Below, piece after piece: positions 1 through 35,177 of a stretch of DNA of 35,177 bases. This DNA is from a virus (taxonomy: Duplodnaviria > Heunggongvirae > Uroviricota > Caudoviricetes). The position numbers and the translations under genes are program-made. Positions within the stretch are counted from its first letter, which is position 1. The number at the start of each line of letters is the position of its first letter. Under the pieces are notes generated by a model that was given only the letters and a program-made list of their open reading frames with translations, did not search any database and had not been told where the DNA came from. The stretch is taken from IMG/VR virus record IMGVR_UViG_2690316321_000006. One strand, 5' to 3'.

Positions 1-516
1 ATGAAATTTAAAAAATGTCTTCTGCCTGTGGCAATGTTAGCGTCATTCACTCTGGCAGGATGCCAGTCAAATGCTGATGATCATGCCGCCGATGTTTATC
101 AAACCGATCAACTGAATACCAAACAAGAAACTAAAACCGTTAATATTATTTCCATTCTTCCCGCAAAAGTTGCCGTAGACAACGCCCAAAATAAACGGAA
201 CGCACAAGCCTTCGGCGCGCTTATTGGCGCTGTCGCTGGCGGTGTTATCGGCCACAACGTCGGGTCTGGCAGCAATTCCGGAACGACGGCAGGTGCAGTT
301 GGCGGCGGAGCTGTTGGCGCAGCAGCGGGTTCTATGGTGAATGATAAAACCTTAGTGGAAGGTGTTTCTTTAACATATAAGGAAGGCACCAAAGTGTATA
401 CCTCCACCCAGGTGGGTAAAGAGTGCCAGTTTACGACAGGTTTAGCCGTTGTTATTACCACGACGTATAACGAAACGCGTATTCAGCCAAATACCAAATG
501 TCCTGAAAAGAGCTAA
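1..516 (+). CDS. Outer-membrane lipoprotein with glycine-zipper segment (YcfJ / 17-kDa-antigen-like)
   Basis: ATG at 1; signal peptide with lipobox LAGC; Gly/Ala-rich zipper (GALIGAVAGGVIGHNVG); ordinary GC; probably host flank, possibly a moron. Confidence 0.6.
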   Translation: MKFKKCLLPVAMLASFTLAGCQSNADDHAADVYQTDQLNTKQETKTVNIISILPAKVAVDNAQNKRNAQAFGALIGAVAGGVIGHNVGSGSNSGTTAGAVGGGAVGAAAGSMVNDKTLVEGVSLTYKEGTKVYTSTQVGKECQFTTGLAVVITTTYNETRIQPNTKCPEKS

Positions 517-531
517 TAATCAGGAGGAGTC

Positions 532-1071
532 ATGAAGAAAGTTTTTCTTTGCGCCATCTTAGCCTCCTTAAGCTATCCGGCTATCGCCTCATCATTGCAG
601 GATCAACTCTCGGCTGTCGCAGAAGCGGAACAGCAAGGTAAAAATGAAGAGCAAAGGCAGCATGACGAATGGGTCGCGGAGCGCAACAGGGAAATCCAGC
701 AAGAGAAGCAACGTCGCGCAAATGCCCAGGCCGCCGCTAACAAAAGAGCGGCAACGGCAGCAGCAAATAAGAAAGCTCGTCAGGATAAACTAGACGCCGA
801 AGCCACTGCGGACAAAAAACGCGATCAAAGTTATGAAGATGAGCTACGCAGCTTAGAGATTCAGAAACAAAAACTGGCGCTGGCGAAAGAAGAAGCCCGC
901 GTTAAGCGAGAAAACGAATTTATCGATCAGGAACTGAAGCACAAAGCTGCGCAAACCGATGTGGTGCAATCTGAAGCTGACGCAAACAGAAATATGACTG
1001 AAGGCGGTCGCGATCTGATGAAAAGCGTGGGTAAAGCAGAAGAGAACAAATCGGACAGCTGGTTTAACTAA
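532..1071 (+). CDS. Secreted charged coiled-coil protein of unknown function
   Basis: ATG at 532 preceded by AGGAGG at 522-527; N-terminal signal peptide (AIASS); K/E/Q/A-rich body; followed by a rho-independent terminator. Confidence 0.55.
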   Translation: MKKVFLCAILASLSYPAIASSLQDQLSAVAEAEQQGKNEEQRQHDEWVAERNREIQQEKQRRANAQAAANKRAATAAANKKARQDKLDAEATADKKRDQSYEDELRSLEIQKQKLALAKEEARVKRENEFIDQELKHKAAQTDVVQSEADANRNMTEGGRDLMKSVGKAEENKSDSWFN

Positions 1072-1115
1072 GCGATGTCAGTAACTTCAAGCCTATGATT
1101 CGTGAGTATAAAAAA

Positions 1116-1142
1116 CCCTCTGTAGTAACAGAGGGTTTTGTT
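1116..1142 (+). terminator. Rho-independent terminator after the 532-1071 gene
   Basis: Stem ccctctg / cagaggg with 6-nt loop, followed by ttttgtt. Confidence 0.6.
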
Positions 1143-1407
1143 CATTCATAGTGCAGAGTCAAATCATTCCCACTCGATTATATACAATCACTTTAATTAC
1201 TTGATTTTAATAGTCTAAATTGAGACACGCTACCCAATTTACCGTCAATTTTACCGTCCACAGAAGAAAGTAACCCAACGGCAACGAGTTATCACTACCG
1301 GGCATATTAACATGCTGGCCAGTGGAAGAATGGGAAGTAAATAGCTGGCAAACATAATGACTGCTTTTTAACCTCTCTATATATACCAAAGTCCGTGGGG
1401 GCTTCGG

Positions 1408-1690
1408 AAAAAGGTAACCTTAGTAACCTGCAACGAAAAATCAAAATAACTTAATGAATAAAAAGGATTTTTCAAAAACAGAGAAAGGTAATCTTTTGGT
1501 AACCAAAGAGTAATCAGGTTACCTTTTATAATAGTGATCTCTTCTAATTGGTAACGTTATGATTTATATGAAAATATAAAACAGGTTACCTTTTGGGTTA
1601 CCTCAGATTACCTTTTAGGGGTAACTAAATTTCTCTTTTATAAACAATAAAATAAGCATTATTTTTACTGCCAATTACTGAGGTTACCTT
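1408..1690. repeat. Cluster of GGTTACC-TTTT / AAAA-GGTAACC motifs in AT-rich non-coding DNA (candidate integrase arm-type sites or attL region)
   Basis: Copies of GGT(T/A)ACC flanked by T4/A4 at about 1413, 1422, 1488, 1498, 1517, 1584, 1596, 1607, 1619 and 1682, in both orientations; no long ORF. Confidence 0.4.
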
Positions 1691-1877
1691 TTCCCGACAG
1701 GCGATCCAAAAATACCAAAAGGATCGTGGCATTGTCCTCCCGATCGTCTCTGCCGCATACACAGGGCGCATAAATCCGCATGATTCTGCTGCACCTGCAA
1801 CCCGACCACGCCCTCCCGTTATGGCCCGCTCCGACGCTTACGCACCAGTGCAAAAAAAGCGATCTATTTACTGCGCA

Positions 1878-1896
1878 GGCGTGGCGGGGTCACAAC
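1878..1896. other. cos: Putative cos site (cohesive-end sequence) of the P2-like phage
   Basis: GGCGTGGCGGGGTCACAAC resembles the 19-nt cohesive ends recalled for P2 (GGCGAGGCGGGGAAAGCAC) and 186; lies just beyond the end of the portal gene, as in P2. Confidence 0.4.
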
Positions 1897-1942
1897 CGCG
1901 CGCTGGCGGTGCTGGCTGGGGATTCTGGCGGTGAGAAGGCGT

Positions 1943-1964
1943 AAAAAAACCCGCAGGAAGCGGG
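1943..1964 (-). terminator. Rho-independent terminator downstream of Q (minus strand)
   Basis: Minus strand reads cccgc-ttcct-gcggg followed by a T7 run (plus-strand A-tract 1943-1949). Confidence 0.5.
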
Positions 1965-2011
1965 CTGAATGGCGCGTGGTGGCGCTGATGGGGAGCTGGT
2001 CGTTGTTGGGG

Positions 2012-2992
2012 TTACTCTGAATCGTCGTCGGCAAGGCGGTACTTTTTGAAGCGAATAACCTCCAGCCCCAGCCAGTCGTTCAGTTCTTTAAAGCGTTCCT
2101 GCAGCGGCTCGATCTCATTGCAGTTGAATACCTTCGCCGCTTTGATAGCGTCGCCGAAGCCACCGGCGTTACTCGGTACCACGCCCATGAGCGCGGGCGG
2201 TACCCGGTGCGCGGCTAACTGGTCGTCACGGCTGACGCTCTTGATATCGGAGAAGTTATCTTTCGCCGCCACCTCGCCAATCGGGATCACCTTTACGCTG
2301 TCCGGTTTGCCGTTCGGCAGATACATCAGCAGATTGCGGAAGTTGCCGGGGCCACGGCTGTTCGCCAGCGCCTCCTGTAACGCCCCAATATCCGCCTCGT
2401 TATGGGCAGGGTCGCTCAGGTAGAGGATGAAACCGGCATGACTGCCGTTCTTGTAGTAGCGACGGCGAAACAGCGTGGCGGAGTTATCCAGCCATGCCGC
2501 GTTCAGCGCAGAGAGGTATTCAGGCAGGCCGTAGATTTCCTGATTGATATCCGGCTCCAGCAGGTGGCCGATACTGCCCGACGCAAACTCATGATCCACT
2601 TTACCGGGCTGAACAAAGAAATAGCTGTCCAGCGCCTTGCCGCGCCGGACATACTTCGCCAGCGCAGGCACCAGCGTTAACGGCTGGCCCAGCCGGTTAT
2701 CCTGCCGCTCCAGATAGGCATTACCGAACACCAGATAGTCCAGCGCAAGGCGGCTGAACGCCTGCCGGGTCAACAACGGATGAGGTATGAAGGTACCAAC
2801 CAGCACATTGCGCTTCACGCAGATCGGGCTGGTATGATGCGCCGAAGCGCGGAACGACAGCGCCAGCGAATTAAAATCCACCGGCGGCGCATACCATTTG
2901 CCAAAGTCTACGCACTCCAGATAGTTCAGTATTTCCCGCCTGTCCAGCAGGGCTTCGGGTTCACCGAAGGTGAAAGCCATTGCGTTATTCAT
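2012..2992 (-). CDS. Q: Portal protein (P2 gpQ-like)
   Basis: 326-aa ORF, ATG at 2992; position and orientation upstream of the terminase ATPase as in P2; stop/start overlap (ATGA) with P. Confidence 0.85.
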   Translation of the reverse strand: MNNAMAFTFGEPEALLDRREILNYLECVDFGKWYAPPVDFNSLALSFRASAHHTSPICVKRNVLVGTFIPHPLLTRQAFSRLALDYLVFGNAYLERQDNRLGQPLTLVPALAKYVRRGKALDSYFFVQPGKVDHEFASGSIGHLLEPDINQEIYGLPEYLSALNAAWLDNSATLFRRRYYKNGSHAGFILYLSDPAHNEADIGALQEALANSRGPGNFRNLLMYLPNGKPDSVKVIPIGEVAAKDNFSDIKSVSRDDQLAAHRVPPALMGVVPSNAGGFGDAIKAAKVFNCNEIEPLQERFKELNDWLGLEVIRFKKYRLADDDSE

Positions 2993-4773
2993 CCATACAC
3001 CTTAATTAAGCCCCGCCCGCTGTTCGCGCCGCCAGAGCTTTCCAGTGGTTCATTGATAATGGCGTGCATGCACGCCCATGCCAGATCCGCGTGGGAGACT
3101 TCTTCCGAACGGCTGGCCTCGAAGGTCACCTGACGCCCGGACGGGGTCAGGGTTTTGCGGATCGCCATAAATGCCTGCGCCAGATCCGTCCATCCAGCGT
3201 CAAACTCCAGTCGGTGTTTACGGACAACGTCCAGCGTTTTCAGCACCAGACGCTGTTTCACTTCCGGGGAATAAGAGAATGCCTGCACTGCCGGGAAGAA
3301 CTGTTTCACCAGTTGATGCACGCCGTGGCCGATACCGGTCACGTCAATGCCGATGTACGTCACGTTATAGCGCTCGGTAATTTTGCGGATATTCTCCGCC
3401 TGCGCCGCGAAGTCCATCCCGTGCCACTGGTGCTTTTCAATTACCCGAAACTTGCCGCCCTCAATGACCGGCGGCGCGACCACCACGCATCCGGCGCTGT
3501 CGCCGCTTAACGCCGGATCGTAGCCCACCCATACCGAGCGTTCGCCGAGCGGACGCAGGGCAAACGGCTTGTAGTCGTCCCAGACTTCCCAGCTATCGAC
3601 CATGCAACCCTGCAACATGCTGAGCGGGAATACCGATGCGGTATCGTCAATAAACTGGCACATAAACAGGTTGGCGAACTCTTCCGGCGAGTTCTCCAGC
3701 CTGAGTTGCTCAAGGTCGAACAGGTCATAACCCTGATTGATGGCATCCTCAACGGTGACGATTTGCCGCCACTGGCCGTCTTCACACAACCGCCCTGCCG
3801 ACAGCGCCCGATGGCTGATATCCAGTCGAATCTGTTCGCTCTTCGGCCTGCCCTTGTTGAACAGTTGCCCTGTCCAGAACTTATAGGCTTCATGGGTGAT
3901 GCTGGACGGCGTGGAGAAGTAGGTTTGCCGCCAGCGCTTCTGGCTGGCCATCCCCGCCGCGTTACGGCGCAGTTCCAGAAAGCGGTGTATCCAGAAGTAT
4001 TCATCCAGATACAGGTTGCCATGATAGGTCTGGGCGGTGCGGGCATTAGTGCCGAGAAAATACATCCGGCTATCATTATGCGGCAGGTGAATGACTTCGC
4101 CTTTCAGCTCAACATCCGCCTCACGAGCAAAATCGACAATGTACTGGCGGAACTGGTGCGCCTGCGCTTTGGAAGCAGAGAGAAAGATCTGGTTGCGCCC
4201 ACTTTCCACCGCATCCATAAACCCTTCCCGCCCAAAGAACATCGTCGCCCCAATCTGGCGCGACTTGTTGATATCGCGGATACGGTGTTCCAGTCCGGCG
4301 CGGTACCAGTGTTTCTGGTGCGGATACAGCCCGTCCAGAAATAGCTGTTTCAGCTTCTCCGCCTGCTCCTCGCTGATATGGTTGGTTTCCGGCTGTCTGC
4401 GCGGCCCGGCGTTACGCTTCGCAAGAGCAGGATTCAGGTCGACCTCATTGCCTCCCTGCTGATAGCGTTCAACCCTTGCCCCGCGCTCCATCTGCCGCCA
4501 GAGCAAATCGATCTCCTTAAAATCCTTCCCCTCTTTATTTTCCTTCACCGTGAGCTGGATCAGACGCGCCTCGGTCACCGCCGTCACCCGCTCCAGCGGG
4601 GCGGATTCATCCCAGCCGTCGCGCCGCTTCCAGCTATGCAGCGTGGTAACTTTCACCCCCAACAGTTCGGCGATCCGCGCGATGCGAAAACCCTGCCAGT
4701 ACAGATAGCGGGCTTTGCGGCGTGGATCTTCATCCTGAAGGGCAAGCAGATGTTTTTCGATGTCTGGCGGCAT
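2989..4773 (-). CDS. P: Terminase large (ATPase) subunit (P2 gpP-like)
   Basis: 594-aa ORF, ATG at 4773; N-terminus MPPDIEKHLLALQ... typical of P2-family terminase ATPase; divergent from O. Confidence 0.9.
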   Translation of the reverse strand: MPPDIEKHLLALQDEDPRRKARYLYWQGFRIARIAELLGVKVTTLHSWKRRDGWDESAPLERVTAVTEARLIQLTVKENKEGKDFKEIDLLWRQMERGARVERYQQGGNEVDLNPALAKRNAGPRRQPETNHISEEQAEKLKQLFLDGLYPHQKHWYRAGLEHRIRDINKSRQIGATMFFGREGFMDAVESGRNQIFLSASKAQAHQFRQYIVDFAREADVELKGEVIHLPHNDSRMYFLGTNARTAQTYHGNLYLDEYFWIHRFLELRRNAAGMASQKRWRQTYFSTPSSITHEAYKFWTGQLFNKGRPKSEQIRLDISHRALSAGRLCEDGQWRQIVTVEDAINQGYDLFDLEQLRLENSPEEFANLFMCQFIDDTASVFPLSMLQGCMVDSWEVWDDYKPFALRPLGERSVWVGYDPALSGDSAGCVVVAPPVIEGGKFRVIEKHQWHGMDFAAQAENIRKITERYNVTYIGIDVTGIGHGVHQLVKQFFPAVQAFSYSPEVKQRLVLKTLDVVRKHRLEFDAGWTDLAQAFMAIRKTLTPSGRQVTFEASRSEEVSHADLAWACMHAIINEPLESSGGANSGRGLIKVYG

Positions 4774-4830
4774 AACGTCCTCTCGTTTCTGCCGTCAGCG
4801 TAAACAAGCCGCTGCCTGCGCGTAGCAATG

Positions 4831-4863
4831 CCGCTTGTAACCCGGATGATTACAAGCGAAGCC
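4831..4863. promoter_or_regulatory. Late-promoter activator site (Ogr-type dyad) in the divergent P/O control region
   Basis: CCGCTTGTA-N-TTACAAGCGAAGCC; TGT at 4836-4838 and ACA at 4852-4854 separated by 13 nt; centred about 55 nt from plausible start sites on both sides. Confidence 0.55.
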
Positions 4864-4928
4864 CGTTGCCTGATAGCGGAGGACTACCCGACCATTCGCT
4901 TATTTAGCCAACGCCGGGACTGAACGTT

Positions 4929-5756
4929 ATGGACAAAAAGCCAAAGAAAAAACTGCTCTCTAAATGGGTGCGTATCGCCGTAGAAGGCGCAACCTGCGAC
5001 AAGCGCACTATTGAACGCCAGTGGATCGAGCAAATGGCCGATACATACAGCCCAAAAGTGTACGGCGCGCGCATTAATCTGGAGCACCTGAAAGGCATCC
5101 TGCCGGACGGCCCGTTCCAGCGCTACGGCGACGTGGCGATGGTGAAGAAAGAAGAGATCGCCGAAGACGGCCCCCTGAAAGGCAAACTGGCGCTGCTGGC
5201 ACGTCTGGCCCCAACGGATTCATTGGTCGAAATGAACCGCAAAGGGCAGAAGGTTTATACCTCGGTGGAAGTCGATCCGAAATTTGCCGATACAGGCAAA
5301 GCCTATCTGGTCGGGCTGGCAGTCACCGACGATCCGGCCAGTCTCGGCACCGAAATGCTCTCCTTCTGCGCCAGCGCGCAGAGCAACCCGCTGGCGGCGC
5401 GTAAGCGCTCGCCGAAGAACATTTTCAGCGTGGCAGAAGAGATTGAACTGGAGTTTGAAGAAGTGGAGGAAAGCAGCGGCGAATCGCTGTTTACCCGCAT
5501 CAAGGCGCTGTTAAGTAAAAAGCAGAACCACGACGACCAGCAACGGGACGACGTGCATCTGGCGGTGGAGGAAGTAGCGACGTTCTGTAGCGAACAGGTC
5601 GACCAAATTCGCGCTGAGCTGTCTGAACTGCAAACGCAGCATCAGCAGCTACAGGCCGATTATTCCACGCTGAAAACTCAGCTTGCAAAGCAACCGGCCA
5701 CACCATCGCGCCAGCCTGCCACCGGTGGCAACACCGACCTGAAAACCGACTGTTAA
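4929..5756 (+). CDS. O: Capsid scaffolding protein (P2 gpO-like)
   Basis: 275-aa ORF, ATG at 4929; first gene of the rightward head operon; acidic coiled-coil C-terminus. Confidence 0.85.
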   Translation: MDKKPKKKLLSKWVRIAVEGATCDKRTIERQWIEQMADTYSPKVYGARINLEHLKGILPDGPFQRYGDVAMVKKEEIAEDGPLKGKLALLARLAPTDSLVEMNRKGQKVYTSVEVDPKFADTGKAYLVGLAVTDDPASLGTEMLSFCASAQSNPLAARKRSPKNIFSVAEEIELEFEEVEESSGESLFTRIKALLSKKQNHDDQQRDDVHLAVEEVATFCSEQVDQIRAELSELQTQHQQLQADYSTLKTQLAKQPATPSRQPATGGNTDLKTDC

Positions 5757-5766
5757 GGAACCCCCG

Positions 5767-6786
5767 ATGCGTAACGAAACCCGCTTAAAATACAACGCTT
5801 ACGTTGAAACCGTCGCCGGGCTGTCCGGTGTCCAGAGCGCCGCCGTCGAATTCACGGTAGAACCTTCCGTACAGCAGACGCTGGAAACTAAAATTCAGGC
5901 GTCCGTGGAGTTCCTGACCAAAATCAACGTCCATGAAGTGGTGGATCAGGAAGGTGAAAAAGTCGGTATCGGCATTGATCGCCCCACGGCCAGTCGCACC
6001 GATACCAGCCAGCGTGAGCGTGAACCCATCGACCCCACGTCGATGACGACTAATCGTTACCGCTGCGAAAAAACCAACTACGACACCGCGCTGAAATACG
6101 CCAAACTGGACGCATGGGCCGTGCACCCGGATTTTCAGATCCGCGTGCGCGACAGCATCACCCGGCGACAGGGATTAGACCGCATCCTGATTGGCTTCAA
6201 CGGTATCCTCGTTGCCGCCCAGACCGACTTCCAGCGTTACCCCCTTCTACAGGACGTTAACAAGGGCTGGCTGCAACAGTACCGCGACCACGCCCCGGAA
6301 CGCGTCATGAACGAAGGTGTGGAAGGTTCCGGCAAAATCATCATTGGCAAAGGCGGCGACTATGAGAATCTGGACGCCATGGTCAATGACGGCGAAGAAA
6401 ACCTGATTGACGAATGGCACGTCGACGGCGCAGATCTGGTCGCCATTTGTGGCCGTGGCGTCCTGCACGACAAATACTTCCCGATCCTCAACCAGCACAA
6501 TGAAAACAGCGAAAAACTGGCGGGGCAGATTCTGGTCAGCCAGAAAACCATCGGCGGACGCCCTGCCGTGCGCGTGCCGGGTTTCCCGCGCAACACCATT
6601 CTGGTCACCGCCTTCAGCAACCTGTCTATCTATGTCCAGAAAGGCACCCGCCGCCGCGCCATTATTGATAACCCCAAACGTGACCGGGTAGAGAACTTCG
6701 AGTCCTCCAACGATGCATTTGTGGTGGAAGACTTCGGCTGCGGCTGCCTGTTTGAAAACATTAAGTTTGAGGATAAAGACGCATGA
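5767..6786 (+). CDS. N: Major capsid protein (P2 gpN-like)
   Basis: 339-aa ORF immediately after O; size and position match P2 N. Confidence 0.9.
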   Translation: MRNETRLKYNAYVETVAGLSGVQSAAVEFTVEPSVQQTLETKIQASVEFLTKINVHEVVDQEGEKVGIGIDRPTASRTDTSQREREPIDPTSMTTNRYRCEKTNYDTALKYAKLDAWAVHPDFQIRVRDSITRRQGLDRILIGFNGILVAAQTDFQRYPLLQDVNKGWLQQYRDHAPERVMNEGVEGSGKIIIGKGGDYENLDAMVNDGEENLIDEWHVDGADLVAICGRGVLHDKYFPILNQHNENSEKLAGQILVSQKTIGGRPAVRVPGFPRNTILVTAFSNLSIYVQKGTRRRAIIDNPKRDRVENFESSNDAFVVEDFGCGCLFENIKFEDKDA

Positions 6787-7436
6787 TGACGCCTGCCCGC
6801 CGCCACCTGTTGCGCCATCAGGCGCAGGCCGCAAATCAACAGGAAAACCAGACCTACGCCAGCGGCTATGAACTGATGCTGGCAAAGCTGGCAACCGATA
6901 AACGCCGCCTGAAAGCGATCCAGTCCATTGAACGTAAAATCGAGGTTAAGGGTGAACTGCTGCCCGATTACCAGCCGTGGGTAAGCGGCGTTCTGGCCGC
7001 TGACAGCAAGCATCAGGACGATGTGTTTATGACGGTGCTGCTCTGGACGCTGGATACCGGCGACTTTCCCGCTGCCTACCCCATGGCGGAACACGCCCTG
7101 AAACACAGCTGGGTAACGCCGGATCAGTACCAACGGCAGACCGCCTGCATGGTGGCTGAAGAGGTTGCCGACACCGCTCTGAAACAGCTTGCCGCCGGTA
7201 CCTTTGTGGCGCTGGACAGCCTGCTGGCCTTTGCCGGACTGTTAGCCTCCCAAGACATGCCGGATCAGGTTCGCGCCCGCCTGCACAAGGCATTGGGGCT
7301 GGCACACAGCGAAAGCCAGCCGCAGGAGGCGCTGGCGCAGTTCCAGCGCGCGCTACAACTGGATGAGAACGTCGGCGTGAAAAAACTGATTGAGCAACTG
7401 GAGCGACAAATTCGCAACAGTCAGCCTACCGAGTGA
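6783..7436 (+). CDS. M: Terminase small (endonuclease) subunit (P2 gpM-like)
   Basis: 217-aa ORF; ATGA overlap with N stop; P2 gene order. Confidence 0.8.
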   Translation: MMTPARRHLLRHQAQAANQQENQTYASGYELMLAKLATDKRRLKAIQSIERKIEVKGELLPDYQPWVSGVLAADSKHQDDVFMTVLLWTLDTGDFPAAYPMAEHALKHSWVTPDQYQRQTACMVAEEVADTALKQLAAGTFVALDSLLAFAGLLASQDMPDQVRARLHKALGLAHSESQPQEALAQFQRALQLDENVGVKKLIEQLERQIRNSQPTE

Positions 7437-7521
7437 GACCCTCACGACCGGCGGCACGGCTGGCCGCGCGTGGTTATACCACTGCAACGCCCGCCGTCCA
7501 CCGCCGAACAGGGAGAATATA

Positions 7522-7989
7522 ATGAGCTTTATTCAGGTTGCCCCCGCCGCCAGTCTGCCGGGGCTGGTTATCAGCAACCACCCTTTCTTTCCCGATATTG
7601 ATACGCAACATCTGCGTGCGACCCAACGGCTGGACAGCACCGTCACCAACGAACGGCTGCGCGAGGCGCTGCTGATTGCGCTGGCCAGCGTAAACGACGA
7701 CCTGCGGGAATGGCGGCTGGAACAGGAAAACCGTGGCACAACTTGCATTGCGGAAACCACGACCGAACGACTGGACGGCGCAAGCGTTAACCTGCACCGC
7801 TACCGCCACGCGGTGTACAGCCTGACGCACGCAAACCTGCTGGAACGCTACCGTAACTTTGATGCCACCGCCCACGGCAGCAAACTGGTGGAACAAAAGG
7901 AAAGCACCGCCGACGATCTGGCGCGCGATGCCCGCTTCGCAGTGCGGGATATTCTGGGCAAGCCGCGTAGCACGTTTGTTCTGGTATAA
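7522..7989 (+). CDS. L: Head completion/stabilisation protein (P2 gpL-like)
   Basis: ATG at 7522 preceded by GGGAGA; the track ORF from 7390 begins at TTG and overlaps M, so the shorter ATG start is preferred. Confidence 0.8.
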   Translation: MSFIQVAPAASLPGLVISNHPFFPDIDTQHLRATQRLDSTVTNERLREALLIALASVNDDLREWRLEQENRGTTCIAETTTERLDGASVNLHRYRHAVYSLTHANLLERYRNFDATAHGSKLVEQKESTADDLARDARFAVRDILGKPRSTFVLV

Positions 7990-8104
7990 AAAGAGTACGG
8001 ATATGCGATGCGCATCACCGTATCGCCTCATCTGAACGCTGGATGCCCCTTCCCCACCAGAGTTAGTGTCTGACCCAACGAAAGAACTTACAGGGGAAAA
8101 TACC

Positions 8105-8341
8105 ATGACTATTCAGGCAGCCAGAACCCGCCCAATGACCGATACCGCTCGCCGCATCAGAGATACCATAGTTAGCGTCGGCGTTCGCAGCACATGGCCG
8201 CTGCGCGATCTGGCCGACTACGCAGATATAGAAATAGTTAACGCTGAATTTATTGTGACACAGATGGAACTGGCCGGTTATCTGAAGAAAACCCACTGGG
8301 GCCACTATATGTTAACCAGAGCGGGTATTGAGGCGGCATAA
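8105..8341 (+). CDS. Small putative winged-helix regulator (PapI/FaeA-like), accessory
   Basis: ATG at 8105 with AGGGGA upstream (track start 8066 is GTG without RBS); C-terminal ELAGYLKKTHWGHYMLT resembles the PapI/FaeA recognition-helix region; not in the P2 L-X interval. Confidence 0.4.
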   Translation: MTIQAARTRPMTDTARRIRDTIVSVGVRSTWPLRDLADYADIEIVNAEFIVTQMELAGYLKKTHWGHYMLTRAGIEAA

Positions 8342-8377
8342 TGAGTTTGAAGGTAGTGTTTGCCTGATAGCCATAAT

Positions 8378-8400
8378 AGCCCGATTCGTCGGGCTGTTTT
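8378..8400. terminator. Bidirectional hairpin terminator between convergent accessory genes
   Basis: agcccga-ttcg-tcgggct followed by gtttt; separates 8105-8341 (+) from 8431-9084 (-). Confidence 0.55.
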
Positions 8401-8430
8401 CATTTGACGCTGACTTACTCTATTCTACAT

Positions 8431-9084
8431 TTAGTCAAGAGCCGACCAATACTCAGACTCTAACCAAGAGCACAGCATTTCAACATTTCTGATAGCTTCG
8501 AATATTTTCTCTTTAGTCGGGGATATTGTAGGTGGGAATAACCACGATTTTTCTTCCTGTTCGGAAGCCAAAAGTAGCTCACACTCCTGAATAAAGTATG
8601 GGCGAGGATATTTTTCCAAGTCATTTTTTGAGTGAGAAATATTAATTGAGGTAAGTTCCTCAGGATGCTGGACACGATTTCTCACCAAGGGAATTTGTTC
8701 AATTATTTCCAAATTTGCAGGACATTTTGCCATTTCCAACTCAATTTTGTTGAAAATTTCACGATAGCCATTAAACCAACCCTTCTTGAAATTTATATCA
8801 GATTTCACGCTATGATATCCTAAGCGATCTACCCACGCCTTCAGGTACAACTGAAGAGAAGACGAAAGCATCGATAATGCATGGTGCCCACAGGTTTCTA
8901 ATCCCGACTTTGCATCTAACCATTCATCTAAAAAAGCTGGTTCATCACTCTCACCATACGGCTGAATATAAGGTTCCACTTCATTCTCAATATCATTCAT
9001 GATGTTAACAAATGGTGCAGCAGCCGTTTCATAGAAATAAGTAACGAATCTTGTGCGCTCTTTAAGAAAAAATTCAATATCCAC
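8431..9084 (-). CDS. Hypothetical 217-aa accessory protein with R-x4-H motif (possible HEPN-like toxin or effector)
   Basis: AT-rich; the track start at 9102 is TTG, the preferred start is GTG at 9084 directly after AGGAGG; contains LVRNRVQHPEEL (R-x4-H); lies downstream of an RHH gene on the same strand. Confidence 0.5.
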   Translation of the reverse strand: MDIEFFLKERTRFVTYFYETAAAPFVNIMNDIENEVEPYIQPYGESDEPAFLDEWLDAKSGLETCGHHALSMLSSSLQLYLKAWVDRLGYHSVKSDINFKKGWFNGYREIFNKIELEMAKCPANLEIIEQIPLVRNRVQHPEELTSINISHSKNDLEKYPRPYFIQECELLLASEQEEKSWLFPPTISPTKEKIFEAIRNVEMLCSWLESEYWSALD

Positions 9085-9185
9085 AACACCTCCTACACAC
9101 AATGTTTAAGTTAATCAGTGCATATCGACTAATCTGGGCTGAACAAATAATCCTAACTTCTTAGCGCTGCTTGATATCTCCGTAA

Positions 9186-9356
9186 TTATCCTTTGGGTTC
9201 AATACCTCGTGACTGAAGTTCCTTACGCAAAACGCGTTTTATCCATGTTGCGAGAGAGGTATCTCCATCTTTACGAGCCTGTTCTTCAAGCTGCTTTCTA
9301 AATTCATGAGCAAGACGAAGTTGGTACTGATCTGTTTTAGCCTTTTCACTTGACAT
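9186..9356 (-). CDS. Ribbon-helix-helix (Arc/CopG-like) DNA-binding protein; putative antitoxin or autoregulator (56 aa, absent from the ORF track)
   Basis: Minus-strand ATG at 9356 to TAA at 9186; translation MSSEKAKTDQYQLRLAHEFRKQLEEQARKDGDTSLATWIKRVLRKELQSRGIEPKG has the beta-strand then two-helix RHH pattern; palindromic GTAATTAC operators overlap its start. Confidence 0.55.
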   Translation of the reverse strand: MSSEKAKTDQYQLRLAHEFRKQLEEQARKDGDTSLATWIKRVLRKELQSRGIEPKG

Positions 9357-9408
9357 TGTAATTACAAAATCCTTAGAATGATGTAGTTGTAATTACATCG
9401 CAATTACG
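9357..9408. promoter_or_regulatory. Operator/promoter region with repeated palindrome TGTAATTACA
   Basis: TGTAATTACA at 9357-9366 and 9388-9397 (31 bp apart) plus a degenerate copy GCAATTACG at 9400-9408; sits between divergent RHH gene and the 9498 ORF. Confidence 0.5.
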
Positions 9409-9497
9409 TGATGTTTTGCAACCCTTAAACGAACGAAGCCCGCAGGTGCTACCAACACCAACGGGCCTCTGACCACAACATTAAAGAGGCTAATGCT

Positions 9498-9704
9498 ATG
9501 GCTACCGCTAATAGTAACATACGCGCACATTCAAAGCTCTACACCTTCCTGAACGCCCGTTCCAACCGCCTGCTGCGCGAGATCCAGCCCCTGCGTCTGG
9601 TGTCTGTACTGGCAACAACTGAAATCGAGGCTCGCGACCTGCTGGCGGGTTTCCCGCTGGTGTTCGTCTCCTGCAAACCGCTGGAGGTGCGCCATGGTGC
9701 CTGA
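9498..9704 (+). CDS. Small protein resembling Icd-like (host cell division inhibitor-like) proteins of P4-type elements
   Basis: ATG at 9498 with AAGAGG 8 nt upstream; 68 aa; motif pattern recalled from P4-like island small ORFs; weak. Confidence 0.4.
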   Translation: MATANSNIRAHSKLYTFLNARSNRLLREIQPLRLVSVLATTEIEARDLLAGFPLVFVSCKPLEVRHGA

Positions 9705-10014
9705 AACCAATATTCTGTCCTCTGAACTGGCGGACGCGATCCGCAAGATGGATATTTCACACCTGAACGCCGACGATACTCTGCTACTGGCCAACAGCAG
9801 CGAAGAGTGCTACGCCGGACTATGTCACGGCCTGCATTTTCTGGGTAAAACCTTCGTCTCCTTTGCCGACAGCAACGTGCTGGAATTCTCCGCTGAAAGC
9901 CTGTGCCAGCTAGGGCATGGCCTGTCGGCTACCGCGCTTCTGCTTCCGGCGCTGATCCAGCTCCAGAAGTCCGCTGAACTGAAAATCATCAATACCGACA
10001 GCGACGAGGCATAG
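9694..10014 (+). CDS. Hypothetical protein (106 aa), accessory
   Basis: ATG at 9694 with GGAGG 6 nt upstream; overlaps the end of the previous ORF (coupled). Confidence 0.45.
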   Translation: MVPETNILSSELADAIRKMDISHLNADDTLLLANSSEECYAGLCHGLHFLGKTFVSFADSNVLEFSAESLCQLGHGLSATALLLPALIQLQKSAELKIINTDSDEA

Positions 10015-10030
10015 CCCTCGCCAATCGCTT

Positions 10031-10064
10031 CCGCTTGTACTGCCCTCAGTTACAAGCGGAAGCC
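10031..10064 (+). promoter_or_regulatory. Late-promoter activator site (Ogr-type dyad) upstream of X
   Basis: CCGCTTGTA-N-TTACAAGCGGAAGCC; TGT 10036-10038, ACA 10052-10054, 13-nt spacer; near-identical flanks to the P/O, V and FI sites. Confidence 0.55.
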
Positions 10065-10128
10065 TTCCCTTCACTTCCCGCCCCTGTGCCACCATCCCCG
10101 CATCACCTGACGCCGCGCGGGAAACACC

Positions 10129-10332
10129 ATGATTGTCTATAGCCTGCAAAACGAAACGCTCGATCAGCTCTGCTGGCGCATCTTCGGGCGCACTGCCGGG
10201 ATTGTCGAACAGCTTTACCAGAACAACCCGCGCCTGTGCGAACTGCCGCTGCGCCTGCCACACGGTACGGCGGTTAACGTACCGGAACAGGCTCCCGCCA
10301 CCGCACGTCAACGAATCAACCTGTGGGACTGA
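10129..10332 (+). CDS. X: Tail protein X (P2 gpX-like)
   Basis: 67 aa, same size as P2 X; ...LPHGTAVNVPEQAPATARQRINLWD closely matches the recalled P2 X C-terminus. Confidence 0.85.
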   Translation: MIVYSLQNETLDQLCWRIFGRTAGIVEQLYQNNPRLCELPLRLPHGTAVNVPEQAPATARQRINLWD

Positions 10333-10334
10333 CT

Positions 10335-10712
10335 ATGAACGAACCCGTAACCGGCACCGTCGTCGCCGCTTCCGTAAGCGCATTCTCCATTGCCACGCTG
10401 TTCCCGACGCTACAGGCTCCGGTAGTGCTCGGCGCATTGTGTGGCGCGCTGCTGCTGGTGATTTCGCAAAAAGAGATCGGCCTGTTCCTGCGCATCATTT
10501 TCTTCTGCGTGGCGTTTGTGATCGGCCTGCTGACCGCCGACCTGTTTACCGCGCTGGTCGCCGGATATCTGCCGCAGCATCTGATGGAAAAAGTCTCCCC
10601 CGGTATCGGGGCGCTGCTCTCATCGGCGCTTACCGTCAAGGCGCTGCTATGGGCCATCCGACAACTGGATAACCCCGGTCAACTGCTCGACTTTTTAAGG
10701 GGACGCAAATGA
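10335..10712 (+). CDS. Holin (P2 gpY position)
   Basis: ATG at 10335 (track start 10323 is GTG); hydrophobic membrane protein directly after X. Confidence 0.7.
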   Translation: MNEPVTGTVVAASVSAFSIATLFPTLQAPVVLGALCGALLLVISQKEIGLFLRIIFFCVAFVIGLLTADLFTALVAGYLPQHLMEKVSPGIGALLSSALTVKALLWAIRQLDNPGQLLDFLRGRK

Positions 10713-11023
10713 AACTAATCCTGAGCCTTAACGCCATTATTTGCCTGCTGATTACCGTCCGCCTGTTCCTCTATCGCCGCATTCACGGTACTACCTATCG
10801 CCCGCTGTATAGCTGGCTGGCGTGGCTGCTGATGTGCTGCACCGCATCGGTGGCGGTACTGATTTGTTTCAGCCTGTACCGCTACGTGTTTATCGCCGAA
10901 ACCGCCATCAACATCGTGCTGCTGATTTGCCTGAGCGCTGCACGCGGCAACGTCGCCAGTCTGATTAACCCCTTACGTCATCACCCGAAGGAGCCACGCC
11001 ATGACTCGTACACTCACCCATGA
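10709..11023 (+). CDS. Second small membrane protein (holin/antiholin-like)
   Basis: ATGA overlap with the previous gene; three hydrophobic segments; lysis-cassette position. Confidence 0.6.
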   Translation: MKLILSLNAIICLLITVRLFLYRRIHGTTYRPLYSWLAWLLMCCTASVAVLICFSLYRYVFIAETAINIVLLICLSAARGNVASLINPLRHHPKEPRHDSYTHP

Positions 11024-11591
11024 TCAGCAGCAGGCCGCCGCGTTGTATCTGGGTATCCCGCTGGCGGCATTACAGGCGGTGCAGGAGGTTGAAGCCCGAT
11101 CTCACGGCTTCCTGCCCGATGGCCACCCGGCTCTTTTGTTTGAACGCCACATCATGTACCGCCAGTTAAAAAGCCACGGACTGGACGCCGACCGGCTGGC
11201 GCAGAATTACCCGGATCTGGTGAACAAGAGCACAGGCGGCTATCAGGGCGGAAGCCGTGAGCACTACCGTCTGAATCTGGCGAAACAGATCCACAGCACC
11301 GCCGCCATTGAGAGCGCAAGCTGGGGACTGTTCCAGATTATGGGCTTTCACTGGAAAGCGCTGGGCTACGCCTCTGCCGCCGACTTTGAAAAGCAGATGA
11401 ACGACAGCGAGCAGATGCAGCTTGACGCCTTCGTGCGCTTCGTTGAGGCCAATTCGAAGATCCACGACGCGATGAAGGTACAGAACTGGCCAGAGTTCGC
11501 CCGCCGCTACAACGGGCCACAGTACAAACGCAACCAGTACGATACGAAGCTGGCGATCGCCTTCGAAAAATTCAGTAAGGCGGCAGCATGA
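11001..11591 (+). CDS. Endolysin (N-acetylmuramidase-type, not the P2 K family)
   Basis: ATG at 11001 with GAAGGAG upstream; between holins and spanins; sequence recalled from endolysins of Salmonella P2-like prophages. Confidence 0.7.
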   Translation: MTRTLTHDQQQAAALYLGIPLAALQAVQEVEARSHGFLPDGHPALLFERHIMYRQLKSHGLDADRLAQNYPDLVNKSTGGYQGGSREHYRLNLAKQIHSTAAIESASWGLFQIMGFHWKALGYASAADFEKQMNDSEQMQLDAFVRFVEANSKIHDAMKVQNWPEFARRYNGPQYKRNQYDTKLAIAFEKFSKAAA

Positions 11592-12037
11592 TGGGCTGGA
11601 TAAAAGCCGCGCCGCTGCTGTTGCTCGGCGTGATGCTGCTCTGGACGAACTGGCAGCGTATGACGCAGCAGGAACAGCTTATTGAACAGCAGCAGCACAT
11701 CAGGCTGGCCGACACTCAGATTGCCAGCCTGACCGAATCCCTGATGACAAAAGTGCAGGAACTGGACGAACTCCAGCAACAGGCCGACGCCGACCAGCAG
11801 GCATACCTGACGCTGCAACAGCAAACCGCCGACGCCCATGACCAGCTACGGCAGCACAATCAACAACTGGAGAAACTGAAACGTGAAAATCAACAGCTTC
11901 GTGAATGGGCTGATACTGCTTTGCCCGCTGATATTATCCGCCTGCACCAGCACACCACCATTACCGGCAGTGCGGCTTACCGTCAATTGCCCGAAACTGA
12001 CGCCCTGCCAGCTTCCGGCGCTGCAACCGCAGAGTAA
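11588..12037 (+). CDS. lysB: i-spanin (LysB / Rz-like)
   Basis: N-terminal transmembrane segment then Q/E-rich coiled coil; ATGA overlap with the endolysin stop. Confidence 0.7.
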   Translation: MMGWIKAAPLLLLGVMLLWTNWQRMTQQEQLIEQQQHIRLADTQIASLTESLMTKVQELDELQQQADADQQAYLTLQQQTADAHDQLRQHNQQLEKLKRENQQLREWADTALPADIIRLHQHTTITGSAAYRQLPETDALPASGAATAE

Positions 12038-12158
12038 TGAGGATTTAAGCCGCGCACTGCTGGAAACTGAAAACGCGTGGCACCAGTGCGCTGCGCAGGT
12101 GGATATGACGATTAGCTGTCAGGAGCGTATCGATGCACAAAGCGCAGCTCATCCGTGA
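11883..12158 (+). CDS. lysC: o-spanin lipoprotein (LysC / Rz1-like), begins inside lysB in another frame
   Basis: GTG start at 11883 (start uncertain); signal peptide with lipobox LSAC; Pro-rich; embedded then extending past lysB as in P2. Confidence 0.6.
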   Translation: MKINSFVNGLILLCPLILSACTSTPPLPAVRLTVNCPKLTPCQLPALQPQSNEDLSRALLETENAWHQCAAQVDMTISCQERIDAQSAAHP

Positions 12159-12591
12159 ACTGCTGGCCGCCAGCGTCCCGCATCTACAGCAGAACCCGGA
12201 CACGCTGCGGGTCTTTATCAATAAGGGCCGGATCGTCGCCACCGCAGGGCGCAGCACCAGTTTTGAATACCAGTACACGCTGGAACTGTTGATCACCGAC
12301 TACGCCGCCGATCCCGATACACTGATGGTGCCGCTGGTCGGCTGGATGTCGCTTCACCAGCAGGAAGCCTTCGCCAATAGCGACCTGCGCGAGCAGGCGT
12401 TTCAGTTTGAGGCCGAAGCCATCGACCATCAGAGCTACGATATCAGCATCAAACTGGCGCTGACCGAGCGCGTCATTGTTCGCCAGCGCGACGGTAGTCT
12501 GGAAGCAAAGCACTGTAACGACCAGCAGCCAGAAAGCGGTTACAACGGCTGGGAAATCGCCTGTCGCGGTGAAACGATTGTGAGCACCTGA
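12133..12591 (+). CDS. R: Tail completion protein (P2 gpR-like)
   Basis: 152 aa; ATG at 12133 with AGGAGC upstream; P2 order. Confidence 0.8.
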   Translation: MHKAQLIRELLAASVPHLQQNPDTLRVFINKGRIVATAGRSTSFEYQYTLELLITDYAADPDTLMVPLVGWMSLHQQEAFANSDLREQAFQFEAEAIDHQSYDISIKLALTERVIVRQRDGSLEAKHCNDQQPESGYNGWEIACRGETIVST

Positions 12592-13037
12592 TGAGCGACG
12601 ACCTGCAACAACTCCACCGCTGGGCCGATGGCCTGCTCGCAAAGCTCTCCCCGGCAAGCCGAACCCAACTGGCACGGGAAATCGCCCGCAGCCTGCGCCA
12701 GTCGCAAAGCCAGCGAATAACCGCGCAGAAAAACCCGGACGGCTCACCGTTCGCCCCCCGTAAGCTCCAGCTACGCAGTAAAAAAGGAAAGATCCGCCGC
12801 CAGATGTTCCGTAAGCTGCGTACCGCACGCTATATGAAAGGGAAAGGCGATGGGCAGGGAGCAACCATTTCGTTTCTCAGCAGCGTTCGACATATGGCTG
12901 CCGTTCATCAGTATGGCCTGCGCGATCGGGTAAATCGCTACGGGTTGGAGGTGGATTACGCACAAAGGCAGTTGCTGGGGTTTTCGGCGGAGGATGTGCG
13001 AAAAATAGAGGCGCTAATCGTTCACTTCCTGACTTGA
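12591..13037 (+). CDS. S: Tail completion / virion morphogenesis protein (P2 gpS-like)
   Basis: 148 aa; one-nucleotide TGATG overlap with R. Confidence 0.8.
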   Translation: MSDDLQQLHRWADGLLAKLSPASRTQLAREIARSLRQSQSQRITAQKNPDGSPFAPRKLQLRSKKGKIRRQMFRKLRTARYMKGKGDGQGATISFLSSVRHMAAVHQYGLRDRVNRYGLEVDYAQRQLLGFSAEDVRKIEALIVHFLT

Positions 13038-13062
13038 AATGATATCAAAAAATGATATCATC
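13038..13062 (+). promoter_or_regulatory. Putative hicAB operator: two TGATATCA palindromes
   Basis: TGATATCA at 13040-13047 and 13053-13060 in an AT-rich stretch 50 bp upstream of hicA. Confidence 0.5.
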
Positions 13063-13109
13063 ATTATATCTTGGCGGAAGAATAAAATAACTTATGGAAA
13101 ATACCCTGT

Positions 13110-13373
13110 ATGAATACGTTAAGCGCCAAACATAAAAAAACCTTACAAGCTGTTTTTTCTACGCCAACACCTGTCACGCTGGAATGGCGAAAAATAGAAG
13201 CCTTATTTATTGCTTTGGGGGCTATTGCTACGGAAGGAAACGGTTCCCGCGTCAGGTTTGAAATTAATCAGGTTGTGGCTTCATTTCATCGTCCACACCC
13301 GGAAAAAGAAGCGAAAGCCTATCAGGTTCGCGATGCCAGAACATTCCTTGAAGCTGTAGGGGTAACACCATGA
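13110..13373 (+). CDS. hicA: HicA-family mRNA-interferase toxin
   Basis: 87 aa; conserved ...RFEINQVVASFHRPHPEKE... region typical of HicA; followed by overlapping HicB. Confidence 0.7.
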   Translation: MNTLSAKHKKTLQAVFSTPTPVTLEWRKIEALFIALGAIATEGNGSRVRFEINQVVASFHRPHPEKEAKAYQVRDARTFLEAVGVTP

Positions 13374-13705
13374 TGAATACCATGACATATAGAGGCTATG
13401 CCGCAAAAATTGAATACAGCGATGAAGATCAATGCATTGTTGGTCACGTTGCAGGCATTCGGGATGTCATTGGCTTTCATGCCGATAATGTTGCCGATCT
13501 GCGTAAAGCGTTTGAAGAGGCGGTAGACGACTATCTGGCTTACTGCGAGGAACGGGGCCGGGAGCCGTTGCGTCCGGCCAGCGGAAAAATCAGCCTGCGT
13601 ATTCCACCTGAAATTCACTCTGCCATTAACGTTGCGGCAGAAGTCTCCGGTAAAAGCGTTAACCAGTGGATTAACGATACACTGATGAAGGCTGCGCACG
13701 GTTAA
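13370..13705 (+). CDS. hicB: HicB-family antitoxin
   Basis: 111 aa; ATGA overlap with hicA; HicB-like N-terminal domain plus C-terminal RHH-like segment (ISLRIPPEIHSAINVAAEVSGKSVNQWINDTL). Confidence 0.75.
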   Translation: MMNTMTYRGYAAKIEYSDEDQCIVGHVAGIRDVIGFHADNVADLRKAFEEAVDDYLAYCEERGREPLRPASGKISLRIPPEIHSAINVAAEVSGKSVNQWINDTLMKAAHG

Positions 13706-13720
13706 GCTCTTTTTCGTTCA

Positions 13721-13744
13721 ACGCCCCTACTCAGGGGCGTTTTA
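13721..13744 (+). terminator. Rho-independent terminator after hicB
   Basis: acgcccct-actc-aggggcgt followed by ttta. Confidence 0.6.
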
Positions 13745-13775
13745 CTTGTAGCCCATTATCCTACAAGCCTTAGCC
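13742..13775 (+). promoter_or_regulatory. Late-promoter activator site (Ogr-type dyad) upstream of V
   Basis: TTACTTGTA-N-CTACAAGCCTTAGCC; TGT 13747-13749, ACA 13763-13765, 13-nt spacer. Confidence 0.55.
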
Positions 13776-13811
13776 CTTCCCTCTTCGCCCGCGAATCCCA
13801 ATGATTCCGGC

Positions 13812-14411
13812 ATGAGCGACGCAAACCACCCAGCCAACCTCGCCGAGCTGCACCGGCGCATTGAAAACCTGATCCGTACCGGCACCGTTGAAGAGGTGAA
13901 GGGCGATCGAGTACGCATTCACACTGGTGAACTGACCACCAACTGGATACCGTGGCTGACGCTGCGCGCCGGTGATGCCCGGACGTGGTGGCGACCATCA
14001 ACAGGCGAACAGGTGTTACTGCTCTGTTTAAGCGGTGAGTTAACCACCGCCGTGGCGCTTCCTGCCATTTACTCTGACGCCAACCCCGCCCCGCTGCTGG
14101 ATGAACAGGTTCACCATAGCGTTTACCCCGATGGTGCGGTGATTGAATATGATCCGCGCTCCAGCGCGTTAAAAGCCACCGGCATCAAGACCGCACTGGT
14201 CGAAGCCAGCACCCGCGTCACGCTGGATACACCGCTCGTCGTCTGCACCCAGCATCTGGAAACCGCCACGCTGTCGGTTAAAAAAGGCGGCACGCTTAAA
14301 GGCACTTACACCCACAGCAGCGGCAGTTTTACCTCCAACGGCGTCACCGTCCATACCCACACGCACACAGGCGTAGAGCGCGGCGGTAGCAATACCGGAG
14401 GGCCGCAGTAA
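13812..14411 (+). CDS. V: Baseplate spike / assembly protein V (P2 gpV-like)
   Basis: 199 aa; first gene after the late dyad; P2 order. Confidence 0.85.
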   Translation: MSDANHPANLAELHRRIENLIRTGTVEEVKGDRVRIHTGELTTNWIPWLTLRAGDARTWWRPSTGEQVLLLCLSGELTTAVALPAIYSDANPAPLLDEQVHHSVYPDGAVIEYDPRSSALKATGIKTALVEASTRVTLDTPLVVCTQHLETATLSVKKGGTLKGTYTHSSGSFTSNGVTVHTHTHTGVERGGSNTGGPQ

Positions 14412-14761
14412 TGTACCTCGGTATGAACGCCGAAACCGGCAGAGCATTAAGCGATGAGTTGCACATTAAGCAATCCGTAAAAGATATTCTGGCCACGCCG
14501 GTAGGTACGCGCGTGATGCGTCGCGATTATGGCTCACTGATCGGCAACCTGATCGACCAGCCCAACGATGGCGGCACCCGGCTGCGGGTGATGTCGGCGG
14601 TGGTTATGGCGCTGACGCGCTGGGAACCCCGCCTCGAGATTATCGGCGTGGACTTTGCTGCGGAAAATGCCGATCTCAGCGTCACTATTGAAGCCGAACG
14701 TACCGATATCCCCGGGCAGCCGTGGGCATTCTCCATTCCGATCGACAGGAGACGTCCATGA
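14411..14761 (+). CDS. W: Baseplate protein W (gp25/GPW-like)
   Basis: 116 aa; start overlaps V stop. Confidence 0.85.
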   Translation: MYLGMNAETGRALSDELHIKQSVKDILATPVGTRVMRRDYGSLIGNLIDQPNDGGTRLRVMSAVVMALTRWEPRLEIIGVDFAAENADLSVTIEAERTDIPGQPWAFSIPIDRRRP

Positions 14762-15669
14762 GCGCGCTGACCGATTTAAGCCAGTTACCCATCCCTGATG
14801 TGGTGGAAACACTCGATTTTGAAACCCTGTTCACCGCCCGCAAGCAGCGCTTTATCAGCCTGTATCCAGCCGAACAGCAAGCAGAAGTTACCCGCACGCT
14901 GGGCTATGAATCAGAACCCTTCGTCAAGCTGTTGCAGGAAAATACTTACTTAGAGATGGCGCTGCGGGTACGCATCAATGAAGCCGCCGTTGCTAATATG
15001 CTGGCCCATGCCGCCGGGCGCGATCTGGATAATCTGGTCGCTAACTTTAAGGTTTTTCGCCTGCAAATCTCTCCCGGAGACAGTACGGCGATACCGCCCG
15101 TTGATCCGGTTCATGAATCCGACAGCGATTTACGAATGCGCGCACAGCAGGCGTTTGAAGGTCTGTCCGTCGCAGGCCCGACCGCCGCCTACGAATATCA
15201 CGCCCGCAGCGCAGATGGGCGCATTGCTGACGTTTCCGCCATCAGTCCACATCCCTGTTACGTCACCGTGTCGGTACTCTCCCGCGAAGGCAACGGGCTG
15301 GCCAGCGCAGAACTGCTGGCGATAGTCGATTCCGCCCTGAACGATATTGATATTCGTCCGGTAGGCGATCGCCCAACCATTCAGTCCGCCGAAGTGATCC
15401 CGTATCAGATTGATGCCGTACTTTATTGCTATCCCGGCCCGGAGCAGGAACCCATTCGGCAGGCCGCCGAGCAGCGGCTACAAAGCTACGTCAATGACCA
15501 GCATCGAATCGGGCGCGATATTCGCCGCAGCGCGATTTACGCCGCACTGCATGTCACCGGCGTTCAGCGCGTAGAACTGCTCTCCCCTGCCGTTGATGTC
15601 ATTATCAACAAAACGCAGGCCAGCTACTGCACCGGATGGCAAATTGCCATCGGGGGAAGCGATGAATAG
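14758..15669 (+). CDS. J: Baseplate protein J (P2 gpJ-like)
   Basis: ATG at 14758 overlapping W stop (ATGA); the track's upstream start at 14722 is rejected. Confidence 0.85.
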   Translation: MSALTDLSQLPIPDVVETLDFETLFTARKQRFISLYPAEQQAEVTRTLGYESEPFVKLLQENTYLEMALRVRINEAAVANMLAHAAGRDLDNLVANFKVFRLQISPGDSTAIPPVDPVHESDSDLRMRAQQAFEGLSVAGPTAAYEYHARSADGRIADVSAISPHPCYVTVSVLSREGNGLASAELLAIVDSALNDIDIRPVGDRPTIQSAEVIPYQIDAVLYCYPGPEQEPIRQAAEQRLQSYVNDQHRIGRDIRRSAIYAALHVTGVQRVELLSPAVDVIINKTQASYCTGWQIAIGGSDE

Positions 15670-16276
15670 CTCCCTGCTCCCCAACAATGCCAGCTCGCTG
15701 GAGCAGAATCTGGCGCAAACCGGCAGTCTGACTGAACAAATGCCAGTCCCGCTGCGTAGCTTGTGGCAACCGGATAGCTGCCCCGCCGCGCTGTTGCCTT
15801 ATCTGGCATGGGCGTTTTCCGTTGACCGCTGGGATGAAAACTGGCCAGCCGATACCAAGCGGCAGGTGATTGCTGCTTCTTTCTACATCCATCAGCACAA
15901 AGGCACCATCGGCGCACTGCAGCGTGCGGTGGAACCGCTCGGTTTCCTTATCCGGGTAACCGAATGGTGGCAACTGCGCCCGGAAGGTATTCCCGGCACC
16001 TTCGCGCTGGAAGTCGGCGTGCGCGAACAGGGCATCACCGAGCAGATGTATGTAGAGCTGGAGCGCCTGATCGATGATGCAAAACCCTGTTCACGCCACT
16101 TAATCGGACTGGCGATCAGCCTGCAAAGCAACGGATACGTCTGGTTCAGCGCGACGAACTATACCGGCGATACGCTCACCGTTTATCCCTTTATTCCCGA
16201 ACATGTATACAGCGTGGGCCGTGACTACCGCGGGGCTGCGCTGCATCTGATTGATACGCTAAGGATCGCCCCATGA
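15662..16276 (+). CDS. I: Baseplate / tail protein I (P2 gpI-like)
   Basis: ATG at 15662 overlapping the end of J; the track's upstream extension from 15593 is rejected. Confidence 0.8.
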
Positions 16277-18129
16277 GCGCTACCTATTTCACGCTATTAA
16301 CCACTACTGGCGAATCCGCGCTGGCGACCGCCACCACACAGGGTTCACCTCTTCATCTGACGCAAATGGCCGTGGGCGACGGAAACGGTAACCTGCCAAC
16401 GCCGGAGACCGGTCAAACCCGGCTAGTCAACGAACGTCGACGTGCACCGCTGAATACGCTCAGTATTGACCCTAACAACTCCAACCAGATTATTGCCGAA
16501 CAGGTGCTGCCGGAGGACGTAGGCGGATGGTGGATCAGAGAAATTGGCCTGTACGACGAGCACGACCGGCTGATTGCCGTCGGCAACTGCCCGCCAACCT
16601 ACAAGCCGCAGCTAATCGAAGGTTCGGGTCGCACGCAGATTATCCGCATGGTGTTGATTGTCTCCCATACGGAAAACGTGGAACTGAAAATCGACCCTGC
16701 CGTAGTGTTGGCAACGAGGCAGTATGTGGATGAAAGCCTGACTCGCCACGCGCAGTCCCGTAACCATCCTGACGCCACGTTAACTGCCAAAGGTTTTACT
16801 CAATTAAGCAGTGCGACCAACAGCATCAGCGAAACACTGGCCGCCACGCCCAAAGCCGTGAAAGCAGCCTACGATCTGGCTAATGGAAAATATACCGCAC
16901 TGGATGCCACCACCTCACGTAAAGGGATTGTCCAGCTTAGTAGCTCCATCGACAGTATCAGCGAAACGCTGGCCGCCACGCCTAAAGCCGTGAAAGCGGC
17001 CTACGATCTGGCTAATGGAAAATATACCGCACTGGATGCGACCACCATGCGCAAAGGGATAATCCAGCTTAACAGCGAAACCAATAACGTTAGTGAGGCG
17101 ATGGCCGCAACACCGAAGGCTGTCAAAATAGTAATGGATAATGCCAATAGCCGCTGCCGTGCCTTCAGCGGCAGTCTGTCTATTGGTGGAAATGATGCCT
17201 CATGGACTACGACTGAATTTCTAAGCTGGCTGAGTGTTCAGGGAGCTTTCAGTACCCCCTATTGGATGTGTAAAGGTTCATGGAGTTATGCCTCGAATAA
17301 AGTCATTTCTGATACAGGCTGTGGCGATATTCAACTGGCTGGCGCTGTCATTGAGGTCATGGGTATTGAGTCGGCAAAAACAATCCGCATTACTACCCCC
17401 TCTACATCGACCAAAGGCATAGCCAACGCGCAATTTATCTATATCGATCACGGAGCACAATACTCTCCCGGCTGGCGGCGAGATTTTAATAGCAGAAACT
17501 TACCAGAAGAACTCTACCCAGCAGGCGCTCCCATTCCATGGCCATCCGATGCCATCCCTAGCGGCTATGCACTGATGGTCGGTCAGTCCTTCAATAAAAC
17601 CGCCTACCCTAAACTGGCAATCGCTTACCCCTCCGGTGTAATCCCGGATATGCGCGGCTGGACAATCAAGGGGAAGCCCGCCAGCGGACGCACGATACTG
17701 TCTCAGGAACAGGATGGCGTTAAATCTCATGGTCACACCGCCAGCGCCGCTAACACGGATTTAGGCACTAAAACCGCCAGTTCCACTGATTTGGGTACTA
17801 AAAATACCAGCGCGTTTGACTACGGGACAAAATCAACAGCGTCAGCCGGTGCTCACAACCACGACAGCGGATGGGGTGAAGCCAGCGGTGGGCGTCACGG
17901 TTACTTCGACAGTACCCGTAATAATCAGGGGTCTGCAGACACAGACTGGGATAACTACAAATTCAGAACCAGTACAGACGGTGTCCATACTCACACAGTA
18001 GCCATCGGCGCTCATACTCATTCGCTGACTATCGGCGCGCATAACCACACTATTACGGTGAACGCCGCCGGGAACGCCGAAAACACCGTTAAAAATATCG
18101 CTTTCAACTATATCGTGAGGCTGGCATGA
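16273..18129 (+). CDS. H: Tail fibre protein (P2 gpH-like) with internal tandem repeats and His-rich C-terminal tip
   Basis: 618 aa; ATGA overlap with I; N-terminus [18 protein letters not shown]... P2 H-like; 44-aa tandem repeats; C-terminal HxH motifs. Confidence 0.85.
16801..17130 (+). repeat. Tandem 132-bp (44-codon) repeats inside the tail fibre gene, about 2.5 copies
   Basis: Near-identical DNA blocks ...gaaacNctggccgccacgccYaaagccgtgaaagcRgcctacgatctggctaatggaaaatataccgcactggatgc... at about 16831 and 16963; protein repeat [29 protein letters not shown]. Confidence 0.8.
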
Positions 18130-18833
18130 GCACATTCGCATTTTCCGACGAACCGCAAACCCTGCGCATCTTTAACTACGCGGCAGATACTCAGGAATTT
18201 ATCGGCGTCAGCGACGCCTATATCGCCCCCAACACCGGCTTACCGGAATGCTGTACCACTATCGAACCGCCCGAATGCCAGAGCGGCTTTGCCCTGACAT
18301 TCAACGGAGAAACATGGCTTGCGGTAGAAGATCATCGCGGTAAAACCGCGTTTGATACCGATGCGGGCAGTGAGGTACAGCTTCATCATCTGGGGCCATT
18401 GCCGGATAACGTCACTCTGCTGAAGCCCGATAACGCCTTTGTCCGTTGGGACGGCAAACGCTGGCGGCCTGATATCGAAAAAGCCCGACAGGCAAAGGTG
18501 GCGGAAATAAAGCAGTATCGCGATCGAATCACCGCCGACTACATCATCATCGATAATCACCATTTCCACAGCGACGCTAACAGCCGCATCCAGCAGCTCT
18601 CGCTCACCAAAATGGGCGTGGCTAAACAAATACCGGCAGGCTTAATGTGGCAGACCAAAAATCACAACCTGATTGAACTGACCAACGAAATCGCCGCCCG
18701 GTTTGAAACCGAAACAATGGCGCACGATATGCGCCTGTTCGCCGCTGCCCAGCAGCATATTGCCGCCGTTGAAGCATTGACGGAGGTGCAGGCGGTTATG
18801 GGTTACGACTACTCGTCAGGATGGCAACCATGA
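18126..18833 (+). CDS. G: Tail fibre assembly chaperone (P2 gpG-like)
   Basis: 235 aa; ATGA overlap with H; position after H. Confidence 0.75.
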
Positions 18834-19288
18834 GTCAGGTTTACGCGGCGTTCTACCGTGGCCGGGCTGAACGTTTTTTCAGCCTTGCCCGGCTCTCCGA
18901 CTGGTTGACGCGACAGGTCACGCGCGGCCCTTACTCTCACTGCGAACTGGTCGAATGCCAGCCGGATGGCCTGTTTATCTGTTACTCATCATCGGTACGG
19001 GATAAAGGCGTGCGCAGCAAACGAATGCCGCTGCCGATTGAGAAATGGGATTTACTCCCGATCAACGCCGATCCGCTGGCACTGGAAACCTTTTTCCGTC
19101 AGCACGACGATAAAGGTTACGACTGGCTGGGAGCCATAGGTTTTGTGTTACTCAGTCAGGGCAAACAGGAGCGCCTGTTTTGCAGCGAGTTCTGCGCCGA
19201 ATTTCTGCATCTGCGTGATAGCTGGCGTTATTCACCTAATCTGCTGTATGCGCTGATCTGCAGTCGATCTGGAAAATTGACAATATGA
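18830..19288 (+). CDS. Hypothetical accessory protein (152 aa) with His/Cys motifs, translationally coupled to G and dam
   Basis: ATG at 18830 overlapping G stop (ATGA); motifs YSHCELV and LFCSEFCAEF weakly suggest a permuted papain-like (NlpC/P60 or LRAT-like) fold; occupies the P2 Z/fun position. Confidence 0.5.
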   Translation: MSQVYAAFYRGRAERFFSLARLSDWLTRQVTRGPYSHCELVECQPDGLFICYSSSVRDKGVRSKRMPLPIEKWDLLPINADPLALETFFRQHDDKGYDWLGAIGFVLLSQGKQERLFCSEFCAEFLHLRDSWRYSPNLLYALICSRSGKLTI

Positions 19289-20043
19289 ATACGTTACCCA
19301 TTATTCCGTGGATCGGCGGTAAGCGCAGGCTGGCAAAACACATTCTGCCGCTGTTTCCCAAACACCGTTGCTACGTTGAACCGTTCTGCGGGGCGGCGGC
19401 GTTGTTCTTTATGAAACAGCCCGCACAGGCCGAGGTGCTGAATGATATCAACGGCGACGTTACCAACCTCTACCGCGTACTCCAGCACCATTTAGAAGAG
19501 TTTGTCCGCCAGTTTAAATGGTCGCTGGTCAGCCGCGAAATGTACCGCTGGCTCCAGATCACCCCGGAAGAAACGCTGACCGATATCCAGCGCGCGGCGC
19601 GCTTCTACTACCTGCAAAAGCTGGCATTCGGCGGCAAAGTGGAAAGTCGCACATTCGGTACCGCCACCACCTCACCGCCGCGCCTGAACCTGCTGCGTAT
19701 GGAAGAGGATTTATCCGCCGCCCATCTGCGGCTGGCGCGCGTCTGTATTGAAAATCTGGACTGGGCCGACTGTATTCGCCGCTATGACCGCCCGCATACC
19801 CTATTCTACTGCGACCCTCCATACTGGAAAACCGAAGGCTACGGCGTGCCATTTGGCCTTGAGCAGTACCAGCGAATGGCAGAGCTGGCGCGCACCATGC
19901 AGGGCCGGATGATTATCTCGGTTAATGACATCCCGGAAATGCGCGATATCTTCCACGGCCTGACATTCTCAACGGTAGGGATTCGCTATACCGTAGGCAG
20001 AAAGCCAGCCAGCGCCACATCAGAACTGATTATCCTGAATTAA
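19285..20043 (+). CDS. dam: DNA N6-adenine methyltransferase, Dam family (orphan, no cognate restriction enzyme seen)
   Basis: 252 aa; DPPY catalytic motif (YCDPPYW) and Dam-like N-terminus (IPWIGGKRRL, EPFCGAAALFF); ATGA overlap with the upstream ORF. Confidence 0.85.
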   Translation: MNTLPIIPWIGGKRRLAKHILPLFPKHRCYVEPFCGAAALFFMKQPAQAEVLNDINGDVTNLYRVLQHHLEEFVRQFKWSLVSREMYRWLQITPEETLTDIQRAARFYYLQKLAFGGKVESRTFGTATTSPPRLNLLRMEEDLSAAHLRLARVCIENLDWADCIRRYDRPHTLFYCDPPYWKTEGYGVPFGLEQYQRMAELARTMQGRMIISVNDIPEMRDIFHGLTFSTVGIRYTVGRKPASATSELIILN

Positions 20044-20052
20044 AAACCGCTT

Positions 20053-20085
20053 CTGCTTGTAGTGCCAGTGGTTACAAGTGGAAGC
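20053..20085 (+). promoter_or_regulatory. Late-promoter activator site (Ogr-type dyad) upstream of FI
   Basis: CTGCTTGTA-N-TTACAAGTGGAAGCC; TGT 20058-20060, ACA 20074-20076, 13-nt spacer. Confidence 0.55.
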
Positions 20086-20148
20086 CGTCACCGCCCTTTT
20101 CGCTCTGTGCCACCATCGTCATTTATTGACCTGATGGAGGCTCGTCCT

Positions 20149-21327
20149 ATGGCAACCGACTACCACCACGGCGCGCGCGTTATTGAAATCAATGAAGGCG
20201 TGCGCCCGATCCGTACCATCTCCACCGCCGTGATCGGCATCGTCTGCACCGAATCAGACGCCGATGAAAAAACCTTTCCCCTTGATACTCCGGTGCTGTT
20301 AACCGACGTGCGATCTGCGCTGGGTAAAGCCGGTGATAGCGGTACGCTGGCGCACTCTCTGGATGCCATCGCCGACCAGACACAGCCGGTGGTAGTCGCC
20401 GTGCGCGTAGCCGAAGGCGACTCCGCCGCCGAAACCACCGCCAATATCATCGGCGGCAGTACGCCAGCCGGGAAATACACCGGCATGAAGGCGCTGCTGG
20501 ACTCGCAAACCAAACTGAAAATAAAACCGCGCATTCTGGCGGTACCGGGGCTGGATTCTCTGCCCGTCGCCACCGAACTGGTCAGCATTTCACAACAGCT
20601 TCGCGCCTTCAGCTATCTGTCGGCGTTCGGCGCGCAGACCAAAGAAGAGGCGGTGCTGTATCGCGATCAGCTCGGTGCGCGAGAGGCGATGATTATCTGG
20701 CCGGATTTTGTCGGCTTTGATACACAGGCTGCCGCCGAACGTACCCTATACGCCACCGCCCGCGCCGTGGGCCTGCGTGCAAAAATTGATGAAGAAACCG
20801 GCTGGCATAAAACGCTGTCCAACGTTGACGTCAACGGCGTGACCGGCATTTCCCGCAGCGTATTCTGGGATCTGCAGTCCACCGCCACCGACTCCGATTA
20901 CCTCAACAGCCACGACGTCACCACGCTGATTTGCAACGGCGGCTATCGCTTCTGGGGATCGCGCACCTGCAGCACCGATCCGCTGTTTGCCTTTGAGAAC
21001 TACACCCGCACCGCGCAGGTGCTGGCGGATACCATCGCCGACGCCCACTTCTGGGCGGTAGATAAACCGCAACACGCCTCCCTGTTCCGCGACATTATCG
21101 AAGGCGTGAACGCCAAATTCCGCGAATTGAAAGGCAACGGCTACATCGTCGACGGCTCCGCATGGTTCGATCCCGCCACCAACACGCCGGACATCCTGAA
21201 AGCGGGTAAAGCGTATATCGACTACGACTACACCCCGGTGCCGCCGCTGGAAAACCTGATGTTCCGCCAGCGCATCACTGACCGCTATCTGGTCAATCTG
21301 GCTGAATCCATCGCCACCACCGTGTAA
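20149..21327 (+). CDS. FI: Tail sheath protein (P2 gpFI-like)
   Basis: ATG at 20149 with GGAGG 8 nt upstream (track start 20062 rejected); 393 aa. Confidence 0.9.
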   Translation: MATDYHHGARVIEINEGVRPIRTISTAVIGIVCTESDADEKTFPLDTPVLLTDVRSALGKAGDSGTLAHSLDAIADQTQPVVVAVRVAEGDSAAETTANIIGGSTPAGKYTGMKALLDSQTKLKIKPRILAVPGLDSLPVATELVSISQQLRAFSYLSAFGAQTKEEAVLYRDQLGAREAMIIWPDFVGFDTQAAAERTLYATARAVGLRAKIDEETGWHKTLSNVDVNGVTGISRSVFWDLQSTATDSDYLNSHDVTTLICNGGYRFWGSRTCSTDPLFAFENYTRTAQVLADTIADAHFWAVDKPQHASLFRDIIEGVNAKFRELKGNGYIVDGSAWFDPATNTPDILKAGKAYIDYDYTPVPPLENLMFRQRITDRYLVNLAESIATTV

Positions 21328-21341
21328 CAGGAGAACGCACC

Positions 21342-21857
21342 ATGGCACTACCCAGCAAACTGAAATACCTCAACCTGTTTAACGAGGGCGATATCTATCT
21401 GGCACAGGTGGAGTCCTTCACCCCGGCAAAGCTGACGCGCAAGCTGGAAGCCTATCGCGGCGGCGGCATGAACGGCGCGGCGCATGTCGATCTGGGACTG
21501 GATGACGAGGCGCTCAGCGTGGAATGGTCAATCGGCGGCTATGAGCTGCTGGCGCTGCGGCAGATCGGCTGGACGAAGATCAGCGGCGTGATGCTGCGAT
21601 TCTCCGGAGCTATCCAGCGTGAAGACAGCGAAGAGTACGACGCGGTGGAAATCGTGGTGCGAGGTCGCCACAAAGAGCTGGATCGCGGTGAATACAAGCA
21701 GGGCGAGAACTCCGCGACCAAAATCAGCACCCTTTGTACCTATTACAAAGAGAGCGTCAACGGTGAAATCATCGTCGAAATCGACACCGTGAACTTTATT
21801 GAAAATATCGACGGCAAAGACCGTCTGGCTGGCGCACGTCGCGCCATTGGCCTGTAA
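21342..21857 (+). CDS. FII: Tail tube protein (P2 gpFII-like)
   Basis: 171 aa; AGGAGA upstream; follows the sheath gene. Confidence 0.9.
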   Translation: MALPSKLKYLNLFNEGDIYLAQVESFTPAKLTRKLEAYRGGGMNGAAHVDLGLDDEALSVEWSIGGYELLALRQIGWTKISGVMLRFSGAIQREDSEEYDAVEIVVRGRHKELDRGEYKQGENSATKISTLCTYYKESVNGEIIVEIDTVNFIENIDGKDRLAGARRAIGL

Positions 21858-21866
21858 GGATGAACC

Positions 21867-22163
21867 ATGAGCGAACGTAAAACCGTTACCCTGAATACTC
21901 CCCTGAAACGCGGTGAAACCGAATTTGTCGAGTTCCAGATCCGTAAACCGCTGGGCGGCGACCTGCGCGGTGTCAGTCTGGTGGAGCTGTTAAGCCTTAA
22001 CGTAGATGCACTCACCAACGTTCTGCCGCGCATCACCGCACCGCCGCTGAATAAGCATGAGGTGGCGCAACTGGATTTTATCGACCTGACGGCTTTCGGT
22101 ACGGCGCTTGTCGGTTTTTTGCCGCAGACCTCGCCGGAAGCAGCGGATACCCCGGACGCATAG
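21867..22163 (+). CDS. E: Tail assembly chaperone E (P2 gpE-like)
   Basis: 98 aa; AAGGA upstream; contains slippery run TTTTTTG at 22115-22121. Confidence 0.8.
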   Translation: MSERKTVTLNTPLKRGETEFVEFQIRKPLGGDLRGVSLVELLSLNVDALTNVLPRITAPPLNKHEVAQLDFIDLTAFGTALVGFLPQTSPEAADTPDA

Positions 22164-22288
22164 AAGAGGCTCAGGCCGATATCGCCGTTATTTTTCACTG
22201 GCCGCTGTCGGCAATGGACGCTCTCACGCTAAGCGAAACCCTTTACTGGCGGGAACAGGCCCGCCAGCGCAGCGGTGTTGAATCATGA
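21867..22288 (+). CDS. E': Tail assembly chaperone E+E' made by -1 programmed frameshift at TTTTTTG (22115-22121)
   Basis: The -1 frame from 22121 is open for 55 sense codons and stops at TGA 22286-22288, overlapping the T start codon, the same geometry as P2 E/E'. Confidence 0.65.
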
Positions 22289-25134
22289 GCACACAAAACC
22301 TTCGTTTACAGGTACTACTCAGCGCCGTAGATAAAATCACCCGCCCGCTAAAAGCCGTCACGCAAAGCAGTAGCGACACCGCCAGAGCGCTGAAAGCGGC
22401 GCAGCAGCAGGTCAAAGACCTGAACAAACAGGCCGGACAAATCGATGGCTACCGCAAGCTGGCGCGCGATGTCGCCGTCACCGGCAACCAGCTTAATAGC
22501 GCGCAGGATCGCGTCCGGGCGCTGGCCACGGCAATGCAAAGCAGCACTGCGCCCACGGCAGCGATGCGTCGGGAGTTTGAACGTGCTCAGCAGGAGGCGC
22601 GGCGACTTAAAGAACGGCATGTTCAGCTTACTCAGGCCCAGCAGCGTAGCCGCACCGTACTGCGCAACGCTGGTATCGATACCCGTAATCTCAGCCAGCG
22701 CCAGAGTGAACTACGGCAACGACTGGAGAGTGCTAACCGTAGCATGGAGGAACAGCGCAGGCGACTGGAACGGCTAAACCGGCAGCAGCAGCGGATGAAC
22801 TCTGCAAAAAATAGCTACGCAGGAGCAATGGACGCCCGCAACAAACTGGCCGGATTCGGCGCAACCACGACGGCCACCGGCGTGGGTATGCTTTACGGCA
22901 GCGCGCGGGTAATGATGCCCGGCTACGATTTCGACGTGGGCATGTCGCGCGTACAGGCGCTAACCCGTACCGATAAAAATTCTGACGAACTGAAGCGGTT
23001 GCGGGTGCAATCACGCGAGCTGGGCGCATCAACCAGCTTCACCGCTAACGACGTAGCGCAGGGGCAAGGCTTTCTGGCAATGGCAGGTTATTCGCCTGAC
23101 AAAATCGAAAAGGCGATGCCGCACATGCTGGATCTAGCGAAAGCGGCGGGGATGGATACGCAATTGGCACAGGTTTCCGATATCGCCTCCAACATCCAGA
23201 GCGCCTATAAAATCCCGGCAGACCAGATGCAACGCATGGCTGACGCGCTGACTTTCACGTTCACTACGTCTAATACCGACCTGCAGATGCTGGGTGAAAC
23301 CATGAAATACGTTGGCCCGGCTGCGCAGGCGGCAGGGCAGGATTTTGAAACCATGTCAGCAATGGTCGGGATGCTGGGCAACGTAGGGATTCAGGGATCG
23401 CAGGCAGGTACATCCTTACGTATGGCGCTGTTGCGGCTGGCATCACAGCCGAAAAAAGCCGCCGCCGCGCTGGAAGATCTGAAAGTCTCGGTGGCAGACA
23501 GCACCGGGAAAATGAAAGAGATGCCGCAGCTACTGGCAGAAATCTCCGCCGCATTTGAGAAGCAAGGGATCGGCGGTGTCGGCAACGTGAAGAAAATGTC
23601 CTACATCAAGGATATTTTCGGCGTGGAAGCCTCCTCCGCTATGATGGAACTGCTCGACAAACAGGCGTCACTCGATCCGTCGCAGCGCATTGAAGCCTAT
23701 GCCGAACAGGTGAAAGCCTCCCTCGGTACCGCTGGCAAAGTTGCCAAAACGATGGCCGATAATATGAAGGGGGATCTCCAGAATCTTGACTCAGCGTGGG
23801 AAGATCTCGGTATTGAGATGTTCGAATCGGTAGACAGCCCGTTGCGCAGCATTACCCAACGTATGACCGGCGTTTTACAGTCCATCGGCGCATGGATGAA
23901 GGCCAACCCGCAGCTAACCGCCACGCTGGTGAAAATCGGCATGGCGATCGGCGCGTTCGCCGTAGCGCTCGGTGGCATATCCCTGACGCTGGCCGGTATC
24001 CTCGGCCCGATGGCGGCGCTAAAACTCAGCCTGTCGGTGCTCGGTATTAAGGGCGGCAGCGCGCTGGGGCTGCTGGCGAATGCCTTTAAAGGCGCGGGAA
24101 AAGCGGTAATTTGGCTGGGCCGCGCAATGATGGCTAACCCGATTCTGGCGGTGATTGCGCTGATCGCCGGTGCCGCCATCTGGATCTGGAGTAACTGGGA
24201 CTGGCTGGGGCCGAAGTTCGCCGCGCTCTGGAATAGTTTTAAGCAGGTATGCAGCGATGCGTGGAACAGCGTAAAAGCCACAACCAGCGCCGTCTGGGAA
24301 GGGATTAAAACGTTTCTCTTCGGCTGCTGGGACGGTCTGGTAAATATCTTGCTGAACTGGACGCTGCCCGGTCTGATTTACCAGCACTGGGATACTATCA
24401 AAGCGACGACCGTTGAGGCGTGGAACAGCGTGGTGGCATTTCTGGGGCAAATCTGGAGCGGCATTACCACTACCACCACCGGCGTCTGGGAAGGCATTAA
24501 AACCACCGTCAGCAGCGCGCTAAACGCCATTGTTGTCTTTTTCAGCAACTGGAATTTATCCACGGTGTTTACCACCGTCTGGGATAACGTTCTGAACAGT
24601 TTCAGTAACCTGTCCACCCGCTTTACCGAGATCGGCGGCAACATCATGGAAGGGCTGAAACAGGGGATCTTTGCCAAATGGGAAGCGATTAAACAGAGCG
24701 TGCTGGATCTGGGCAGCAATATTTCCAACTGGTTTAAGGACAAGCTCGGTATTCATTCACCGTCGCGGGTGTTCGCCGAAATGGGCCGCTATACCGTGGA
24801 CGGGCTAGCGGTCGGGATTGAGGGCAACACGCAAACGGCGCTGGCCAGCGTAGGGCAACTCTCGAAGCAGTTAATCGCCGCCGGTGCCGGGCTGACGCTC
24901 AGCGCCGCCGCTGTCGCCATGCCCCCTATCGCCGCCCTGCCGGATAATCGCGCCCCGCTCGCGCCAGCATCCCTTTCCGCACCGGCAGCCAGCGGCGGGC
25001 CTGTCACTATTCACATCCACGCCGCTCCCGGCATGAATGAACAACAACTGGCGAAACTGGTGGCGCAGGAACTGGACAAGCGCGAACGGCAGAATGCCGC
25101 CAGAACCCGCAGCAGCCTGCGCGATATTGATTAA
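22285..25134 (+). CDS. T: Tail tape measure protein (P2 gpT-like)
   Basis: 949 aa; coiled-coil N-terminal part, central hydrophobic Gly/Ala-rich segments and Trp-rich repeats typical of tape measure proteins. Confidence 0.9.
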   Translation: MSTQNLRLQVLLSAVDKITRPLKAVTQSSSDTARALKAAQQQVKDLNKQAGQIDGYRKLARDVAVTGNQLNSAQDRVRALATAMQSSTAPTAAMRREFERAQQEARRLKERHVQLTQAQQRSRTVLRNAGIDTRNLSQRQSELRQRLESANRSMEEQRRRLERLNRQQQRMNSAKNSYAGAMDARNKLAGFGATTTATGVGMLYGSARVMMPGYDFDVGMSRVQALTRTDKNSDELKRLRVQSRELGASTSFTANDVAQGQGFLAMAGYSPDKIEKAMPHMLDLAKAAGMDTQLAQVSDIASNIQSAYKIPADQMQRMADALTFTFTTSNTDLQMLGETMKYVGPAAQAAGQDFETMSAMVGMLGNVGIQGSQAGTSLRMALLRLASQPKKAAAALEDLKVSVADSTGKMKEMPQLLAEISAAFEKQGIGGVGNVKKMSYIKDIFGVEASSAMMELLDKQASLDPSQRIEAYAEQVKASLGTAGKVAKTMADNMKGDLQNLDSAWEDLGIEMFESVDSPLRSITQRMTGVLQSIGAWMKANPQLTATLVKIGMAIGAFAVALGGISLTLAGILGPMAALKLSLSVLGIKGGSALGLLANAFKGAGKAVIWLGRAMMANPILAVIALIAGAAIWIWSNWDWLGPKFAALWNSFKQVCSDAWNSVKATTSAVWEGIKTFLFGCWDGLVNILLNWTLPGLIYQHWDTIKATTVEAWNSVVAFLGQIWSGITTTTTGVWEGIKTTVSSALNAIVVFFSNWNLSTVFTTVWDNVLNSFSNLSTRFTEIGGNIMEGLKQGIFAKWEAIKQSVLDLGSNISNWFKDKLGIHSPSRVFAEMGRYTVDGLAVGIEGNTQTALASVGQLSKQLIAAGAGLTLSAAAVAMPPIAALPDNRAPLAPASLSAPAASGGPVTIHIHAAPGMNEQQLAKLVAQELDKRERQNAARTRSSLRDID

Positions 25135-25144
25135 GGAGGCTCTT

Positions 25145-25573
25145 ATGATGATGGTACTGGGGCTATTCGTCTTCAGCCTGAAAACCCTGCCCTATCAGGA
25201 TATGCAGCACGCCGTAGCGTGGCGGCATCCTGCCAGTTCCCGCGTGGGGCTACGTCCGGCCAGCCAGTTTATCGGCGTGGGTGACGAAACCATTACGCTA
25301 AACGGCGTGCTGTTGCCGGAACTGACCGGCGGGCGATTTACTCTGTTTTTCCTGCGTAAGATGGCCGATCAGGGGATGGCGTGGCCGCTGATTGAAGGCA
25401 CCGGCTCGCTGCATGGCTGGTTTGTGATTGAGAGTCTGAACGTCACACGGAGCGTCTTTTTTCGCGACGGTGCGGCCCGGCGCATTGAGTTTACGCTGGC
25501 GTTAAAACGTGTCGATCCGCCGAAGCTGGGTGGCTTGCTGGGCGACATCATCACGATGGTCGACGGACTATGA
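25145..25573 (+). CDS. U: Tail protein U (P2 gpU-like)
   Basis: ATG at 25145 with AAGGAGG upstream; the track's longer ORF from 25037 overlaps T and is rejected. Confidence 0.8.
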   Translation: MMMVLGLFVFSLKTLPYQDMQHAVAWRHPASSRVGLRPASQFIGVGDETITLNGVLLPELTGGRFTLFFLRKMADQGMAWPLIEGTGSLHGWFVIESLNVTRSVFFRDGAARRIEFTLALKRVDPPKLGGLLGDIITMVDGL

Positions 25574-26676
25574 CGATGTTAAACGCACTCTTAAACGCCC
25601 AGCCGCAACCGGAGTACAGCGTGGTGCTGAACGGTAAGGACATTACGCGGAATCTGGACAACCGCTTAATCAGCCTGCGTATCACCGACAACCGGGGCTT
25701 TGAGGCCGACGAACTGCAGCTCGAACTGGACGACAGCGACGGCCTGCTGGCGTTTCCGGCAAAGGGCGAAAAGCTAACGGTTTCTCTGGGCTGGAAGGGT
25801 GACGGCGTGATGCACCAGAATGTCTTCACAGTGGACGAACTGGAGCACAGCGGCGCACCGGACGTACTCAGCCTCCGCGCCCGCAGCGCCGATTTCCGCG
25901 ATTCGCTGAACGTTAAACGGGAACAGAGCTACCATGATGTGACGCTGGGCGCGATTGTGCAAACCGTGGCGGCACGTCATAAGCTGGAATCAACCGTCAG
26001 CGGCGAGCTGGCTGGGATCGCCATTGAGCACGTTGACCAGACTAACGAGTCTGATGCGTCCTTCCTAACCCGGCTGGCGCAAATGCACGGCGCTATCGCC
26101 TGCGTGAAAAATGATGCTCTGCTGCTGATGCCGACAGGTTCCGGTAAAAGCGCCAGCGGCAAGCCGCTGCCGGTCGCAACCATTAACCGCGAGGACGGCG
26201 ACAGCCACCGGTTCAGCATCGCGGACAGGGAAGCCTATACCGGCGTAACGGCCTACTGGCTGGATACGCGGCAGGCTAAAAAGCAGTCAACTGACGTGAA
26301 GCGCAAGACACGGAAAAACCTTCCGCAAACGCAACCAACAGAATCGCCGACGTCAGACACCTCATTCAACGCCGATAACGTGATGGTCGGCGAAGAGGGA
26401 AATATCAAGGTGCTGCGCCACACCTATGCCAACAAAAATAACGCCTACAGAGCGGCAGAAAGCGCGTGGGAGCTATTACAGCGAGGCGCGGCAACGTTCA
26501 GCCTGAATCTTGCGCGTGGACGGCCCGATTTGTTCCCGGAATTGCCGGTGCCGGTGCAGGTGAAGGGGTTTAAGGCTGAGATTGATGGCACCGCGTGGGT
26601 GATTACGCGGTGCGTGCATACGTTGGATGGCGGTACTGGTTATGTCACCGCATTAGAAATGGAATTAAGTTTATAG
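25570..26676 (+). CDS. D: Tail protein D (P2 gpD-like)
   Basis: 368 aa; ATGA overlap with U; last late gene as in P2. Confidence 0.85.
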   Translation: MTMLNALLNAQPQPEYSVVLNGKDITRNLDNRLISLRITDNRGFEADELQLELDDSDGLLAFPAKGEKLTVSLGWKGDGVMHQNVFTVDELEHSGAPDVLSLRARSADFRDSLNVKREQSYHDVTLGAIVQTVAARHKLESTVSGELAGIAIEHVDQTNESDASFLTRLAQMHGAIACVKNDALLLMPTGSGKSASGKPLPVATINREDGDSHRFSIADREAYTGVTAYWLDTRQAKKQSTDVKRKTRKNLPQTQPTESPTSDTSFNADNVMVGEEGNIKVLRHTYANKNNAYRAAESAWELLQRGAATFSLNLARGRPDLFPELPVPVQVKGFKAEIDGTAWVITRCVHTLDGGTGYVTALEMELSL

Positions 26677-27927
26677 TAATCCTAAATGAACCATAATAGC
26701 CATTAAGATCATTCCACCACCTAAGGCTGTCGGAATCCAGCATAAGCATTGAAAGAAAAGAAGGTAACGATTTAACATGACCTGATTTTTGTCTAAATTA
26801 TCCTTTGCATTGCATACTAATTTTTTCAAATCTTCTGTATAACCTACAGATTTTTTCACTAATGGGGAAAATATAATATCTTTAGCATCACAAATCATCC
26901 TAAACTGTGTGTATTGACTTCTTACAATAAAAAACATAATTATCGACGTGAGCAATACACCTAAAAAAACCACTAACATTTCCGGCAGGGTATTTAATTT
27001 TATCATGCCAAAAGTAGCAACCAAAGAAACAGGAATACCTAAAAGCTTAGCTATCATGTCTGACATTATTTTTGAAAAACGCTCAGCTAAATTAGCTTCT
27101 GCCTCTGCCACTTCCTTTCTTACTTTATGAAATGAAAAACCACTAAGATATACACCGAGGTTATTATGGTATAGTTTTAGAAATTCATCCCACTCACAGA
27201 ATAAAAAATGAAACTGTTTCTTTACATCGATTGATTCAAGAAAATCGACCACCGTATTAATGAAAATCCCTTTTCGCTCAAAATAATTATCATCCGTTAT
27301 AGCTTTTTTTTCATCAGAAAAAGATTCGATGATTTTTAAATCCTTAATACCTGTTAAAAGAAGTGAATAATCAACATTAGTTTCAATAATTAAAGGTAAT
27401 GACTTAGCATTAGTATTTTTCAAGAAAACTAACTTATGGCATACATCATCACTTTTACTATTGCTGTAGTGTGCAACTTTTGATAGACATAAAATAAAAT
27501 CACAAAGATTCTTTAAAACAGATAGTTCTGGTATTTTTGCTAATCCCTCAACCATTCCTTCATTAAAATAAAAATCTTCCTCAACCAAGTAAAAAGACTT
27601 TCTTAAAATACCTCTATTTAACATCGGAGACTTTTGAATTAGATCTTTAATATCGATAAAAAATGACTCACTGGCTCCAGTTGATATAGAGATTGTCAGT
27701 GTTATTGATGTTCCTTTAGCGGGAAGGCTATCATCAACATCTATATCCACATCATCAATGACAATCTCTTCAATTTCTCCCCACGCGGTATGAGGTTGCA
27801 AAGAAACTAAGAGTTCATATATATGAGCATCATAAGAAATAGTTGCTGAAAAACGATTATTAATAGCATCAAATTTAGGACGCCCTACATATCTGAAAAG
27901 CTCAACAACCGTTTCAAAACATGACAT
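26671..27927 (-). CDS. Accessory protein with large soluble N-terminal domain and 2-3 C-terminal transmembrane helices (candidate membrane effector); third gene of AT-rich operon
   Basis: Preferred ATG at 27927 (track start 27936 is TTG); strongly AT-rich; hydrophobic segments LVVFLGVLLTSIIMFFIV and LLFFQCLCWIPTALGGGMILMAIMVHLGLL at the C-terminus; its stop overlaps the D stop convergently by 6 bp. Confidence 0.6.
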   Translation of the reverse strand: MSCFETVVELFRYVGRPKFDAINNRFSATISYDAHIYELLVSLQPHTAWGEIEEIVIDDVDIDVDDSLPAKGTSITLTISISTGASESFFIDIKDLIQKSPMLNRGILRKSFYLVEEDFYFNEGMVEGLAKIPELSVLKNLCDFILCLSKVAHYSNSKSDDVCHKLVFLKNTNAKSLPLIIETNVDYSLLLTGIKDLKIIESFSDEKKAITDDNYFERKGIFINTVVDFLESIDVKKQFHFLFCEWDEFLKLYHNNLGVYLSGFSFHKVRKEVAEAEANLAERFSKIMSDMIAKLLGIPVSLVATFGMIKLNTLPEMLVVFLGVLLTSIIMFFIVRSQYTQFRMICDAKDIIFSPLVKKSVGYTEDLKKLVCNAKDNLDKNQVMLNRYLLFFQCLCWIPTALGGGMILMAIMVHLGLL

Positions 27928-27985
27928 ATTAAGCAACCTTATTTTTCGCTATTTCTTTCTTTTATTAACTCATCAAGCAATTGAG

Positions 27986-29086
27986 CTATTTCACTTTTTT
28001 CTCAGGAGTAATCCGAGTAAAAGTTAAATGTCCAGTTTTCTTATTATAGCATATCTCATTATCAAGAGTATTGCCTAGTAAACTAGATTTAAACTCAAAA
28101 TTAACATTATCACTTGTATATTTAATATTTCTGTTTTTCTTAACTACTGATTTGCTTACCCTAAATTCCACAGGCACACGAATACTTTCACTATTCAAAT
28201 GAGCATATAATTCTTCTGACAATTTATCTTTAATGTCATCTTCTAAATTAACCATATGCTTCGCTGCCATCTCACTAACAACAGAAAGCTTAGCTGAAAT
28301 GTTATTCTCAGAACAATCGAATAAATACTCAATAATTTCATTTTTAAATTTACGGGCATTATCCTTTAATTCTTGATGATTTCTGAAGAAGTTAAAAGAT
28401 TCATTAATTAAATTACTCGTAGCTTTAGTTGATGTATTACCTTTATCACAACCTAAGGCAGTAATGAAATACCCTGAAGTTGTCTGGTTAGAACTGGGAC
28501 TAACAAAACTTAAATAATTAACATCCTGTCTTTCATTCTCATCAGCGGAAATATATTTATCATACAAATCATAGTTTATTCGTGCCGCCTGATTTAGTTT
28601 TGCCAGATCAAGATGCTCTAACTCCTTTGGTTCTAATTTATCACTAATAACTATACCTTCCTTTTGCTTAATCATTGCAATAAGAAAGTAACGCACGGAT
28701 TTACTGATATAATCAGCAAAAAGAAGTAATCCTCCTGATGCAGCAGGTCGATCCTTTGCCTCAATATATAACTGATGCATAACATTTTTTGATAATCCTA
28801 TAAACAATTCATCGTCTAACTTCTTGGATGTATCATTCCGATATTTATCAAATGCCGCTGGAAAAGGCCCCCTACGTGTTTCATCTAAATTAAATATACC
28901 ATAATGCGAGCTATTAGATTTTTTACCATACAATGCGGCTATACTGGACACTAGTTTAATTACGATTTCATTATTTCGGTCAAGAACCGTATCACGGCGA
29001 CTATATGGTTTTGAGTGATCGAAATCTTTATGTTGCTCTTTTATCAACCTATGAACAACCACGCACCCTAATGAAATATCAGACAT
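27986..29086 (-). CDS. NdpA/YejK-like nucleoid-associated-protein-family member (accessory); second gene of AT-rich operon
   Basis: 366 aa; collinear similarity to E. coli YejK as recalled from memory (MSDISLGCVVVHRLIKEQ vs MSLDINQIALHQLIKRDEQ; ASGGLLLFADY vs ADGGFVLFCHY; YLSFV vs YLTFL); RBS TGAGG upstream. Confidence 0.65.
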   Translation of the reverse strand: MSDISLGCVVVHRLIKEQHKDFDHSKPYSRRDTVLDRNNEIVIKLVSSIAALYGKKSNSSHYGIFNLDETRRGPFPAAFDKYRNDTSKKLDDELFIGLSKNVMHQLYIEAKDRPAASGGLLLFADYISKSVRYFLIAMIKQKEGIVISDKLEPKELEHLDLAKLNQAARINYDLYDKYISADENERQDVNYLSFVSPSSNQTTSGYFITALGCDKGNTSTKATSNLINESFNFFRNHQELKDNARKFKNEIIEYLFDCSENNISAKLSVVSEMAAKHMVNLEDDIKDKLSEELYAHLNSESIRVPVEFRVSKSVVKKNRNIKYTSDNVNFEFKSSLLGNTLDNEICYNKKTGHLTFTRITPEKKVK

Positions 29087-29100
29087 ATAACCTCACAATC

Positions 29101-29673
29101 CTATGGTAAATAAAAATCTTTCGCTTTATTTTCTAAATCAGTCCATCTACTGCTAATATTCTTTTCCTTACAAACAAGAAAAGCCTGATACCCTAAAAAC
29201 TCTTTCGTTTTCTTTAAATTATCTTCAGTAACATGACTCTTTTCTTCATTGTTGTTTTTCCATCCACAGAAATATATTCTGTCTGCTTCTTCAACATCCC
29301 TGACATGCACAGCAATATCAGTATATTTTGCCTTATTCTTAACAGTAACCGATGGAGGGATTTTCCCATCAAAATCTTCAAAAAACTTACTTGTTCTAAA
29401 TGGATTGGCAGGGTCATATTTCAAACCTAGAGCCTTGCATAATTCTTTATAAGTCTCACTTCCCAGATTAGGATTTATGACGAATCCCTTCTCGACTTTT
29501 AGACGAAAGCAAAGATTAGCGCCTAATGCTCCGAAAAGAAGCTCAAACGGTTTTCCATCAATAAAGAAAAATACATCAAAATGTAAATTATTGTGTCTGT
29601 ATGGGAATTTAACCCTATCCAATTTTTGCTCTGTCATGTTCCTGTAAAGAGCAACCAGATTATTCAACTTCAT
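29101..29673 (-). CDS. Hypothetical 190-aa protein; first gene of AT-rich accessory operon
   Basis: ATG at 29673 with GGAGG 5 nt upstream; AT-rich; no recognisable motif; 14-bp gap to the next gene. Confidence 0.55.
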   Translation of the reverse strand: MKLNNLVALYRNMTEQKLDRVKFPYRHNNLHFDVFFFIDGKPFELLFGALGANLCFRLKVEKGFVINPNLGSETYKELCKALGLKYDPANPFRTSKFFEDFDGKIPPSVTVKNKAKYTDIAVHVRDVEEADRIYFCGWKNNNEEKSHVTEDNLKKTKEFLGYQAFLVCKEKNISSRWTDLENKAKDFYLP

Positions 29674-29713
29674 TTTGCCTCCATACAGACAATAACCAAA
29701 TTCATTCTACTCG

Positions 29714-30052
29714 TTATCCCTTAGCTGCTTTCCCTACTCCCGGTTGCGCAAGCGCAGCGCTAACCGTGTCAAGGGTGGACTGGTGTTCTGGCGTAGCAGA
29801 ACGATAGTTTTCCACCAACACACTCTCTTTACTGGACAACGTAACTACAGGCGTGCGGTTGCCTGTTAGAACATACAGAACATCAACTCCCGCTGCCGCT
29901 ATGCCAGCAAGATAGTCACTGTCCGGCTTACGCAACCCATTCTCATAGTTGCTTTGTGCGTTTTTCTTCACGCCCCCAAGTTGTCCAAAGCCGTCTTGAT
30001 CAAGTCCAAGTCGGATACGTTCTTCCTTCAAACGGATGCCAAATTCTTTCAT
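29714..30052 (-). CDS. HTH (XRE/CI-like) transcriptional repressor, putative immunity repressor
   Basis: 112 aa; N-terminal helix-turn-helix; divergent from the small regulator / ogr / primase operon, as for P2 C versus cox. Confidence 0.7.
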   Translation of the reverse strand: MKEFGIRLKEERIRLGLDQDGFGQLGGVKKNAQSNYENGLRKPDSDYLAGIAAAGVDVLYVLTGNRTPVVTLSSKESVLVENYRSATPEHQSTLDTVSAALAQPGVGKAAKG

Positions 30053-30132
30053 TTGGATATAATTACCATTGACAATTCACTCAATTGAGGGAATTATAGA
30101 TTGTGTAATGTTAATAACCACAATATACCACC
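30053..30132. promoter_or_regulatory. Divergent promoter/operator region of the lysis-lysogeny switch
   Basis: 80-bp AT-rich intergenic region between divergent repressor and early operon; TTGACA at 30071-30076; dyad aattc...gaatt around 30077-30096. Confidence 0.45.
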
Positions 30133-30339
30133 ATGAAAACAAATGAGAACGTCTTACGCTCACGAGCACCCCGCGGGGTGATGTCGAACAAACCGGTGGC
30201 AATGCGTCTGCTCCCCGCTGAAATCGCGGAATTGGAAGCATTAGCGCTGGATCAGAACCGTTCGATGTCCAGCATGGCAAGAATCATTTTTTTGAACGGC
30301 ATCACATTTTTTCGTCAGTCCGTTAACGAAAAGCGTTAA
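30133..30339 (+). CDS. Small regulatory protein in the Cox/Apl position (possible RHH-like)
   Basis: 68 aa; first gene of the rightward early operon; segment MRLLPAEIAELEALALDQNRSMSSMARI resembles RHH/MobC-type N-termini; weak. Confidence 0.4.
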   Translation: MKTNENVLRSRAPRGVMSNKPVAMRLLPAEIAELEALALDQNRSMSSMARIIFLNGITFFRQSVNEKR

Positions 30340-30375
30340 TGTTTCAGTTAGTTAAAAGTGGTAAGGAGACAGGAC

Positions 30376-30606
30376 ATGATGAAATGCCCACACTGCGACG
30401 GTAAGGCGATAATTCGCAGCAGCGAATATATGTCACCGCTGGTACGTAAGCTCTATTACCAGTGCAAAAACGTTAACTGTTCGTTTTCATTTATCGCAAT
30501 GGAAACCGTGATGGGAACGGTGGTACCGAGCGGTTGCCCGAATCCTAAGATACACATACCGCTATCCACACGCGGGCAATTTCTGCAAAAACAGAAAATC
30601 GCGTAA
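30376..30606 (+). CDS. ogr: Ogr/Delta-family zinc-finger late-gene transcription activator
   Basis: ATG at 30376 with AAGGAG 7 nt upstream; MMKCPHCDGKA...YYQCKNVNCSFSF matches the Ogr C-x2-C...C-x4-C finger (P2 Ogr: HCPLCQH...YHQCQNVNCSATF). Confidence 0.85.
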   Translation: MMKCPHCDGKAIIRSSEYMSPLVRKLYYQCKNVNCSFSFIAMETVMGTVVPSGCPNPKIHIPLSTRGQFLQKQKIA

Positions 30607-30694
30607 CGCTCAGTAAATAAAAGACTCACAACCACAACGCATAAACAACGTGTCTATGCGACGGGTAAGTATTACCTGAATAAAGGTACTGGCA

Positions 30695-33349
30695 ATGCAA
30701 CCACAACTTCATCAGGAAATTACGCGGCGACTGCTGGCCGACTTTTCCTTTAAAGAACAGGGCGACTGGCTGCGGCAGGGCATCTGCCCGGACTGCCAGA
30801 AAAAAGAGCTGTACACCAACGCCATCAGCCCGTGGGTACTGCGCTGCGGTCGCCTGAATAAATGCAATGCCGAAATCCATATCAAAGAGGTGTACCCGGA
30901 TCTATTTGAAAGCTGGTCAGACAGATATCCCCCAACCCCGGAAAACCCACAGGCCGCCGCCGATGCCTACCTGCGCGAGATGCGCGGCTTTGACCTTTCG
31001 CTGCTCCGTAACTGTTACGCTCAAGAGAACTACTACGACGCACGGCGCGATATCGGCTCGGCCACCGTGCGTTTCCCGCTGGCTGACGGCGTGTGGTGGG
31101 AGCGGATCGTTGACCGCCCACAGCGTTTCGGCGATCGCAAAGCCAACTTTCACGGCGCTTACAGCGGGCTATGGTGGCTATTGCCAACGCTGAAGCTGGA
31201 AGAACAGCAGGAGATCTGGCTGGTTGAGGGCATTTTTGACGCTATCGCCCTGCACCACCACGGCATTGCCGCCGTTTCCCTGATGACCTGTAACAACTAT
31301 CCGGCGCAGGCGTTAAGCCAACTGGCCGCGCTGTTCGTGGATAAAAAGCGCCCTTTACTGGTCTGGGCGCTGGATAACGACAAGGCGGGCATGAGCTATA
31401 CCCGGCGATGGGTAAAGCGCAGCCGGGACGAAGGCTGGAGCGCAGCCGCCGCACAGACGCCGCATTCCCGCAGCAAGCTGGACTGGAACGATTTGCACCA
31501 ACGCGACCGGCTTAACCCAGAGCTAGTGAAGAAATACCGCTACTACGGCTCTCTGCTGATCGCCACCTCTCCCGCCGCCAAAGCCCTGCTGATGCACGAA
31601 CAGACAGAGCGTAAAGAGTTCCACTTCGAGTTTGACAGCCGCCTGTTCTGGTTCAAGCTGGATATTGACCGCTATATGCGGGTGCATGAAAGTATCTCAT
31701 TCTCCAATGACGACCTGAGCGAAGAAGAGCTGAAACAGAAGGCGCTGAAAGAGTCGTCCGCCGTGGTGGAGATCGCCAACTGCTACCCGACCGCCCTCTA
31801 CTATCAGGCCAACACCATCACCGACGAAAGCTGGTATTACTTTCGCATTAACTTCCCGGACGACACGCCGCCGATAAAAAACACCTTCACCGGCTCCCAA
31901 CTTTCCAGCGGCTCAGAATTCAAAAAGCGCCTGCTGCATATCGCGCAGGGCGGCATCTTCACCGGCACCAGTCAGCAGTTAGATAAGTTGCTGCTCAAGC
32001 AGCTTCCCAAAATCAAAACTGTCCAGACCACTGATTTTATCGGCTACAGCAAAGAATACCGCGCTTACGTGTTCAACGATCTGGCCGTTCGCGATGGTCG
32101 GCTGTACACACTCAACGAAGAAGACTTCTTCGACATGGGCAAACTCAGCCTTAAAAGCCTGAACCAGTCGGTCAGCCTGACGCTGAACGACAATTTAAAA
32201 CAGATGGACAGCCAGTGGCCCCAGCTACTCTGGCAGGCGTTTGGCGCAAAGGGCTTTGTGGCGCTGGCGTTCTGGTTTGGGACGATGTTTGCCGAACAGA
32301 TCCGCGACAAGCACAAGAGCTTTCCGTTTCTGGAAATCGTTGGCGAACCCGGCAGCGGCAAAACCACGCTGATAGAGTTTCTCTGGAAGCTGTTAGGCCG
32401 ACGCGACTATGAAGGTTTCGATCCGTCTAAATCAACGCTGGCCGCCCGCGCGCGCAACTTTGCGCAGGTGGCGAACATGCCGGTGGTGCTGGTCGAGGGT
32501 GACCGTAATCAGGAGGGTGCAAAGCAACGCGGCTTTGATTGGGAAGAGCTAAAAACCGCCTATAACGGGCGGTCAGTGCGGTCTCGCGGTCTGCGTAACA
32601 GCGGTAACGAAACCTATGAACCTCCGTTCCGGGGCTCGATTGTGATTGCGCAAAACGCCGACGTTAGCGCCTCTAACCCGGTGCTGGAACGTATTATTCA
32701 CCTGTACACCGACCGCAGCGGCCAGAATACTCAGACCAAGGTCGCTGCCGAGCAGCTCGAACGCCTGCCGGTGGAACAGCTTTCCGGCTTTATGCTGAAA
32801 GCAGCGCTGGCGGAACAGGCCGTGCTGGAGTGCGTCAACCGGCAGATCCCGCTATACGAGCAGCAGCTTCACGCCCACCCCGATATTCGCCATATCCGCA
32901 TCATTAAAAACCACGCCCAGCTTATGGCGCTGCTCGACGCGCTGGCGCTGGTTATTTCGGTCACGAAGGAGCAGCTACAGGCAACCAGAGAAATGTTTAT
33001 CCGCCTCAGTCTGGAGCGCCAGCAGGCCATCAGCGCCGACCACCCTCTGGTGCAGGAGTTCTGGGATATTTTCGACTTCCTCGATGGCGACGACGAACCA
33101 CAGCTCAACCACTCGCGCGATGAACAGCTTATCGCCGTCAACCTTAACCACTTTATTCAACTGGCCACCGAACGTCGCCAGCAGATCCCACAAGTCAGCG
33201 ATTTAAAGCGGGTACTGAAAACCAGCCGTACCCACAAGTTTATTGAAGTCAGAACGGTTAACAGCGGCATCAACGCTGAATTTAACCGCCGTTACCCAGC
33301 CGCATCGCGCCGCCCGGCGACGGTGAAGTGTTGGGTTTTTCAACGATAA
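30695..33349 (+). CDS. Replication primase-helicase (zinc-binding, toprim-like and P-loop NTPase domains; P4 alpha-like)
   Basis: 884 aa; Cys cluster CPDCQ...C...C; toprim-like EGIFDAIAL and LDNDKAG; Walker A GEPGSGKTT; replaces the P2 A/B replication genes. Confidence 0.7.
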   Translation: MQPQLHQEITRRLLADFSFKEQGDWLRQGICPDCQKKELYTNAISPWVLRCGRLNKCNAEIHIKEVYPDLFESWSDRYPPTPENPQAAADAYLREMRGFDLSLLRNCYAQENYYDARRDIGSATVRFPLADGVWWERIVDRPQRFGDRKANFHGAYSGLWWLLPTLKLEEQQEIWLVEGIFDAIALHHHGIAAVSLMTCNNYPAQALSQLAALFVDKKRPLLVWALDNDKAGMSYTRRWVKRSRDEGWSAAAAQTPHSRSKLDWNDLHQRDRLNPELVKKYRYYGSLLIATSPAAKALLMHEQTERKEFHFEFDSRLFWFKLDIDRYMRVHESISFSNDDLSEEELKQKALKESSAVVEIANCYPTALYYQANTITDESWYYFRINFPDDTPPIKNTFTGSQLSSGSEFKKRLLHIAQGGIFTGTSQQLDKLLLKQLPKIKTVQTTDFIGYSKEYRAYVFNDLAVRDGRLYTLNEEDFFDMGKLSLKSLNQSVSLTLNDNLKQMDSQWPQLLWQAFGAKGFVALAFWFGTMFAEQIRDKHKSFPFLEIVGEPGSGKTTLIEFLWKLLGRRDYEGFDPSKSTLAARARNFAQVANMPVVLVEGDRNQEGAKQRGFDWEELKTAYNGRSVRSRGLRNSGNETYEPPFRGSIVIAQNADVSASNPVLERIIHLYTDRSGQNTQTKVAAEQLERLPVEQLSGFMLKAALAEQAVLECVNRQIPLYEQQLHAHPDIRHIRIIKNHAQLMALLDALALVISVTKEQLQATREMFIRLSLERQQAISADHPLVQEFWDIFDFLDGDDEPQLNHSRDEQLIAVNLNHFIQLATERRQQIPQVSDLKRVLKTSRTHKFIEVRTVNSGINAEFNRRYPAASRRPATVKCWVFQR

Positions 33350-33358
33350 GGAAATGTT

Positions 33359-33736
33359 ATGAACGAAATATTTAAGGCTCTGGCAACGCAAGAAACCCAA
33401 CGACAAAGACTTTGCGTAACGCCAGAGGAATACCGCCTTGCTGTCAATACCCTTGTCGACGTTGCTCTCACAGAAACCACCGGCGGACACGCGGCTGCGC
33501 AGGTACTGCTTTCTGCATGGAATGGCTACGTGTGGCAACTGGATATTCCCGACCTCTGTTATCTGGACTATGACCTGCTGGAACAGGCGCTGATCGTTAT
33601 CCGGGGGCGGATAATGTTGATGAAAGAGCCGCAGGAGGTGATCCCGGAGGGGAATGCGGTGATGAAGCGGATTGCAGCGCAGTGGCAACACCTGAACGCC
33701 GAACGGCATGGGGAAAACAATGAAAATTGCCATTAG
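33359..33736 (+). CDS. Hypothetical protein (125 aa)
   Basis: ATG at 33359 with AAGGAAA upstream; between primase and alpA; overlaps the alpA start. Confidence 0.45.
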   Translation: MNEIFKALATQETQRQRLCVTPEEYRLAVNTLVDVALTETTGGHAAAQVLLSAWNGYVWQLDIPDLCYLDYDLLEQALIVIRGRIMLMKEPQEVIPEGNAVMKRIAAQWQHLNAERHGENNENCH

Positions 33737-33974
33737 AAAAAACGTGCTTTTACAAATGGTGCCACTCTCTGAAAGTACGATTTATGCGTTGGAGCAAAAA
33801 GGCCTGTTTCCCAAACGTTTTGCGCTAACGAAGCGCGCCGTCGCGTGGGACAAAGAGGAAGTGGAACGCTGGCTCAAGACTCGGCAGGAAAATAACCATC
33901 ACCATATTGACAGTGCGGTACAGAAGAATCTGGCCAAAGCACCAAAGCGCTCTGGTACCAAGATCCCCGCATAG
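33720..33974 (+). CDS. alpA: AlpA-family (MerR-like, excisionase-type) transcriptional regulator
   Basis: Motif LSESTIYALEQKGLFPKRFALTKRAVAWDKEEVERWL matches the AlpA pattern (STIYRL..G.FP.P..LG.R.V.W...V..W); preferred start ATG 33720 (alternative 33708). Confidence 0.75.
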   Translation: MKIAIRKNVLLQMVPLSESTIYALEQKGLFPKRFALTKRAVAWDKEEVERWLKTRQENNHHHIDSAVQKNLAKAPKRSGTKIPA

Positions 33975-33977
33975 TAC

Positions 33978-35177
33978 TTACGGGCGGTATTGCTTGATCC
34001 ACCCATCAACCATATCCGCCCACTGCTGCAACATATCACGGCGCTGCTCTGCGTATTCCGCTTTGTTATAAACGGCTCTGACGCTTCTTTCCTCGTGCGC
34101 GAGGCATTTTTCTATCCAGTCGGAATTAAACCCCGCCTCATGCAATAACGTCGAGGCCGTTCGGCGCATATCGTGAACGGAAAACGACGCCAGCCTGATC
34201 CCCCGTTCCTGCGCCTGCTTAACCGTAAGATTAATGACCCGGTTTAAGGTCGCCGCCGACATGGTCTTATGCGACGACTGATTGCATGAAGGCAAAACCC
34301 AATCACTGCTTCCTGCGCACATTTTCAGGGCAATCAGAATGTCCTGTGCCTGCCGGGACAGATAAACATTATGATCCCGTGATCCCTTCATCCGGCTGGC
34401 GTCAATCGTCCAAAGGCAGGCATTAAAATTAACCTCACCCCACGGCGCGTTCAGCAGTTCACTTTTACGCACCATCGTTAATAAAACCAATTTAATGGCC
34501 AGCTTGATGGTGGGTAATGTACCCGTTTGTTCAAGCTGATTGAAAAACCAGCCTATCTCCTCTGGCTTGAGCGCCCTGTCGCGCGCTTCGAATGTCGCAA
34601 TTGAAGCCGGTAAAACCTCTTCGGCAGGATTGGGGTAATAGTCGCCGTGAAGCGCGGCGAACTTAAATACCGCACTAACGATATTGCGAACCTGAATCGC
34701 CGTCGCTGGCGCACCACGCGCTTTTATCTTGTCGCAATACTCACGTAGGAGAGAGGGGGTTATCTCTGACAGCAGCTTGCGCCCCCATACTGGGGTGATG
34801 TCTCTGTCGATAATGCTTTGCTTCATCGCCCTTGTGCTGTCCGCCAGCCGGGTGTGTTTCATGTAGCTGACGGTAAAATCGTGGAGTGTCTTTTCTTCTT
34901 TTCGCTTTGTTTTACCGTCACGCTTCTCTCCAGCGGGCGATATTCCTGCATTTACGCGTTTTTTAGCTTCCACTAATTTTTCGCGCGCCTGCGCCAGAGA
35001 AATACCGTCACCATAGCGACCAATCGTTAACGTTTCACGACGACCATTGATTCGATAGTCATAGCGAAACGTCACCAATCCCTTGGGAGATACGGTTACA
35101 TACAGCCCATCACGGTCTGCAACTTTATAAAGTTTTTCCCGCGCTTTGAGGTTTTTCAGCTTGGTATCGGTCAGCAT
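33978..35177 (-). CDS. int: Tyrosine integrase, P4/CP4-57 family (arm-binding N-terminal domain plus catalytic domain)
   Basis: 399-aa ORF whose ATG is the last three bases of the window; N-terminus MLTDTKLKNLKA...DGLYVTVSPKG typical of P4-type integrases; C-terminal R...H..R...Y catalytic region; attachment site expected just right of the window. Confidence 0.9.
   Translation of the reverse strand: MLTDTKLKNLKAREKLYKVADRDGLYVTVSPKGLVTFRYDYRINGRRETLTIGRYGDGISLAQAREKLVEAKKRVNAGISPAGEKRDGKTKRKEEKTLHDFTVSYMKHTRLADSTRAMKQSIIDRDITPVWGRKLLSEITPSLLREYCDKIKARGAPATAIQVRNIVSAVFKFAALHGDYYPNPAEEVLPASIATFEARDRALKPEEIGWFFNQLEQTGTLPTIKLAIKLVLLTMVRKSELLNAPWGEVNFNACLWTIDASRMKGSRDHNVYLSRQAQDILIALKMCAGSSDWVLPSCNQSSHKTMSAATLNRVINLTVKQAQERGIRLASFSVHDMRRTASTLLHEAGFNSDWIEKCLAHEERSVRAVYNKAEYAEQRRDMLQQWADMVDGWIKQYRP

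Follow-up and report, generated by a model that had tools for sequence, protein, structure and literature searches.

The question raised by this locus is what a dense block of short repeats is doing in AT-rich non-coding DNA, between a terminated pair of host genes and the cos site of a prophage. The window, i.e. the whole analysed stretch of 35,177 bp, starts with two lipoprotein genes, yfgH and yfgI, which the first-pass annotation had suspected of being host DNA, and rightly so, since megablast recovers both from 5,422 of the 5,426 complete E. coli genomes; what follows them is a P2-like prophage of the phiCTX type. That annotation was equally correct about the density of the cluster, its position between these genes and a P2-type cos, and the presence in the integrase of an arm-binding N-terminal domain (Arm-DNA-bind_3, found with Pfam). 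Its proposal for what the repeats do is taken up below, together with the other possible explanations.

The features on which the argument depends are collected in the table. Beyond the large terminase gene lie the scaffold, capsid, small terminase and tail genes up to gpD (25570-26676), followed by a cargo cluster, while the rightward early operon encodes an Arc-like protein, an Ogr-like protein, an 884-aa Toprim protein, DUF7673 and an AlpA-like excisionase. The integrase gene is read in the direction away from attR, a site beyond the end of the window. In the circular form of the genome the order is thus primase, DUF7673, excisionase, int, attP, block and cos, with cos 185 bp to the right of the repeats; the cos of the window was compared with those of P2 and Smp131 as given in PMC3931495.

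Table. Features of the window relevant to the repeat block (position 1 is the first nucleotide of the window).
Feature	Position	Strand	Remarks	Basis
yfgH	1-516	+	host gene, outside the element	megablast to E. coli genomes, annotated
yfgI	532-1071	+	host gene, outside the element	megablast to E. coli genomes, annotated
attL core, 16-mer CAAATCATTCCCACTC	1160-1175		overlaps the guaA stop codon and last codons	
Iteron block, 13 RTTACY sites	1404-1697		left half mostly in GGTAAC orientation, right half mostly GTTACC	
Site cluster A (1413, 1422)	1409-1429	-	columns invariant in five-phage alignment	
AT-rich spacer 1	1430-1482		sequence varies between phages	
Site cluster B (1487-, 1498-, 1509-, 1518+)	1483-1527			
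AT-rich spacer 2	1528-1580		lone site 1550(-)	
Site cluster C (direct 1585+, 1597+, 1607+; inverted 1620-)	1581-1626			
Site cluster D (1674+, 1683+), then TTTTCCCG	1674-1692	+		
cos, P2-type cohesive-end sequence GGCGTGGCGGGGTCACAAC	1878-1896	+		pattern match; blastn to phiCTX-like cos regions
Terminator-like hairpin	1948-1966	-	end of portal-terminase operon	
Portal	2012-2992	-		
Large terminase	2989-4773	-	N-terminal HTH domain Terminase_5	
HTH repressor	29714-30052	-		
Primase-helicase, 884 aa	30695-33349	+	proposed initiator reading the block	
DUF7673	33359-33736		small gene accompanying the primase	
AlpA/Vis-like excisionase candidate	33708-33974	+		phrog_66, phrog_2790
Tyrosine integrase	33978-35177	-	arm-binding N-terminal domain (Arm-DNA-bind_3)	Pfam PF13356, PF22022, PF00589

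The clustering is far beyond what chance would produce. Exact GGTWACC occurs eight times in the window, where 2.5 copies are expected and none of 100 shuffles reached eight, and six of these copies fall at 1413-1688. The longer motif AGGTTACCTTTT is found exactly at 1409(-), 1516(+), 1583(+) and 1681(+), and in degenerate form at 1483(-), 1486(+), 1580(-) and 1605(+), exact and degenerate searches together giving nine matches against 1.9 expected. The shorter core RTTACY is present 13 times in 1400-1700, compared with an expectation of 1.1 and a maximum of six in 5,000 first-order Markov simulations of the same 301 bp. GC content is 29-30% at 1401-1700 as against 57-64% further rightward.

The sites are arranged in a regular manner. 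All of the five leftmost are on the minus strand and five of the six rightmost on the plus strand, which gives two opposed sets around AT-rich DNA. The outer 36-nt arms of the block (1404-1439 and 1662-1697) form an inverted pair with 78% complementarity and bear the conserved flanks CGGAAAAA...TTTTCCCG. On its minus strand, spacer 2 contains an IHF-like sequence, AAATCATAACGTTA, which on direct reading differs by one mismatch from WATCAANNNNTTR and is located where related blocks have consensus IHF sites. The spacing within cluster C, TTACC-N7-TTACC-N5-TTACC, is kept in phiCTX and in RSY1.

When the region 1176-2011 was compared by blastn with a phage collection, only the cos regions of phiCTX-like phages were matched, and the homology of the block emerged solely from its repeat architecture. 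The phiCTX record (NC_003278) annotates, between attP and cosR, a "region3 containing R3 repeats" along with two IHF sites, for which it gives no function. This region contains approximately 12 sites of the ATTACCTTT type in both orientations, four direct copies of which are spaced by 66/22/75 bp, compared with 67/22/76 bp in the window. Site number, order and orientation agree between the two, both have AT-rich spacers with IHF-type sites, and the order int, attP, block, about 180 bp, cos is the same, whereas the site consensus ((A)ATTACCTTTC in phiCTX, AGGTTACCTTTT in the window) and the type of integrase, its orientation and the att site, which is unrelated, are different. Judged by its sites, the block of the window is the counterpart of the phiCTX R3 repeats: it is a TTACC-type array of conserved order, orientation and spacing, it occupies the attP-cos interval, and the genome encodes an orf37-type primase.

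The same array was found in Ralstonia phage RSY1, between attP (39,892-39,906) and the cos core (485-539; coordinates from the part of PMC5694545 dealing with these sites), in Stenotrophomonas phage Smp131, about 190 bp from cos and 2.3 kb from an attP that has been mapped experimentally (as described in the attP passages of PMC3931495), in Halomonas phage 4908 and in the uncultured phage 2F_1. In an alignment of five phages, from E. coli, Ralstonia, Pseudomonas, Halomonas and Stenotrophomonas, the sites are invariant and the spacers variable, so the array is conserved across five bacterial genera. Scanning IMG/VR for TTACC-N7-TTACC-N5-TTACC yielded approximately 61 true blocks in viral contigs, belonging to phiCTX-type phages and to HP1-like Pseudomonas phages. 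This conservation is independent of the integration machinery: the integrases and att sites of phiCTX, RSY1, Smp131, Halomonas 4908 and Mae-JY29 are unrelated, and Mae-JY29 carries the block even though it has a "recombinase family protein" in place of an integrase.

What the block does accompany is the primase. Exactly one block was present in each of the ten complete primase-type genomes examined (the window and CEC15 prophages counted as one, phiCTX, RSY1, Smp131, Halomonas 4908, 2F_1, ev239, PfPro, phi3 and Mae-JY29), and the primase is the sole early protein common to all block-bearing phages. In none of four genomes with a replicase of the nicking type (ev129, ESSI-2, P2 and HP1) was a block found. 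The comparison of ev239 with ev129 and ESSI-2 is particularly close, these phages having the same gene order, a shared cos-proximal sequence and large terminases that are 73-74% identical; ev129 and ESSI-2 encode a P2 A-type nicking protein in place of the primase.

The ten complete genomes fall into five types with respect to site sequence: TTACC or GTTAC in the window, CEC15, phiCTX, RSY1, Smp131, Halomonas 4908 and 2F_1, CRTCACA in ev239, CTGACAG in PfPro, GGAATAT/GGTACA in Mae-JY29 and TGTTCCGG in phi3. Many blocks are framed by CGGAAAA...TTTTCCG. The phi3 block, with about 16 copies of GGAACA, is located directly 3' of the primase gene and approximately 7.7 kb from cos, which makes it plain that the element can be separated from cos. 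Four HP1-like contigs (L156, L157, L160 and L161) have sites of the GTTACA type (L156, L160 among them) or the GTCACA type (L157 among them), with the CGGAAAA...TTTTCCG flanks kept. The block starts about 70-240 bp 3' of the primase gene in phi3, L156, L157 and L160, and 1 kb 3' of it in L161, where one ORF is inserted between the two; in all five the block is to the right of the primase gene and int is on the opposite side, and in L160 and L161 the portal and terminase genes are found 3-4 kb beyond the block. For the window, in circular form, the corresponding distance is about 2.3 kb, with int and attP in between. Contigs encoding the close homologues P0005 and P0003 are in prophage form and end at the integrase end or run into host DNA, which puts the block out of their range. 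The 10-kb record MT836451 is a high-GC fragment and uninformative. A search of a plasmid collection returned four primase matches, of which none is an obvious independent replicon, two being phage-sized (37-48 kb) Pseudomonas records with 48.6-48.7% identity, like phiCTX; the plasmids of this collection thus provide no separate check on whether the block acts as an origin.

The 884-aa protein consists of a Zn ribbon, a Toprim/DnaG-type primase, a P-loop helicase with a fold like that of SaPI Rep and Cch, and a C-terminal helical and winged-helix-like domain. It is 48.6-49.8% identical to phiCTX orf37, belongs to phrog_1139, and is a member of a primase-helicase family with at least 1,925 homologues at E<1e-20, across which four N-terminal cysteines and the acidic Toprim residues are invariant and the Walker A and B motifs are conserved. 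For its AlphaFold model (mean pLDDT 84.5), the best fold matches in the PDB were the SCCmec Cch helicase (2e-14) and then the SaPIbov1 Rep initiator-helicase (1.6e-10), followed by DnaG RNA-polymerase domains and PriRep1. A sequence-profile search of the PDB with the same protein gave nothing significant, so that the likeness to Rep and Cch is one of fold level only. Going by this model, the protein is most likely a DnaG-type primase fused to a Rep/Cch-like self-loading initiator helicase.

If this protein reads the sites, some part of it might be expected to change when the sites do. A predicted helix at aa 838-849 (KRVLKTSRTHKF) has the pattern K[TE]S[RK]xxKF in all five of the TTACC/GTTAC-type phages compared, and the corresponding residues are KNGNERRF in ev239, KDCRAHHC in PfPro, PRSETYPF in phi3, SGSKSRKF in Mae-JY29, KAGRM[HR]KF in L156 and L160, and KTARARRF in L157; the helix thus differs in every phage of another site type, in a sample that is small, non-independent and uncorrected for relatedness. 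That helix and site type appear to change together is suggestive, and overall similarity does not follow the same line, ev239 being 52.6% identical to the window protein as compared with 49.8% for phiCTX, yet differing from it in both helix and site type. A covariation scan along the primase, in which identity within the TTACC type was compared with identity to other types in windows of 40 columns, revealed no clear specificity segment.

Taken together, these observations indicate that the block at 1404-1697 is probably the replication origin, of the iteron type, of a phiCTX-type P2-like phage; that the primase-helicase binds its sites, and that replication starts within it, is what we infer from comparison of the sequences. 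According to the mechanism that we propose, phages of the phiCTX type would have swapped the rolling-circle system of the P2 A protein for a single 884-aa fusion protein, whose C-terminal winged-helix-like domain would recognise the approximately 13 hexamer sites with their GGTTACC core. These sites form two opposed sets around AT-rich spacers with IHF-like sites; binding would bend and melt the AT-rich DNA, and the loading of helicase rings would be bidirectional, in the manner reported for the origins of SaPI Rep. Somewhat less firmly, we lean towards regarding the block as one member of an unrecognised and widespread class of phage origins, in which a modular iteron cassette (CGGAAAA...TTTTCCG flanks, opposed hexamer sets and AT-rich spacers with IHF-like sites) would be read by the DnaG-primase/Rep-Cch-like self-loading helicase of P2-like and HP1-like phages of Proteobacteria, with at least six site types, a fixed architecture and, in most cases, a place beside cos.

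The sites could instead be bound by another protein, perhaps a small early one that has been passed on along with the primase, or constitute a replication enhancer similar to crr of P4. P4 needs this second iteron region in addition to ori, and small uncharacterised genes, such as that for DUF7673, do accompany the primase. Such an arrangement nevertheless seems to us rather unlikely, since there is only one iteron cluster per genome and the primase is the one early protein that all of the block-bearing phages have in common; DUF7673 itself was detected by tblastn only in Halomonas 4908, and RSY1 has no such gene after its primase.

A role linked to packaging is the main rival to the origin, because the block adjoins cos in most lineages. 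It would then be an accessory element of cos comparable to cosB of lambda, containing sites for terminase or IHF that position terminase at the cleavage site. In nine of the ten complete primase-type genomes no more than about 1 kb separates the block from cos, the block being on the side of the right genome end, and the gap is similar in several of them (176 bp for phiCTX, 180 bp for Halomonas 4908 and 185 bp for the window, with about 170 bp for 2F_1 and about 190-215 bp for Smp131 and RSY1); IHF-like sites are present, as in lambda cosB, where R sites and the IHF site I1 stand beside the cleavage site, and the large terminase has an N-terminal HTH domain. We consider this role improbable all the same. 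The cos 20-mer GGCGGGAGGGGGATAAGTGC is common to phi3, to PfPro with its CTGACAG block and to Pseudomonas contigs with a TTACC block, so the same cos can be accompanied by TTACC sites, by CTGACAG sites or by no adjoining block, and site sequence does not vary with the DNA-binding subunit of terminase. In phi3 the vicinity of cos is free of the block, which is found beside the primase gene instead, ev129 and ESSI-2 lack it in spite of the cos-proximal sequence that they share with ev239, in P2 and HP1 the space next to cos amounts to just 150-250 bp and is free of repeats, and in PfPro an ORF lies between block and cos. TTACC blocks are, furthermore, associated with both phiCTX-type and HP1-type packaging modules, in which gpM is 23-27% and the N-terminus of gpP about 23% identical; the gpM/gpP comparison as such gives no clear answer, since neither module is alike in ev239 and phi3. 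P4 is packaged by the P2 terminase by means of a short shared cos region only. The block is also much larger than lambda cosB, with 13 sites over 290 bp, and unlike an accessory of cos it is missing from relatives with homologous cos and terminase and can be far from cos, as in phi3.

The first-pass annotation had favoured a third explanation, in which the repeats are arm-type sites of attL, bound by the N-terminal domain of the P4-type integrase when the intasome is built. There is a likeness to the attP arms of lambda and P4: on the phage side of the junction, within about 520 bp of the core, AT-rich DNA contains short repeats, and the integrase has an arm-binding domain. The location of the core speaks against it. 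More than 5,400 prophage-free E. coli genomes match the window only up to 1175-1178, where guaA follows (megablast), and the right junction, which lies beyond the window, could be read from a 97%-identical prophage in E. coli CEC15, where CAAATCATTCCCACTC recurs at the end of guaA next to int, with a spacer of 224 bp between int and guaA. As this 16-mer is present both at 1160-1175 and at the guaA end by int, the phage integrates in the last codons of guaA. The left boundary of the prophage is therefore close to the block, as had been supposed, but not at it: the first repeat (1409) is 233 bp to the right of the core, and the last ends at 1692. A core located elsewhere had been listed by the annotation itself as counting against its proposal. 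Nor do the repeats recur at the other end, the int-proximal arm of the CEC15 prophage having no copy of GGTTACC-T4.

A better candidate for the arm-type sites, going by its distribution, is TTTACCGTC. Two direct copies on the plus strand (1238-1246 and 1250-1258), 63-83 bp from the core, would be the sites on the P' arm (1238-1258). Further copies are located upstream of int in CEC15, at 5386(+) and 5412(-) of the record L001, accompanied at 5348 by one with a single mismatch, and the 5' portion of int itself holds an inverted pair (34869(-) and 34911(+) in the window). Its presence on both arms near the core is the layout expected of arm-type sites. The closest phage relatives of the window integrase, at 60-62% identity, are those of epsilon15-like podophages, and an epsilon15-like prophage in E. 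coli 1446 occupies the same guaA core; the P' arm of this prophage, about 110 bp from the core to the first gene, contains TATACCGTCA, which is similar to TTTACCGTC, and no GGTTACC repeats. With the block also conserved alongside unrelated integrases and att sites, 2.3 kb away from the proven attP in Smp131 (attP passages of PMC3931495), and across the primase gene from int in phi3 and the HP1-like contigs, it differs from attP arms in its distance from the core, in having one arm empty, in showing no link to integrase type and in being separable from attP. As far as sequence comparison goes, the arm-type reading is refuted, and we give it hardly any credence. The fallback offered at the time, binding sites for some regulator, came closer insofar as a protein other than the integrase is concerned, though not in the form of a repressor or Cox operator array, which is unlikely since no copies occur at the early promoter region (switch region 30052-30133), and the repressors differ among phages with TTACC blocks. 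An RNA element or a small ORF can be dismissed, a search of the block against Rfam having given no match and a search for promoter-like sites in it none, and its only ORFs being short, overlapping ones of 41-62 aa.

One immediate consequence is that the map of the prophage is corrected, with the junction at the 3' end of guaA (1160-1175) and TTTACCGTC as the likely arm sites. Another is that a testable candidate origin becomes available for the large group of P2-like phages without nicking by an A protein, including phiCTX, the Ralstonia RSY1/RSA1 group, Smp131 and many prophages. Of these, phiCTX is a toxin-converting phage whose int-attP region has been used in integration vectors for Pseudomonas. 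Should the block indeed be an origin, a cassette of approximately 300 bp and one gene would amount to a minimal replicon with swappable specificity, and the variants of site and protein that occur together in nature would be a series on which DNA recognition by self-loading helicases could be studied. Why the block is so near to cos in most lineages would still have to be explained under this reading; a cassette in that place might link the initiation of replication with the site of packaging. Our literature search, which did not extend to the original phiCTX papers, found no report of a function for the phiCTX repeats or of an origin in such phages, and the passages of the Smp131 (PMC3931495) and RSY1 (PMC5694545) papers that concern cos, attP, origin, repeats and primase make no mention of the block.

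Known systems offer two close parallels to an origin of this kind. Within the world of P2 there is P4, in which a single multifunctional primase-helicase, alpha, with a C-terminal origin-binding domain, acts on octamer-like iterons present in both orientations. The combination of one primase-helicase with short iterons in both orientations is the same here. The alpha protein is, however, of a different family, with a helicase of the D5/SF3 type, and no match of the alpha type was obtained for the window protein in Pfam, PHROG or fold searches; P4 moreover has two separated iteron regions, ori and crr, as opposed to the single cluster per genome in the present phages.

A close fit is offered by the staphylococcal SaPI Rep/PriRep systems and the related SCCmec Cch. 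SaPI Reps are self-loading initiator-helicases in which a C-terminal winged helix reads 6-12 penta- or hexanucleotide iterons, these being located immediately 3' of rep, where they flank an AT-rich centre in opposite directions, and in SaPI5 primase and Rep are fused (PMC9371898). In both cases short hexamer-like iterons, 6-12 or more in number, form two opposed sets in AT-rich DNA, the initiator helicase has its DNA-reading domain at the C-terminus and is sometimes fused to a primase, and elements that are otherwise related have come to differ in the sequence of their iterons; in phi3, L156, L157 and L160 even the place of the block, immediately 3' of the initiator gene, is the same. Differences are that the block of the window is about 2.3 kb from the gene and beside cos, that the primase part of its protein is of the DnaG/Toprim type, that the hosts are Gram-negative and the element a P2-like phage, and that there are three AT-rich spacers rather than one centre. 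The best reading is thus that an element already visible as the R3 repeats of phiCTX belongs among the iteron origins of self-loading initiator helicases, and is not an origin of a new kind.

The window prophage carries several accessory genes and repeat features in addition to its core phage genes, and these are collected in the table below. The segment 8431-9405 resembles a cargo (moron) cassette that controls its own expression and has been inserted amid head and lysis genes, and the corresponding region of CEC15, an E. coli strain with a 97%-identical prophage, encodes a RelE/ParE toxin-antitoxin pair instead of the 223-aa ORF cassette. Between gpD and the repressor lies a variable cargo slot, possibly a site for defence genes. 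In the window it holds a 421-aa protein (phrog_5023) that matches no Pfam family, together with a nucleoid-associated protein of the NA37 type and DUF6037; in the CEC15 prophage the same slot is occupied by NA37 and a 'GTP pyrophosphokinase'.

Accessory features and candidate sites of the window prophage
Feature	Window position	Strand	Location or remark
Palindrome-like TGTAATTACA / GCAATTAC, 3 copies	9345-9405		directly upstream of small minus-strand ORF
Small ORF	~9160-9357	-	downstream of TGTAATTACA / GCAATTAC copies
223-aa ORF	~8431-9102	-	after small ORF; no Pfam match
HicB-family antitoxin-like gene	13370-13705	+	between tail-completion and baseplate genes
D12-class adenine methyltransferase gene	19285-20043	+	directly 3' of tail-fibre genes, ahead of tail sheath gene
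Cargo slot	26671-29673	-	between gpD and repressor
TTTACCGTC inverted pair	34869-34877; 34911-34919	-; +	5' coding part of integrase gene

TTTACCGTC is the candidate for the integrase arm-type site. Its inverted pair within the integrase gene is kept in CEC15, and it may constitute a further Int-binding or autoregulatory site, since only about 0.3 copies of an exact 9-mer are expected per whole window.

Some of the public phage records used for comparison have peculiarities of their own. The terminal CTGTCTCTTATACACATCT... found at the ends of the ESSI2_ev239 (L003 29118-29203) and ESSI2_ev129 (L128 30880-30927) records is untrimmed Nextera adapter in deposited genomes. In Smp131 (L005 25406-28091), the annotated primase CDS lacks the conserved C-terminus of the primase-helicase family; a frameshift or sequencing error in the record is suggested because the tblastn match resumes in a second piece, which extends to L005 28091. 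At the start of the phi3 record (L006 1-2756), a non-coding stretch of approximately 1 kb precedes a gene for a reverse transcriptase that adjoins int, which has the look of a retroelement or group II intron sitting at the att end.

A single cos 20-mer, GGCGGGAGGGGGATAAGTGC, is found in L019, L030, L031, L060, L104, L116, L129 (PfPro) and L006 (phi3), all of them Pseudomonas HP1-like phages. Replication and packaging modules thus reassort freely, since among the phages with this one 20-mer some carry a TTACC block, PfPro carries a CTGACAG block, and phi3 has none near cos.

The integration module, in turn, appears to be common to phages of unrelated types (P2-like and epsilon15-like), because the closest phage relatives of the window integrase, with 60-62% identity, are encoded by epsilon15-like phages. 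In E. coli strain 1446, the 16-bp guaA core into which the P2-like window prophage is integrated is likewise occupied by an epsilon15-like podophage prophage (L139 5150-5300).

Follow-up and report, generated by a model that had tools for sequence, protein, structure and literature searches.

In P2-type phages the head-completion gene L and the tail gene X stand next to each other in one late operon. The locus described here, in which other genes separate the two, raises the questions of what these genes are and how X and the genes downstream of it would be expressed. The window (the whole stretch of phage DNA analyzed, 35,177 nucleotides) contains L at 7522-7989 (+ strand; PF05926, E 2.5e-45) as the final gene of an O-N-M-L late unit, and X at 10129-10332 (+ strand; PF05489, E 2.3e-17) as the first gene of an X-lysis-R-S unit; these are the left and right anchors of the interval. 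Between them lie five ORFs, an AT-rich core, a terminator and a late-promoter dyad. As the preliminary description had stated, the five ORFs are of mixed orientation (three on the + strand and two on the - strand) and the core is rich in AT, with GC at 35-42% across ~8300-9450 against 55-62% on either side.

The boundaries were obtained by comparison with two island-free relatives, L063 and L064, in which the L stop codon is joined to sequence homologous to window position 10021 onward. The accessory island thus occupies 7990-10020 (2,031 bp), beginning directly after the L stop codon; the composite island first described at 8105-10064 is retained as such, with its limits moved and the dyad placed outside it. 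No direct repeats flank it beyond one chance 9-mer. An alignment of the orf1 leader with the X leader gave a local score of 18 against a shuffle mean of 15 ± 2.2, and 73 of 500 shuffles scored as high; as this likeness is at shuffle level and flanking direct repeats are absent, neither site-specific integration nor leader duplication is indicated. Boundaries, anatomy and content variation are all computational observations, and they describe a composite, mosaic accessory island whose parts segregate independently. The reading favored here, with somewhat better than even confidence, is that the late operon was split at L/X, with a late promoter (PX) at the split, and that the mosaic island lies between the L stop codon and PX.

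Content of the L-X interval in relatives

The interval was compared in eight annotated reference Peduoviridae genera and, by single-protein scans, in relatives of the lineage. L and X adjoin or overlap in seven of the eight reference genera, in agreement with the adjacency assumed at the outset for P2-type phages, and none of the eight has a gap of the island kind. KS5 gp37, the sole ORF found between L and X among the reference phages, was considered as a relative of orf1 and proved unrelated on comparison.

Presence, absence and content variation across P2-like prophages had been set beforehand as the check on this locus, and such variation is found. The interval is empty in L063 and L064, and at least five different contents occupy it elsewhere: that of the window; Doc/Phd (L001, L003, L061); HigB/HigA with a 177-aa protein (L002); a HigBA remnant (L060); an Rpn/YhgA nuclease (L065; PF04754, E 1e-83); and HigBA together with Doc/Phd (L066, L070). 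Presence or absence and non-homologous content at one position are the marks of a hotspot, and the cargo is of toxin-antitoxin (TA) or toxin type (Doc, HigB, Rpn/YhgA, HEPN fold). Four of the five island genes are kept across the lineage, a conservation that the preliminary description had missed, and the variable part is a portion of the island only. Turnover of the cargo would proceed by recombination in the conserved flanks, namely the joint of orf1 and the terminator on the left and the near-invariant antisense RNA and leader on the right.

Searches of the island region against GenBank/INPHARED phages (near, distant and tblastn) gave no match. Only L has counterparts there, and none of those in 425 GenBank phage records exceeds 48% identity; the lineage is therefore divergent. 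It consists of rare P2-like prophages absent from the GenBank/INPHARED phages, and its L-X island is classed here as a variant, specific to the lineage, of the cargo hotspots known from phages.

At the left end lies orf1 (8105-8341, + strand, 78 aa), which is co-oriented with L, stands upstream of the terminator and is probably a passenger of the late operon. It is 82-95% identical in lineage relatives, and its homologues form only 20 clusters, every one annotated as hypothetical; in Enterobacter and Lelliottia it also borders other cargo regions, of prophages or tailocins. The only HMM matches are Mrr_N (E 0.092) and PHROG 331 (unknown function, E 1.3e-6), and no match was obtained among PDB sequences. 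The protein is possibly a small winged-helix protein; the original assignment to a PapI/FaeA-like family was not sustained, as no Pfam or NCBIfam model of that family matches at E up to 0.1.

A putative repressor and a predicted antisense RNA in the right part of the island

The right part of the island carries elements that the preliminary description had not seen (an antisense RNA, operators and a sigma-70 promoter) together with a 56-aa Arc/YlcI-YnfO-like ribbon-helix-helix (RHH) protein encoded at 9186-9356 on the - strand. The one convincing match of this protein is to the Arc-like repressors of PHROG 228 (E 3.5e-6). Pfam Arc (E 0.038, 14.3 bits against a cutoff of 20.4) and NF041551 (YlcI_YnfO_N; E 0.0013, 18.8 bits against a cutoff of 30) both fall below their curated cutoffs, so the RHH label given earlier agrees with the PHROG match and not with these two profiles. 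The Shine-Dalgarno spacing is poor (~13 nt). All lineage relatives, and most module-bearing loci, have a homologue. Directed at the Icd-like ORF is a strong sigma-70-type promoter (9350-9379, + strand; TTGACA-18-TAGAAT, 11/12 matches), and its -10 element is bracketed by two TTGTAATTACA(A) palindromes (9356-9367 and 9387-9397), a pair of putative RHH operators at a divergent promoter. The putative RHH target sequence is given as TGTAATTACA. The palindrome is unchanged in all loci in which RHH identity is at least 84% and becomes GGTAATTACC at 73%, GGTATATACC at 62-64% and GGTGTACACC at 41%; the operator sequence co-varies with the RHH sequence across loci. The 56-aa protein is annotated, from sequence, as a putative repressor of the divergent promoter.

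Opposite the start of the Icd-like ORF, and covering its Shine-Dalgarno sequence and start codon, is a predicted SymR-like cis-antisense small RNA (9428-9503, - strand, ~76 nt) with two hairpins and a U-rich tail. It folds at -39.2 kcal/mol (z -6.75) and is found in nearly all module loci. In hairpin 2 compensatory changes occur in eight of ten pairs; none of 500 shuffles reaches the observed score, and the signal collapses in slid controls. The G-U pairs and the U-tail favor the minus strand. Structure and covariation of the RNA are thus established by computation. Rfam at gathering thresholds reports nothing in the window, and the SymR match (RF01809), at 34.9 bits (E 2.6e-4), does not reach the gathering score of 61. 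K-12 symR is recovered by a model that was built with SymR left out (30.9 bits, E 9e-6), with a hit that starts at the annotated position 1836 and ends 4 nt beyond the annotated 1912. The 5' end of the RNA lies 3 nt past the target ATG, as in symR/symE, so that the placement as well as the two hairpins are those of SymR.

The Icd-like leader ORF (9498-9704, + strand, 68 aa) belongs to PHROG 20855 (unknown function, E 1.5e-45) and has no Pfam match; its label is borderline, with 24.1 bits against a cutoff of 25 for NF033153. The start of orf5 (9694-10014, + strand, 106 aa) overlaps the leader stop by 11 nt, an arrangement which suggests that orf5 is translationally coupled to the leader. Pectobacterium-type loci lack the Icd-like ORF, and there the 106-aa homologue begins right at the ATGGCT that the antisense RNA covers. 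The RHH protein would bind the two palindromic operators around the -10 of the rightward promoter, and the SymR-like RNA would block the ribosome-binding site and start codon of the leader; since orf5 is coupled to the leader, it would be held off by two control layers.

The layout resembles both P1 immI (c4-icd-ant) and symE/symR. P1 immI consists of c4 RNA, icd and ant, and the P22 counterpart of mnt, Pant-arc-ant and sar RNA; as proposed for the module, an antisense RNA gates a short icd-type ORF, the gene downstream is coupled to this ORF in translation, and a divergent RHH repressor has operators over the promoter. Unlike these immunity-I systems, the module has no C4 match (Rfam scan of 8000-10200, E up to 10), its orf5 has no similarity to known antirepressors, and it lies outside the immunity region. 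With SymE/SymR of E. coli K-12 (Kawano et al., 2007, PMC1891008; RF01809) it shares a ~76-nt cis-antisense RNA of the same 5' placement, an RNA promoter inside the target ORF, two hairpins, a GUGUUGG-type loop, a terminator tail and an additional DNA-binding repressor over the sense gene, and the model matches are reciprocal. It differs from that system in that the target is an Icd-like leader ORF rather than the AbrB-fold SymE, the repressor is RHH rather than LexA, the module is carried on mobile elements, and the score is 34.9 bits against 61. Literature on SymR with Icd, and on YlcI/YnfO, yielded nothing relevant, and the combined repressor and antisense-RNA switch is apparently undescribed.

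This likeness bears on the first alternative, in which the Icd-like ORF, orf5 and the antisense RNA would form a type I toxin-antitoxin or addiction system, and the island would be a pile of selfish TA modules of no benefit to phage or host. Geometry and sequence like those of symE/symR, the persistence of the module alone in a chromosome and the TA type of all neighboring cargo speak for it, as does a report of an Icd-like protein as the likely cell-death effector of an ECOR61 prophage system (bioRxiv 10.1101/2023.04.06.535777). However, nothing points to toxicity, orf5 is predicted to be a soluble three-helix hairpin whose structural matches are generic helical hairpins and thus uninformative, and the genes driven by this switch in satellites are replication genes, not a toxin. 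The alternative is regarded as possible, though unlikely.

The wider distribution of the module bears on a second and less probable alternative. The repressor-RNA module occurs in 32 Enterobacterales loci without L, X or M nearby. It stands beside TA genes in Kosakonia and Photorhabdus, adjoining a tailocin cluster in one such setting; it abuts an integrase in Pectobacterium; and it lies in a satellite-like, integrase-bearing element of E. coli A36, where the divergent YlcI/YnfO and Icd-like pair with its antisense heads a primase operon. The island might therefore be a decayed PICI/P4-like satellite in the late region of its helper that kept the repressor/Icd-like control and cargo. Icd-like proteins are reported from most Enterobacter satellites, for which YlcI/YnfO is also listed (PMC13612085), and satellites embedded in the late genes of a helper prophage are on record (PMC10111431). 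Against this, neither integrase, primase, att-like direct repeats nor pseudogene fragments were found in or around the island, and the module also occurs alone, as a three-gene islet in the Leminorella chromosome, and beside the tailocin cluster; it therefore moves as a small cassette itself.

The HEPN-fold cargo gene

The variable cargo portion of the island is a cassette spanning ~8415-9183. It encodes the 217-aa protein (8431-9084, - strand; GTG start, AGGAGG Shine-Dalgarno) whose presence was noted before but which was then taken as unknown; it proves to be a solo HEPN-fold protein, the modeled structure having a four-helix up-down HEPN fold, with a conserved motif. In the primary sequence the R-x4-6-H element appears as R135-N-R-V-Q-H140 (RNxxQH), in which R135, N136 and Q139 are invariant in 40 homologues and H140 is conserved in at least 90% of them. 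While the HEPN fold is established computationally, profile matches are sparse: the protein of the window matches no HEPN family profile, PF18735 is matched by only 5 of the 40 homologues (best E 8.9e-4), a HEPN-family profile found nothing among PDB sequences, a BFVD fold search with the HEPN model was uninformative, and PADLOC has no match for any of the five island proteins. A Marinobacter homologue is 78% identical to the protein of this enterobacterial prophage, and homologues lie in defense islands beside Gabija-like, SIR2 and Fic genes. The protein is a putative RNase, and its most likely role would be to protect the lysogen, either as a toxin or as an effector of abortive infection.

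Like MNT-HEPN toxins (SO_3166), AbiD/F, AbiU2, AbiV and Pfam HEPN_RiboL-PSP, it has a helical HEPN fold and an R-x4-H motif, and resides in defense islands and prophage cargo; unlike them it has no MNT or other partner, possesses extra helices and is not in PADLOC.

The AT-rich core would be expressed leftward, independently of late transcription, with the RHH gene first and the exchangeable cargo after it. From the same order one could read the cargo unit as an ordinary type II toxin-antitoxin pair in which RHH is both antitoxin and autorepressor, because the two genes lie on the same strand ~100 nt apart in the AT-rich segment, with RHH first and no separate sigma-70 promoter called for the HEPN gene; in Pectobacterium L007, moreover, a HEPN homologue lies ~1.6 kb from the RHH-RNA module. 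This third alternative is rated improbable, slightly more so than a satellite remnant. In the Salmonella locus L060 the RHH protein is 98% identical and the operators are the same with no HEPN gene, in sister phages the Phd-Doc pairs that follow an RHH homologue are complete, HEPN homologues of Pseudomonas and Aeromonas have no RHH neighbor, and the RHH operators are placed over the rightward promoter.

Tentatively, and as an idea that is itself rather unlikely in its entirety, RHH, SymR-like RNA and leader could constitute a portable two-layer switch common to P4/PICI-type satellites, chromosomal islets, tailocin flanks and a P2-like phage, the near-invariant RNA and leader serving as a homology anchor for exchange of TA and defense cargo (the HEPN gene, for example) among mobile elements that are otherwise unrelated; symE/symR (hsd-mcr region) would then be a domesticated relative and the 217-aa HEPN family a new single-gene anti-phage system.

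The predicted late promoter ahead of X and comparison with known systems

PX (10027-10093, + strand) comprises an Ogr-type dyad at 10027-10063, of the form GCTTCCGCTTGTA-N11-TACAAGCGGAAGC with perfect 13-nt arms, and a -10-like CACCAT at 10088-10093. The extra copy of the late dyad reported just before X is thus present. TTGT-N13-ACAA occurs four times in the window against 0.59 expected, a count reached by none of 100 shuffles; the sites, at 4835 (P/O), 10035 (X), 13746 (V) and 20057 (FI), stand before each late operon of the phage. All four align at equal distance with a common downstream CCACCAT-like -10, the dyad lying ~42 nt upstream of the shared hexamer. Their likely reader, judged by sequence, is an Ogr/Delta-family zinc-finger activator encoded at 30358-30606 (+ strand; PF04606, E 1.2e-19, 70.4 bits against a cutoff of 26.3) with the motif CX2CX22CX4C.

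The identical dyad (TTGTACTGCCCTCAGTTACAA) is found in the 110-bp L-X spacer of L063 and L064; window 10021-10130 matches L063 4970-5079 at 93.6%, and these two relatives share 87-88% (L) and 88% (X) amino-acid identity with the window. Variants of the dyad occur in L060, L065 and L066. In the eight reference Peduoviridae TGT-N12/13-ACA is absent within 160 nt upstream of X, and a dyad lies upstream of O in seven of the eight. A dyad near X in phages with close L and X is absent from the reference genera and present in the island-free relatives. Because L063 and L064 carry the identical dyad without the island, PX predates it: the promoter is ancestral to the lineage and outside the island, which was inserted upstream of it. 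That the island arrived as a unit with its own late dyad, restoring X after its terminator broke the O operon, as first proposed, is now very improbable, since, although the dyad is immediately downstream of the island, the terminator is inside it and P2-type L and X overlap with no promoter between, the dyad exists in relatives that lack the island, homology breaks upstream of it at ~10020, and L065 keeps the X promoter with a different island composition.

The intrinsic terminator (8375-8398, + strand) was called by terminator scan, with a 10-bp stem and a T-run, at the convergent junction of orf1 and the HEPN gene region; it folds at -14.8 kcal/mol (z -3.4), and none of 200 shuffles is as good. 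It had been described as bidirectional, which holds for the + strand; on the minus strand, where only UAUUAUGG follows the hairpin, no call was made. The segment 8344-8414 recurs at the convergent junction of L002, L060, L066 and L070, at other island positions. Between orf5 and X there is no canonical terminator, only the dyad hairpin (-25.1 kcal/mol) without a U-tract. Transcription may pass through the terminator, or from the sigma-70 promoter via orf5 into X and the holins.

Under the favored reading of an operon split at L/X, in which transcripts, binding events and any toxic or defensive activity are all inferred, the O-to-S late operon would be divided into O-N-M-L and X-lysis-R-S, with a fifth Ogr-type late promoter in the short spacer, and the break would tolerate insertions. 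Late transcription from PO would run through L and orf1 and stop at the terminator, and PX, activated by the Ogr-like protein, would restart it for X and downstream genes, so that the island would be costless to the phage.

P2 itself has four Ogr-dependent late promoters, PP, PO, PV and PF, with TGT-N12-ACA centered near -55 (PMC3931495). As in P2, a dyad stands upstream of each late unit with a weak -10, no -35 and a phage-encoded Ogr/Delta zinc finger; the present phage differs in the extra promoter before X that splits the O-to-S operon and in N13 spacing (variants of which also lie upstream of O in RSA1, KS5, BR319a and phiMhaA1) with extended arms of 9-13 nt, and its activation is predicted.

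Phage and satellite hotspots are among the richest sources of new anti-phage systems, and surveys of P2-like phages rest on few core genes and three named hotspots, gpA-Q (old/tin), Z/fun and tail-to-CI/int (Rousset et al., 2022, PMC9122126; bioRxiv 10.1101/2024.10.15.618418; NAR 2026, PMC13586616). The L-X slot lies outside these three, as first surmised, and is a further one; the last of these surveys has a category, "downstream of GpL", that does not resolve L-X, as its core genes are limited to the Q-L operon, int and gpA. Like the named hotspots it is a fixed position at which unrelated, often AT-rich defense or TA genes are swapped between near-identical phages, with rapid turnover and no pseudogene trail; unlike them it lies between L and X and includes a conserved regulatory module besides the cargo. 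Its origin in an operon split by an extra late promoter would offer a rule for where cargo lodges without harm. Two testable leads follow, the uncharacterized and widely transferred 217-aa HEPN-fold family, and the covariation-supported antisense-RNA/repressor switch linking phages, satellites and symE/symR. A recent study reported almost no exchange of defense genes between P2 phages and P4 satellites (PMC13586616); a P2-like phage and P4-type satellites with a control module in common would be a notable exception.

Position of the island and age of the X-proximal promoter

The window is a P2-like prophage in which a large minus-strand ORF (2012-2992), taken as the putative portal gene Q by position, is followed by P (2989-4773, minus strand) and then by O, N, M and L (7522-7989; PF05926); downstream of tail gene X (10129-10332; PF05489) lie two holins, an endolysin, spanins, R/S, and the baseplate and tail genes. 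The preliminary description of the L-X interval is confirmed as a whole, in that the five ORFs, AT-rich core, terminator and dyad are all in the sequence. The ORFs are present as it listed them: orf1 (78 aa; 8105-8341, plus strand), a 217-aa ORF for a HEPN-fold cargo protein (8431-9084, minus), a 56-aa ORF for the putative ribbon-helix-helix (RHH) repressor (9186-9356, minus), a 68-aa Icd-like leader ORF (9498-9704, plus) and orf5 (106 aa; 9694-10014, plus). The gene labels were corrected in part, and the core has a GC content of 35-42% across ~8300-9450 vs 55-62% outside. Of the bidirectional terminator, the plus-strand half is called at 8375-8398, whereas the minus-strand U-tail is poor.

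The Ogr-type dyad of the X-proximal late promoter (PX; 10027-10063) has perfect 13-nt arms. It is one of four copies of TTGT-N13-ACAA in the window (0.59 expected), located ahead of P/O, X, V and FI, and the alignment of the four sites continues past the dyad into a -10-like CCACCAT at constant spacing. An Ogr/Delta zinc-finger protein is encoded at 30358-30606 (PF04606, E 1.2e-19). P2 itself is reported to have four Ogr-dependent promoters with the consensus TGT-N12-ACA and an O operon that extends through to S (PMC3931495); the window dyads differ from that consensus in having a spacing of N13. Seven of eight reference Peduoviridae genera have abutting or overlapping L and X genes, the exception being KS5, in which the two genes are separated by one 80-aa ORF that is unrelated to orf1. 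TGT-N12/13-ACA occurs upstream of O in seven of these eight references and within 160 nt upstream of X in none; thus the X-proximal late promoter is a peculiarity of the window's lineage.

It had been proposed that the island brought its own late promoter, restoring expression of X, but comparison with relatives reverses this order of events. Searching with the L protein of the window identified two IMG/VR relatives without the island (L063 and L064; L 87-88% and X 88% identical), in which only 110 bp separate the L stop from X, and this spacer carries the identical dyad, TTGTACTGCCCTCAGTTACAA. Window positions 10021-10130 align at 93.6% with L063 4970-5079, directly 3' of the L stop. Because the identical dyad is present in island-free relatives, PX is older than the island, and the island (7990-10020) was inserted upstream of a pre-existing promoter. 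Neither flanking direct repeats nor a duplication of the X leader was found at the island. L065, which is more distantly related (L 81%), carries an island of different composition together with a variant of the same promoter. In the arrangement proposed for the window the late transcript would end near 8400 and an Ogr-dependent restart would occur near 10100; a minus-strand RNA of ~76 nt would extend from 9503 to ~9430, and in the lysogen RHH-HEPN would be transcribed leftward, with little rightward signal from 9386.

Mosaic content and the HEPN-fold cargo

The lineage relatives (4 of 5,426 complete E. coli genomes, with further E. coli and Salmonella assemblies, Serratia symbiotica and IMG/VR contigs) have in common orf1, the RHH gene, the Icd-like ORF, orf5 and PX (orf1 is absent from L065), and the stretch from orf1 to the RHH gene varies between them. 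In the window this slot holds the HEPN-fold gene; elsewhere it holds Doc/Fic with a 62-aa partner (L001, L003, L061), a set of 68-aa, HigB/RelE, HTH and 177-aa ORFs (L002), HigBA with Doc/Phd (L066, L070), a HigBA remnant (Salmonella L060) or an Rpn/YhgA nuclease (L065; PF04754, E 1e-83). These differences support the earlier reading of the interval as an accessory island. BLAST against L060 divides the island into five segments. The orf1 segment occupies 7990-8343 and is followed by a terminator 'joint' (8344-8414), which several relatives also have at their convergent junction. The HEPN cassette (8415-9183) is missing from L060 although the L060 RHH is 98% identical. The remaining segments are the RHH gene with its operators (9184-9426) and an RNA-Icd-orf5 block (9427-10020). 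On these alignments the island is a mosaic. Exchange extends to the RHH gene, the window copy being 84-86% identical to copies from Pectobacterium, Brenneria and one Erwinia metagenome-assembled genome vs only 42-57% identical to those of sister phages.

From fold and context alone we infer that the 217-aa protein is a putative HEPN RNase of the toxin or abortive-infection type. Its AlphaFold2 model is confident (pLDDT 87.8). Homologues form 188 clusters, all 'hypothetical' and without Pfam domains, that are dispersed among Gammaproteobacteria and Nitrospirota, identity reaching 78% (Marinobacter); R135, N136 and Q139 are invariant and H140 is conserved in at least 90%, giving R-x4-H. PF18735 (HEPN_RiboL-PSP) matches 5 of 40 family members weakly; the window protein itself has no profile match and no PADLOC match. 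The Aeromonas homologue adjoins SIR2, SocA/Panacea, DpnII-like and Fic genes, and in Pectobacterium the homologue belongs to an integrase-bounded island that also includes a Gabija-like OLD-TOPRIM and UvrD pair. No neighbour is conserved among the homologue loci, hence the appearance of a solo gene. In the Pectobacterium carotovorum island (L007 6001-12663) the homologue and the Gabija-like pair are accompanied by the RHH/antisense-RNA/leader module (RNA at 8519-8593; the small ORFs downstream differ). This element, unrelated to the window's island, is thus the second to combine the HEPN gene with the switch.

Putative operators and a SymR-like antisense RNA

A strong rightward sigma-70 promoter, TTGACA-18-TAGAAT (9350-9379), has its -10 flanked by two TTGTAATTACA palindromes spaced 31 bp, and the putative RHH operator sequence is TGTAATTACA. 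The palindrome is unchanged where RHH identity is at least 84%, and becomes GGTAATTACC at 73%, GGTATATACC (the variant associated with the Photorhabdus RHH) at 62-64% and GGTGTACACC at 41%. Such tracking of the RHH sequence is the behaviour of operator-repressor pairs, of which this would be one.

Rfam SymR gives a sub-threshold match (34.9 bits, E 2.6e-4) to minus-strand positions 9503 to 9428, which fold into two hairpins (-39.2 kcal/mol, z -6.75); by nhmmer the element is present in nearly all module loci. Hairpin 2 shows compensatory changes at 8 of 10 pairs among 24 sequences; the observed covariation is equalled in 0 of 500 shuffles, and slid controls collapse. Invariant G-U pairs, together with a U-rich tail 3' of hairpin 2, suggest that the putative functional RNA comes from the minus strand. 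The 5' A of this RNA is located 3 nt beyond the Icd-like ATG, with a -10-like TACTAT (9511-9516) 7 nt upstream, the same 5'-end and -10 geometry as in the annotated symR/symE of K-12. A covariance model built without SymR finds K-12 symR, beginning at the annotated start and overshooting the annotated end by 4 nt (30.9 bits, E 9e-6), and also matches an E. coli satellite-like element and the Pectobacterium island with the HEPN homologue.

K-12 symR (L015 1836-1912) and window 9428-9503 are also reciprocal matches, with a common 5'-end position, -10 spacing and GUGUUGG loop. This suggests that symR may belong to a larger mobile RNA family missed by Rfam's threshold. Over 45-60 nt, hairpin 2 (query 2034-2089; window 9433-9488) is matched in ~20 further E. 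coli chromosomes with identities of 88-93%. Most of these matches fall in unannotated DNA; one is covered by a long 'Icd-like' CDS, and the start annotated for this CDS probably extends across the RNA element. In E. coli 24A16CRGN010 (L001) two 58-aa ORFs (3395-3571 and 3564-3740) are annotated at 3395-3740, where other relatives carry the single 68-aa Icd-like ORF; window-like Icd homology begins only at 3570, and therefore the 5' part, hairpin 2 included, has been replaced.

The orf5 start and the Icd-like stop overlap by 11 nt. Pectobacterium-type loci have no Icd-like ORF, and the orf5 homologue begins directly at the antisense-covered ATGGCT; orf5, predicted to form a generic helical hairpin, would therefore be the constant regulated product.

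The module in other elements and the known P2 hotspots

The module, which in the window comprises the RHH gene, operators, sigma-70 promoter, antisense RNA, Icd-like ORF and orf5, was found at 32 loci across Enterobacterales in a scan of species-representative genomes, with L, X or M nearby at 0 of the 32. In Leminorella it consists of three genes alone, set between cysC and a CMD-family gene; it adjoins TacAT and a 1,315-aa ORF in Kosakonia, and in Photorhabdus it borders a tailocin cluster, accompanied by two HigBA pairs and Fic. In E. coli A36 a YlcI/YnfO and Icd-like pair stands at the head of a primase operon, within an element that also has an integrase. Icd-like genes are reported from most Enterobacter satellites, where YlcI/YnfO is also listed (PMC13612085), and in a prophage system the Icd-like protein is reported to be the likely cell-death effector (bioRxiv 10.1101/2023.04.06.535777). 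Three Photorhabdus loci (L039, L044, L058) have two antisense-RNA copies ~1.2 kb apart (in L039 the RNAs are at 3464-3540 and 4681-4756), each with its own RHH gene, with HigBA pairs between and the tailocin cluster alongside, which looks like tandem accretion of the module.

Other intervals of the window also carry cargo. The S-V interval (13037-13812), a second cargo slot of the same phage, contains a HicB-family antitoxin ORF (13370-13705, plus; PF05534, E 2.7e-18), presumably one half of a HicAB pair; in relatives it holds AbiTii (L060 9421-10326) or a 151-aa ORF without assigned function (L061), and in several reference phages minus-strand cargo (PIN in RSA1, Old in KS5). Of three co-oriented genes (26671-29673, minus) located between the tail gene D region and the Ogr-like gene, one encodes an NA37/YejK-like nucleoid-associated protein (366 aa; PF04245, E 5e-46) and another a DUF6037 protein (190 aa); the product of the remaining one (421 aa) matches no Pfam family. 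Because this position is the known tail-to-CI/int hotspot, the three genes could be a candidate uncharacterised defence system. At the left window end (1-1071, plus), ~0.9-2 kb left of the minus-strand ORF taken as Q, a glycine-zipper/TraT-like lipoprotein fragment (PF05433; TraT below cutoff) and a DUF5384 protein (E 4e-62) are likely gpA-Q hotspot cargo.

All functions proposed for the island genes are predictions drawn from sequence, structure prediction and comparative context. The parts of greatest experimental worth are the antisense-RNA/repressor switch and the HEPN family; the L-X slot alone is an incremental gain for phage hotspot biology. Three hotspots have been named in P2, gpA-Q (old/tin), Z/fun and the tail-to-CI/int interval (bioRxiv 10.1101/2024.10.15.618418; PMC9122126). 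A 2026 NAR survey assigns 16% of the P2 defence systems to a region 'downstream of GpL', which it equates with the tail-gene hotspot; since its core set comprises only the Q-L operon, int and gpA, the L-X slot is not distinguished there. The L-X island is accordingly filed as a lineage-specific variant of the known phage cargo hotspots.

What the first reader, a model, noticed from the sequence alone, without database searches (positions are those of the whole stretch)
8431..9408. RHH gene plus 217-aa R-x4-H protein with palindromic operators: candidate toxin-antitoxin or abortive-infection pair
A 56-aa ribbon-helix-helix ORF (9356 to 9186, minus strand, not in the ORF track) precedes an AT-rich 217-aa gene on the same strand. 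The RHH start codon overlaps a perfect palindrome TGTAATTACA that recurs 31 bp away (9357-9366, 9388-9397), the pattern of an autoregulated operator. The larger protein has no family I can name but carries LVRNRVQHPEEL, which fits the HEPN R-x4-6-H signature. An RHH partner for a HEPN-like protein is atypical compared with the usual MNT partner.
Basis: partly seen in the sequence, partly recalled or inferred. Interest (0 to 1): 0.6.

Follow-up and report, generated by a model that had tools for sequence, protein, structure and literature searches.

The report
Solo HEPN-like gene behind Arc-type repressor
A P2-like prophage carries, in a known hotspot for defence genes, an uncharacterised probable RNase placed behind a small repressor with well-conserved operators, but the two genes are not a matched toxin-antitoxin pair.

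Summary
They are a 56-aa ribbon-helix-helix (RHH) gene (9186-9356, minus), a 217-aa gene (8431-9084, minus, GTG start), two exact TGTAATTACA palindromes (9357-9366, 9388-9397) and LVRNRVQHPEEL.

The pairing does not hold up. About 45 other loci of the family have no RHH neighbour and no recurrent neighbour at all, and many are integron cassettes. The RHH family, with the same two operators, occurs in P4-like satellites, genomic islands and sister prophages without this gene.

The RHH's constant partners are a divergent promoter, a SymR-like antisense RNA and an Icd-like ORF. At 56 aa it has no toxin-binding tail.

Best reading: a stand-alone HEPN-type abortive-infection candidate, probably transcribed from the RHH's self-repressed promoter. 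It is a new member of a known kind, of moderate interest.

The parts
8431..9084 (-). 217-aa gene (GTG start): stand-alone HEPN-like protein, a putative metal-independent RNase and the cargo of the slot.
8665..8682 (-). Codons for R135-N-R-V-Q-H140, the Rx4H motif with a polar residue (N) after R.
   Evidence: R135, N136, Q139, H140 and P141 are invariant in 28 sequences. In 67 sequences of 26-52% identity, R135 is invariant and N136 and H140 are at least 90% conserved. The motif lies at the C-terminal end of helix 125-139 in the model, which is where the HEPN motif sits (PMC3710099).
9085..9185 (-). 101-nt spacer between the RHH stop and the 217-aa start, with the Shine-Dalgarno AGGAGG at 9094-9089. 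It has no terminator, so co-transcription is likely.
   Evidence: The terminator scan finds nothing here. The spacer RNA is less structured than all 200 shuffles, z +2.5.
9186..9356 (-). 56-aa ribbon-helix-helix (Arc-type) repressor gene.
9357..9366 (.). Proximal operator palindrome TGTAATTACA. It abuts the RHH ATG and lies in the spacer of the + strand promoter.
9388..9397 (.). Distal operator palindrome TGTAATTACA. It overlaps the -10 (TGTAAT) of the putative RHH promoter and lies just downstream of the -10 of the + strand promoter, where its transcript should start.
   Evidence: An imperfect third half-site, GCAATTAC, lies at 9399-9406 (repeat D3).
9350..9379 (+). Sigma-70-type promoter TTGACA-18-TAGAAT driving the divergent ORFs. 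Its -35 is the complement of the RHH codons ATGTCAA.
   Evidence: It matches 11 of 12 positions. TTGACA and a TAnnAT -10 are conserved in the homologous loci read.
9392..9421 (-). Putative RHH promoter: -35 TTGCAA (9421-9416), an 18-nt spacer and -10 TGTAAT (9397-9392). This is inferred and was not called by the scan.
   Evidence: GTTGCA and TGTAAT are conserved at 17-18 nt spacing in the alignment of 13 loci. The -10 lacks the canonical A at position 2, so it is probably weak.
9432..9503 (-). SymR-like cis-antisense RNA. It has two hairpins, the second a terminator followed by a T-tract. Its predicted 5' end is 3 nt beyond the start codon of the opposite ORF.
   Evidence: It scores 34.9 bits against Rfam symR over the full model, E 2e-5, below the gathering score of 61. 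The consensus fold has 27 pairs, 11 with compensatory changes. 95% of cells are paired, against 38-43% when the partners are slid, and 0 of 500 shuffles reach this. Many G-U pairs fix the strand.
9498..9704 (+). 68-aa ORF divergent from the RHH gene, borderline Icd-like (cell-division inhibitor family). It is the first gene of the operon the operators control.
   Evidence: It scores 24.1 bits against NCBIfam phage_ICD_like, just under the cutoff of 25. The position-equivalent gene in the E. coli satellite L050 scores 84 bits. It matches phrog_20855. BLASTP between the two proteins finds nothing.
9694..10014 (+). 106-aa ORF of unknown function (phrog_19484), conserved with the 68-aa ORF in sister prophages and, fused, in the Pantoea and Trabulsiella islands.
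8375..8398 (.). G+C-rich hairpin with a T-run on the + strand, at the 3' end of the 217-aa gene and after the 91-aa + strand ORF. It can terminate convergent transcripts from both sides.
   Evidence: The stretch 8344-8403 is also shared with E. coli prophage L048.
8344..9462 (.). Variable, AT-rich cassette of the gpL-gpX slot. It is replaced by other cargo in E. coli prophages that are 94-97% identical on both sides.
   Evidence: The hotspot downstream of gpL is described in PMC13586616.

Best explanation
The window is a P2-like prophage. Between the head-completion gene gpL and the tail gene gpX lies a swappable cargo slot, which is the published 'downstream of GpL' defence hotspot.

In this prophage the slot holds a stand-alone 217-aa protein of a large uncharacterised family. 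I interpret it as a divergent HEPN-fold, metal-independent RNase with active-site motif R135-N-x-x-Q-H140. Elsewhere the gene travels alone, often as a promoterless integron cassette.

Here it sits 101 nt downstream of a 56-aa Arc-type RHH repressor with no terminator between them. It is therefore most likely transcribed from the RHH promoter at a low level, because that promoter is self-repressed.

The RHH is not its antitoxin. It is the repressor of a portable switch that is also found in P4-like satellites and genomic islands. Two operators 31 bp apart cover both the RHH promoter and a strong divergent promoter. That promoter drives an Icd-like ORF, which is additionally opposed by a SymR-like antisense RNA.

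By analogy with single-gene HEPN Abi proteins (AbiD, AbiF, AbiJ, AbiU2), the 217-aa protein would stay inactive in the lysogen. On infection by another phage it would be activated, presumably as a dimer with a composite active site, and would cleave RNA and abort the infection.

Shown:
- the anatomy of the locus;
- conservation of the motif;
- conservation and co-variation of the operators;
- the lack of any conserved pairing;
- the swapping of cargo in the slot;
- the covariation in the antisense RNA.

Inferred:
- the HEPN fold;
- RNase activity;
- a defence role;
- co-transcription with the RHH gene;
- RHH binding to the operators.
For: Setting:
- gpN, gpM, gpL and gpX are identified by Pfam.
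- The cassette is a 38-41% GC island in a prophage of about 58% GC.
- E. coli prophages L048 and L049 are 94-97% identical up to 8342-8344 and from 9427/9463 onward. In between they carry RelE/ParE+HTH plus a 177-aa membrane protein, or a Doc toxin, each with its own RHH variant.
- PMC13586616 places 16% of P2 defence systems downstream of GpL.

HEPN reading:
- R135 is invariant and N136 and H140 are at least 90% conserved across 67 sequences of 26-52% identity.
- The motif is at the end of a helix and followed by a loop, with N after R, as defined for HEPN.
- Four of 28 members give weak Pfam HEPN_RiboL-PSP hits, best E 9e-4. In P0084 the hit covers residues 80-146, the stretch where the motif lies in the family alignment.
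- Family member P0227 is fused to a HEPN_AbiU2 domain at E 6e-18, and P0258 carries a second RNxxxH.

Solo, mobile, defence-linked:
- No neighbour recurs in 37 loci.
- Neighbours include RM methylases, Mrr, SIR2/HerA, CBASS cyclase with NucC, Gabija-like OLD+UvrD, SocA and Fic.
- Relatives lie in attC-flanked cassette arrays.

The RHH belongs to another module:
- The same two palindromes are found in Trabulsiella, Pantoea and Erwinia loci that were retrieved by protein identity only.
- Operator sequence changes with the RHH beta-strand: TGTAATTACA, GGTAATTACC or TGGTATATACCA.
- The divergent TTGACA-18-TAGAAT promoter is conserved.
- In the satellites the RHH faces a primase operon and has no gene following it on its own strand.
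- L059 has a 96% identical RHH but no 217-aa gene.

Co-transcription: the spacer is unstructured and has no terminator.
Against: - Foldseek against the PDB gives no significant match (best E 0.75).
- Profile searches of PDB sequences find no HEPN protein.
- hhalign against the AbiU2 part of P0227 and the second half of P0258 is insignificant.
- No Pfam HEPN model reaches its curated cutoff, and there is no PADLOC hit.
- Many neighbours of family members are housekeeping genes, so enrichment in defence islands is suggestive and was not quantified.
- No promoter for the RHH gene or the 217-aa gene passed the consensus scan. The proposed -10, TGTAAT, lacks the canonical A at position 2.
- No expression, toxicity or phage data exist.
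- All three sister prophage slots, and two Pantoea islands, have cargo on the same strand behind an RHH. Some functional coupling between the RHH and its cargo therefore cannot be excluded.
Confidence: 0.5

Rival explanations
1. The RHH and the 217-aa protein form a cognate type II toxin-antitoxin or abortive-infection pair. The RHH neutralises the HEPN-like toxin by direct binding and autoregulates the operon through the palindromes.
For: Both genes are on the same strand, with the small DNA-binding gene first, palindromic operators at its start and no terminator between them. RHH antitoxins (VapB12, MazE9, CopA_SO) are among the closest folds. In the sister slots an RHH variant also precedes toxin-like cargo.
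Against: The pairing is seen only in this prophage lineage (L056 is the same element). None of 37 other loci of the 217-aa family has an RHH or any recurrent neighbour. The RHH family occurs without this gene in every other locus examined. The RHH is 56 aa with 7 residues after helix 2, so it lacks the C-terminal toxin-binding extension typical of RHH antitoxins. In L049 the Doc cargo is preceded by a 62-aa ORF that overlaps it by 4 nt in the usual antitoxin position, between it and the RHH. The genes are 101 nt apart and do not overlap.
Confidence: 0.12
2. The 217-aa protein is not an RNase or a toxin. It would be a helical protein with some other role, such as an anti-defence factor, a regulator or a nucleotide-binding protein. 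On this view the conserved R-N-x-x-Q-H serves a different function and the HEPN resemblance reflects a generic helical bundle.
For: Foldseek, PDB profile searches and hhalign give nothing significant. No curated HEPN model passes its threshold. The gene is widespread as a solo gene without any antitoxin, and many of its neighbours are housekeeping genes.
Confidence: 0.2
3. The RHH serves only the divergent module of Icd-like ORF and antisense RNA. That module is a satellite-derived regulatory or type I toxin-antitoxin-like cassette. The 217-aa gene would be an unrelated passenger that is silent or has its own unrecognised promoter, so the RHH has no functional link to it.
For: The constant partners of the RHH are the operators, the divergent promoter, the antisense RNA and the Icd-like ORF. 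In the satellites nothing follows the RHH on its own strand. Integron-derived cassettes are often poorly expressed (bioRxiv 10.1101/2024.07.02.601686).
Against: There is no terminator and unusually little structure in the 101-nt spacer. No promoter-like site lies in the spacer. The gene has a strong Shine-Dalgarno sequence. Sister slots and the Pantoea islands L042 and L043 also place cargo directly behind the RHH on the same strand.
Confidence: 0.15

Closest known systems
Single-gene HEPN abortive-infection proteins (AbiD/AbiF, AbiJ, AbiU2; the RiboL-PSP-HEPN family of Anantharaman et al. 2013, PMC3710099)
   Same: It is a stand-alone protein with a conserved Rx4H motif and a polar residue after R, placed at the end of a helix. 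It is carried on prophages and other mobile elements, next to RM and other defence genes. Some members give weak Pfam hits to HEPN_RiboL-PSP, and one member is fused to HEPN_AbiU2.
   Different: No curated HEPN model reaches threshold. The protein has a long N-terminal helix pair and a conserved insert of about 50 residues (H151, D155, P162, F164) between the motif and the last helix. No activity or phage phenotype is known.
HEPN-MNT type II/VII toxin-antitoxin systems (for example SO_3166/SO_3165, PDB 5yep; 7ae2)
   Different: No nucleotidyltransferase (MNT) partner is present here or in any of the 37 loci. The protein is about 80 residues longer. Sequence identity is 7-8%.
Arc and Mnt repressors of the phage P22 immI region, and the RHH (MetJ/Arc/CopG) superfamily
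   Same: It is a 53-56-aa beta-alpha-alpha protein with no extra domain. Tandem palindromic operators lie over two overlapping divergent promoters. One of these promoters is its own, and the other drives a gene harmful to the host. The comparison with P22 Arc/Pant/Pmnt is from my own knowledge.
   Different: The operator sequence is different (TGTAATTACA). The divergent gene is Icd-like rather than ant. An antisense RNA adds a second layer of control. Pfam Arc is below threshold (E 0.038).
SymR/SymE type I toxin-antitoxin system of E. coli (Rfam RF01809)
   Same: The RNA has the same two-hairpin architecture and shares the GUGUUGG...GCAC terminator loop. It is antisense to the ribosome-binding site and start codon of the opposite ORF. 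Its predicted 5' end lies 3 nt beyond that start codon, which from memory is also the geometry of SymR.
   Different: It scores 34.9 bits, below the gathering score of 61. The target ORF is Icd-like and is not SymE. No LexA box is evident. The module is embedded in an RHH-controlled switch.
[quoted passage not shown] 2022 (PMC9122126)
   Same: The position is the same, between gpL and the tail and lysis genes. Nearly identical prophages carry different cargo there.
   Different: This cargo is not recognised by PADLOC. DefenseFinder could not be run here. The slot here also contains a regulatory module shared with P4-like satellites, although that paper reports that P2 and P4 almost never exchange defence genes.
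[quoted passage not shown]
   Same: Relatives of the 217-aa gene are single-ORF cassettes flanked by attC-like sites, in arrays from Aeromonas and from metagenomes. They are small, solo and HEPN-like.
   Different: Identity with Esos could not be tested because no sequence was available. The copy in this window has no intact attC site.

Membership tests
HEPN superfamily | A conserved Rx4-6H motif with a polar residue (N, D or H) immediately after R | tested here: met
   The motif is R135-N136-R-V-Q139-H140. R is invariant, and N and H are at least 90% conserved in 67 sequences of 26-52% identity. The definition comes from PMC3710099.
HEPN superfamily | The motif lies at the end of core helix 3 and the start of the loop to helix 4 of a four-helix up-down bundle | tested here: met
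   In the AF2 model (pLDDT 84.9) the helices are 3-33, 52-87, 125-139 and 191-216, and the motif lies at 135-140, the end of helix 125-139. This rests on a model, and the coordinates could not be inspected.
HEPN superfamily | Significant structural similarity to solved HEPN domains | tested here: inconclusive
HEPN superfamily | A match to a curated HEPN sequence model | tested here: not met
   No Pfam or NCBIfam hit reaches its cutoff. HEPN_RiboL-PSP is hit only sub-threshold, in 4 of 28 members (best E 9e-4; 15.8 bits in P0084 against a cutoff of 28.4). PDB profile searches and hhalign are negative.
HEPN superfamily | Metal-independent endoribonuclease activity that depends on the R and H residues | not testable with these tools
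   This needs biochemistry.
Type II toxin-antitoxin pair (RHH antitoxin plus toxin) | The two genes co-occur as neighbours across genomes | tested here: not met
   None of 37 loci of the 217-aa family has an RHH or any recurrent neighbour. The RHH loci lack the 217-aa gene.
Type II toxin-antitoxin pair (RHH antitoxin plus toxin) | The antitoxin has a toxin-binding extension beyond the DNA-binding RHH domain | tested here: not met
   The protein is 56 aa. Helix 2 ends at residue 49, leaving only 7 residues.
Type II toxin-antitoxin pair (RHH antitoxin plus toxin) | Translationally coupled or closely spaced genes in one autoregulated operon | tested here: inconclusive
   The gap is 101 nt with no terminator and an unstructured spacer. 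Operators are present at the promoter. The transcript itself was not observed.
Type II toxin-antitoxin pair (RHH antitoxin plus toxin) | The toxin is toxic and is neutralised by the antitoxin | not testable with these tools
   This needs expression experiments.
HEPN-MNT system | An adjacent minimal nucleotidyltransferase gene | tested here: not met
   No nucleotidyltransferase domain is found in the neighbouring ORFs of the window. No neighbour recurs in 37 loci.
Ribbon-helix-helix (Arc/MetJ/CopG) repressors | Beta-alpha-alpha topology and similarity to solved RHH proteins | tested here: met
Ribbon-helix-helix (Arc/MetJ/CopG) repressors | Binds repeated or palindromic operators at its own promoter | tested here: inconclusive
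   Two palindromes are conserved in position, and their sequence co-varies with the beta-strand in three specificity groups. Binding itself was not tested.
SymR antisense RNA (Rfam RF01809) | A score at or above the Rfam gathering threshold | tested here: not met
   The score is 34.9 bits against a threshold of 61, at E 2e-5.
SymR antisense RNA (Rfam RF01809) | A conserved two-hairpin structure, antisense to the translation start of the opposite ORF | tested here: met
   There are 27 pairs, 11 of them compensatory, and 95% of cells are paired. No shuffle of 500 reaches this. The RNA spans 9503-9432, opposite the ATG at 9498.
SymR antisense RNA (Rfam RF01809) | The target gene encodes SymE | tested here: not met
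   The 68-aa ORF has no Pfam hit, including SymE_toxin, and is borderline Icd-like.
[quoted passage not shown] | Lies between gpL and the following core gene, with cargo that differs among closely related prophages | tested here: met
   The hotspot is described in PMC13586616.
Integron gene cassette | A single ORF bounded by attC recombination sites within an array of cassettes on the same strand | tested here: inconclusive
   By eye this holds for relatives L065-L068, L037, L001, L005, L008 and L064. They have GCGTTAT... upstream, and TAACAA, an imperfect palindrome and GCGTTAT downstream. No attC model was run. The copy in the window has no intact attC.

The most novel reading that the evidence does not exclude
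The RHH, its two operators, the SymR-like antisense RNA and the Icd-like ORF would form a portable three-layer switch. Its home is the early-operon control region of P4-like satellites, and a P2-like helper-type phage has captured it inside its late-gene region. There it would gate the hotspot cargo, so that de-repression on induction or superinfection switches on a division inhibitor and a previously unrecognised HEPN RNase family together. This would be a module shared between satellites and P2-like phages, even though those elements are reported almost never to exchange defence genes.
Probability: 0.15. Interest if true: 0.7.

Novelty: new member of a known kind. Interest (0 to 1): 0.42.

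Why it matters
If the 217-aa family is an active HEPN RNase, about 600 sequence clusters would gain a predicted function and a testable active site (R135, N136, H140). These clusters are found in prophages, plasmids, defence islands and integron cassettes, and are now labelled 'hypothetical'.

The locus also shows how a promoterless cassette gene can be made expressible by landing behind a self-repressed regulator in a phage hotspot.

The conserved switch of RHH, operators, antisense RNA and Icd-like ORF deserves attention in its own right. It appears to control the early operon of many P4-like satellites, and it extends the SymR type of antisense control beyond symE.

For genome annotation the practical lesson is a caution: a small RHH gene followed by a larger gene is not by itself a toxin-antitoxin pair.

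Tried and rejected
- DNA and tblastn searches of INPHARED phages with the locus and the 217-aa protein found nothing.
- Complete E. coli genomes lack the 217-aa gene.
- Eight plasmids carry distant copies, all annotated as hypothetical.
- Pfam, NCBIfam and PADLOC give no family for the 217-aa protein.
- PDB sequence-profile searches with a 28-sequence and a 67-sequence profile returned only chance hits: TCTP, and an 'addiction module antidote' at E 0.06.
- Foldseek against the PDB found no significant match.
- The AlphaFold DB library was unavailable.
- hhalign of the family profile against the AbiU2 half of P0227 and the second half of P0258 was insignificant. In the former, the best alignment does place the two R...H helices together.
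- A conserved partner gene was sought by clustering all ORFs within 2.5 kb of 37 loci, and none was found.
- A PDB profile search with the RHH alignment hit only designed helical repeats.
- BLASTP between the 68-aa ORF and the annotated Icd-like protein of L050 found nothing, so the Icd-like label rests on a borderline HMM score.
- I tried to test identity with the 'Bxe_C0808' HEPN family (PMC3710099) and with the integron defence gene 'Esos'. No sequences could be obtained, because the supplements lacked them and the record was not in the collections.
- A LexA box as the meaning of the palindromes was rejected by inspection: the palindrome is TGT-N4-ACA, whereas a LexA box is CTGT-N8-ACAG.
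- The 223-aa TTG start at 9102 was rejected in favour of the GTG at 9084.
Full report
**Observation**

- On the minus strand a 56-aa ORF runs from 9356 to 9186.
- A larger ORF ends at 8431. Homologues of the larger protein start at MDIEFF. This fixes its start at the GTG at 9084, with AGGAGG at 9094-9089, and gives 217 aa.
- LVRNRVQHPEEL is residues 133-144.
- TGTAATTACA occurs exactly twice in the 35-kb window, at 9357-9366 and 9388-9397.
- None of 300 locally shuffled windows contains any 10-nt palindrome repeated within 60 bp.
- Both genes lie in a 38-41% GC island inside DNA of about 58% GC.

**Setting**

The window is a P2-like prophage.
- Pfam identifies the capsid, small terminase, head-completion (gpL, ending at 7989) and tail X (10129-10332) genes on either side.
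- The closest capsids in phage records are Burkholderia P2-like phages at 58% identity.
- E. coli prophages in strains L725 and GMF054 are 94-97% identical to the window up to 8342-8344 and again from 9463 or 9427 onward. In between they differ completely.
- L725 carries a RelE/ParE+HTH pair and a 177-aa membrane protein. GMF054 carries a Doc toxin preceded by a 62-aa ORF.
- A 2026 survey of 1,511 P2-like prophages describes this position, 'downstream of GpL', as a defence hotspot holding 16% of P2 defence systems (PMC13586616).
- The finding therefore lies in a known cargo slot.

**The 217-aa protein: family and fold**

- It has no Pfam, NCBIfam or PADLOC family, and only a PHROG of unknown function.
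- It is nevertheless a real and large family: 226 clusters at 90% identity and 609 at 50% identity. Members occur in Marinobacter, Aeromonas, Vibrio, Pectobacterium, Pseudomonas, Nitrospirota and others, and all are annotated as hypothetical.
- In 67 sequences of 26-52% identity the only invariant residue is R135. N136 and H140 are at least 90% conserved.
- The AF2 model is confident (pLDDT 84.9, pTM 0.84) and all-helical. The motif lies at the C-terminal end of helix 125-139.
- Anantharaman et al. place the HEPN Rx4-6H motif exactly there, and note that the residue after R is typically N, D or H (PMC3710099).
- Four of 28 members give sub-threshold hits to Pfam HEPN_RiboL-PSP. In P0084 the hit covers residues 80-146, the stretch where the motif lies in the family alignment.
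- One distant member is fused to a HEPN_AbiU2 domain (E 6e-18), and another to a second RNxxxH region.
- Against this, Foldseek finds nothing significant, and PDB profile searches and hhalign are negative.
- I rate the HEPN-RNase assignment at about 0.6.

**The 217-aa protein: context elsewhere**

- In 35 genome loci plus Aeromonas and Pectobacterium loci, no upstream small RHH ORF is present. Clustering all neighbouring ORFs finds no recurrent partner.
- Neighbours include type I and II methylases, Mrr, SIR2/HerA, a CBASS cyclase with NucC, Gabija-like OLD+UvrD, SocA and Fic. Many others are housekeeping genes.
- Several close relatives sit in arrays of small ORFs on the same strand. These ORFs are separated by structured repeats that start at TAAC and end in GCGTTAT, which is the look of integron attC sites.
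- Integron cassettes are reported to be rich in small single-gene defences, including one (Esos) with only a HEPN-like domain. I could not test identity with it.
- The copy in this window has no intact attC site.

**The RHH and its operators**

- The 56-aa protein matches the PHROG Arc-like family (E 3.5e-6). It has 76 homologue clusters, mainly in Enterobacterales.
- Loci retrieved by protein identity alone (Trabulsiella, Pantoea, Erwinia) keep both TGTAATTACA copies exactly, 30-31 bp apart, with the second abutting the ATG. The spacer between the two copies diverges.
- RHH variants with a different beta-strand have different palindromes at the same positions. These are GGTAATTACC in E. coli, Xenorhabdus and Gilliamella elements, and TGGTATATACCA in Rosenbergiella. 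L725 and GMF054 have other repeats.
- This co-variation is good comparative evidence that the RHH reads these sites.

**What the operators control**

- The complement of the RHH codons ATGTCAA is a perfect -35, TTGACA. Eighteen bases on lies TAGAAT, giving a + strand promoter that matches 11 of 12 positions (9350-9379). It is conserved in the homologous loci.
- One palindrome sits in this promoter's spacer. The other lies just downstream of its -10, where the transcript should start.
- The distal palindrome also overlaps the -10 (TGTAAT) of a conserved TTGCAA-N17/18-TGTAAT element on the RHH strand. That element is probably the RHH's own, weaker, promoter.
- The operators therefore most likely repress two divergent promoters, as Arc does in the P22 immI region. 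That comparison is from my own knowledge.

**The divergent module**

- The + strand promoter leads to a 68-aa ORF (9498-9704) and a 106-aa ORF (9694-10014).
- The 68-aa ORF is borderline Icd-like, at 24.1 bits against a cutoff of 25. The position-equivalent gene of an E. coli satellite scores 84 bits. BLASTP between the two proteins finds nothing.
- Opposite the 68-aa ORF's start, on the RHH strand, Rfam in E-value mode finds a full-length SymR-like RNA (9503-9432, 34.9 bits, E 2e-5, below the gathering score of 61).
- An alignment of 12 distinct loci folds into two hairpins with 27 pairs. Eleven of these pairs show compensatory changes, and 95% of cells are paired, against 38-43% when the partners are slid. 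No shuffle of 500 reaches this. Many G-U pairs assign the structure to the RHH strand.
- The second hairpin is followed by a T-tract and then by the conserved TTGCA -35.
- In Gilliamella, Xenorhabdus, Rosenbergiella, E. coli and IMG/VR elements, this RHH-operator-RNA unit heads an operon of small genes ending in a primase. On its other side it faces AlpA and a P4-type integrase. That is the control region of P4-like satellites.

**Are the two genes a pair?**

The evidence says no, at least not in the toxin-antitoxin sense.
- The 217-aa family never has an RHH neighbour elsewhere.
- The RHH family occurs without this gene everywhere except this prophage lineage. L056 is the same element.
- L059 has a 96% identical RHH and the same 68-aa ORF, but HigBA-like cargo in place of the 217-aa gene.
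- The RHH has only seven residues after helix 2 and therefore no toxin-binding tail.
- In GMF054 the Doc cargo is preceded by a 62-aa ORF that overlaps it by 4 nt in the usual antitoxin position, between it and the RHH.

The two genes probably do share a transcript. The 101-nt spacer has no terminator and is less structured than all 200 shuffles. It has no promoter-like site, and cassette-derived genes usually lack promoters.

**Mechanism proposed**

- In the lysogen the RHH binds both operators. This holds the divergent Icd-like operon off and keeps its own transcript, including the 217-aa gene, at a low steady level. This step is inferred.
- The 217-aa protein is a latent HEPN RNase. Infection by another phage would activate it, and it would cleave RNA and abort the infection, as proposed for solo HEPN Abi proteins. 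This step is inferred by analogy.
- The trigger and the substrate are unknown.

**Novelty and verdict**

- The hotspot, the RHH operator logic and HEPN Abi genes are all known kinds of thing.
- What is new is a large HEPN-like family without any curated model, seen here as prophage cargo.
- Also new is the conserved RHH/antisense-RNA/Icd-like switch shared by satellites and a P2-like phage.

Noticed in passing
window 9432-9503 (minus strand), opposite the start of the ORF at 9498-9704: A SymR-like cis-antisense RNA with two hairpins, the second a terminator. It scores 34.9 bits against Rfam symR, below the gathering score. The structure is backed by 11 compensatory pairs across 12 loci. With the borderline Icd-like ORF it resembles a type I toxin-antitoxin or translational-control unit, which is conserved in P4-like satellites.
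   Followed up: yes
window 13110-13373 (+) and 13370-13705 (+), between gpS (12591-13037) and gpV (13812-14411): An 87-aa ORF overlaps by 4 nt a 111-aa protein that matches Pfam HicB (E 2.7e-18). This looks like a genuine HicAB-like type II toxin-antitoxin pair in a second cargo slot of the same prophage. The 87-aa partner gave no NCBIfam hit.
   Followed up: partly
window 26671-30052, minus strand: A block of four genes: a 421-aa protein with no family, a 366-aa NA37 nucleoid-associated protein, a 190-aa DUF6037 protein and a 112-aa HTH_3 repressor. It lies next to the Toprim replication gene (30695-33349) and the integrase (33978-35177). None of the three larger proteins has a PADLOC hit (the repressor was not scanned). 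This may be another accessory or defence slot.
   Followed up: partly
L065-L068, L037, L001, L005, L008, L064 (relatives of the 217-aa gene): The gene is flanked by attC-like sites: GCGTTATGCATATAGGTxGTxAAT upstream, and TAACAA, an imperfect palindrome and GCGTTAT downstream. It sits in arrays of small ORFs on the same strand, so the family circulates as integron cassettes. This explains both its solo status and its AT-rich composition.
   Followed up: partly
L048 (E. coli L725) 3142-3903 and L049 (E. coli GMF054) 3148-3936: Sister prophages carry divergent RHH variants (43% identity) with different operator repeats. Behind them on the same strand is other cargo: a 177-aa protein with an N-terminal membrane helix, or a 62-aa ORF plus a Doc toxin. 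An RHH followed by cargo seems to be a recurring cassette layout in this slot.
   Followed up: partly
window 8375-8398: A strong + strand terminator-like hairpin lies right after the 91-aa ORF that follows gpL. Transcripts of the late head operon may therefore stop before gpX. The lysis and tail genes might then depend on the RHH-controlled + strand promoter at 9350-9379, or on another promoter.
   Followed up: no
L040-L044 (Trabulsiella, Pantoea) divergent ORFs of 116-120 aa: In these chromosomal islands the first few codons of the Icd-like ORF are fused to a homologue of the window's 106-aa ORF. The body of the Icd-like gene has been lost, while the antisense RNA, the operators and the RHH are retained.
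   Followed up: partly
window 1-1071: Two + strand ORFs lie at the left edge of the window. One is a glycine-zipper/TraT-like lipoprotein candidate (1-516) and the other a DUF5384 protein (532-1071). They sit upstream of the portal and terminase genes and may be further prophage accessory genes.
   Followed up: no

Follow-up and report, generated by a model that had tools for sequence, protein, structure and literature searches.

The window, by which we mean the whole stretch of 35,177 nucleotides analysed here (IMG/VR record IMGVR_UViG_2690316321_000006), is a P2-like prophage. Between its tail-completion gene S and its baseplate gene V, it carries a cassette that we read as a type II HicAB toxin-antitoxin module of Gerdes Class 4, held as exchangeable cargo of the S-V slot. 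We give this reading a probability of about 0.85, a figure that covers the molecular identity and the mechanism of the module and not its biological role. The hicAB cassette is genuine but ordinary cargo of a P2-like phage. Only two of its features go beyond routine annotation, namely the G-S-R motif of the toxin and the conserved two-box operator.

The portal and terminase genes lie near 2-4.8 kb of the window and the integrase gene at its right end. In L001, a near-identical region of an E. coli genome, the prophage adjoins genes matching yfgH and yfgI. The gpR gene (12133-12591; Pfam P2_Phage_GpR) is followed by the left flank of the cassette, the tail-completion gene gpS (12591-13037, plus strand; Pfam Phage_tail_S, 2.8e-37; TIGR01635, 5e-38). 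The right flank is the baseplate spike gene gpV (13812-14411, plus strand; TIGR01644, 6e-55; Pfam Phage_base_V, Phage_spike and Apex). Between these flanks, on the same strand, are hicA (13110-13373; 87 aa; PF07927) and hicB (13370-13705; 111 aa; PF05534), which overlap by 4 nt (ATGA). The G+C content was 0.35-0.46 over 13000-13500 versus 0.55-0.63 in the flanks. No Rfam family or tRNA was found within the window, and no transposon- or integron-like direct or inverted repeats were found around the cassette. This layout is largely that of an earlier note on this DNA. The note had placed a HicA/HicB module at 13038-13744 between S and V, and profile, fold and comparative evidence bore this out, coordinates included. 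Its description of hicA followed by an overlapping hicB with a ribbon-helix-helix-like C-terminus agrees with the ATGA overlap and with TacA1 and Arc matches, and its AT-rich promoter with two palindromes was recovered as a sigma-70-like promoter with two TGATATCA boxes in the region of low G+C. The terminator that it had seen after hicB, followed by the late promoter of V, was confirmed as a stem at 13720-13741 and a dyad at 13746-13766.

Profile HMM searches upheld the family assignment of both proteins, since each exceeded the cut-off of its Pfam family. HicA scored 33.5 bits against PF07927 (cut-off 27; E 4.7e-8; residues 26-75) and matched the PHROG family phrog_8887, annotated as 'toxin', at 1.7e-32. 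RefSeq names an identical protein (WP_001094738.1) as a HicA family toxin, and the identical HicB is likewise named as a HicB family member. The AlphaFold model of HicA (pLDDT 92.8) has an alpha-beta-beta-beta-alpha core of the double-stranded-RNA-binding-like type, made up of a helix at residues 26-35, strands at 39-42, 47-52 and 55-60, and a helix at 70-82; an additional N-terminal helix is modelled at residues 6-16. The four top PDB fold matches of this model in Foldseek were all HicA proteins (6g26_E, 6g26_F, 1whz and 6hpb_A), from B. pseudomallei, T. thermophilus and E. coli. Their probabilities were 0.92-0.99 and their target-normalised TM-scores 0.63-0.74; the Foldseek E-values were weak (0.03-0.4) because the domains are small. 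By sequence, neither single sequences nor profiles of the two proteins found a solved HicA or HicB structure (phmmer and profile hmmsearch against the PDB), indicating that the subfamily is remote from every crystallised HicAB. The matches that did appear in the PDB sequence searches, such as CBP KIX and RNA polymerase II, were set aside as chance.

HicA carries the motif G45-S46-R47-V-R49-F, and Arg47 was invariant in 45 of 45 homologues. The residues H60-R61-P62-H63, K66 and E67 were also invariant. In the HicA toxins that have been studied, the catalytic His follows a Gly-Ser turn (His23 in E. coli, His24 in B. pseudomallei and His28 in Y. pestis HicA3; PMC11594946). Judged by the motif and the hydrophobic/polar alternation of the strand only, R47 and R49 would face the positions of E. 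coli H23 and K25. In the modelled hairpin, H60 would be the cross-strand partner of R47. We compared the subfamily profile with E. coli HicA and with a profile of its relatives, and hhalign gave no usable alignment in either case because both profiles are too narrow. Therefore, the equivalence of Arg47 and the catalytic His comes from motif and strand-pattern reasoning, and we treat it as a lead, not as a result. Given an invariant Arg at the His position, the catalytic mechanism is not simply transferable from the studied HicA proteins.

HicB scored 66 bits against PF05534 (cut-off 21) and matched phrog_9151, 'HicB-like antitoxin', at 8.3e-48 over residues 1-110. Its C-terminus matched Pfam TacA1 with 24 bits (cut-off 21) and Arc weakly, with an Arc-type alignment at residues 73-107. 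The model of HicB was of moderate confidence (pLDDT 71). Its N-terminal part comprises strands at residues 3-7, 10-17, 22-27 and 36-38 and a helix at 41-61, and the predicted model and its fold matches point to a domain of the partial RNase-H-like (beta-beta-beta-alpha) toxin-binding type. The top PDB fold matches of the HicB model were HicB chains (6g26_B, 2yzt, 6u0i, 2dsy, 6hpb_B and 4p78). In the C-terminal part, helices at 80-93 and 97-110 follow a strand segment modelled at low confidence, as expected if the ribbon needs the dimer to form. The C-terminus was matched to the ribbon-helix-helix domain of AtaR (6gts_C) with a probability of 0.99, an rmsd of 1.4 A and 31% identity over 39 residues. 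The two genes belong together well beyond phages: hicB lay directly 3' of hicA in 80 of 80 loci, each from a different species and mostly non-phage, and also at all other sites that we looked at. An antisense ORF at 13322-13699 was regarded as a shadow of hicB.

The hicAB order and the ribbon-helix-helix domain at the C-terminus of HicB agree with Class 4 (classes as in PMC10865869). The earlier note had taken the toxin-first order as specific to HicAB systems; this does not hold, as Gerdes 2024 gives hicBA as the commonest order (PMC10865869). The Class 4 modules of B. pseudomallei (HicAB, 6G26) and Y. pestis (HicAB3, 4P78) have hicA followed by hicB, like the window cassette, and Class 4 HicB proteins combine an N-terminal toxin-binding domain with a C-terminal ribbon-helix-helix domain, as does the HicB of the window. 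Palindromic operators lie over the promoter in Class 4 modules, and the main operator of Y. pestis also overlaps the -10 (PMC11594946), as does the putative operator of the window. The HicAB structures of B. pseudomallei and Y. pestis were the best fold matches of the window models, yet no sequence or profile similarity to them was found. The window HicA differs from the Class 4 examples in its 87 aa, its extra N-terminal helix, its G-S-R in place of G-S-H and its invariant H-R-P-H-P block.

The HicA of E. coli K-12 (6HPB; 58 aa, catalytic His23) has the same fold as the window HicA, with a target-normalised TM-score of 0.74. Its P-R-H-P/E motif appears equivalent to R-P-H63-P...E67 of the window protein, and the two gave no significant profile-profile alignment. 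Unlike the window module, E. coli K-12 has a HicB with a helix-turn-helix and an operon with two promoters (PMC11594946). The window HicA subfamily is found in Burkholderia phage ST79 (P2-like, Peduoviridae) and in Ralstonia phages such as Dina, at 40-45% identity (tblastn, 1e-16 to 1e-10). ST79 shares the G-S-R and H-R-P-H-P motifs and the hicA-hicB order with the window. However, the ST79 pair adjoins the portal gene, in the cos-proximal hotspot, instead of lying between S and V; its HicB has a longer C-terminus than that of the window, and its upstream region has GGATATCA and TGATAGCA 13 bp apart and no TGATATCA pair. Prophage-borne HicAB pairs are already on record (PMC4553209), and HicAB2 of P. 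putida prophage P1 is prophage-borne like the window cassette (PMC12894663). The characterised HicAB of Sinorhizobium meliloti was set aside. It is the canonical chromosomal pair SMc04441/SMc04269, whereas the cassette-like copy is that of pSymA, so its data are not directly transferable.

The promoter scan placed a sigma-70-like hicAB promoter at 13034-13061 on the plus strand, with 10 of 12 consensus matches and a TG extension. The -35 hexamer TTGAAA (13034-13039), within which the TGA stop of gpS falls, is separated by a 16-nt spacer from the extended -10 TGATATCAT (TGnTATCAT; 13053-13061). Over the spacer and the -10 lies a putative HicB operator (13039-13061). It consists of two TGATATCA boxes, at 13040-13047 and 13053-13060, 13 bp apart, and the region reads as a perfect 9+9 inverted repeat, ATGATATCA-N5-TGATATCAT (13039-13047 / 13053-13061). 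In the whole window, TGATATCA occurred three times versus 0.43 expected, and three copies were reached in 0 of 100 shuffles.

The same promoter arrangement, TTGA-(2 nt)-TGATATCA-N5-TGATATCAT, was found upstream of hicA homologues in the Yersinia ssrA island, in the Atlantibacter hycI-fhlA gap, and beside dusA in Citrobacter and Kluyvera. The DNA around these non-phage copies was unrelated from site to site. The box pair and its spacing were kept in the Yersinia, Atlantibacter, Citrobacter, Kluyvera, Enterobacter, Rahnella, Coxiellaceae and Legionella loci, with one substitution in the boxes in Ewingella and one in Legionella. Most of the 80 species loci had two 8-bp boxes at 13-bp spacing over the -10, and 51 of the 80 had mismatches at no more than 4 of 16 positions. 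We grouped the boxes of these loci as labelled in the record titles. The pair TGATATCA / TGATATCA was found in Enterobacterales, Coxiellaceae and Legionella records. Those labelled Chloroflexi-type, Cytophagia or Poribacteria had TGATAGCA / TGCTATCA, those labelled Geobacterales or Desulfuromonadales had TGCTATCA / TGATTGCA, and several betaproteobacterial ones had TGGTTCCA / TGATACCA. Box pairs that co-vary over the -10 would be the signature of an operator at which ribbon-helix-helix dimers block RNA polymerase. The recurrence of the two-box layout in distant phyla and at chromosomal sites unrelated to one another makes it very probable that this is the HicB operator, and the layout offers a testable model of HicB DNA recognition.

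An intrinsic terminator follows hicB (13720-13745, plus strand), with a 9-bp stem (13720-13741) that has 6 G-C pairs, a 4-nt loop and a T run. Other HicAB-carrying phages keep the stem and have a changed loop. The terminator was absent downstream of chromosomal homologues. The cassette had been described as self-contained, and this stood in part: the promoter and operator move with the gene pair, whereas the terminator is common to the phage copies only. Immediately after the terminator is the activator dyad of the V late promoter, TTGTA-N11-TACAA (13746-13766, plus strand), which is of the Ogr/Delta type and forms the right boundary of the cargo slot. Four such dyads are found in the window, the other three being before O (4835-4855), X (10035-10055) and FI (20057-20077). 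In every cargo variant, the V dyad has conserved arms and a variable spacer. The distance from its centre to the ATG of V is 56 bp, as for the pV site and transcription start annotated in P2. The promoter/terminator scan predicted no terminator between S and hicA, and the terminator at 13720-13745 is the only predicted stop for both hicAB and the upstream X-to-S late transcription. Transcription that starts at the X late promoter would therefore probably pass through hicAB and stop at 13741. Such read-through during lytic growth is judged probable from the missing predicted terminator only.

From what is known of the family, the module would work as follows. In the lysogen, the cassette promoter would give a hicA-hicB transcript, and translation of hicB would be coupled to that of hicA via the ATGA overlap. 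HicB would bind and block HicA with its N-terminal domain, and HicB ribbon-helix-helix dimers on the two TGATATCA boxes would repress the promoter. Once the loss of HicB outpaced its replacement, unbound HicA would cleave RNA independently of ribosomes, and the cell would arrest.

The earlier note had supposed that S and V are adjacent in P2. The P2 record corrects this, as a terminator, the non-essential orf30 and the pV activator site lie between the two genes. The window cassette occupies the place of the orf30 locus, which follows S and directly precedes the pV activator site. In P2, the terminator comes directly after S and the locus has one gene on the reverse strand (P2 annotation), whereas the window has forward-strand cargo and then the terminator. 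No match to P2 orf30 was found in Pfam or PADLOC. The orf30 locus is one of three horizontal-transfer regions that carry foreign genes in P2-like phages (PMC3091744), and recent defence-hotspot surveys mention sites inside P2 tail genes (PMC13586616).

We searched the phage collection with the cassette and with the whole S-V region, and neither near nor distant DNA searches gave matches. As deposited phages do not include this lineage, we drew our comparisons from E. coli genomes, contigs of metagenomes and IMG/VR. A search of 5426 complete E. coli genomes found the cassette in one, with 100% identity across 723 bp. Three sibling prophages, with gpS 91% and gpV 98-99% identical to those of the window, have AbiTii (two genomes) or a PD-Lambda-3_A homologue in the slot. 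Among the metagenome and IMG/VR relatives, the slot held HicAB alleles (HicA identity 94% and 87%), another AbiTii, a Gp49/HI1420 toxin-antitoxin pair, a RelE/HTH pair, an aerolysin gene with a transposase-like ORF, or unknown small genes, and one relative had an empty 79-bp junction. Comparison of the S-V junction thus showed that the cassette is not fixed. In the lineage of the window, the slot resembles a small hotspot of defence and toxin-antitoxin genes, and the toxin-antitoxin pair is one more documented occupant of the least-studied of the three classical P2-like cargo slots.

The limits of the exchange can be seen on both sides. The final ~12 codons of gpS co-vary with the type of cargo, as found by comparing the C-termini of relatives, and similarity between slot variants resumes at the dyad before V. 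These results indicate that cargo is exchanged by recombination bounded by the 3' end of S on one side and the V promoter on the other. A 15-nt near-repeat, GCGAAAAATAGAGGC (12998) and GCGAAAAATAGAAGC (13187), corresponds to RKIEAL in both gpS and HicA. It was rejected as a recombination footprint because RKIE is also found at the gpS C-terminus of L027, a relative with different cargo, and xIExL in several others.

Between phage copies, dN/dS was 0.07-0.09 for hicA and 0.04-0.06 for hicB, similar to gpS and gpV. Purifying selection on both genes is therefore strong, and the toxin gene is maintained rather than in decay. The cassette is identical in the window and L001, and the dS of the flanking genes is 0.05-0.07. 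In another relative, L025, the cassette dS was 0.6-0.7 versus 0.18 for gpV. Identity in the one case and excess divergence in the other therefore indicate that alleles are shuffled among related phages and that the cassette moves independently. Outside phages, the closest homologues are gene pairs inserted on their own between core genes (hycI-fhlA, beside dusA, and the ssrA island). In the sub-lineage L004-L007, the divergence of the cassette is about that of gpS and gpV, which indicates a period of vertical inheritance there. This would suit a cassette that is a fixed backbone feature of the lineage and not acquired cargo, a reading to which we assign practically no probability. Siblings with 91-99% identical gpS and gpV hold other genes in the slot and one slot is empty, and we ruled out a fixed backbone feature on these grounds. 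The low G+C of the cassette and the presence of the same cassette and promoter at non-phage sites also speak against it.

Regarding the role of the acquired cargo, we tentatively favour an abortive-infection or competition module expressed in the lysogen. This would be its most likely role because the slot holds AbiTii, PD-Lambda-3_A and other toxin-antitoxin pairs in relatives; location is the whole of the case for defence. PADLOC models gave no match to HicA or HicB at E <= 0.01. Gerdes 2024 proposes defence as the general role of HicA (PMC10865869), a review judges the defence role of HicAB unproven (PMC11594946), and HicAB2 of P. putida prophage P1, the one prophage HicAB to have been assayed directly for both roles, is a functional toxin-antitoxin pair that affected neither prophage stability nor defence with the phages tried (PMC12894663). 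It is also possible, if somewhat doubtful, that the cassette is mainly an addiction element or purely selfish, so that cells or recombinant phages losing it are killed by the longer-lived HicA and no protection is given against other phages. The solitary insertions of the non-phage homologues fit a self-spreading cassette, the independent movement seen in L001 and L025 points the same way, and PADLOC does not list the cassette as a defence system. Integrated P2-like prophages, however, are seldom lost, which leaves little for post-segregational killing to act on, and known defence genes are among the other slot occupants. Although addiction is the classical proposal for prophage toxin-antitoxin pairs (PMC4553209, PMC11594946), the stability result for P. 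putida HicAB2 tells against it (PMC12894663).

The His-to-Arg change could also mean that the HicA-like protein is catalytically dead or repurposed and that the pair is an antitoxin decoy or regulator and no toxin-antitoxin system, with, for example, the phage HicB acting against a HicA-based defence of the host. Arg47 is indeed invariant at the G-S-H position, and phages are known to acquire antitoxins or antitoxin mimics (PMC11594946). We consider a dead toxin quite improbable, given that the dN/dS of HicA (0.07-0.09) shows constraint as strong as that on HicB and that the invariant charged and His residues (R47, R49, H60, R61, H63, K66 and E67) suggest a working active site. Moreover, the pair stays together in 80 of 80 genomes, mostly non-phage, and a tight autorepression architecture, as predicted here, is typical of modules with real toxins.

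A more far-reaching proposal, which we regard as unlikely though worth stating, is that the G-S-R HicA may be a mechanistically distinct branch and that the cassette may be wired into the P2-like late operon, with its -35 hexamer providing the gpS stop codon and the terminator after hicB closing the X-to-S transcript. It would then combine the role of an abortive-infection module expressed in the lysogen with a structural role in late transcription. In place of the canonical strand His, Arg47, Arg49 and a relocated His (His60 or His63) would carry out catalysis, perhaps with a different RNA specificity. We found no functional study of the G-S-R HicA subfamily in the literature. As its HicA does without the supposedly essential catalytic His, toxicity assays and mutagenesis would teach something new on the HicA mechanism. 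The subfamily itself is widespread: by the patterns FHRPHPxKE and EGxGSRVRF, it was found in at least 589 species genomes from many phyla.

The cargo found between genes S and V in relatives of this P2-like prophage extends beyond HicAB. In the E. coli strain GMF054, a homologue of PD-Lambda-3_A (L003 3490-3945) is the sole cargo gene between S and V. In a P2-like viral contig with a high G+C of 0.68, the slot holds a gene for an aerolysin-family toxin (Pfam, 7e-68; L031 4438-7893, L032 4438-7281), which is adjoined by an ORF of transposase-type appearance. The aerolysin gene indicates that the S-V slot also takes virulence-type cargo.

The L-X gap is a second variable cargo slot, whose contents differ between the window and a near-identical E. 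coli prophage. In the window, the gap (8066-10014) carries ORFs of 91, 223, 87 and 106 aa distributed over both strands, and searches of Pfam and PADLOC gave no match for any of the four. In the E. coli prophage (L001 15581-17424), the same slot encodes a Doc-family toxin, preceded by a small gene, along with a YlcI/YnfO protein. The window contains four TTGTA-N11-TACAA dyads, located upstream of O (4835-4855), X (10035-10055), V (13746-13766) and FI (20057-20077), which are presumably binding sites for a late activator of the Ogr/Delta type. Given the dyad ahead of X, transcription would restart from a late promoter past the L-X cargo.

Two further groups of possible accessory genes were found in the window. 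Flanked by the tail-fibre genes on one side and the sheath gene on the other, 18821-20043 occupies the place of the Z/fun slot of P2. It carries an unannotated ORF of 155 aa and a gene for a D12-class adenine methyltransferase, which matches PADLOC MTase_II (2.5e-115). The box TGATATCA, present twice in the putative HicB operator upstream of hicA, has its third copy in the window at 19443, within this methylase gene. Three co-oriented genes on the minus strand (26671-29673) separate tail gene D from the regulatory region. Their products are a protein of 420 aa that matched no family, a nucleoid-associated protein of the NA37 family and a DUF6037 protein, and the three genes may form an uncharacterised accessory or defence operon.

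A 15-nt near-repeat (14/15 identical) links gpS and hicA: 12998-13012 and 13187-13201 both encode RKIEAL, at the gpS C-terminus and in helix 1 of HicA, respectively. This resemblance is probably a coincidence, since RKIE also ends the gpS of a relative whose cargo differs (L027) and the xIExL pattern was found in several other relatives. In an IMG/VR contig with a HicAB cassette (L025), gpS (4001-4444) has an early stop after 25 codons while the remaining gene still aligns; the stop is due to an error in sequencing, or else the prophage is defective.

A hicA homologue also occurs in Yersinia enterocolitica (L008 3306-10264), where it lies just past an integrase gene in an ssrA-adjacent island and its product shares 76% identity with HicA. 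About 2.2 kb beyond it are a second integrase gene and genes for AlpA, Ash and a primase, a set that resembles the genes of P4-like satellites.

What the first reader, a model, noticed from the sequence alone, without database searches (positions are those of the whole stretch)
18830..20043. Unknown Cys/His-motif protein translationally coupled to an orphan Dam-family methyltransferase in the G/FI (Z/fun) cargo position
P2 carries accessory Z/fun between G and FI. Here that slot holds a 152-aa protein of unknown function (motifs YSHCELV and CSEFCAEF, possibly a permuted papain-like enzyme) and a Dam-like N6-adenine methyltransferase with the DPPY motif. Both are joined by ATGA overlaps to each other and to the fibre chaperone gene, so they are made with late proteins. 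No restriction endonuclease partner is present. The methyltransferase could protect progeny DNA against host restriction or act epigenetically; the upstream protein's role is unknown.
Basis: partly seen in the sequence, partly recalled or inferred. Interest (0 to 1): 0.5.

Follow-up and report, generated by a model that had tools for sequence, protein, structure and literature searches.

The report
Tail-fibre-linked cysteine hydrolase plus orphan methylase
The two genes are real but unrelated: the small protein is an uncharacterised papain-like enzyme that almost always follows a tail-fibre chaperone gene in many phages, and the methyltransferase is an ordinary phage anti-restriction enzyme that happens to sit next to it.

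Summary
A 152-aa ORF (18830-19288) and a 252-aa D12/Dam-family methyltransferase (19285-20043) follow the tail-fibre chaperone gene through ATGA overlaps. They lie between fibre gene H and sheath gene FI of a P2-like E. coli prophage.

It is not a partner of the methyltransferase. It directly follows a DUF4376 tail-fibre chaperone gene in 80/82 viral loci, in 67/74 genome loci and in 43/44 loci found starting from the chaperone. This order also holds in the marine myovirus V22. The downstream gene varies.

The methyltransferase belongs to the phage B3 ORF48 / phiE125 gp27 group. In Mu-like phages this group sits in the mom position behind a Com regulator. Here Com is absent and the gene is coupled to the late PV-like operon. 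No endonuclease partner was found. The EcoDam GATC-contact residues are not conserved.

My best reading is a fibre-module thiol hydrolase of unknown substrate next to an independent self-protective methylase. The methylase is ordinary. The fibre-chaperone-hydrolase triad appears undescribed.

The parts
13747..13765 (+). Late-promoter-type dyad TGTA-N11-TACA, the PV-like head of the operon V-W-J-I-H-chaperone-152aa-methyltransferase
   Evidence: The pattern occurs exactly 4 times in the window (4836, 10036, 13747, 20058) against 0.21 expected, and each copy lies in an intergenic region ahead of a late gene block. Function as an Ogr/Delta site is inferred from P2 biology.
16273..18129 (+). Tail fibre gene (P2 H-like)
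   Evidence: Pfam Phage_tail_fib 2.5e-61, Phage_fiber_2 8.6e-55, Collar 1.8e-9.
18126..18833 (+). Tail-fibre assembly chaperone with a C-terminal DUF4376 domain (P2 G position)
   Evidence: Pfam DUF4376 9e-13, weak Caudo_TAP, phrog_1807/105. AF2 model pLDDT 92.8. A DUF4376 chaperone was shown experimentally in phage V22 (PMC7289586).
18830..19288 (+). 152-aa permuted NlpC/P60 (YiiX-like) putative cysteine hydrolase or acyltransferase, with His37, Tyr97 and Cys118
19285..20043 (+). Orphan D12-class (Dam-family) N6-adenine DNA methyltransferase
   Evidence: PF02086 6.1e-29, TIGR00571 9.9e-31 (below its cut-off), EcoDam 2g1p 3.4e-14, PADLOC MTase_II 2.5e-115. 66% identical to phage B3 Dam/ORF48 and phiE125 gp27.
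20058..20076 (+). Late-promoter-type dyad, the PF-like head of the sheath/tube operon; it marks the 3' boundary of the unit
20149..21327 (+). Tail sheath gene FI (context only)
   Evidence: Pfam Phage_sheath_1 1.3e-21, Phage_sheath_1C 9.1e-21, Gp18_domIII_N 2.2e-9.

Best explanation
Two independent late functions are attached to the 3' end of the tail-fibre operon of a P2-like prophage.

(1) The 152-aa protein is a cytoplasmic, probably active, circularly permuted NlpC/P60 thiol enzyme of the YaeF/YiiX type. Its predicted catalytic residues are Cys118 and His37, with Tyr97 as the oxyanion residue. It forms a conserved, translationally coupled gene pair with the DUF4376 tail-fibre chaperone. 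I infer that it acts on the fibre-chaperone complex late in infection. The likeliest action is hydrolysis of an amide bond, peptide or acyl, that processes or releases the chaperone from the fibre tip. It is not needed for fibre folding itself.

(2) The methyltransferase is an orphan Dam-family N6-adenine enzyme of the group that fills the mom position in Mu-like phages. Here it has lost its Com regulator. It is expressed by re-initiation after the hydrolase gene, so it methylates progeny DNA before packaging and protects it against restriction in the next host.

Shown here: fold, conserved residues, gene order, coupling, operon boundaries, family relationships. Inferred: substrate of the hydrolase, and activity, specificity and role of the methyltransferase. 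The confidence given covers the whole statement. The identity and synteny claims alone would rate about 0.85, and the proposed substrate of the hydrolase about 0.35.
For: Hydrolase identity:
- AF2 model pLDDT 89.9.
- The profile aligns the SH and CSEF motifs to 3kw0.
- YiiX YSH49 / YDF115 / YCSE128 equal YSH37 / YDW97 / FCSE118 (residue roles from PMC3142127).

Link to the chaperone:
- 80/82 viral loci and 67/74 species-representative genome loci have the chaperone directly upstream. Starts and stops usually overlap.
- Searching from the chaperone side, 43/44 loci have the hydrolase gene next.
- 27/43 upstream proteins hit DUF4376.
- The same order is seen in Acidovorax AP1, Pseudomonas pAN, Moraxella Mcat2, Pasteurella Pm86 and SuMu.
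- It is also seen in Alteromonas V22. ORF28 there is a homologue (hhalign 95%, E 3.7e-8).

Independence from the methylase:
- The downstream gene varies.
- A methylase lies within 2.5 kb downstream in 32/73 genome loci, of two different families, usually behind a Com ORF.
- L102 keeps the chaperone and methylase but only a remnant of the hydrolase gene.

Methylase:
- Intact WxGGK, FxGxx, DIN and DPPY motifs.
- Relatives at the mom position (PMC3299994).
- Burkholderia P2-like phage KS5 has chaperone-Com-methylase-FI (PMC3091744).

Late expression: dyads at 13747 and 20058 only.
Against: - No biochemical data exist for any family member.
- In V22, co-expressing fibre and chaperone alone gave functional fibres (PMC7289586), so the enzyme is not required for folding or binding.
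- L102 shows the gene can be lost.
- Ralstonia jumbo phage RP12 carries a homologue with no fibre or chaperone nearby.
- Seven genome loci show no detectable chaperone upstream.
- The Glu that completes the triad in YiiX and BcPPNE aligns with Ser here.
- Tight linkage could reflect co-transfer with the host-range module rather than a shared substrate.
- For the methylase, the target sequence is unknown and protection is untested. It scores below the NCBIfam dam cut-off.
Confidence: 0.5

Rival explanations
1. The 152-aa enzyme targets the host envelope rather than the fibre. It would be a lipid, lipoprotein or peptidoglycan amidase or acyltransferase that acts at lysis, once the holin opens the membrane, or that alters the receptor so progeny are not trapped on debris. 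It would travel with the receptor-binding module for that reason.
For: YiiX-type enzymes have a hydrophobic S1 pocket with bound fatty acid and are proposed fatty-acyl amidases (PMC3142127). Fold neighbours include lipid-acting PLAAT4 and the acyltransferase RID. In several siphovirus-type loci the next genes are holin, CHAP endolysin and spanin. Receptor-masking genes are known to sit beside receptor-binding genes (my own knowledge: T5 llp, cor).
Against: No signal peptide or membrane segment is visible in the sequence. The constant neighbour across hosts as different as E. coli, Haemophilus, Neisseria, Moraxella, Pseudomonas and Alteromonas is the chaperone, while fibres vary and receptors presumably vary too. 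In P2-like and Mu-like genomes the lysis genes are far away.
Confidence: 0.22
2. The 152-aa protein and the methyltransferase form one functional two-gene system, for example a DNA-modification or defence/counter-defence pair, as the translational coupling suggests.
For: ATGA overlap in the window. An adenine methylase lies within 2.5 kb downstream in 32/73 genome loci and in 21/82 viral loci.
Against: Most loci have no methylase. The methylases belong to two different families, D12 and Hia5-like. Most are separated from the hydrolase gene by a Com gene and 130-1500 nt. P2-like relatives go straight from the hydrolase gene to the sheath gene (L034, L043, L049, L057). L102 keeps the methylase without the hydrolase. 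The same methylase group occurs in B3, phiE125 and VP882, and none of these phages was among the 25 phage records carrying a homologue of the hydrolase. PADLOC has no model for the 152-aa protein.
Confidence: 0.04
3. The 152-aa protein is a counter-defence enzyme, for example a deconjugating cysteine protease that removes host-attached modifiers such as ubiquitin-like tags from tail-fibre proteins.
Against: The closest folds are the YiiX type with a hydrophobic acyl pocket, not deubiquitinases. Near-obligate pairing with one chaperone family, in lytic and temperate phages of many hosts, is unlike the patchy distribution of anti-defence genes. There is no direct evidence.
Confidence: 0.05
4. 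The methyltransferase is a GATC Dam. It would ensure full methylation of fast-replicating phage DNA, for mismatch-repair avoidance or packaging, or reprogramme host gene expression, rather than provide anti-restriction.
For: The best solved relatives are EcoDam and DpnM. Many records annotate homologues as 'methyl-directed repair DNA adenine methylase'.
Against: EcoDam residues that read GATC (K9, L122, R124, P134; from my knowledge of Horton 2006) align with P8, K118, E120 and S130. The score is below the NCBIfam dam subfamily cut-off. Relatives sit in the Mu mom position, a known anti-restriction slot (PMC3299994). E. coli already has Dam.
Confidence: 0.2

Closest known systems
E. coli YiiX (PDB 2if6) and Bacillus cereus BcPPNE (PDB 3kw0): YaeF/YiiX-like permuted NlpC/P60 enzymes (MEROPS C92, Pfam PF05708)
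   Different: About 15% identity. No member reaches the PF05708 model (0/37). There is no signal peptide, whereas YiiX has one. The triad Glu aligns with Ser. Extra lineage-conserved Cys38, Cys51 and Cys122. The gene is phage-encoded and tied to a tail-fibre chaperone. The function of YiiX itself is unproven.
Alteromonas myovirus V22 ORF28 'permuted papain-like amidase' (MN877442)
   Same: Homologous (hhalign 95%, E 3.7e-8). Same position directly after a DUF4376 fibre chaperone, with overlapping start. Listed in its paper only as a metabolism-related gene.
   Different: 136 aa, 19% identity, and lacks Cys51 and Cys122. It is a virulent marine phage with no methyltransferase next to it. It weakly touches Pfam C92 (19.8 bits, below the 27-bit cut-off).
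Pseudomonas phage B3 ORF48 (Dam modification methylase with Com) and Burkholderia phage phiE125 gp27
   Same: 66% identical D12 methyltransferases. They are phage-borne, without an endonuclease partner, and lie downstream of tail genes.
   Different: B3 has a Com translational regulator directly upstream. The window has none and uses ATGA coupling to the preceding gene. Their specificities are not established in the papers I could read.
Hia5 / Hin1523 / Nme1821 non-specific adenine methyltransferases of Mu-like prophages
   Same: Same genomic slot: after the fibre, chaperone and hydrolase genes in SuMu-type loci. Same presumed role as Mu Mom, anti-restriction.
   Different: A different, very divergent subfamily (only 22 bits to PF02086). 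Com-regulated. Shown experimentally to be non-specific, which is not known for the window enzyme.
Burkholderia P2-like phage KS5 genes 22-19 (chaperone, Com, N4/N6 methylase, FI)
   Same: A DNA methylase inserted between the fibre chaperone gene and sheath gene FI of a P2-like phage.
   Different: The methylase is of the PF01555 family, has Com, and no hydrolase gene is listed there.
P2 Z/fun
   Same: Same slot between G and FI.
   Different: Z/fun is a lysogenic-conversion gene that excludes T5 and is expressed from the prophage (my own knowledge). The genes here are chained to the late operon and unrelated in sequence.

Membership tests
Permuted NlpC/P60, YaeF/YiiX-like (MEROPS C92 / Pfam PF05708) | Papain-like alpha/beta fold with circular permutation: the His-bearing strand is N-terminal to the Cys-bearing helix | tested here: met
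Permuted NlpC/P60, YaeF/YiiX-like (MEROPS C92 / Pfam PF05708) | Invariant catalytic Cys and His | tested here: met
   H37 and C118 are invariant in 37 diverse members. They align to the SH and CSE motifs of 3kw0, of YiiX (SH motif only by hhalign; CSE by inspection) and of V22 ORF28.
Permuted NlpC/P60, YaeF/YiiX-like (MEROPS C92 / Pfam PF05708) | Conserved tyrosine (oxyanion residue; Tyr115 of YiiX in the motif YDF) | tested here: met
   Y97-D98 are invariant, in the motif YDW. The spatial position could not be checked because no coordinates were available.
Permuted NlpC/P60, YaeF/YiiX-like (MEROPS C92 / Pfam PF05708) | Acidic third triad residue (Glu64 of YiiX and BcPPNE) | tested here: not met
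   The profile alignment puts S54 (Ser or Ala in the family) opposite Glu64. Invariant S53, S55 and E39 lie nearby and may substitute.
Permuted NlpC/P60, YaeF/YiiX-like (MEROPS C92 / Pfam PF05708) | Score above the Pfam PF05708 gathering threshold | tested here: not met
   0 of 37 members hit PF05708 even at E <= 10. V22 ORF28 scores 19.8 bits against 27 needed; YiiX scores 167.8.
Permuted NlpC/P60, YaeF/YiiX-like (MEROPS C92 / Pfam PF05708) | Thiol-dependent amidase or acyl-transfer activity | not testable with these tools
   Needs enzyme assays with C118A and H37A controls.
D12-class (Dam-family) N6-adenine DNA methyltransferase | Match to PF02086 above threshold over the full length | tested here: met
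   101.9 bits against 22, residues 9-225.
D12-class (Dam-family) N6-adenine DNA methyltransferase | AdoMet motif I (FxGxG type) N-terminal and catalytic DPPY C-terminal (alpha order), plus WxGGK and DIN | tested here: met
   WIGGKRR 9-15, FCGAA 34-38, NDING 53-57, DPPY 177-180. The second Gly of motif I is Ala.
D12-class (Dam-family) N6-adenine DNA methyltransferase | NCBIfam TIGR00571 'dam' subfamily cut-off | tested here: not met
   107.4 bits against 114.85. The equivalog PRK10904 scores 63 against 441.
D12-class (Dam-family) N6-adenine DNA methyltransferase | GATC-reading residues of EcoDam (K9, L122, R124, P134) | tested here: not met
   They align with P8, K118, E120 and S130. The residue roles come from my own knowledge of Horton et al. 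2006.
D12-class (Dam-family) N6-adenine DNA methyltransferase | Methyl transfer to adenine N6 at a defined target | not testable with these tools
   Needs methylome sequencing or a restriction-protection assay.
Orphan (solitary) phage methyltransferase | No cognate restriction endonuclease in the element | tested here: met
   All large ORFs of the prophage were accounted for or screened and no nuclease family was found. Four ORFs stay unannotated (223 aa, 106 aa, 190 aa DUF6037, 421 aa DS1_2-like), so the exclusion is not absolute.
Mu mom-position Com-regulated modification module | Com zinc-ribbon translational activator directly upstream of the modification gene | tested here: not met
   The gap in the window is 0 nt. 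Com-like CxxC...CxxC ORFs are present in 13 of 20 related loci.
Fibre / DUF4376-chaperone / hydrolase module (defined here) | Hydrolase gene immediately downstream of, and usually overlapping, a DUF4376 chaperone gene that follows a tail-fibre gene | tested here: met
   Window. Elsewhere: 80/82, 67/74 and 43/44 loci. V22.
P2 Z/fun-type lysogenic-conversion cargo | Own promoter and expression from the prophage | tested here: inconclusive
   There is no late dyad and no convincing sigma-70 site ahead of either gene. The one promoter-like site (19277-19304) would start transcription inside the methylase gene. Expression data are lacking.

The most novel reading that the evidence does not exclude
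The permuted NlpC/P60 enzyme is a dedicated, trans-acting 'uncapping' or processing enzyme for tail fibres. It would remove, trim or deacylate the DUF4376 chaperone that caps the fibre tip. This would play the role that autoproteolysis plays for the built-in chaperone domains of the K1F and T5 fibres. It would be a widespread, so far unrecognised enzymatic step in tail-fibre maturation, spanning myo-, sipho- and Mu-like phages of beta- and gamma-proteobacteria.
Probability: 0.25. Interest if true: 0.7.

Novelty: new variant of a known kind. Interest (0 to 1): 0.5.

Why it matters
Tail-fibre modules decide host range and are the parts swapped when phages and pyocins are engineered. An enzyme gene rides with one large class of fibre chaperones in more than 90% of the loci examined. 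The family has about 1,300 clusters at 50% identity with E <= 1e-10. At least 202 of 5,426 complete E. coli genomes carry a homologue, and all the listed records I examined annotate it as 'hypothetical protein'. If the enzyme processes the fibre-chaperone complex, it adds a missing step to fibre maturation and may have to be co-transferred for engineered fibres to work. Its only functional label in the databases I searched, 'enoyl-CoA hydratase/carnithine racemase-like', finds no support here and looks like a misnomer. The methyltransferase part matters less. It adds a P2-like, Com-less example of a known anti-restriction strategy.

Tried and rejected
- Pfam, NCBIfam and PADLOC scans of the 152-aa protein, and of all 37 family members at E <= 10, gave nothing useful.
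- A single-sequence PDB search gave only a chance hit, ELF3 at E 0.16.
- hhalign of the family against the single YiiX sequence was weak (probability 5%), though it aligned the YSH motif.
- Apparent chaperone-hydrolase fusion ORFs of 293-327 aa turned out to be artefacts of my ORF caller reading out-of-frame through the overlapping gene.
- Long proteins in the representative search were assembly chimeras or extensions, not domain fusions.
- The afdb50 fold library was unavailable.
- BFVD returned only uncharacterised phage proteins.
- The search for related loci with the broad chaperone alignment failed and had to be repeated with a closer alignment.
- The P2 hotspot papers (PMC9122126, PMC13586616) do not mention methyltransferases in this slot.
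- The SuMu proteomics paper gives no information on gp51.
- The phiE125 paper was not held.
- A sigma-70-like site at 19277-19304 was rejected as a methylase promoter, because transcription would begin after the start codon and the number of sites is near chance.
Full report
**The observation.** The window is a complete P2-like prophage of E. coli. It is 96-98% identical over this region to prophages in four of 5,426 complete E. coli genomes. In strain L725 the prophage lies between yfgI and guaA.

Four genes are chained by 4-nt ATGA overlaps:
- tail fibre H, 16273-18129
- a fibre assembly chaperone, 18126-18833
- a 152-aa ORF, 18830-19288
- a 252-aa methyltransferase, 19285-20043

The sheath gene FI follows at 20149. 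ATG 18830, not the upstream ATG 18821, is the likely start. It has an AGGA 8 nt upstream, homologues begin MSQVY, and PGAP nt.

**Operon structure.** The dyad TGTA-N11-TACA occurs exactly four times in the window, at 4836, 10036, 13747 and 20058. That compares with 0.21 expected, and no shuffle out of 100 reached four. Each copy lies in an intergenic region ahead of a late gene block: the capsid genes, the lysis genes, baseplate gene V, and sheath gene FI. By analogy with the Ogr-dependent late promoters of P2 (my own knowledge), the two genes are the last cistrons of the V-to-chaperone late operon, and the sheath gene has its own promoter. Neither gene has a convincing promoter of its own.

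**What the 152-aa protein is.** Pfam, NCBIfam and PADLOC find nothing. PHROGs places it in phrog_1128 (4.8e-51), labelled 'enoyl-CoA hydratase/carnithine racemase-like'. Nothing here supports that label.

An alignment of 37 diverse homologues shows invariant Y35-S36-H37-C38-E39, C51, S53, S55, R57-D58, G60-V61-R62, Y97-D98 and F117-C118-S119-E120. A profile of this alignment hits PDB 3kw0, 'cysteine peptidase' (E 0.003), and aligns the SH and CSEF motifs.

Xu et al. 2011 (PMC3142127) define the catalytic residues of this group as Cys128/His49/Glu64/Tyr115 in YiiX. The YiiX sequence shows YSH49, YDF115 and YCSE128, which match YSH37, YDW97 and FCSE118 here. The acidic triad residue is not matched; a Ser aligns there.

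At the level of sequence families, the protein belongs to a group that the Pfam C92 model does not reach (0/37).

**Size and spread of the family.** A profile search of 1.84 billion representatives gives 2,788 hits at E <= 1e-3 and 1,312 at E <= 1e-10. Almost all of the 150 best hits listed are stand-alone proteins of 135-180 aa. The few long ones are chimeras or extensions.

Species-representative genomes give 204 loci. The best 80, which are the ones listed, are mostly from Enterobacterales, Pasteurellaceae, Neisseriaceae, Moraxellaceae and Pseudomonas. At least 202 of 5,426 complete E. coli genomes carry a DNA-level homologue, and all 25 listed records annotate it as 'hypothetical protein'.

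**What it travels with.**
- In 80 of 82 viral loci the gene directly upstream belongs to one cluster of roughly 200-aa proteins, preceded by a tail-fibre gene.
- 27 of 43 of these upstream proteins hit Pfam DUF4376.
- In species-representative genomes, 67 of 74 loci have this chaperone within about 120 nt upstream, with a median gap of a few nucleotides.
- The reverse test used only patterns from the chaperone's DUF4376 region. It found 44 loci with room downstream, and 43 carry the hydrolase gene next.
- The one exception, L102, retains the first codons (MSQIFAASYRERA...) of a deleted copy.

Annotated phages show the same order: SuMu, Pasteurella Pm86, Moraxella Mcat2, Pseudomonas pAN and Acidovorax AP1. 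Ralstonia jumbo phage RP12 is an exception, with an isolated copy.

The virulent Alteromonas myovirus V22 has ORF26 fibre, ORF27 DUF4376 chaperone and ORF28 'permuted papain-like amidase', with overlapping stop and start. ORF28 is a homologue of this family (hhalign 95%, E 3.7e-8). It weakly touches Pfam Peptidase_C92 (19.8 bits, below threshold), so it links the family to C92. The V22 paper lists ORF28 only as a 'protein catabolism' gene (PMC7289586).

**What follows it.** The downstream neighbour varies:
- a D12 methyltransferase
- a Hia5-like methyltransferase
- sheath and tube genes directly (P2-like L034, L043, L049, L057)
- a holin / CHAP-endolysin cassette
- a convergent RlaP nucleotidyltransferase at the prophage end
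- a tape-measure gene
- unknown genes

An adenine methyltransferase lies within 2.5 kb downstream in 32 of 73 genome loci and in 21 of 82 viral loci. In most of these a Com-type zinc-ribbon ORF lies between the two genes. This is the com-mom arrangement at the right end of Mu-like genomes (PMC3299994). The recurrent proximity is therefore best explained by two modules sharing the end of the tail-fibre region, not by a joint function.

**How the hydrolase may work.** This part is inference. Gonzalez-Serrano et al. [quoted passage not shown] Those domains are removed by autoproteolysis. The authors propose that the trans-acting versions form transient caps on fibre tips.

A thiol hydrolase encoded and translated immediately after such a chaperone is a plausible agent for processing or releasing the cap, or for removing or adding an acyl group on the complex.

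Points against an essential folding role:
- In V22, fibre plus chaperone alone gave functional fibres.
- L102 has lost the gene.
- RP12 has a copy without fibre genes.

**The methyltransferase.** It matches PF02086 (101.9 bits) and EcoDam, DpnM and T4 Dam structures. It carries WIGGKRR, FCGAA, NDING and DPPY. It falls below the NCBIfam dam cut-offs.

The EcoDam residues that read GATC (K9, L122, R124, P134; my own knowledge) align with P8, K118, E120 and S130. GATC specificity is therefore not supported, and the target remains unknown.

Its relatives, at 64-73% identity, are phage enzymes: E. coli PhiKM, Klebsiella KP12, Vibrio VP882, Pseudomonas B3 (annotated with a Com regulator), Shewanella MuM16-1 and Burkholderia phiE125 gp27. 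The Burkholderia P2-like phage KS5 already shows chaperone-Com-methylase-FI (PMC3091744), so a methylase in the G/FI slot is not new.

No endonuclease was found in the window. What is particular here is the loss of Com and the direct coupling to the preceding late gene. The most likely role is methylation of progeny DNA before packaging as protection against restriction, as for Mom and Hia5. This is inferred, not shown.

**Verdict.** The methyltransferase is an ordinary new member of a known kind. The 152-aa protein is a divergent, unannotated branch of the permuted NlpC/P60 enzymes, and its near-obligate pairing with DUF4376 fibre chaperones appears not to have been described. Its substrate is unknown, and the proposed role in fibre-chaperone processing is a testable hypothesis.

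Noticed in passing
window 4836-4854, 10036-10054, 13747-13765, 20058-20076: Four copies of the dyad TGTA-N11-TACA (0.21 expected by chance). Each lies in an intergenic region ahead of a late gene block. They look like the Ogr/Delta-dependent late promoters of this P2-like phage.
   Followed up: partly
window 13110-13705 (+): An 87-aa ORF overlapping a HicB-family antitoxin gene (Pfam HicB 2.7e-18) looks like a HicAB toxin-antitoxin pair inserted between the tail-completion genes and baseplate gene V. The 87-aa ORF was not searched, so the HicA call is a guess. Strain L725 carries an 'abortive phage resistance protein' at the same spot, so this is a variable cargo site.
   Followed up: partly
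window 26671-30052 (-): Downstream of gene D lie a 421-aa protein and an NA37/YejK-like nucleoid-associated protein that weakly match NCBIfam DS1_2 and DS1_1 'anti-phage' models, both below cut-off. A DUF6037 protein and an HTH repressor-like gene follow. In L725 the 421-aa gene is replaced by a 'GTP pyrophosphokinase'. This is probably a defence hotspot.
   Followed up: partly
L102 3705-3810: A P2-like viral contig with the same chaperone (63% identical) and methylase (78%) keeps only the first 13 or so codons of the hydrolase gene (MSQIFAASYRERA...). This is a natural deletion of the gene.
   Followed up: yes
protein P0251 (307 aa, metagenome): The N-terminal 84 residues of the 152-aa protein are joined in frame to an internal part of the sheath protein. 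This is either a deletion derivative that removed the methylase or an assembly chimera.
   Followed up: no
L016, L020, L022, L023, L028 (about 200-1400 nt downstream of the hydrolase gene): A recurrent 242-aa protein with no Pfam hit and a DIDTV (DxD-like) motif follows the hydrolase gene in several enterobacterial prophages. It is possibly a glycosyltransferase-type conversion gene.
   Followed up: no
L214 5317-7241 (E. coli FDAARGOS_497) and L008, L013, L014, L018: In many E. coli prophages the hydrolase gene is the last phage gene. It faces a convergent RlaP-family nucleotidyltransferase (Pfam 1.3e-95) and, in L214, a slipin-family gene.
   Followed up: no
window 19277-19304 (+): A sigma-70-like site, TTGACA-16-CATTAT (10 of 12 matches), straddles the hydrolase/methylase junction. 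Transcription from it would start inside the methylase gene, so it is probably a chance match.
   Followed up: partly
window 8431-9102 (-) and 9694-10014 (+): Two ORFs of 223 and 106 aa lie between the head-completion and lysis genes and have no Pfam, NCBIfam or PADLOC match. The equivalent region of L725 holds a RelE/ParE toxin-antitoxin pair and hypothetical genes.
   Followed up: no

Follow-up and report, generated by a model that had tools for sequence, protein, structure and literature searches.

The window is the whole 35,177-nt stretch that was analyzed (IMG/VR record IMGVR_UViG_2690316321_000006, Caudoviricetes). ORF calling showed that the segment from 26671 to 29673 consists of three genes, all on the minus strand, encoding proteins of 190, 366, and 418 aa. 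An immunity repressor with an HTH domain (112 aa; 29714..30052, minus strand; Pfam HTH_31/HTH_3, phrog_8/phrog_4), which belongs to the context and lies outside the defense modules, is followed by gene A (190 aa; 29101..29673, minus strand; Pfam DUF6037), by gene B (366 aa; 27986..29086, minus strand; NA37), a YejK/NdpA-family nucleoid-associated protein (NAP) and putative PagA/DS-1A-like sensor, and by gene C (418 aa; 26671..27927, minus strand; NCBIfam DS1_2_antiphage, phrog_5023), a putative DS-1B/Pag2B-like effector. The left border of this cargo is the tail gene D, annotated as late control D family (25570..26676, plus strand). Genes A and B both start with ATG, with GGAGG located 5 nt upstream of A and GAGG upstream of B, while gene C gives 418 aa from its ATG, as in RefSeq, or 421 aa from a TTG at 27936.

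The gaps are 40 nt between the repressor and A, 14 nt between A and B, and 58 nt between B and C, and a scan of the insert detected no convincing terminator between any of these four genes. Given the common strand, the 40-nt gap, and the absence of a terminator, cotranscription with the repressor is probable, judging only from spacing and the lack of terminator-like sites, and in the lysogen the repressor promoter probably drives the cargo. A promoter-like site on the minus strand (30149..30122) lies opposite a plus-strand site (30069..30097). The GC content is ca. 30% in the 3-kb insert versus ca. 58% in the flanks (0.28 to 0.35 over positions 26600 to 29600, compared with 0.57 to 0.63 in the tail genes and ca. 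0.58 in the replication gene). The stop codons of C (26671-26673) and D (26674-26676) are adjacent, so that both ORFs share 6 nt. The first-pass annotation had described three AT-rich minus-strand genes between D and the repressor, with ribosome-binding sites, short gaps, and a 6-bp overlap with D, and the ORF calls, GC profile, and stop codon positions agree with it on all these points.

An exchangeable cargo slot between D and the repressor

The backbone was previously compared with that of P2. It is indeed a P2-like prophage, but not P2 proper, since D is followed by the immunity repressor, a cox-like gene, ogr, and a Toprim primase/helicase. When sibling prophages were compared, five cargo types were found between D and the repressor, counting the A+B+C insert. 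The other four were NA37 with RelA_SpoT (type I PANGU-like); DUF6037 with ThsB-TIR, caspase, PDC-M11A, and ASCH; WYL with TIR and caspase; and WYL with PDC-S19. In all siblings, the cargo begins 2 to 40 nt past the repressor stop codon and the junction with D is tight, which supports the earlier proposal of a precise insertion of foreign cargo, and the survey confirmed that this junction is polymorphic. The flanks are the same, the cargo varies, and defense genes are enriched, as in a prophage defense hotspot. The AT-rich insert is thus an exchangeable anti-phage cargo slot of a P2-like prophage. The module itself was present in only 2 of 5,426 complete Escherichia coli genomes.

The P2/P4 hotspots described by Rousset et al. 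in 2022 reportedly provide a precedent, with diverse, AT-rich, exchangeable defense cargo at a fixed position of P2-like prophages. The slot differs, being located between D and the repressor rather than at the Z/fun and tin/old loci of P2, as does the backbone, which here has a replication module with a Toprim primase/helicase.

Gene A is a solitary DUF6037 gene

The product of gene A was initially thought to have no recognizable motif. However, it belongs to Pfam DUF6037 (PF19503) over residues 1 to 186 (109.7 bits versus a gathering cutoff of 28.8; E value of 2.5e-31). The 190-aa protein has a net charge of +5 and no TM segment, and its confident AF2 model had no match among known folds. 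DUF6037 was found without the NA37+C pair at more than 20 loci, including at least six other phage backbones in which it had no conserved partner. At the 17 viral DUF6037 loci, the gene stood alone, frequently on the opposite strand, with a GC content below that of its own locus, and no NA37 or C-family gene was found nearby at any of them. It was also solo in Ralstonia and Yersinia prophages, and in one sibling prophage it stood beside cargo other than B+C. Gene A is therefore an autonomous single-gene moron and a defense gene by computational prediction only, separable from B+C, and is most likely another defense or exclusion gene. More tentatively, we suggest that DUF6037 could be a new single-gene anti-phage or superinfection exclusion protein of an unseen fold, which unrelated prophages carry as a solo moron and which in this lineage comes right after the repressor. 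As a weaker variant, it may modulate the downstream defense cargo, replacing the WYL regulators of the sibling prophages.

Genes B and C form a conserved pair

The product of gene B gives a full-length match to NA37 (PF04245; 158 bits versus a gathering cutoff of 24.6; E value of 5e-46), with residues 10 to 361 covering profile positions 1 to 322 of 325. It also matches phrog_3767 (E value of 4e-63) and YejK of known structure (PDB 9be2; E value of 1.6e-9), so that the NdpA/YejK likeness noted at first sight is upheld by profile search. The chromosomal YejK/NdpA of E. coli belongs to the same family over its full length, but gene B is phage borne, AT rich, and invariably paired with an effector gene. 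Its score against the NCBIfam YejK equivalog NF001557 (108 bits) was well below the cutoff of 341. Judged by these profile scores, B is a divergent mobile paralogue of YejK rather than an orthologue of the chromosomal protein.

A second allele of the region, in E. coli GMF054, is 99.6% identical to the window but has seven adenines where the window has six (27995-28000). The 366-aa length of B in the window is thus explained by a 1-nt deletion in this run. The intact GMF054 protein has 382 aa and would end at ca. 27939 in window coordinates, leaving 11 nt before C; the 58-nt gap in the window results only from the frameshift. What is lost is a 16-aa helix at the C terminus, conserved among homologues of 50 to 80% identity.

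Gene C starts with an alpha/beta domain (ca. residues 1 to 245) with a net charge of −14 and has three TM-like segments at the C terminus (291-309, 317-335, and 395-413), in line with the acidic stretch and TM helices reported previously and with an effector-like, membrane-anchored protein. The AF2 model (pLDDT of 84) consists of the alpha/beta domain followed by long helices, and there is a conserved YLSGFSFHK motif. The C family comprises 994 representative clusters. All 80 full-length members had an acidic N-terminal domain (median net charge of −13), and members typically have three TM-like segments. C matches phrog_5023 (E value of 3e-52) and the NCBIfam model DS1_2_antiphage (70.4 bits; E value of 1.5e-19; cutoff of 315). 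Along the same lines, hhalign aligned the family with DS-1B over 261 columns (96.4% probability; E value of 1.4e-9), and a phmmer search with DS-1B matched 129 of 156 C-family representatives at E values of ≤10 (best, 4.8e-16). The homologous region includes the first TM hairpin as well as the soluble domain. By these alignments, C is a remote but significant DS-1B homologue within a DS-1/Pag2B-like effector superfamily.

At 27 independent loci from many phyla, each intact C-family gene immediately follows an NA37 gene, and DUF6037 was absent from the vicinity at all 27. The genome scan covered 24 loci, of which 1 was disrupted by an IS and 1 was degenerate without a single C reading frame; the 22 intact ones span Xenorhabdus, Pseudomonas, Halomonas, Vibrio, Desulfobacterota, a CPR bacterium, and a Methanosarcina MAG. 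At these 22 loci, the C homologue was immediately preceded by an NA37 ORF, the gaps ranging from −11 to +32 nt, and DUF6037 was found at 0 of the 24; the NA37-C pairing also recurred in five further contexts beyond the scan. The identities of NAP and effector covaried across 23 loci (r = 0.91; Mantel, 0/2000).

Relationship to DS-1 and type II PANGU

The insert had been considered a candidate undescribed system, but the pair has predecessors. DS-1, found by DefensePredictor (Science 2026) and validated experimentally, is a two-gene system (DS-1A, WP_000355468.1; DS-1B, WP_000150292.1) that, when plasmid borne and driven by its native promoter, protects MG1655 with −log EOP values of 7.6 for Bas1, 2.7 for Bas26, and 1.7 for T3 (PMC13092281). 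NCBIfam models named DS1_1 and DS1_2 antiphage already exist and match B (80.6 bits; E value of 1e-22; cutoff of 330) and C, respectively. Both scores are about a quarter of the equivalog cutoffs (NF053868/NF053869), which makes B and C remote homologues and not equivalogs. B+C and DS-1 agree in gene order and architecture, but identity is only ca. 26% for both proteins (B versus DS-1A by BLASTP, 26%; E value of 4e-9), DS-1A carries a zinc-ribbon extension at its N terminus (residues 1 to 40) that is absent from B, and DS-1B has no Kyte-Doolittle segment of ≥1.6, in contrast to the three clear TM-like segments of C. Given these low scores and identities, any function taken from DS-1 is extrapolated across a large distance.

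Type II PANGU comprises operons of a NAP and a TM effector, described in a bioRxiv preprint of April 2026 (10.64898/2026.04.06.716658). There, the NAP quits the degraded host chromosome and binds an acidic DNA-mimic domain of the effector, leading to abortive infection. In PANGU-Ecu, protection against phages required both genes, Pag2A-GFP departed from the nucleoid upon T4 infection, Pag2A bound the acidic domain of Pag2B with a Kd of 19 nM, and no single-gene construct was toxic, the NAP activating rather than neutralizing the effector (10.64898/2026.04.06.716658). B+C shares the bicistronic arrangement, in which the gene for a YejK-like NAP precedes that for an effector, and the effector combines an acidic N-terminal domain, whose DNA mimicry is putative in C, with a C-terminal TM domain. 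The distance between NAP and effector is below 40 bp in such operons; in the intact GMF054 allele it is 11 nt. Both kinds of module occur among defense genes or on mobile elements. A further link is the type I architecture (NAP plus RelA/SpoT toxSAS) in the sibling slot. This likeness is one of architecture, and B+C differs in being prophage cargo behind an immunity repressor, preceded by DUF6037, with a frameshifted NAP in the window. Since this architecture is already known from experiments to be anti-phage, B+C is best classified, from homology and gene order, as a divergent member of the DS-1/type II PANGU kind. A PADLOC v2.0 search for a catalogued system, as proposed with the first-pass annotation, gave zero HMM matches at E values of ≤1 for A, B, and C; its database is older than DS-1 and PANGU.

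Interpretation of the insert

We consider that the hotspot cargo consists of two independent modules, an abortive-infection system of the DS-1/type II PANGU kind (B+C) and a separate DUF6037 moron, with a probability of roughly 0.75. The insert is best read as having an anti-phage role. The idea of defense cargo with an NA37 protein and a membrane effector has held, while those of an undescribed system and of a single three-gene unit have not.

By analogy with PANGU-Ecu and DS-1, we infer that the divergent B+C pair would act as follows. B, a phage-borne YejK paralogue, would reside on the host chromosome and be freed when an infecting phage degrades it. Freed B would then bind the acidic, putatively DNA-mimicking N-terminal domain of C, switching on its C-terminal TM part, which would damage or permeabilize the membrane and halt the infected cell ahead of phage progeny production. 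The action of the membrane domain is our extrapolation as well; the membrane arm of type II PANGU and the C family is possibly a CorA-like gated pore. Lambda RexA/RexB follows a comparable logic, as the two are cotranscribed with the prophage repressor and combine a cytoplasmic DNA-binding sensor with a polytopic membrane protein in an abortive-infection-type exclusion. The likeness is an analogy of logic and genomic position, the signal sensed being different. Neither sequence nor fold similarity was detected, and searches of Pfam, PADLOC, and PHROGs gave no match pointing to Rex.

The co-orientation of A, B, and C, with short gaps and no terminator, would also fit one integrated system with DUF6037 as an obligatory third component (for example, a regulator, cosensor, or antidote). 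DUF6037 comes first after the repressor, the position of WYL-type regulators in siblings L041 and L042, and in L010 it again precedes multigene defense cargo. We regard this as improbable given the 27 loci with the pair alone, the solitary DUF6037 genes of at least six further phage backbones, the function of DS-1 and PANGU-Ecu as two-gene systems, and sibling L725, whose NAP system lacks DUF6037. It is quite improbable that, as the first-pass annotation offered as an alternative, the module serves lysogenic conversion or superinfection exclusion instead of abortive infection, with B silencing or organizing prophage or incoming DNA and C blocking DNA entry at the inner membrane. The DNA-binding family of B, the membrane anchor of C, and the probable expression from a lysogenic promoter would be compatible with such a role, but the strict, coevolving pairing of a NAP with an acidic-domain effector fits sensor-effector coupling; the related systems act by abortive infection with NAP relocation, a sensor role independent of entry blocking, and the pairing of the NAP family with a cytoplasmic toxSAS enzyme in a sibling slot is hard to reconcile with it. 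The xenogeneic silencing suggested earlier found no support in any test run.

A toxin-antitoxin-like addiction module, in which C would be a membrane toxin and B its antidote, serving to stabilize the prophage and having no role in phage defense, is very improbable: two genes with a membrane protein on a mobile element, and the existence of disrupted C copies, would suit it, but the PANGU single-gene constructs were nontoxic, the NAP there activates its effector, and DS-1 protects when carried on a plasmid under its native promoter. Less easily dismissed, albeit still unlikely, is that the copy in the window is a decaying, nonfunctional remnant in which the frameshifted NAP leaves the pair dead and only DUF6037, if anything, active. 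In addition to the missing helix and the rarity of the module among E. coli genomes, C is split into 193 and 209 aa in another E. coli copy, and a truncated C cluster (P0017) has 249 aa. The frameshift and the split C indicate that the window copy may be inactive or that these are assembly errors. Single-base homopolymer differences are a common error of this kind, losing 16 C-terminal residues need not destroy function, and the rest of B and the whole of C are intact and 99 to 100% identical to the intact GMF054 allele.

An AT-rich insert between tail gene D and the repressor gene

The interval 26671-29673 of the window holds three ORFs, all on the minus strand, between tail gene D (25570..26676, plus strand) and an HTH repressor gene (30052..29714). 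Gene A (29673..29101) encodes 190 aa behind the ribosome-binding site (RBS) GGAGG, gene B (29086..27986) encodes 366 aa (RBS GAGG), and gene C (27927..26671) encodes 418 aa from its ATG, or 421 aa if the TTG at 27936 is the start (RBS AAGG). The GC content of the insert was 0.28 to 0.35, compared with 0.57 to 0.63 in the tail genes to its left and ca. 0.58 in the replication gene to its right. The stop codon of C (26671-26673) abuts that of D (26674-26676), resulting in a 6-nt overlap of the two ORFs, and a sequence scan found no convincing terminator-like site between the repressor gene and A, B, and C. Thus, the ORF, GC, and junction data all bear out the first-pass annotation of three co-oriented, AT-rich genes with RBSs and a 6-nt overlap with D, which was also correct in proposing a precise insertion. 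Past D, the order is cargo, HTH repressor, a small RHH/cox-like ORF, Ogr, Toprim primase/helicase, DUF7673, and integrase, a backbone that is P2-like but not P2.

Genes B and C as a probable nucleoid-associated defense pair

The product of gene A matched Pfam DUF6037 (E value of 2.5e-31) and had no match in PADLOC, NCBIfam, or PHROGs. Gene B gave a full-length match to Pfam NA37, the family of YejK and NdpA (E value of 5e-46), and further matches to phrog_3767 and, in NCBIfam, to "DS1_1_antiphage, nucleoid-associated anti-phage protein" (E value of 1e-22). Its score lay below the YejK orthologue cut-off (108 bits versus 341), so it does not count as an orthologue of YejK. By sequence, its sole PDB relative was a solved structure of YejK, 9be2. 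Gene C had no Pfam family but matched NCBIfam "DS1_2_antiphage" (E value of 1.5e-19) and phrog_5023 (E value of 3e-52). Searches with PADLOC v2 returned no match for A, B, or C, and the region had no megablast match in the phage collection either. By tblastn, only five phage records had a C relative and only one had DUF6037.

Two systems based on nucleoid-associated proteins (NAPs) have been described. DS-1, discovered by DefensePredictor in an ECOR strain, is a two-gene unit in which DS-1A (391 aa; zinc ribbon plus YejK domain) precedes DS-1B (404 aa). Its validation in MG1655, from a low-copy plasmid, gave protection (−log EOP, Table S7) of 7.6 against Bas1, 2.7 against Bas26, and 1.7 against Bas3 and T3 (PMC13092281). 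PANGU, defined in a 2026 preprint, comprises NAP-containing bicistronic defense operons, in which the NAP is combined with a GRel toxSAS (type I) or, as Pag2A, with a transmembrane effector, Pag2B (type II). The acidic, DNA-mimicking N-terminal domain of Pag2B binds Pag2A with a Kd of 19 nM; both genes are needed and no single gene is toxic, the phenotype is abortive infection, the NAP departs the nucleoid upon infection, and EndoII mutations let T4 escape (10.64898/2026.04.06.716658). Placing an NdpA-like protein at the core of a defense system with a membrane effector was the right idea, one that two groups reached independently in 2025-2026, so that NdpA-based defense is no longer new and the first-pass label of "undescribed" does not hold.

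Gene B shares 26% identity with DS-1A over 214 aa and gene C 26% with DS-1B over 68 aa, and neither reached the NCBIfam DS-1 equivalog cut-offs; given these values, the pair is not DS-1 itself. Despite the low pairwise identity, the homology of C to DS-1B is solid: hhalign of DS-1B with a profile built from eight C homologues reached 96.4% probability over 261 columns, and a phmmer search with DS-1B matched 129 of the 156 representatives of the C family (E value of ≤10; best, 4.8e-16). An exhaustive profile search of the C family recovered 994 representative clusters at an E value of ≤1e-3 (198 at ≤1e-30), nearly all of them collinear proteins of 400 to 430 aa.

A genome scan retrieved 24 C-family loci, one of which was IS-disrupted and another degenerate, without a single C reading frame. 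In all 22 loci with an intact C homologue, the ORF directly upstream, in the same orientation, was NA37, at a distance of −11 to +32 nt. The paired genes came from Xenorhabdus, Halomonas, Pseudomonas, Pseudoalteromonas, Vibrio, Desulfobacterota, a Moraniibacteriota MAG, and a Methanosarcina MAG, and the pairing was also found in a Serratia island, a P4-like island, a lambdoid prophage, a metagenome contig, and Klebsiella phage P7641. Across 23 loci, NAP and effector identities covaried (r, 0.91), a value reached by none of 2,000 Mantel permutations. Residues 1 to 245 of C carry a net charge of −14 and are followed by three TM-like segments; the N-terminal domain was negative in 80 of 80 full-length family members analyzed (median, −13), 61 of which had three TM-like segments. 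An acidic N-terminal domain with TM segments, the defining feature of type II PANGU, is thus present in C and conserved in its family, a likeness of architecture, with sequence homology measured against DS-1A and DS-1B. A "DNA-mimic" domain common to C and the toxSAS effector found in the same position in sibling prophages was not detected by hhalign.

Taken together, sequence and architecture identify B and C as a new, divergent member of the DS-1/type II PANGU kind. By analogy with these relatives, degradation of the host chromosome would release the NAP (B), which would then bind the acidic domain of C; C would in turn damage the membrane (a predicted step in the relatives too), with abortive infection as the proposed outcome. 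The effector family amounts to ca. 1,000 clusters at 50% identity, strictly NAP linked and with a uniformly acidic N terminus, from many bacterial phyla and archaeal MAGs.

A polymorphic slot behind the repressor

Five types of cargo were recovered between the same flanks (D to the left and, to the right, the repressor, Ogr, and Toprim primase), in agreement with the polymorphism anticipated in the first-pass annotation, and the slot qualifies as a defense hotspot. The A, B, and C set was present in the window and in E. coli GMF054 and 24A16CRGN010. E. coli L725 and CEC15 carried NA37 plus RelA_SpoT, the type I PANGU architecture; in L725 (NZ_CP036202.1; 5274-7360 of the comparison locus), these are a 362-aa NA37 protein of a lineage other than B and a 333-aa RelA/SpoT-domain protein. 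The RSH of this cargo also matches PADLOC PDC-S33, and DefensePredictor labels the L725 NAP cluster a "predicted novel defense gene" (log-odds, 6.9). The remaining types were DUF6037, ThsB-TIR, caspase, PDC-M11A, and ASCH (locus L010, 6001-9414); WYL, ThsB-TIR, and caspase (locus L041, 10130-11966); and WYL with PDC-S19/DUF3644 (locus L042, 8006-9975). Since the content of the slot varies among sibling prophages, a conserved morphogenetic role was excluded; xenogeneic silencing and toxin-antitoxin (TA) addiction were also considered and rejected.

Every cargo type was AT-rich, started 2 to 40 nt past the repressor stop, and finished no more than a few nucleotides from the stop codon of D. Such tight spacing fits cotranscription of the cargo with the repressor in the lysogen, a position analogous to that of lambda cI-rexA-rexB, in which the rex genes are cotranscribed with the repressor. 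A temperate phage bearing a DS-1/type II PANGU-like pair in such a Rex-like position would leave its lysogen constitutively armed. In addition, a single slot alternating between type I (NAP plus toxSAS) and type II (NAP plus TM effector) provides direct field evidence for the proposed modularity of NAP defense. The complete module is rare, with two carriers among 5,426 complete E. coli genomes.

DUF6037 is separable from the pair

The proposal of one three-gene system was not sustained. No DUF6037 gene lay within ca. 4.5 kb of the C-family genes at any of the 24 genome-scan loci, and none of the 17 viral-contig DUF6037 loci had an NA37 or C-family neighbor or any conserved partner. In these 17 loci, DUF6037 was usually solo, on the strand opposite to its neighbors, and had a GC content below that of the locus. 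Elsewhere, the gene lay within a tail module (Ralstonia) or had the lysis genes on one side and the Q region on the other (Yersinia ruckeri and a metagenomic lambdoid prophage). Among the siblings, L010 has an 89%-identical DUF6037, likewise first after the repressor, with ThsB-TIR, caspase, PDC-M11A, and ASCH downstream in place of B and C, while L725 and CEC15 have the NAP system without DUF6037. From these gene neighborhoods, DUF6037 is best regarded as an independent, uncharacterized moron, not part of the pair. WYL-domain proteins occupy its first-after-repressor position in L041 and L042, which keeps alive a regulatory role for DUF6037. DefensePredictor gives the label "predicted novel defense gene" (log-odds, 8.0) to the 190-aa DUF6037 protein annotated at this position in GMF054 (WP_024247617.1), and the family offers a small, clean, structurally orphan experimental candidate. 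Its invariant residues include D39, C79, C168, the "NISS" motif at N172-S175, and W177.

In E. coli JA0265 (NZ_CP072785.1; 3136-7563 of the comparison locus), a GajA/GajB (Gabija) pair is directly followed by the gene for a 218-aa protein. DefensePredictor groups this protein with one that HHpred puts in DUF6037; hmmscan and hhalign did not confirm its membership, and it is not counted as a defense-island example of the family.

State of the gene copies

The coding A-run at 27995-28000 (minus strand) is A6 in the window versus A7 in GMF054, and this 1-nt difference causes a frameshift in B. The window copy ends in PEKKVK (366 aa), whereas the intact GMF054 protein ends in PEKKSEIAQLLDELIKERNSEK (382 aa); the 16-residue C-terminal helix thereby removed is kept in homologues of 80% and 50% identity. 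In the 99%-identical copy of 24A16CRGN010 (566-1821 of the comparison locus), C is annotated as two ORFs (193 and 209 aa) next to an intact NAP of 382 aa, and a truncated C cluster of 249 aa (P0017) also exists. The frameshift in B and the split C may be genuine, with an abortive-infection system that is costly having been inactivated, or may stem from assembly errors in homopolymers.

Other regions of the window

An AT-rich islet among the late genes (13110-13705; GC, 0.41) encodes a HicA toxin of 87 aa (Pfam E value of 4.7e-8) followed by an overlapping 111-aa ORF, probably HicB, and has the appearance of another moron or TA module of the prophage. Another (8100-9500; GC, 0.38 to 0.40) contains a minus-strand ORF of 223 aa with a TTG start (8431-9102), without a Pfam or PADLOC match, and may be a third cargo position. 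The left end (1-1071; GC, ca. 0.48), with a glycine-zipper/TraT-like protein (1-516) and a DUF5384 protein (532-1071), probably lies outside the late-gene block.

Follow-up and report, generated by a model that had tools for sequence, protein, structure and literature searches.

A probable repressor-cargo operon with PANGU-like genes in a P2-like Escherichia coli prophage

In phage lambda, the genes rexA and rexB lie behind the repressor gene cI; in the lysogen, the maintenance promoter PRM drives their expression, and co-transcription of cI-rexA-rexB is established. The P2 Pc promoter (C-int) and the 186 pL promoter (cI-int) also serve leftward repressor operons, in which the integrase gene lies behind the repressor gene and the lytic and lysogenic promoters stand face to face.

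Two more recent lines of work bear on the locus described here. A hotspot of variable cargo, flanked by the last tail gene and a CI-type regulator, was reported in the iLund4u preprint, the relevant passages of which credit the observation also to Rousset et al. 2022 (bioRxiv 10.1101/2024.10.15.618418). Furthermore, type II PANGU was defined in E. coli as a nucleoid-associated protein (NAP), Pag2A, and a transmembrane (TM) effector, Pag2B, which together cause abortive infection. A YejK-like sensor resides on the nucleoid and is released as phage nucleases degrade the host DNA; the freed sensor then binds the acidic, DNA-mimicking N-domain of the TM effector, leading to abortive infection. The operons are defined as bicistronic, and prophages are never mentioned (bioRxiv 10.64898/2026.04.06.716658).

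The stretch of DNA analyzed in this work, hereafter termed the window, comprises 35,177 nt (IMG/VR record IMGVR_UViG_2690316321_000006). Judged by its gene content, it is a complete P2-like (phiCTX/RSA1-type) E. coli prophage, essentially all of which lies inside the window: P2-type portal, terminase and tail genes, Ogr/Delta, a Toprim primase-helicase and a tyrosine integrase were identified by Pfam and PHROG matches. Host genes take up the first 1.07 kb of the window, and guaA adjoins the integrase end in E. coli relatives. The prophage is rare. As only four copies exist among 5,426 complete E. coli genomes, the comparative set was drawn from GTDB genomes, IMG/VR and Logan contigs. The phage collection contained no close isolated phage, the nearest tail genes being those of distant RSA1-like and P2-like phages, and a megablast search of the cargo region against isolated phages gave no match. 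Rfam and tRNA scans of the window returned nothing. The genes relevant to the locus are:

25570..26676, plus strand: tail gene gpD (Pfam Phage_GPD), convergent with the cargo
26671..27927, minus strand: cargo module 2b, putative membrane effector (Pag2B-like), 418 aa, ATG start; the open reading frame opens at TTG 27936
27986..29086, minus strand: cargo module 2a, YejK/NA37-like NAP (Pag2A-like), 366 aa (Pfam NA37)
29101..29673, minus strand: cargo module 1, DUF6037 protein, 190 aa (PF19503)
29714..30052, minus strand: immunity repressor, helix-turn-helix (HTH) protein, 112 aa (Pfam HTH_3 and HTH_31; PHROG regulator/repressor families, E 2.7e-12)
30133..30339, plus strand: Arc-like (ribbon-helix-helix) lytic regulator (PHROG phrog_3431, "Arc-like repressor")
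30358..30606, plus strand: Ogr/Delta late-gene activator in the early rightward operon (Pfam PF04606, E 1.2e-19)
33978-35177: integrase, located away from the repressor operon

The locus exhibits the switch features of P2-like phages (Peduoviridae), namely a repressor gene divergent from a small lytic regulator, Ogr/Delta and P2-type tail genes, and the divergence of the repressor gene from the Arc-like/Ogr/primase early operon recurs in 64 syntenic loci. The match of the lytic regulator to phrog_3431 (E 1e-23) covers profile positions 1-65 of 67, while its Pfam match to RHH_5 is weak; by its location, the gene is the positional analogue of P2 Cox and 186 Apl. As in P2 and 186, a leftward repressor operon with further genes behind the repressor is predicted here, and the best promoter candidates face each other. 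Unlike in these phages, the integrase gene is found elsewhere, and the place behind the repressor gene is taken by defence genes that can be exchanged.

An earlier note on this DNA, made from the sequence alone, had compared the arrangement to lambda cI-rexA-rexB. The analogy holds for the architecture, as accessory genes are located directly behind the repressor gene in the same orientation and combine a membrane effector (RexB or the TM protein) with a soluble sensor. It does not extend to homology: no Rex families occur among the Pfam, PADLOC and PHROG matches of the cargo, which comprise only NA37, DUF6037 and PHROG matches such as phrog_5023, the match of the effector. In contrast to lambda, the putative sensor is a YejK-like nucleoid protein and an extra, unrelated gene, DUF6037, comes first. 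The phage is P2-like, its lytic regulator is Arc-like and its promoters are predicted to face each other; a convergent tail gene adjoins the end of the operon, and co-transcription is a prediction here.

With respect to the known hotspots, the position of the cargo, flanked by gpD and the repressor gene, is neither of the classical P2 sites (old/tin between gpA and gpQ; Z/fun in the tail genes). Its location is that of the tail-protein/CI site, the reported "third hotspot", rather than one of the two classical ones. The passages of the iLund4u preprint on this site give the location only and are silent on co-orientation with CI, on gaps of 4-40 nt, on breakpoints inside the flanking genes and on PANGU or DUF6037 cargo (bioRxiv 10.1101/2024.10.15.618418).

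The cargo forms an island of 31% GC in a phage of 58% GC. Between about 26680 and 29740, the GC content is 28-36%, compared with 55-60% in the flanking phage genes. On sequence grounds, the cargo is considered horizontally acquired; its two modules, a DUF6037 gene on its own and a NAP-TM pair, are independent of each other. The earlier note had spoken of three cargo genes; three co-oriented open reading frames are indeed present, but they represent these two modules and not one unit.

DUF6037 has few homologues. In Yersinia ruckeri, other lambdoid prophages and Ralstonia it occurs as a lone moron on the opposite strand, and the copies in lambdoid prophages possess their own upstream region of 251-314 nt. 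In one relative of the window (L174), a DUF6037 protein of 89% identity is encoded 40 nt after the repressor gene and is followed by TIR, caspase and PDC-M11A/B genes without a NAP, so that DUF6037 is the first gene behind the repressor in two different arrays. A confident structural model of the protein has no detectable counterpart in the PDB. No publication on DUF6037 turned up in the literature, and nothing related was retrieved for PF04245, the NA37 family. PADLOC v2, whose library is older than the PANGU family, gave no match for any of the three cargo proteins. The idea that DUF6037 is a third PANGU component was rejected, as its homologues occur singly or ahead of unrelated modules; it is also countered by the contexts examined for TM-effector homologues, which have NA37 upstream without DUF6037. 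On this evidence, DUF6037 appears to be a separate single-gene moron, and it could be a new candidate single-gene defence or exclusion factor.

The NAP gene starts 14 nt past the DUF6037 stop codon, is preceded by a GAGG Shine-Dalgarno sequence and matches Pfam NA37 (E 5e-46), YejK in the PDB (9be2, E 1.6e-9) and PHROG 3767. In the effector encoded downstream, the N-domain is soluble and acidic, residues 1-250 having a net charge of -16, and hydrophobic (TM) helices follow towards the C-terminus at about 291-339 and 389-418; the AlphaFold2 model of the effector (pLDDT 84) has no fold match in the PDB, and a scan of IMG/VR with the TM effector found nothing. In three other loci (L170, L172 and L173), an NA37 gene lies directly upstream of a TM-effector homologue and DUF6037 is missing. 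Klebsiella phage P7641 has the same two-ORF layout, its upstream 383-aa ORF being unannotated. Elsewhere, the pair is an opposite-strand moron with its own upstream region, which measures 215 nt in L173 and 842 nt in P7641.

By description, the NAP-TM pair fits type II PANGU: in E. coli, a YejK/NA37-like protein precedes an effector whose N-domain is acidic and whose TM domain is C-terminal. Unlike in type II PANGU, the pair is distal in the repressor operon with DUF6037 ahead of it, and its NAP gene is frameshifted in the window. The proposal of the earlier note that the cargo protects the lysogen thus gains in silico support from the likeness to a published defence system. As for the frameshift, a 1-nt deletion in an A-run near 27994 removes 16 C-terminal residues that a 382-aa relative retains and widens the NAP-effector gap to 58 nt, compared with 11 nt in the unframeshifted, 99.6%-identical prophage L001 and with the gap of under 40 bp expected of a type II PANGU pair. 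The system may be impaired in the window, or the deletion may be a homopolymer sequencing error. A sister cassette in the same slot, found in strains L725 and CEC15, encodes NA37 together with a RelA/SpoT-domain protein and fits type I PANGU.

Two further features define the junction between repressor gene and cargo:

29713..29674, minus strand: repressor-cargo spacer, 40 nt, with a GGAGG Shine-Dalgarno sequence 6 nt before the ATG
29744..29764, minus strand: conserved 21-nt block GTTAGCGCTGCGCTTGCGCAA near the repressor 3' end, from an alignment of the window with L002, L004 and L005

The layout that the earlier note had described for this junction is confirmed. The cargo is located right behind the repressor gene on the same strand, as seen in the ORF map and the sequence and again in relatives with different cargo, and exactly 40 nt separate the repressor stop codon (29716-29714, minus strand) from the next ATG at 29673. 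The spacer of L174 is likewise 40 nt long and identical to that of the window at 35 of 40 positions. The absence of a terminator, also claimed, agrees with the in silico results. A consensus scan found no terminator-like site in or beside the spacer, and the junction RNA (29790..29640) folds no better than shuffled sequences (z = -1.16), although factor-dependent termination may occur. The only hairpin of the junction, in the repressor 3' end, was rejected as a terminator, as it lacks a proper U-tract and is of ordinary stability, and a weak hairpin inside DUF6037 (29372..29349), with a poor T-run, is no more stable than shuffles.

The claim that the junction holds no strong promoter is equally supported. 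Promoters were ranked with our own weight matrix, and a separate consensus scan covered positions 26000-31000 on both strands. The scan detected no minus-strand promoter-like site from 29674 to 30100, and the best junction candidate of the ranking, GGGAAA-19-TAGAAT, scored 4.6 bits, a chance-level value that 64% of 127-nt stretches taken at random from this strand reach or exceed. The -10-like hexamer TAGAAT (29709..29704), to which TACAAT corresponds at the aligned place in L002, is replaced by TAGGAT in a prophage of 99.6% identity and by CAGAAT in a further relative. It was rejected as a cassette promoter because it has no -35 element and no TG, varies between close relatives and scores at chance level.

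Comparison of prophages with different cargo places the cassette borders inside the flanking genes. On the repressor side, homology stops just past the 21-nt block, at about 29741/29740, and the megablast match to L725 and CEC15 begins at window position 29741. This is approximately nine codons before the repressor stop codon, indicating that the last nine or so repressor codons travel with each cassette. On the gpD side, homology to prophages that carry other cargo breaks off near 26644, roughly 10 codons short of the gpD stop codon, which itself overlaps the last cargo gene by 6 nt. No canonical terminator was found on either strand at the point of convergence by consensus scan or folding. 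As both borders lie inside flanking genes, the cassettes are flush with both of them, and no intergenic region or terminator buffers either side.

The two divergent start codons are separated by the 80-bp interval 30053-30132, to which the earlier note had assigned the repressor promoter. The interval is real and contains the predicted -10 element, whereas the -35 element extends into the first codons of the Arc-like gene:

30122..30149, minus strand: predicted repressor (maintenance) promoter Pc, with -35 TTCTCA (30149..30144), a 16-nt spacer ending in TG and -10 TATATT (30127..30122)
30069..30097, plus strand: predicted early lytic promoter Pe, TTGACA-17-AATTAT, 10.3 bits, head-on to Pc

At 11.5 bits (99.999th percentile), Pc is the top sigma-70-like site on the minus strand of the window. 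It was also found in the consensus scan, and its transcription start would lie near 30115. The predicted promoter is kept in L002, L004 and L174, and the Erwinia relative L005, the repressor of which is 69% identical, has TTTTCA and TGgTATAGT. The TTGACA of Pe is kept in L005 and L174. The assignment of Pe is tentative, since a second plus-strand candidate (ATGCCA-16-TATAAT, 30036-30063) scores 11.2 bits. The best candidates for Pe and Pc, to which alternatives exist, are convergent, with predicted starts about 11 nt apart. As in P2 and 186, Pc probably faces the lytic promoter head-on.

Relatives were retrieved with the repressor from GTDB genomes, IMG/VR and Logan, and yielded the 64 syntenic loci. 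Their common layout has primase, ogr and the Arc/Cox gene reading away from the repressor gene on one side, and the repressor gene reading into a slot on the other, towards which T, gpU and gpD are directed. According to heuristic gene calls, which also underlie the architecture counts below, the slot measures 0.7-6.2 kb, and its GC content is below that of the locus in 63 of 64 cases. In total, proteins with a length of 100 aa or more fall into 89 clusters, and 74% of the called cargo residues are co-oriented with the repressor. The first cargo gene is co-oriented in 44 of 49 distinct architectures (binomial p = 8e-9, with architectures that are not phylogenetically independent) and all cargo genes are co-oriented in 24 of the 49; in 15, an opposite block near gpD comes after a co-oriented one. 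The cargo of relatives includes CBASS, PDC-M53, PDC-M11, PDC-S20, a KAP NTPase, ThsB-TIR, caspase, toxin-antitoxin pairs and UmuDC. In the following loci, the first cargo gene follows the repressor stop codon closely, and the genes named are co-oriented with the repressor:

L085, gap 4 nt: WYL, ThsB-TIR, caspase
L005 and L084 (Erwinia, repressor 69% identical), gap 13 nt: CBASS cyclase and 4TM effector
L004, gap 17 nt: three genes without assigned function
L002 and L003, gap 31 nt: NA37 and RelA_SpoT (toxSAS-like) protein, fitting type I PANGU
Window, gap 40 nt: DUF6037, NAP, TM effector
L174, gap 40 nt: DUF6037, TIR, caspase, PDC-M11A/B

Where the gap is only 4-17 nt, a separate promoter would not fit unless it lay within the repressor coding sequence. 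Intact cassettes are kept across strains at 99% identity. On the sequence evidence, the slot between repressor gene and gpD is a family-wide exchange point for defence cassettes, which would be swapped by recombination inside the 3' ends of the repressor and gpD genes. In L085, the N-terminal HTH half of the repressor is swapped, while the C-terminal half is kept.

Taken together, the lack of a terminator and of a promoter in the junction, combined with upstream regions that are trimmed and equipped with good ribosome-binding sites, makes it most economical to assume that the cargo depends on the repressor promoter for its transcription, a reading to which we assign a probability of roughly 0.6. 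The upstream regions of the two modules have shrunk to 40 nt (DUF6037) and 14 nt (NAP) here, compared with 215-842 nt elsewhere. The repressor gene is thus most likely the first gene of a leftward four-gene operon that continues with DUF6037, the NAP and the TM effector. In this model, the strong extended -10 promoter Pc (about 30149..30122) is predicted to drive repressor transcription in the lysogen. RNA polymerase would meet no terminator in the 40-nt spacer, run on through the 40- and 14-nt gaps and cross a last gap of 58 nt, or of 11 nt in the unframeshifted relative, so that the cargo would be produced only while the prophage is dormant. The NAP-TM pair might then act like type II PANGU, with release of the sensor from the nucleoid, its binding to the effector and abortive infection. 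Upon induction, transcription from Pe running head-on into Pc, together with the Arc-like protein, might, speculatively, silence Pc and with it the cargo; antisense interference from the convergent late tail operon is a matter of speculation as well.

Several other accounts of the arrangement have to be weighed against transcription from Pc. The modules might be expressed from promoters of their own, located in the repressor 3' end, in DUF6037 or elsewhere in the island and uncoupled from Pc. Both are self-sufficient morons with long upstream regions in other phages, and the island contains several coding-strand promoter-like sites of 9-9.6 bits (e.g., 29587..29560 at 9.6 bits and 28680..28650 at 9.1 bits). 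Such moderate internal sites speak against a pure read-through model and could provide some genes with transcription of their own, in the manner of PLIT, the established additional promoter of lambda rexB. In addition, the cassette-specific sequence starts 27 nt before the repressor stop codon, and the 67 nt that travel with the cassette offer room for a minimal promoter. However, AT-rich DNA readily yields chance matches; the consensus scan of 26000-31000 gave 23 promoter-like matches on both strands, compared with 13.1 +/- 3.4 in shuffles. The best candidate of the junction is at chance level with a -10 hexamer that varies, the native upstream regions of both modules are missing from the window, and the first cargo gene of relatives begins as little as 4-17 nt past the repressor stop codon. 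We regard independent expression as unlikely.

The position of the cargo might instead reflect a permissive site, that is, the only tolerated point of insertion, at which co-orientation avoids antisense firing into the repressor gene and has nothing to do with a need for Pc. Such a site would agree with cassette borders in the last ~10 codons of two convergent flanking genes and with opposite-strand genes that are usually gpD-proximal, as in the 15 architectures with a co-oriented block ahead of an opposite one, and the spot between tail protein and CI is presented as a general diversity hotspot in the iLund4u passages (bioRxiv 10.1101/2024.10.15.618418). It leaves the lost upstream regions and the abutment at 4-40 nt unexplained, and it is compatible with read-through, as transcripts from Pc enter the cargo anyway where no terminator intervenes; as a full explanation, it is improbable. 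The cargo could also be largely silent in the lysogen, owing to H-NS silencing and/or Rho-dependent termination. DNA of 31% GC is a typical H-NS target in E. coli, and the 58-nt gap created by the NAP frameshift forms an untranslated stretch. Yet transcription arriving from a strong upstream promoter is known to counter H-NS, tight gaps and good ribosome-binding sites favour translation and thereby protection against Rho, and the maintenance of intact cassettes across strains argues against silence. A 2026 preprint reports that H-NS silences AT-rich immunity loci in E. coli (10.64898/2026.09.05.749240), but all in all little cargo expression in the lysogen seems highly improbable. Internal promoters, attenuation by H-NS or Rho and a permissive site, all of them possible, are in part compatible with read-through from Pc.

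If the repressor promoter does drive the cargo, the expression and shut-off of toxic abortive-infection genes would be tied to the life-cycle decision of the prophage. For this P2-like phage family, this would provide a simple search and expression rule for new defence genes, namely to take what follows CI. A bolder version, which we hold to be doubtful, treats the slot as a dedicated platform for lysogeny-only expression, on which promoterless modules with trimmed upstream regions and ribosome-binding sites are stacked and exchanged at the 21-nt block. Abortive-infection systems would then be switched on together with immunity and off at induction, sparing the lytic cycle of the phage itself.

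The tail-protein/CI hotspot, PANGU and the analogy to lambda cI-rexAB are already published, and current understanding is not overturned by this locus; DUF6037 is flagged as a candidate. Relative to the cited preprints, as far as their passages on the subject go, the co-orientation and abutment of the slot with CI, the breakpoints inside the flanking genes and the recurrence of DUF6037 in first position appear to be new. The same applies to the PANGU-like cassettes at this site, which place PANGU-type nucleoid-sensor systems on temperate phages, a setting absent from the discussion of the PANGU preprint (bioRxiv 10.64898/2026.04.06.716658). Type I-like and type II-like variants are found in near-identical prophages and swap at one and the same locus.

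The repressor gene contains a short block that is invariant among repressor genes which otherwise diverge; it is listed here with the repressor and cargo of two relatives:

Window 29744-29764, minus strand: 21-nt block GTTAGCGCTGCGCTTGCGCAA, identical across repressor genes that are otherwise 69-87% identical
L085 (IMGVR_UViG_2531839446_000022) 3660-4025: repressor that differs in its N-terminal, HTH-bearing half and is identical in its C-terminal half
L174 (Logan ERR3479927 contig) 7622-11414: five genes behind the repressor and co-oriented with it

The 21-nt block contains the short palindrome TGCGC-TT-GCGCA and coincides exactly with the end of homology between different cassettes. It could be a favored site of recombination, or just a run of conserved codons. 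The L085 repressor, which sits on the same phage backbone (95-100% protein identity), looks like a mosaic immunity swap; the cargo behind it consists of WYL-TM, ThsB-like TIR and caspase-like genes. In L174, a relative with a different integration place, the five genes form three stacked modules, namely DUF6037, TIR + caspase and PDC-M11A + PDC-M11B (ASCH), and the gaps measure 10-40 nt.

DUF6037 homologues also occur as lone morons on the opposite strand, as found in Yersinia ruckeri (L166/L167, 7001-7561), in L168 and in Ralstonia (L164). The Ralstonia homologue lies inside a tail gene cluster, and those of lambdoid prophages are flanked by the Q/antiterminator region on one side and the holin gene on the other. 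Structure modeling yielded a confident predicted fold for the family, for which no PDB neighbor was found.

Within the cargo of the window, comparison with a prophage in E. coli GMF054 that shares 99.6% identity revealed a 1-nt deletion in a minus-strand A-run of the NA37 gene (27990-28000; A6 vs. A7). This deletion alters the C-terminus of the nucleoid-associated protein (...EKKVK* vs. ...EKKSEIAQLLDELIKERNSEK* in GMF054) and leaves 58 nt instead of 11 nt before the effector gene. It is either a real frameshift, inactivating or attenuating, or else a homopolymer sequencing error.

The stop codon of the last cargo gene is followed, at a distance of about 60-85 nt, by this element:

26588-26613: strong, GC-rich hairpin with a 9-bp stem in the minus-strand RNA, opposite in sense to the 3' end of gpD

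The 121-nt stretch containing it folds with a z-score of -3.8 relative to shuffled sequences, and no U-tract follows the stem. The hairpin could serve as an atypical 3' end or stabilizer for the leftward operon.

For the Arc-like gene (30133-30339), RefSeq uses two starts in near-identical prophages (L001/L002), which give gene lengths of 159 nt and 207 nt. The PHROG profile is matched over its full length, in support of the 68-aa form with its start at 30133, a start codon that is not preceded by an obvious Shine-Dalgarno sequence.

Outside of this region, a second low-GC island (8400-9600; 39-43% vs. about 58%) lies amid plus-strand late genes, and host genes are present at the left end:

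8431..9102, minus strand: ORF of 223 aa, phrog_28203, with no Pfam or PADLOC matches
9186..9356, minus strand: ORF of 56 aa within the island
Within 1-2000: the first two ORFs, host genes for a glycine-zipper lipoprotein and DUF5384

The island looks like another moron and is possibly another defense candidate. Upstream of the portal gene, an ORF-free stretch of 37% GC (about 1200-1800) is presumably the place of the attachment site and the cos region.
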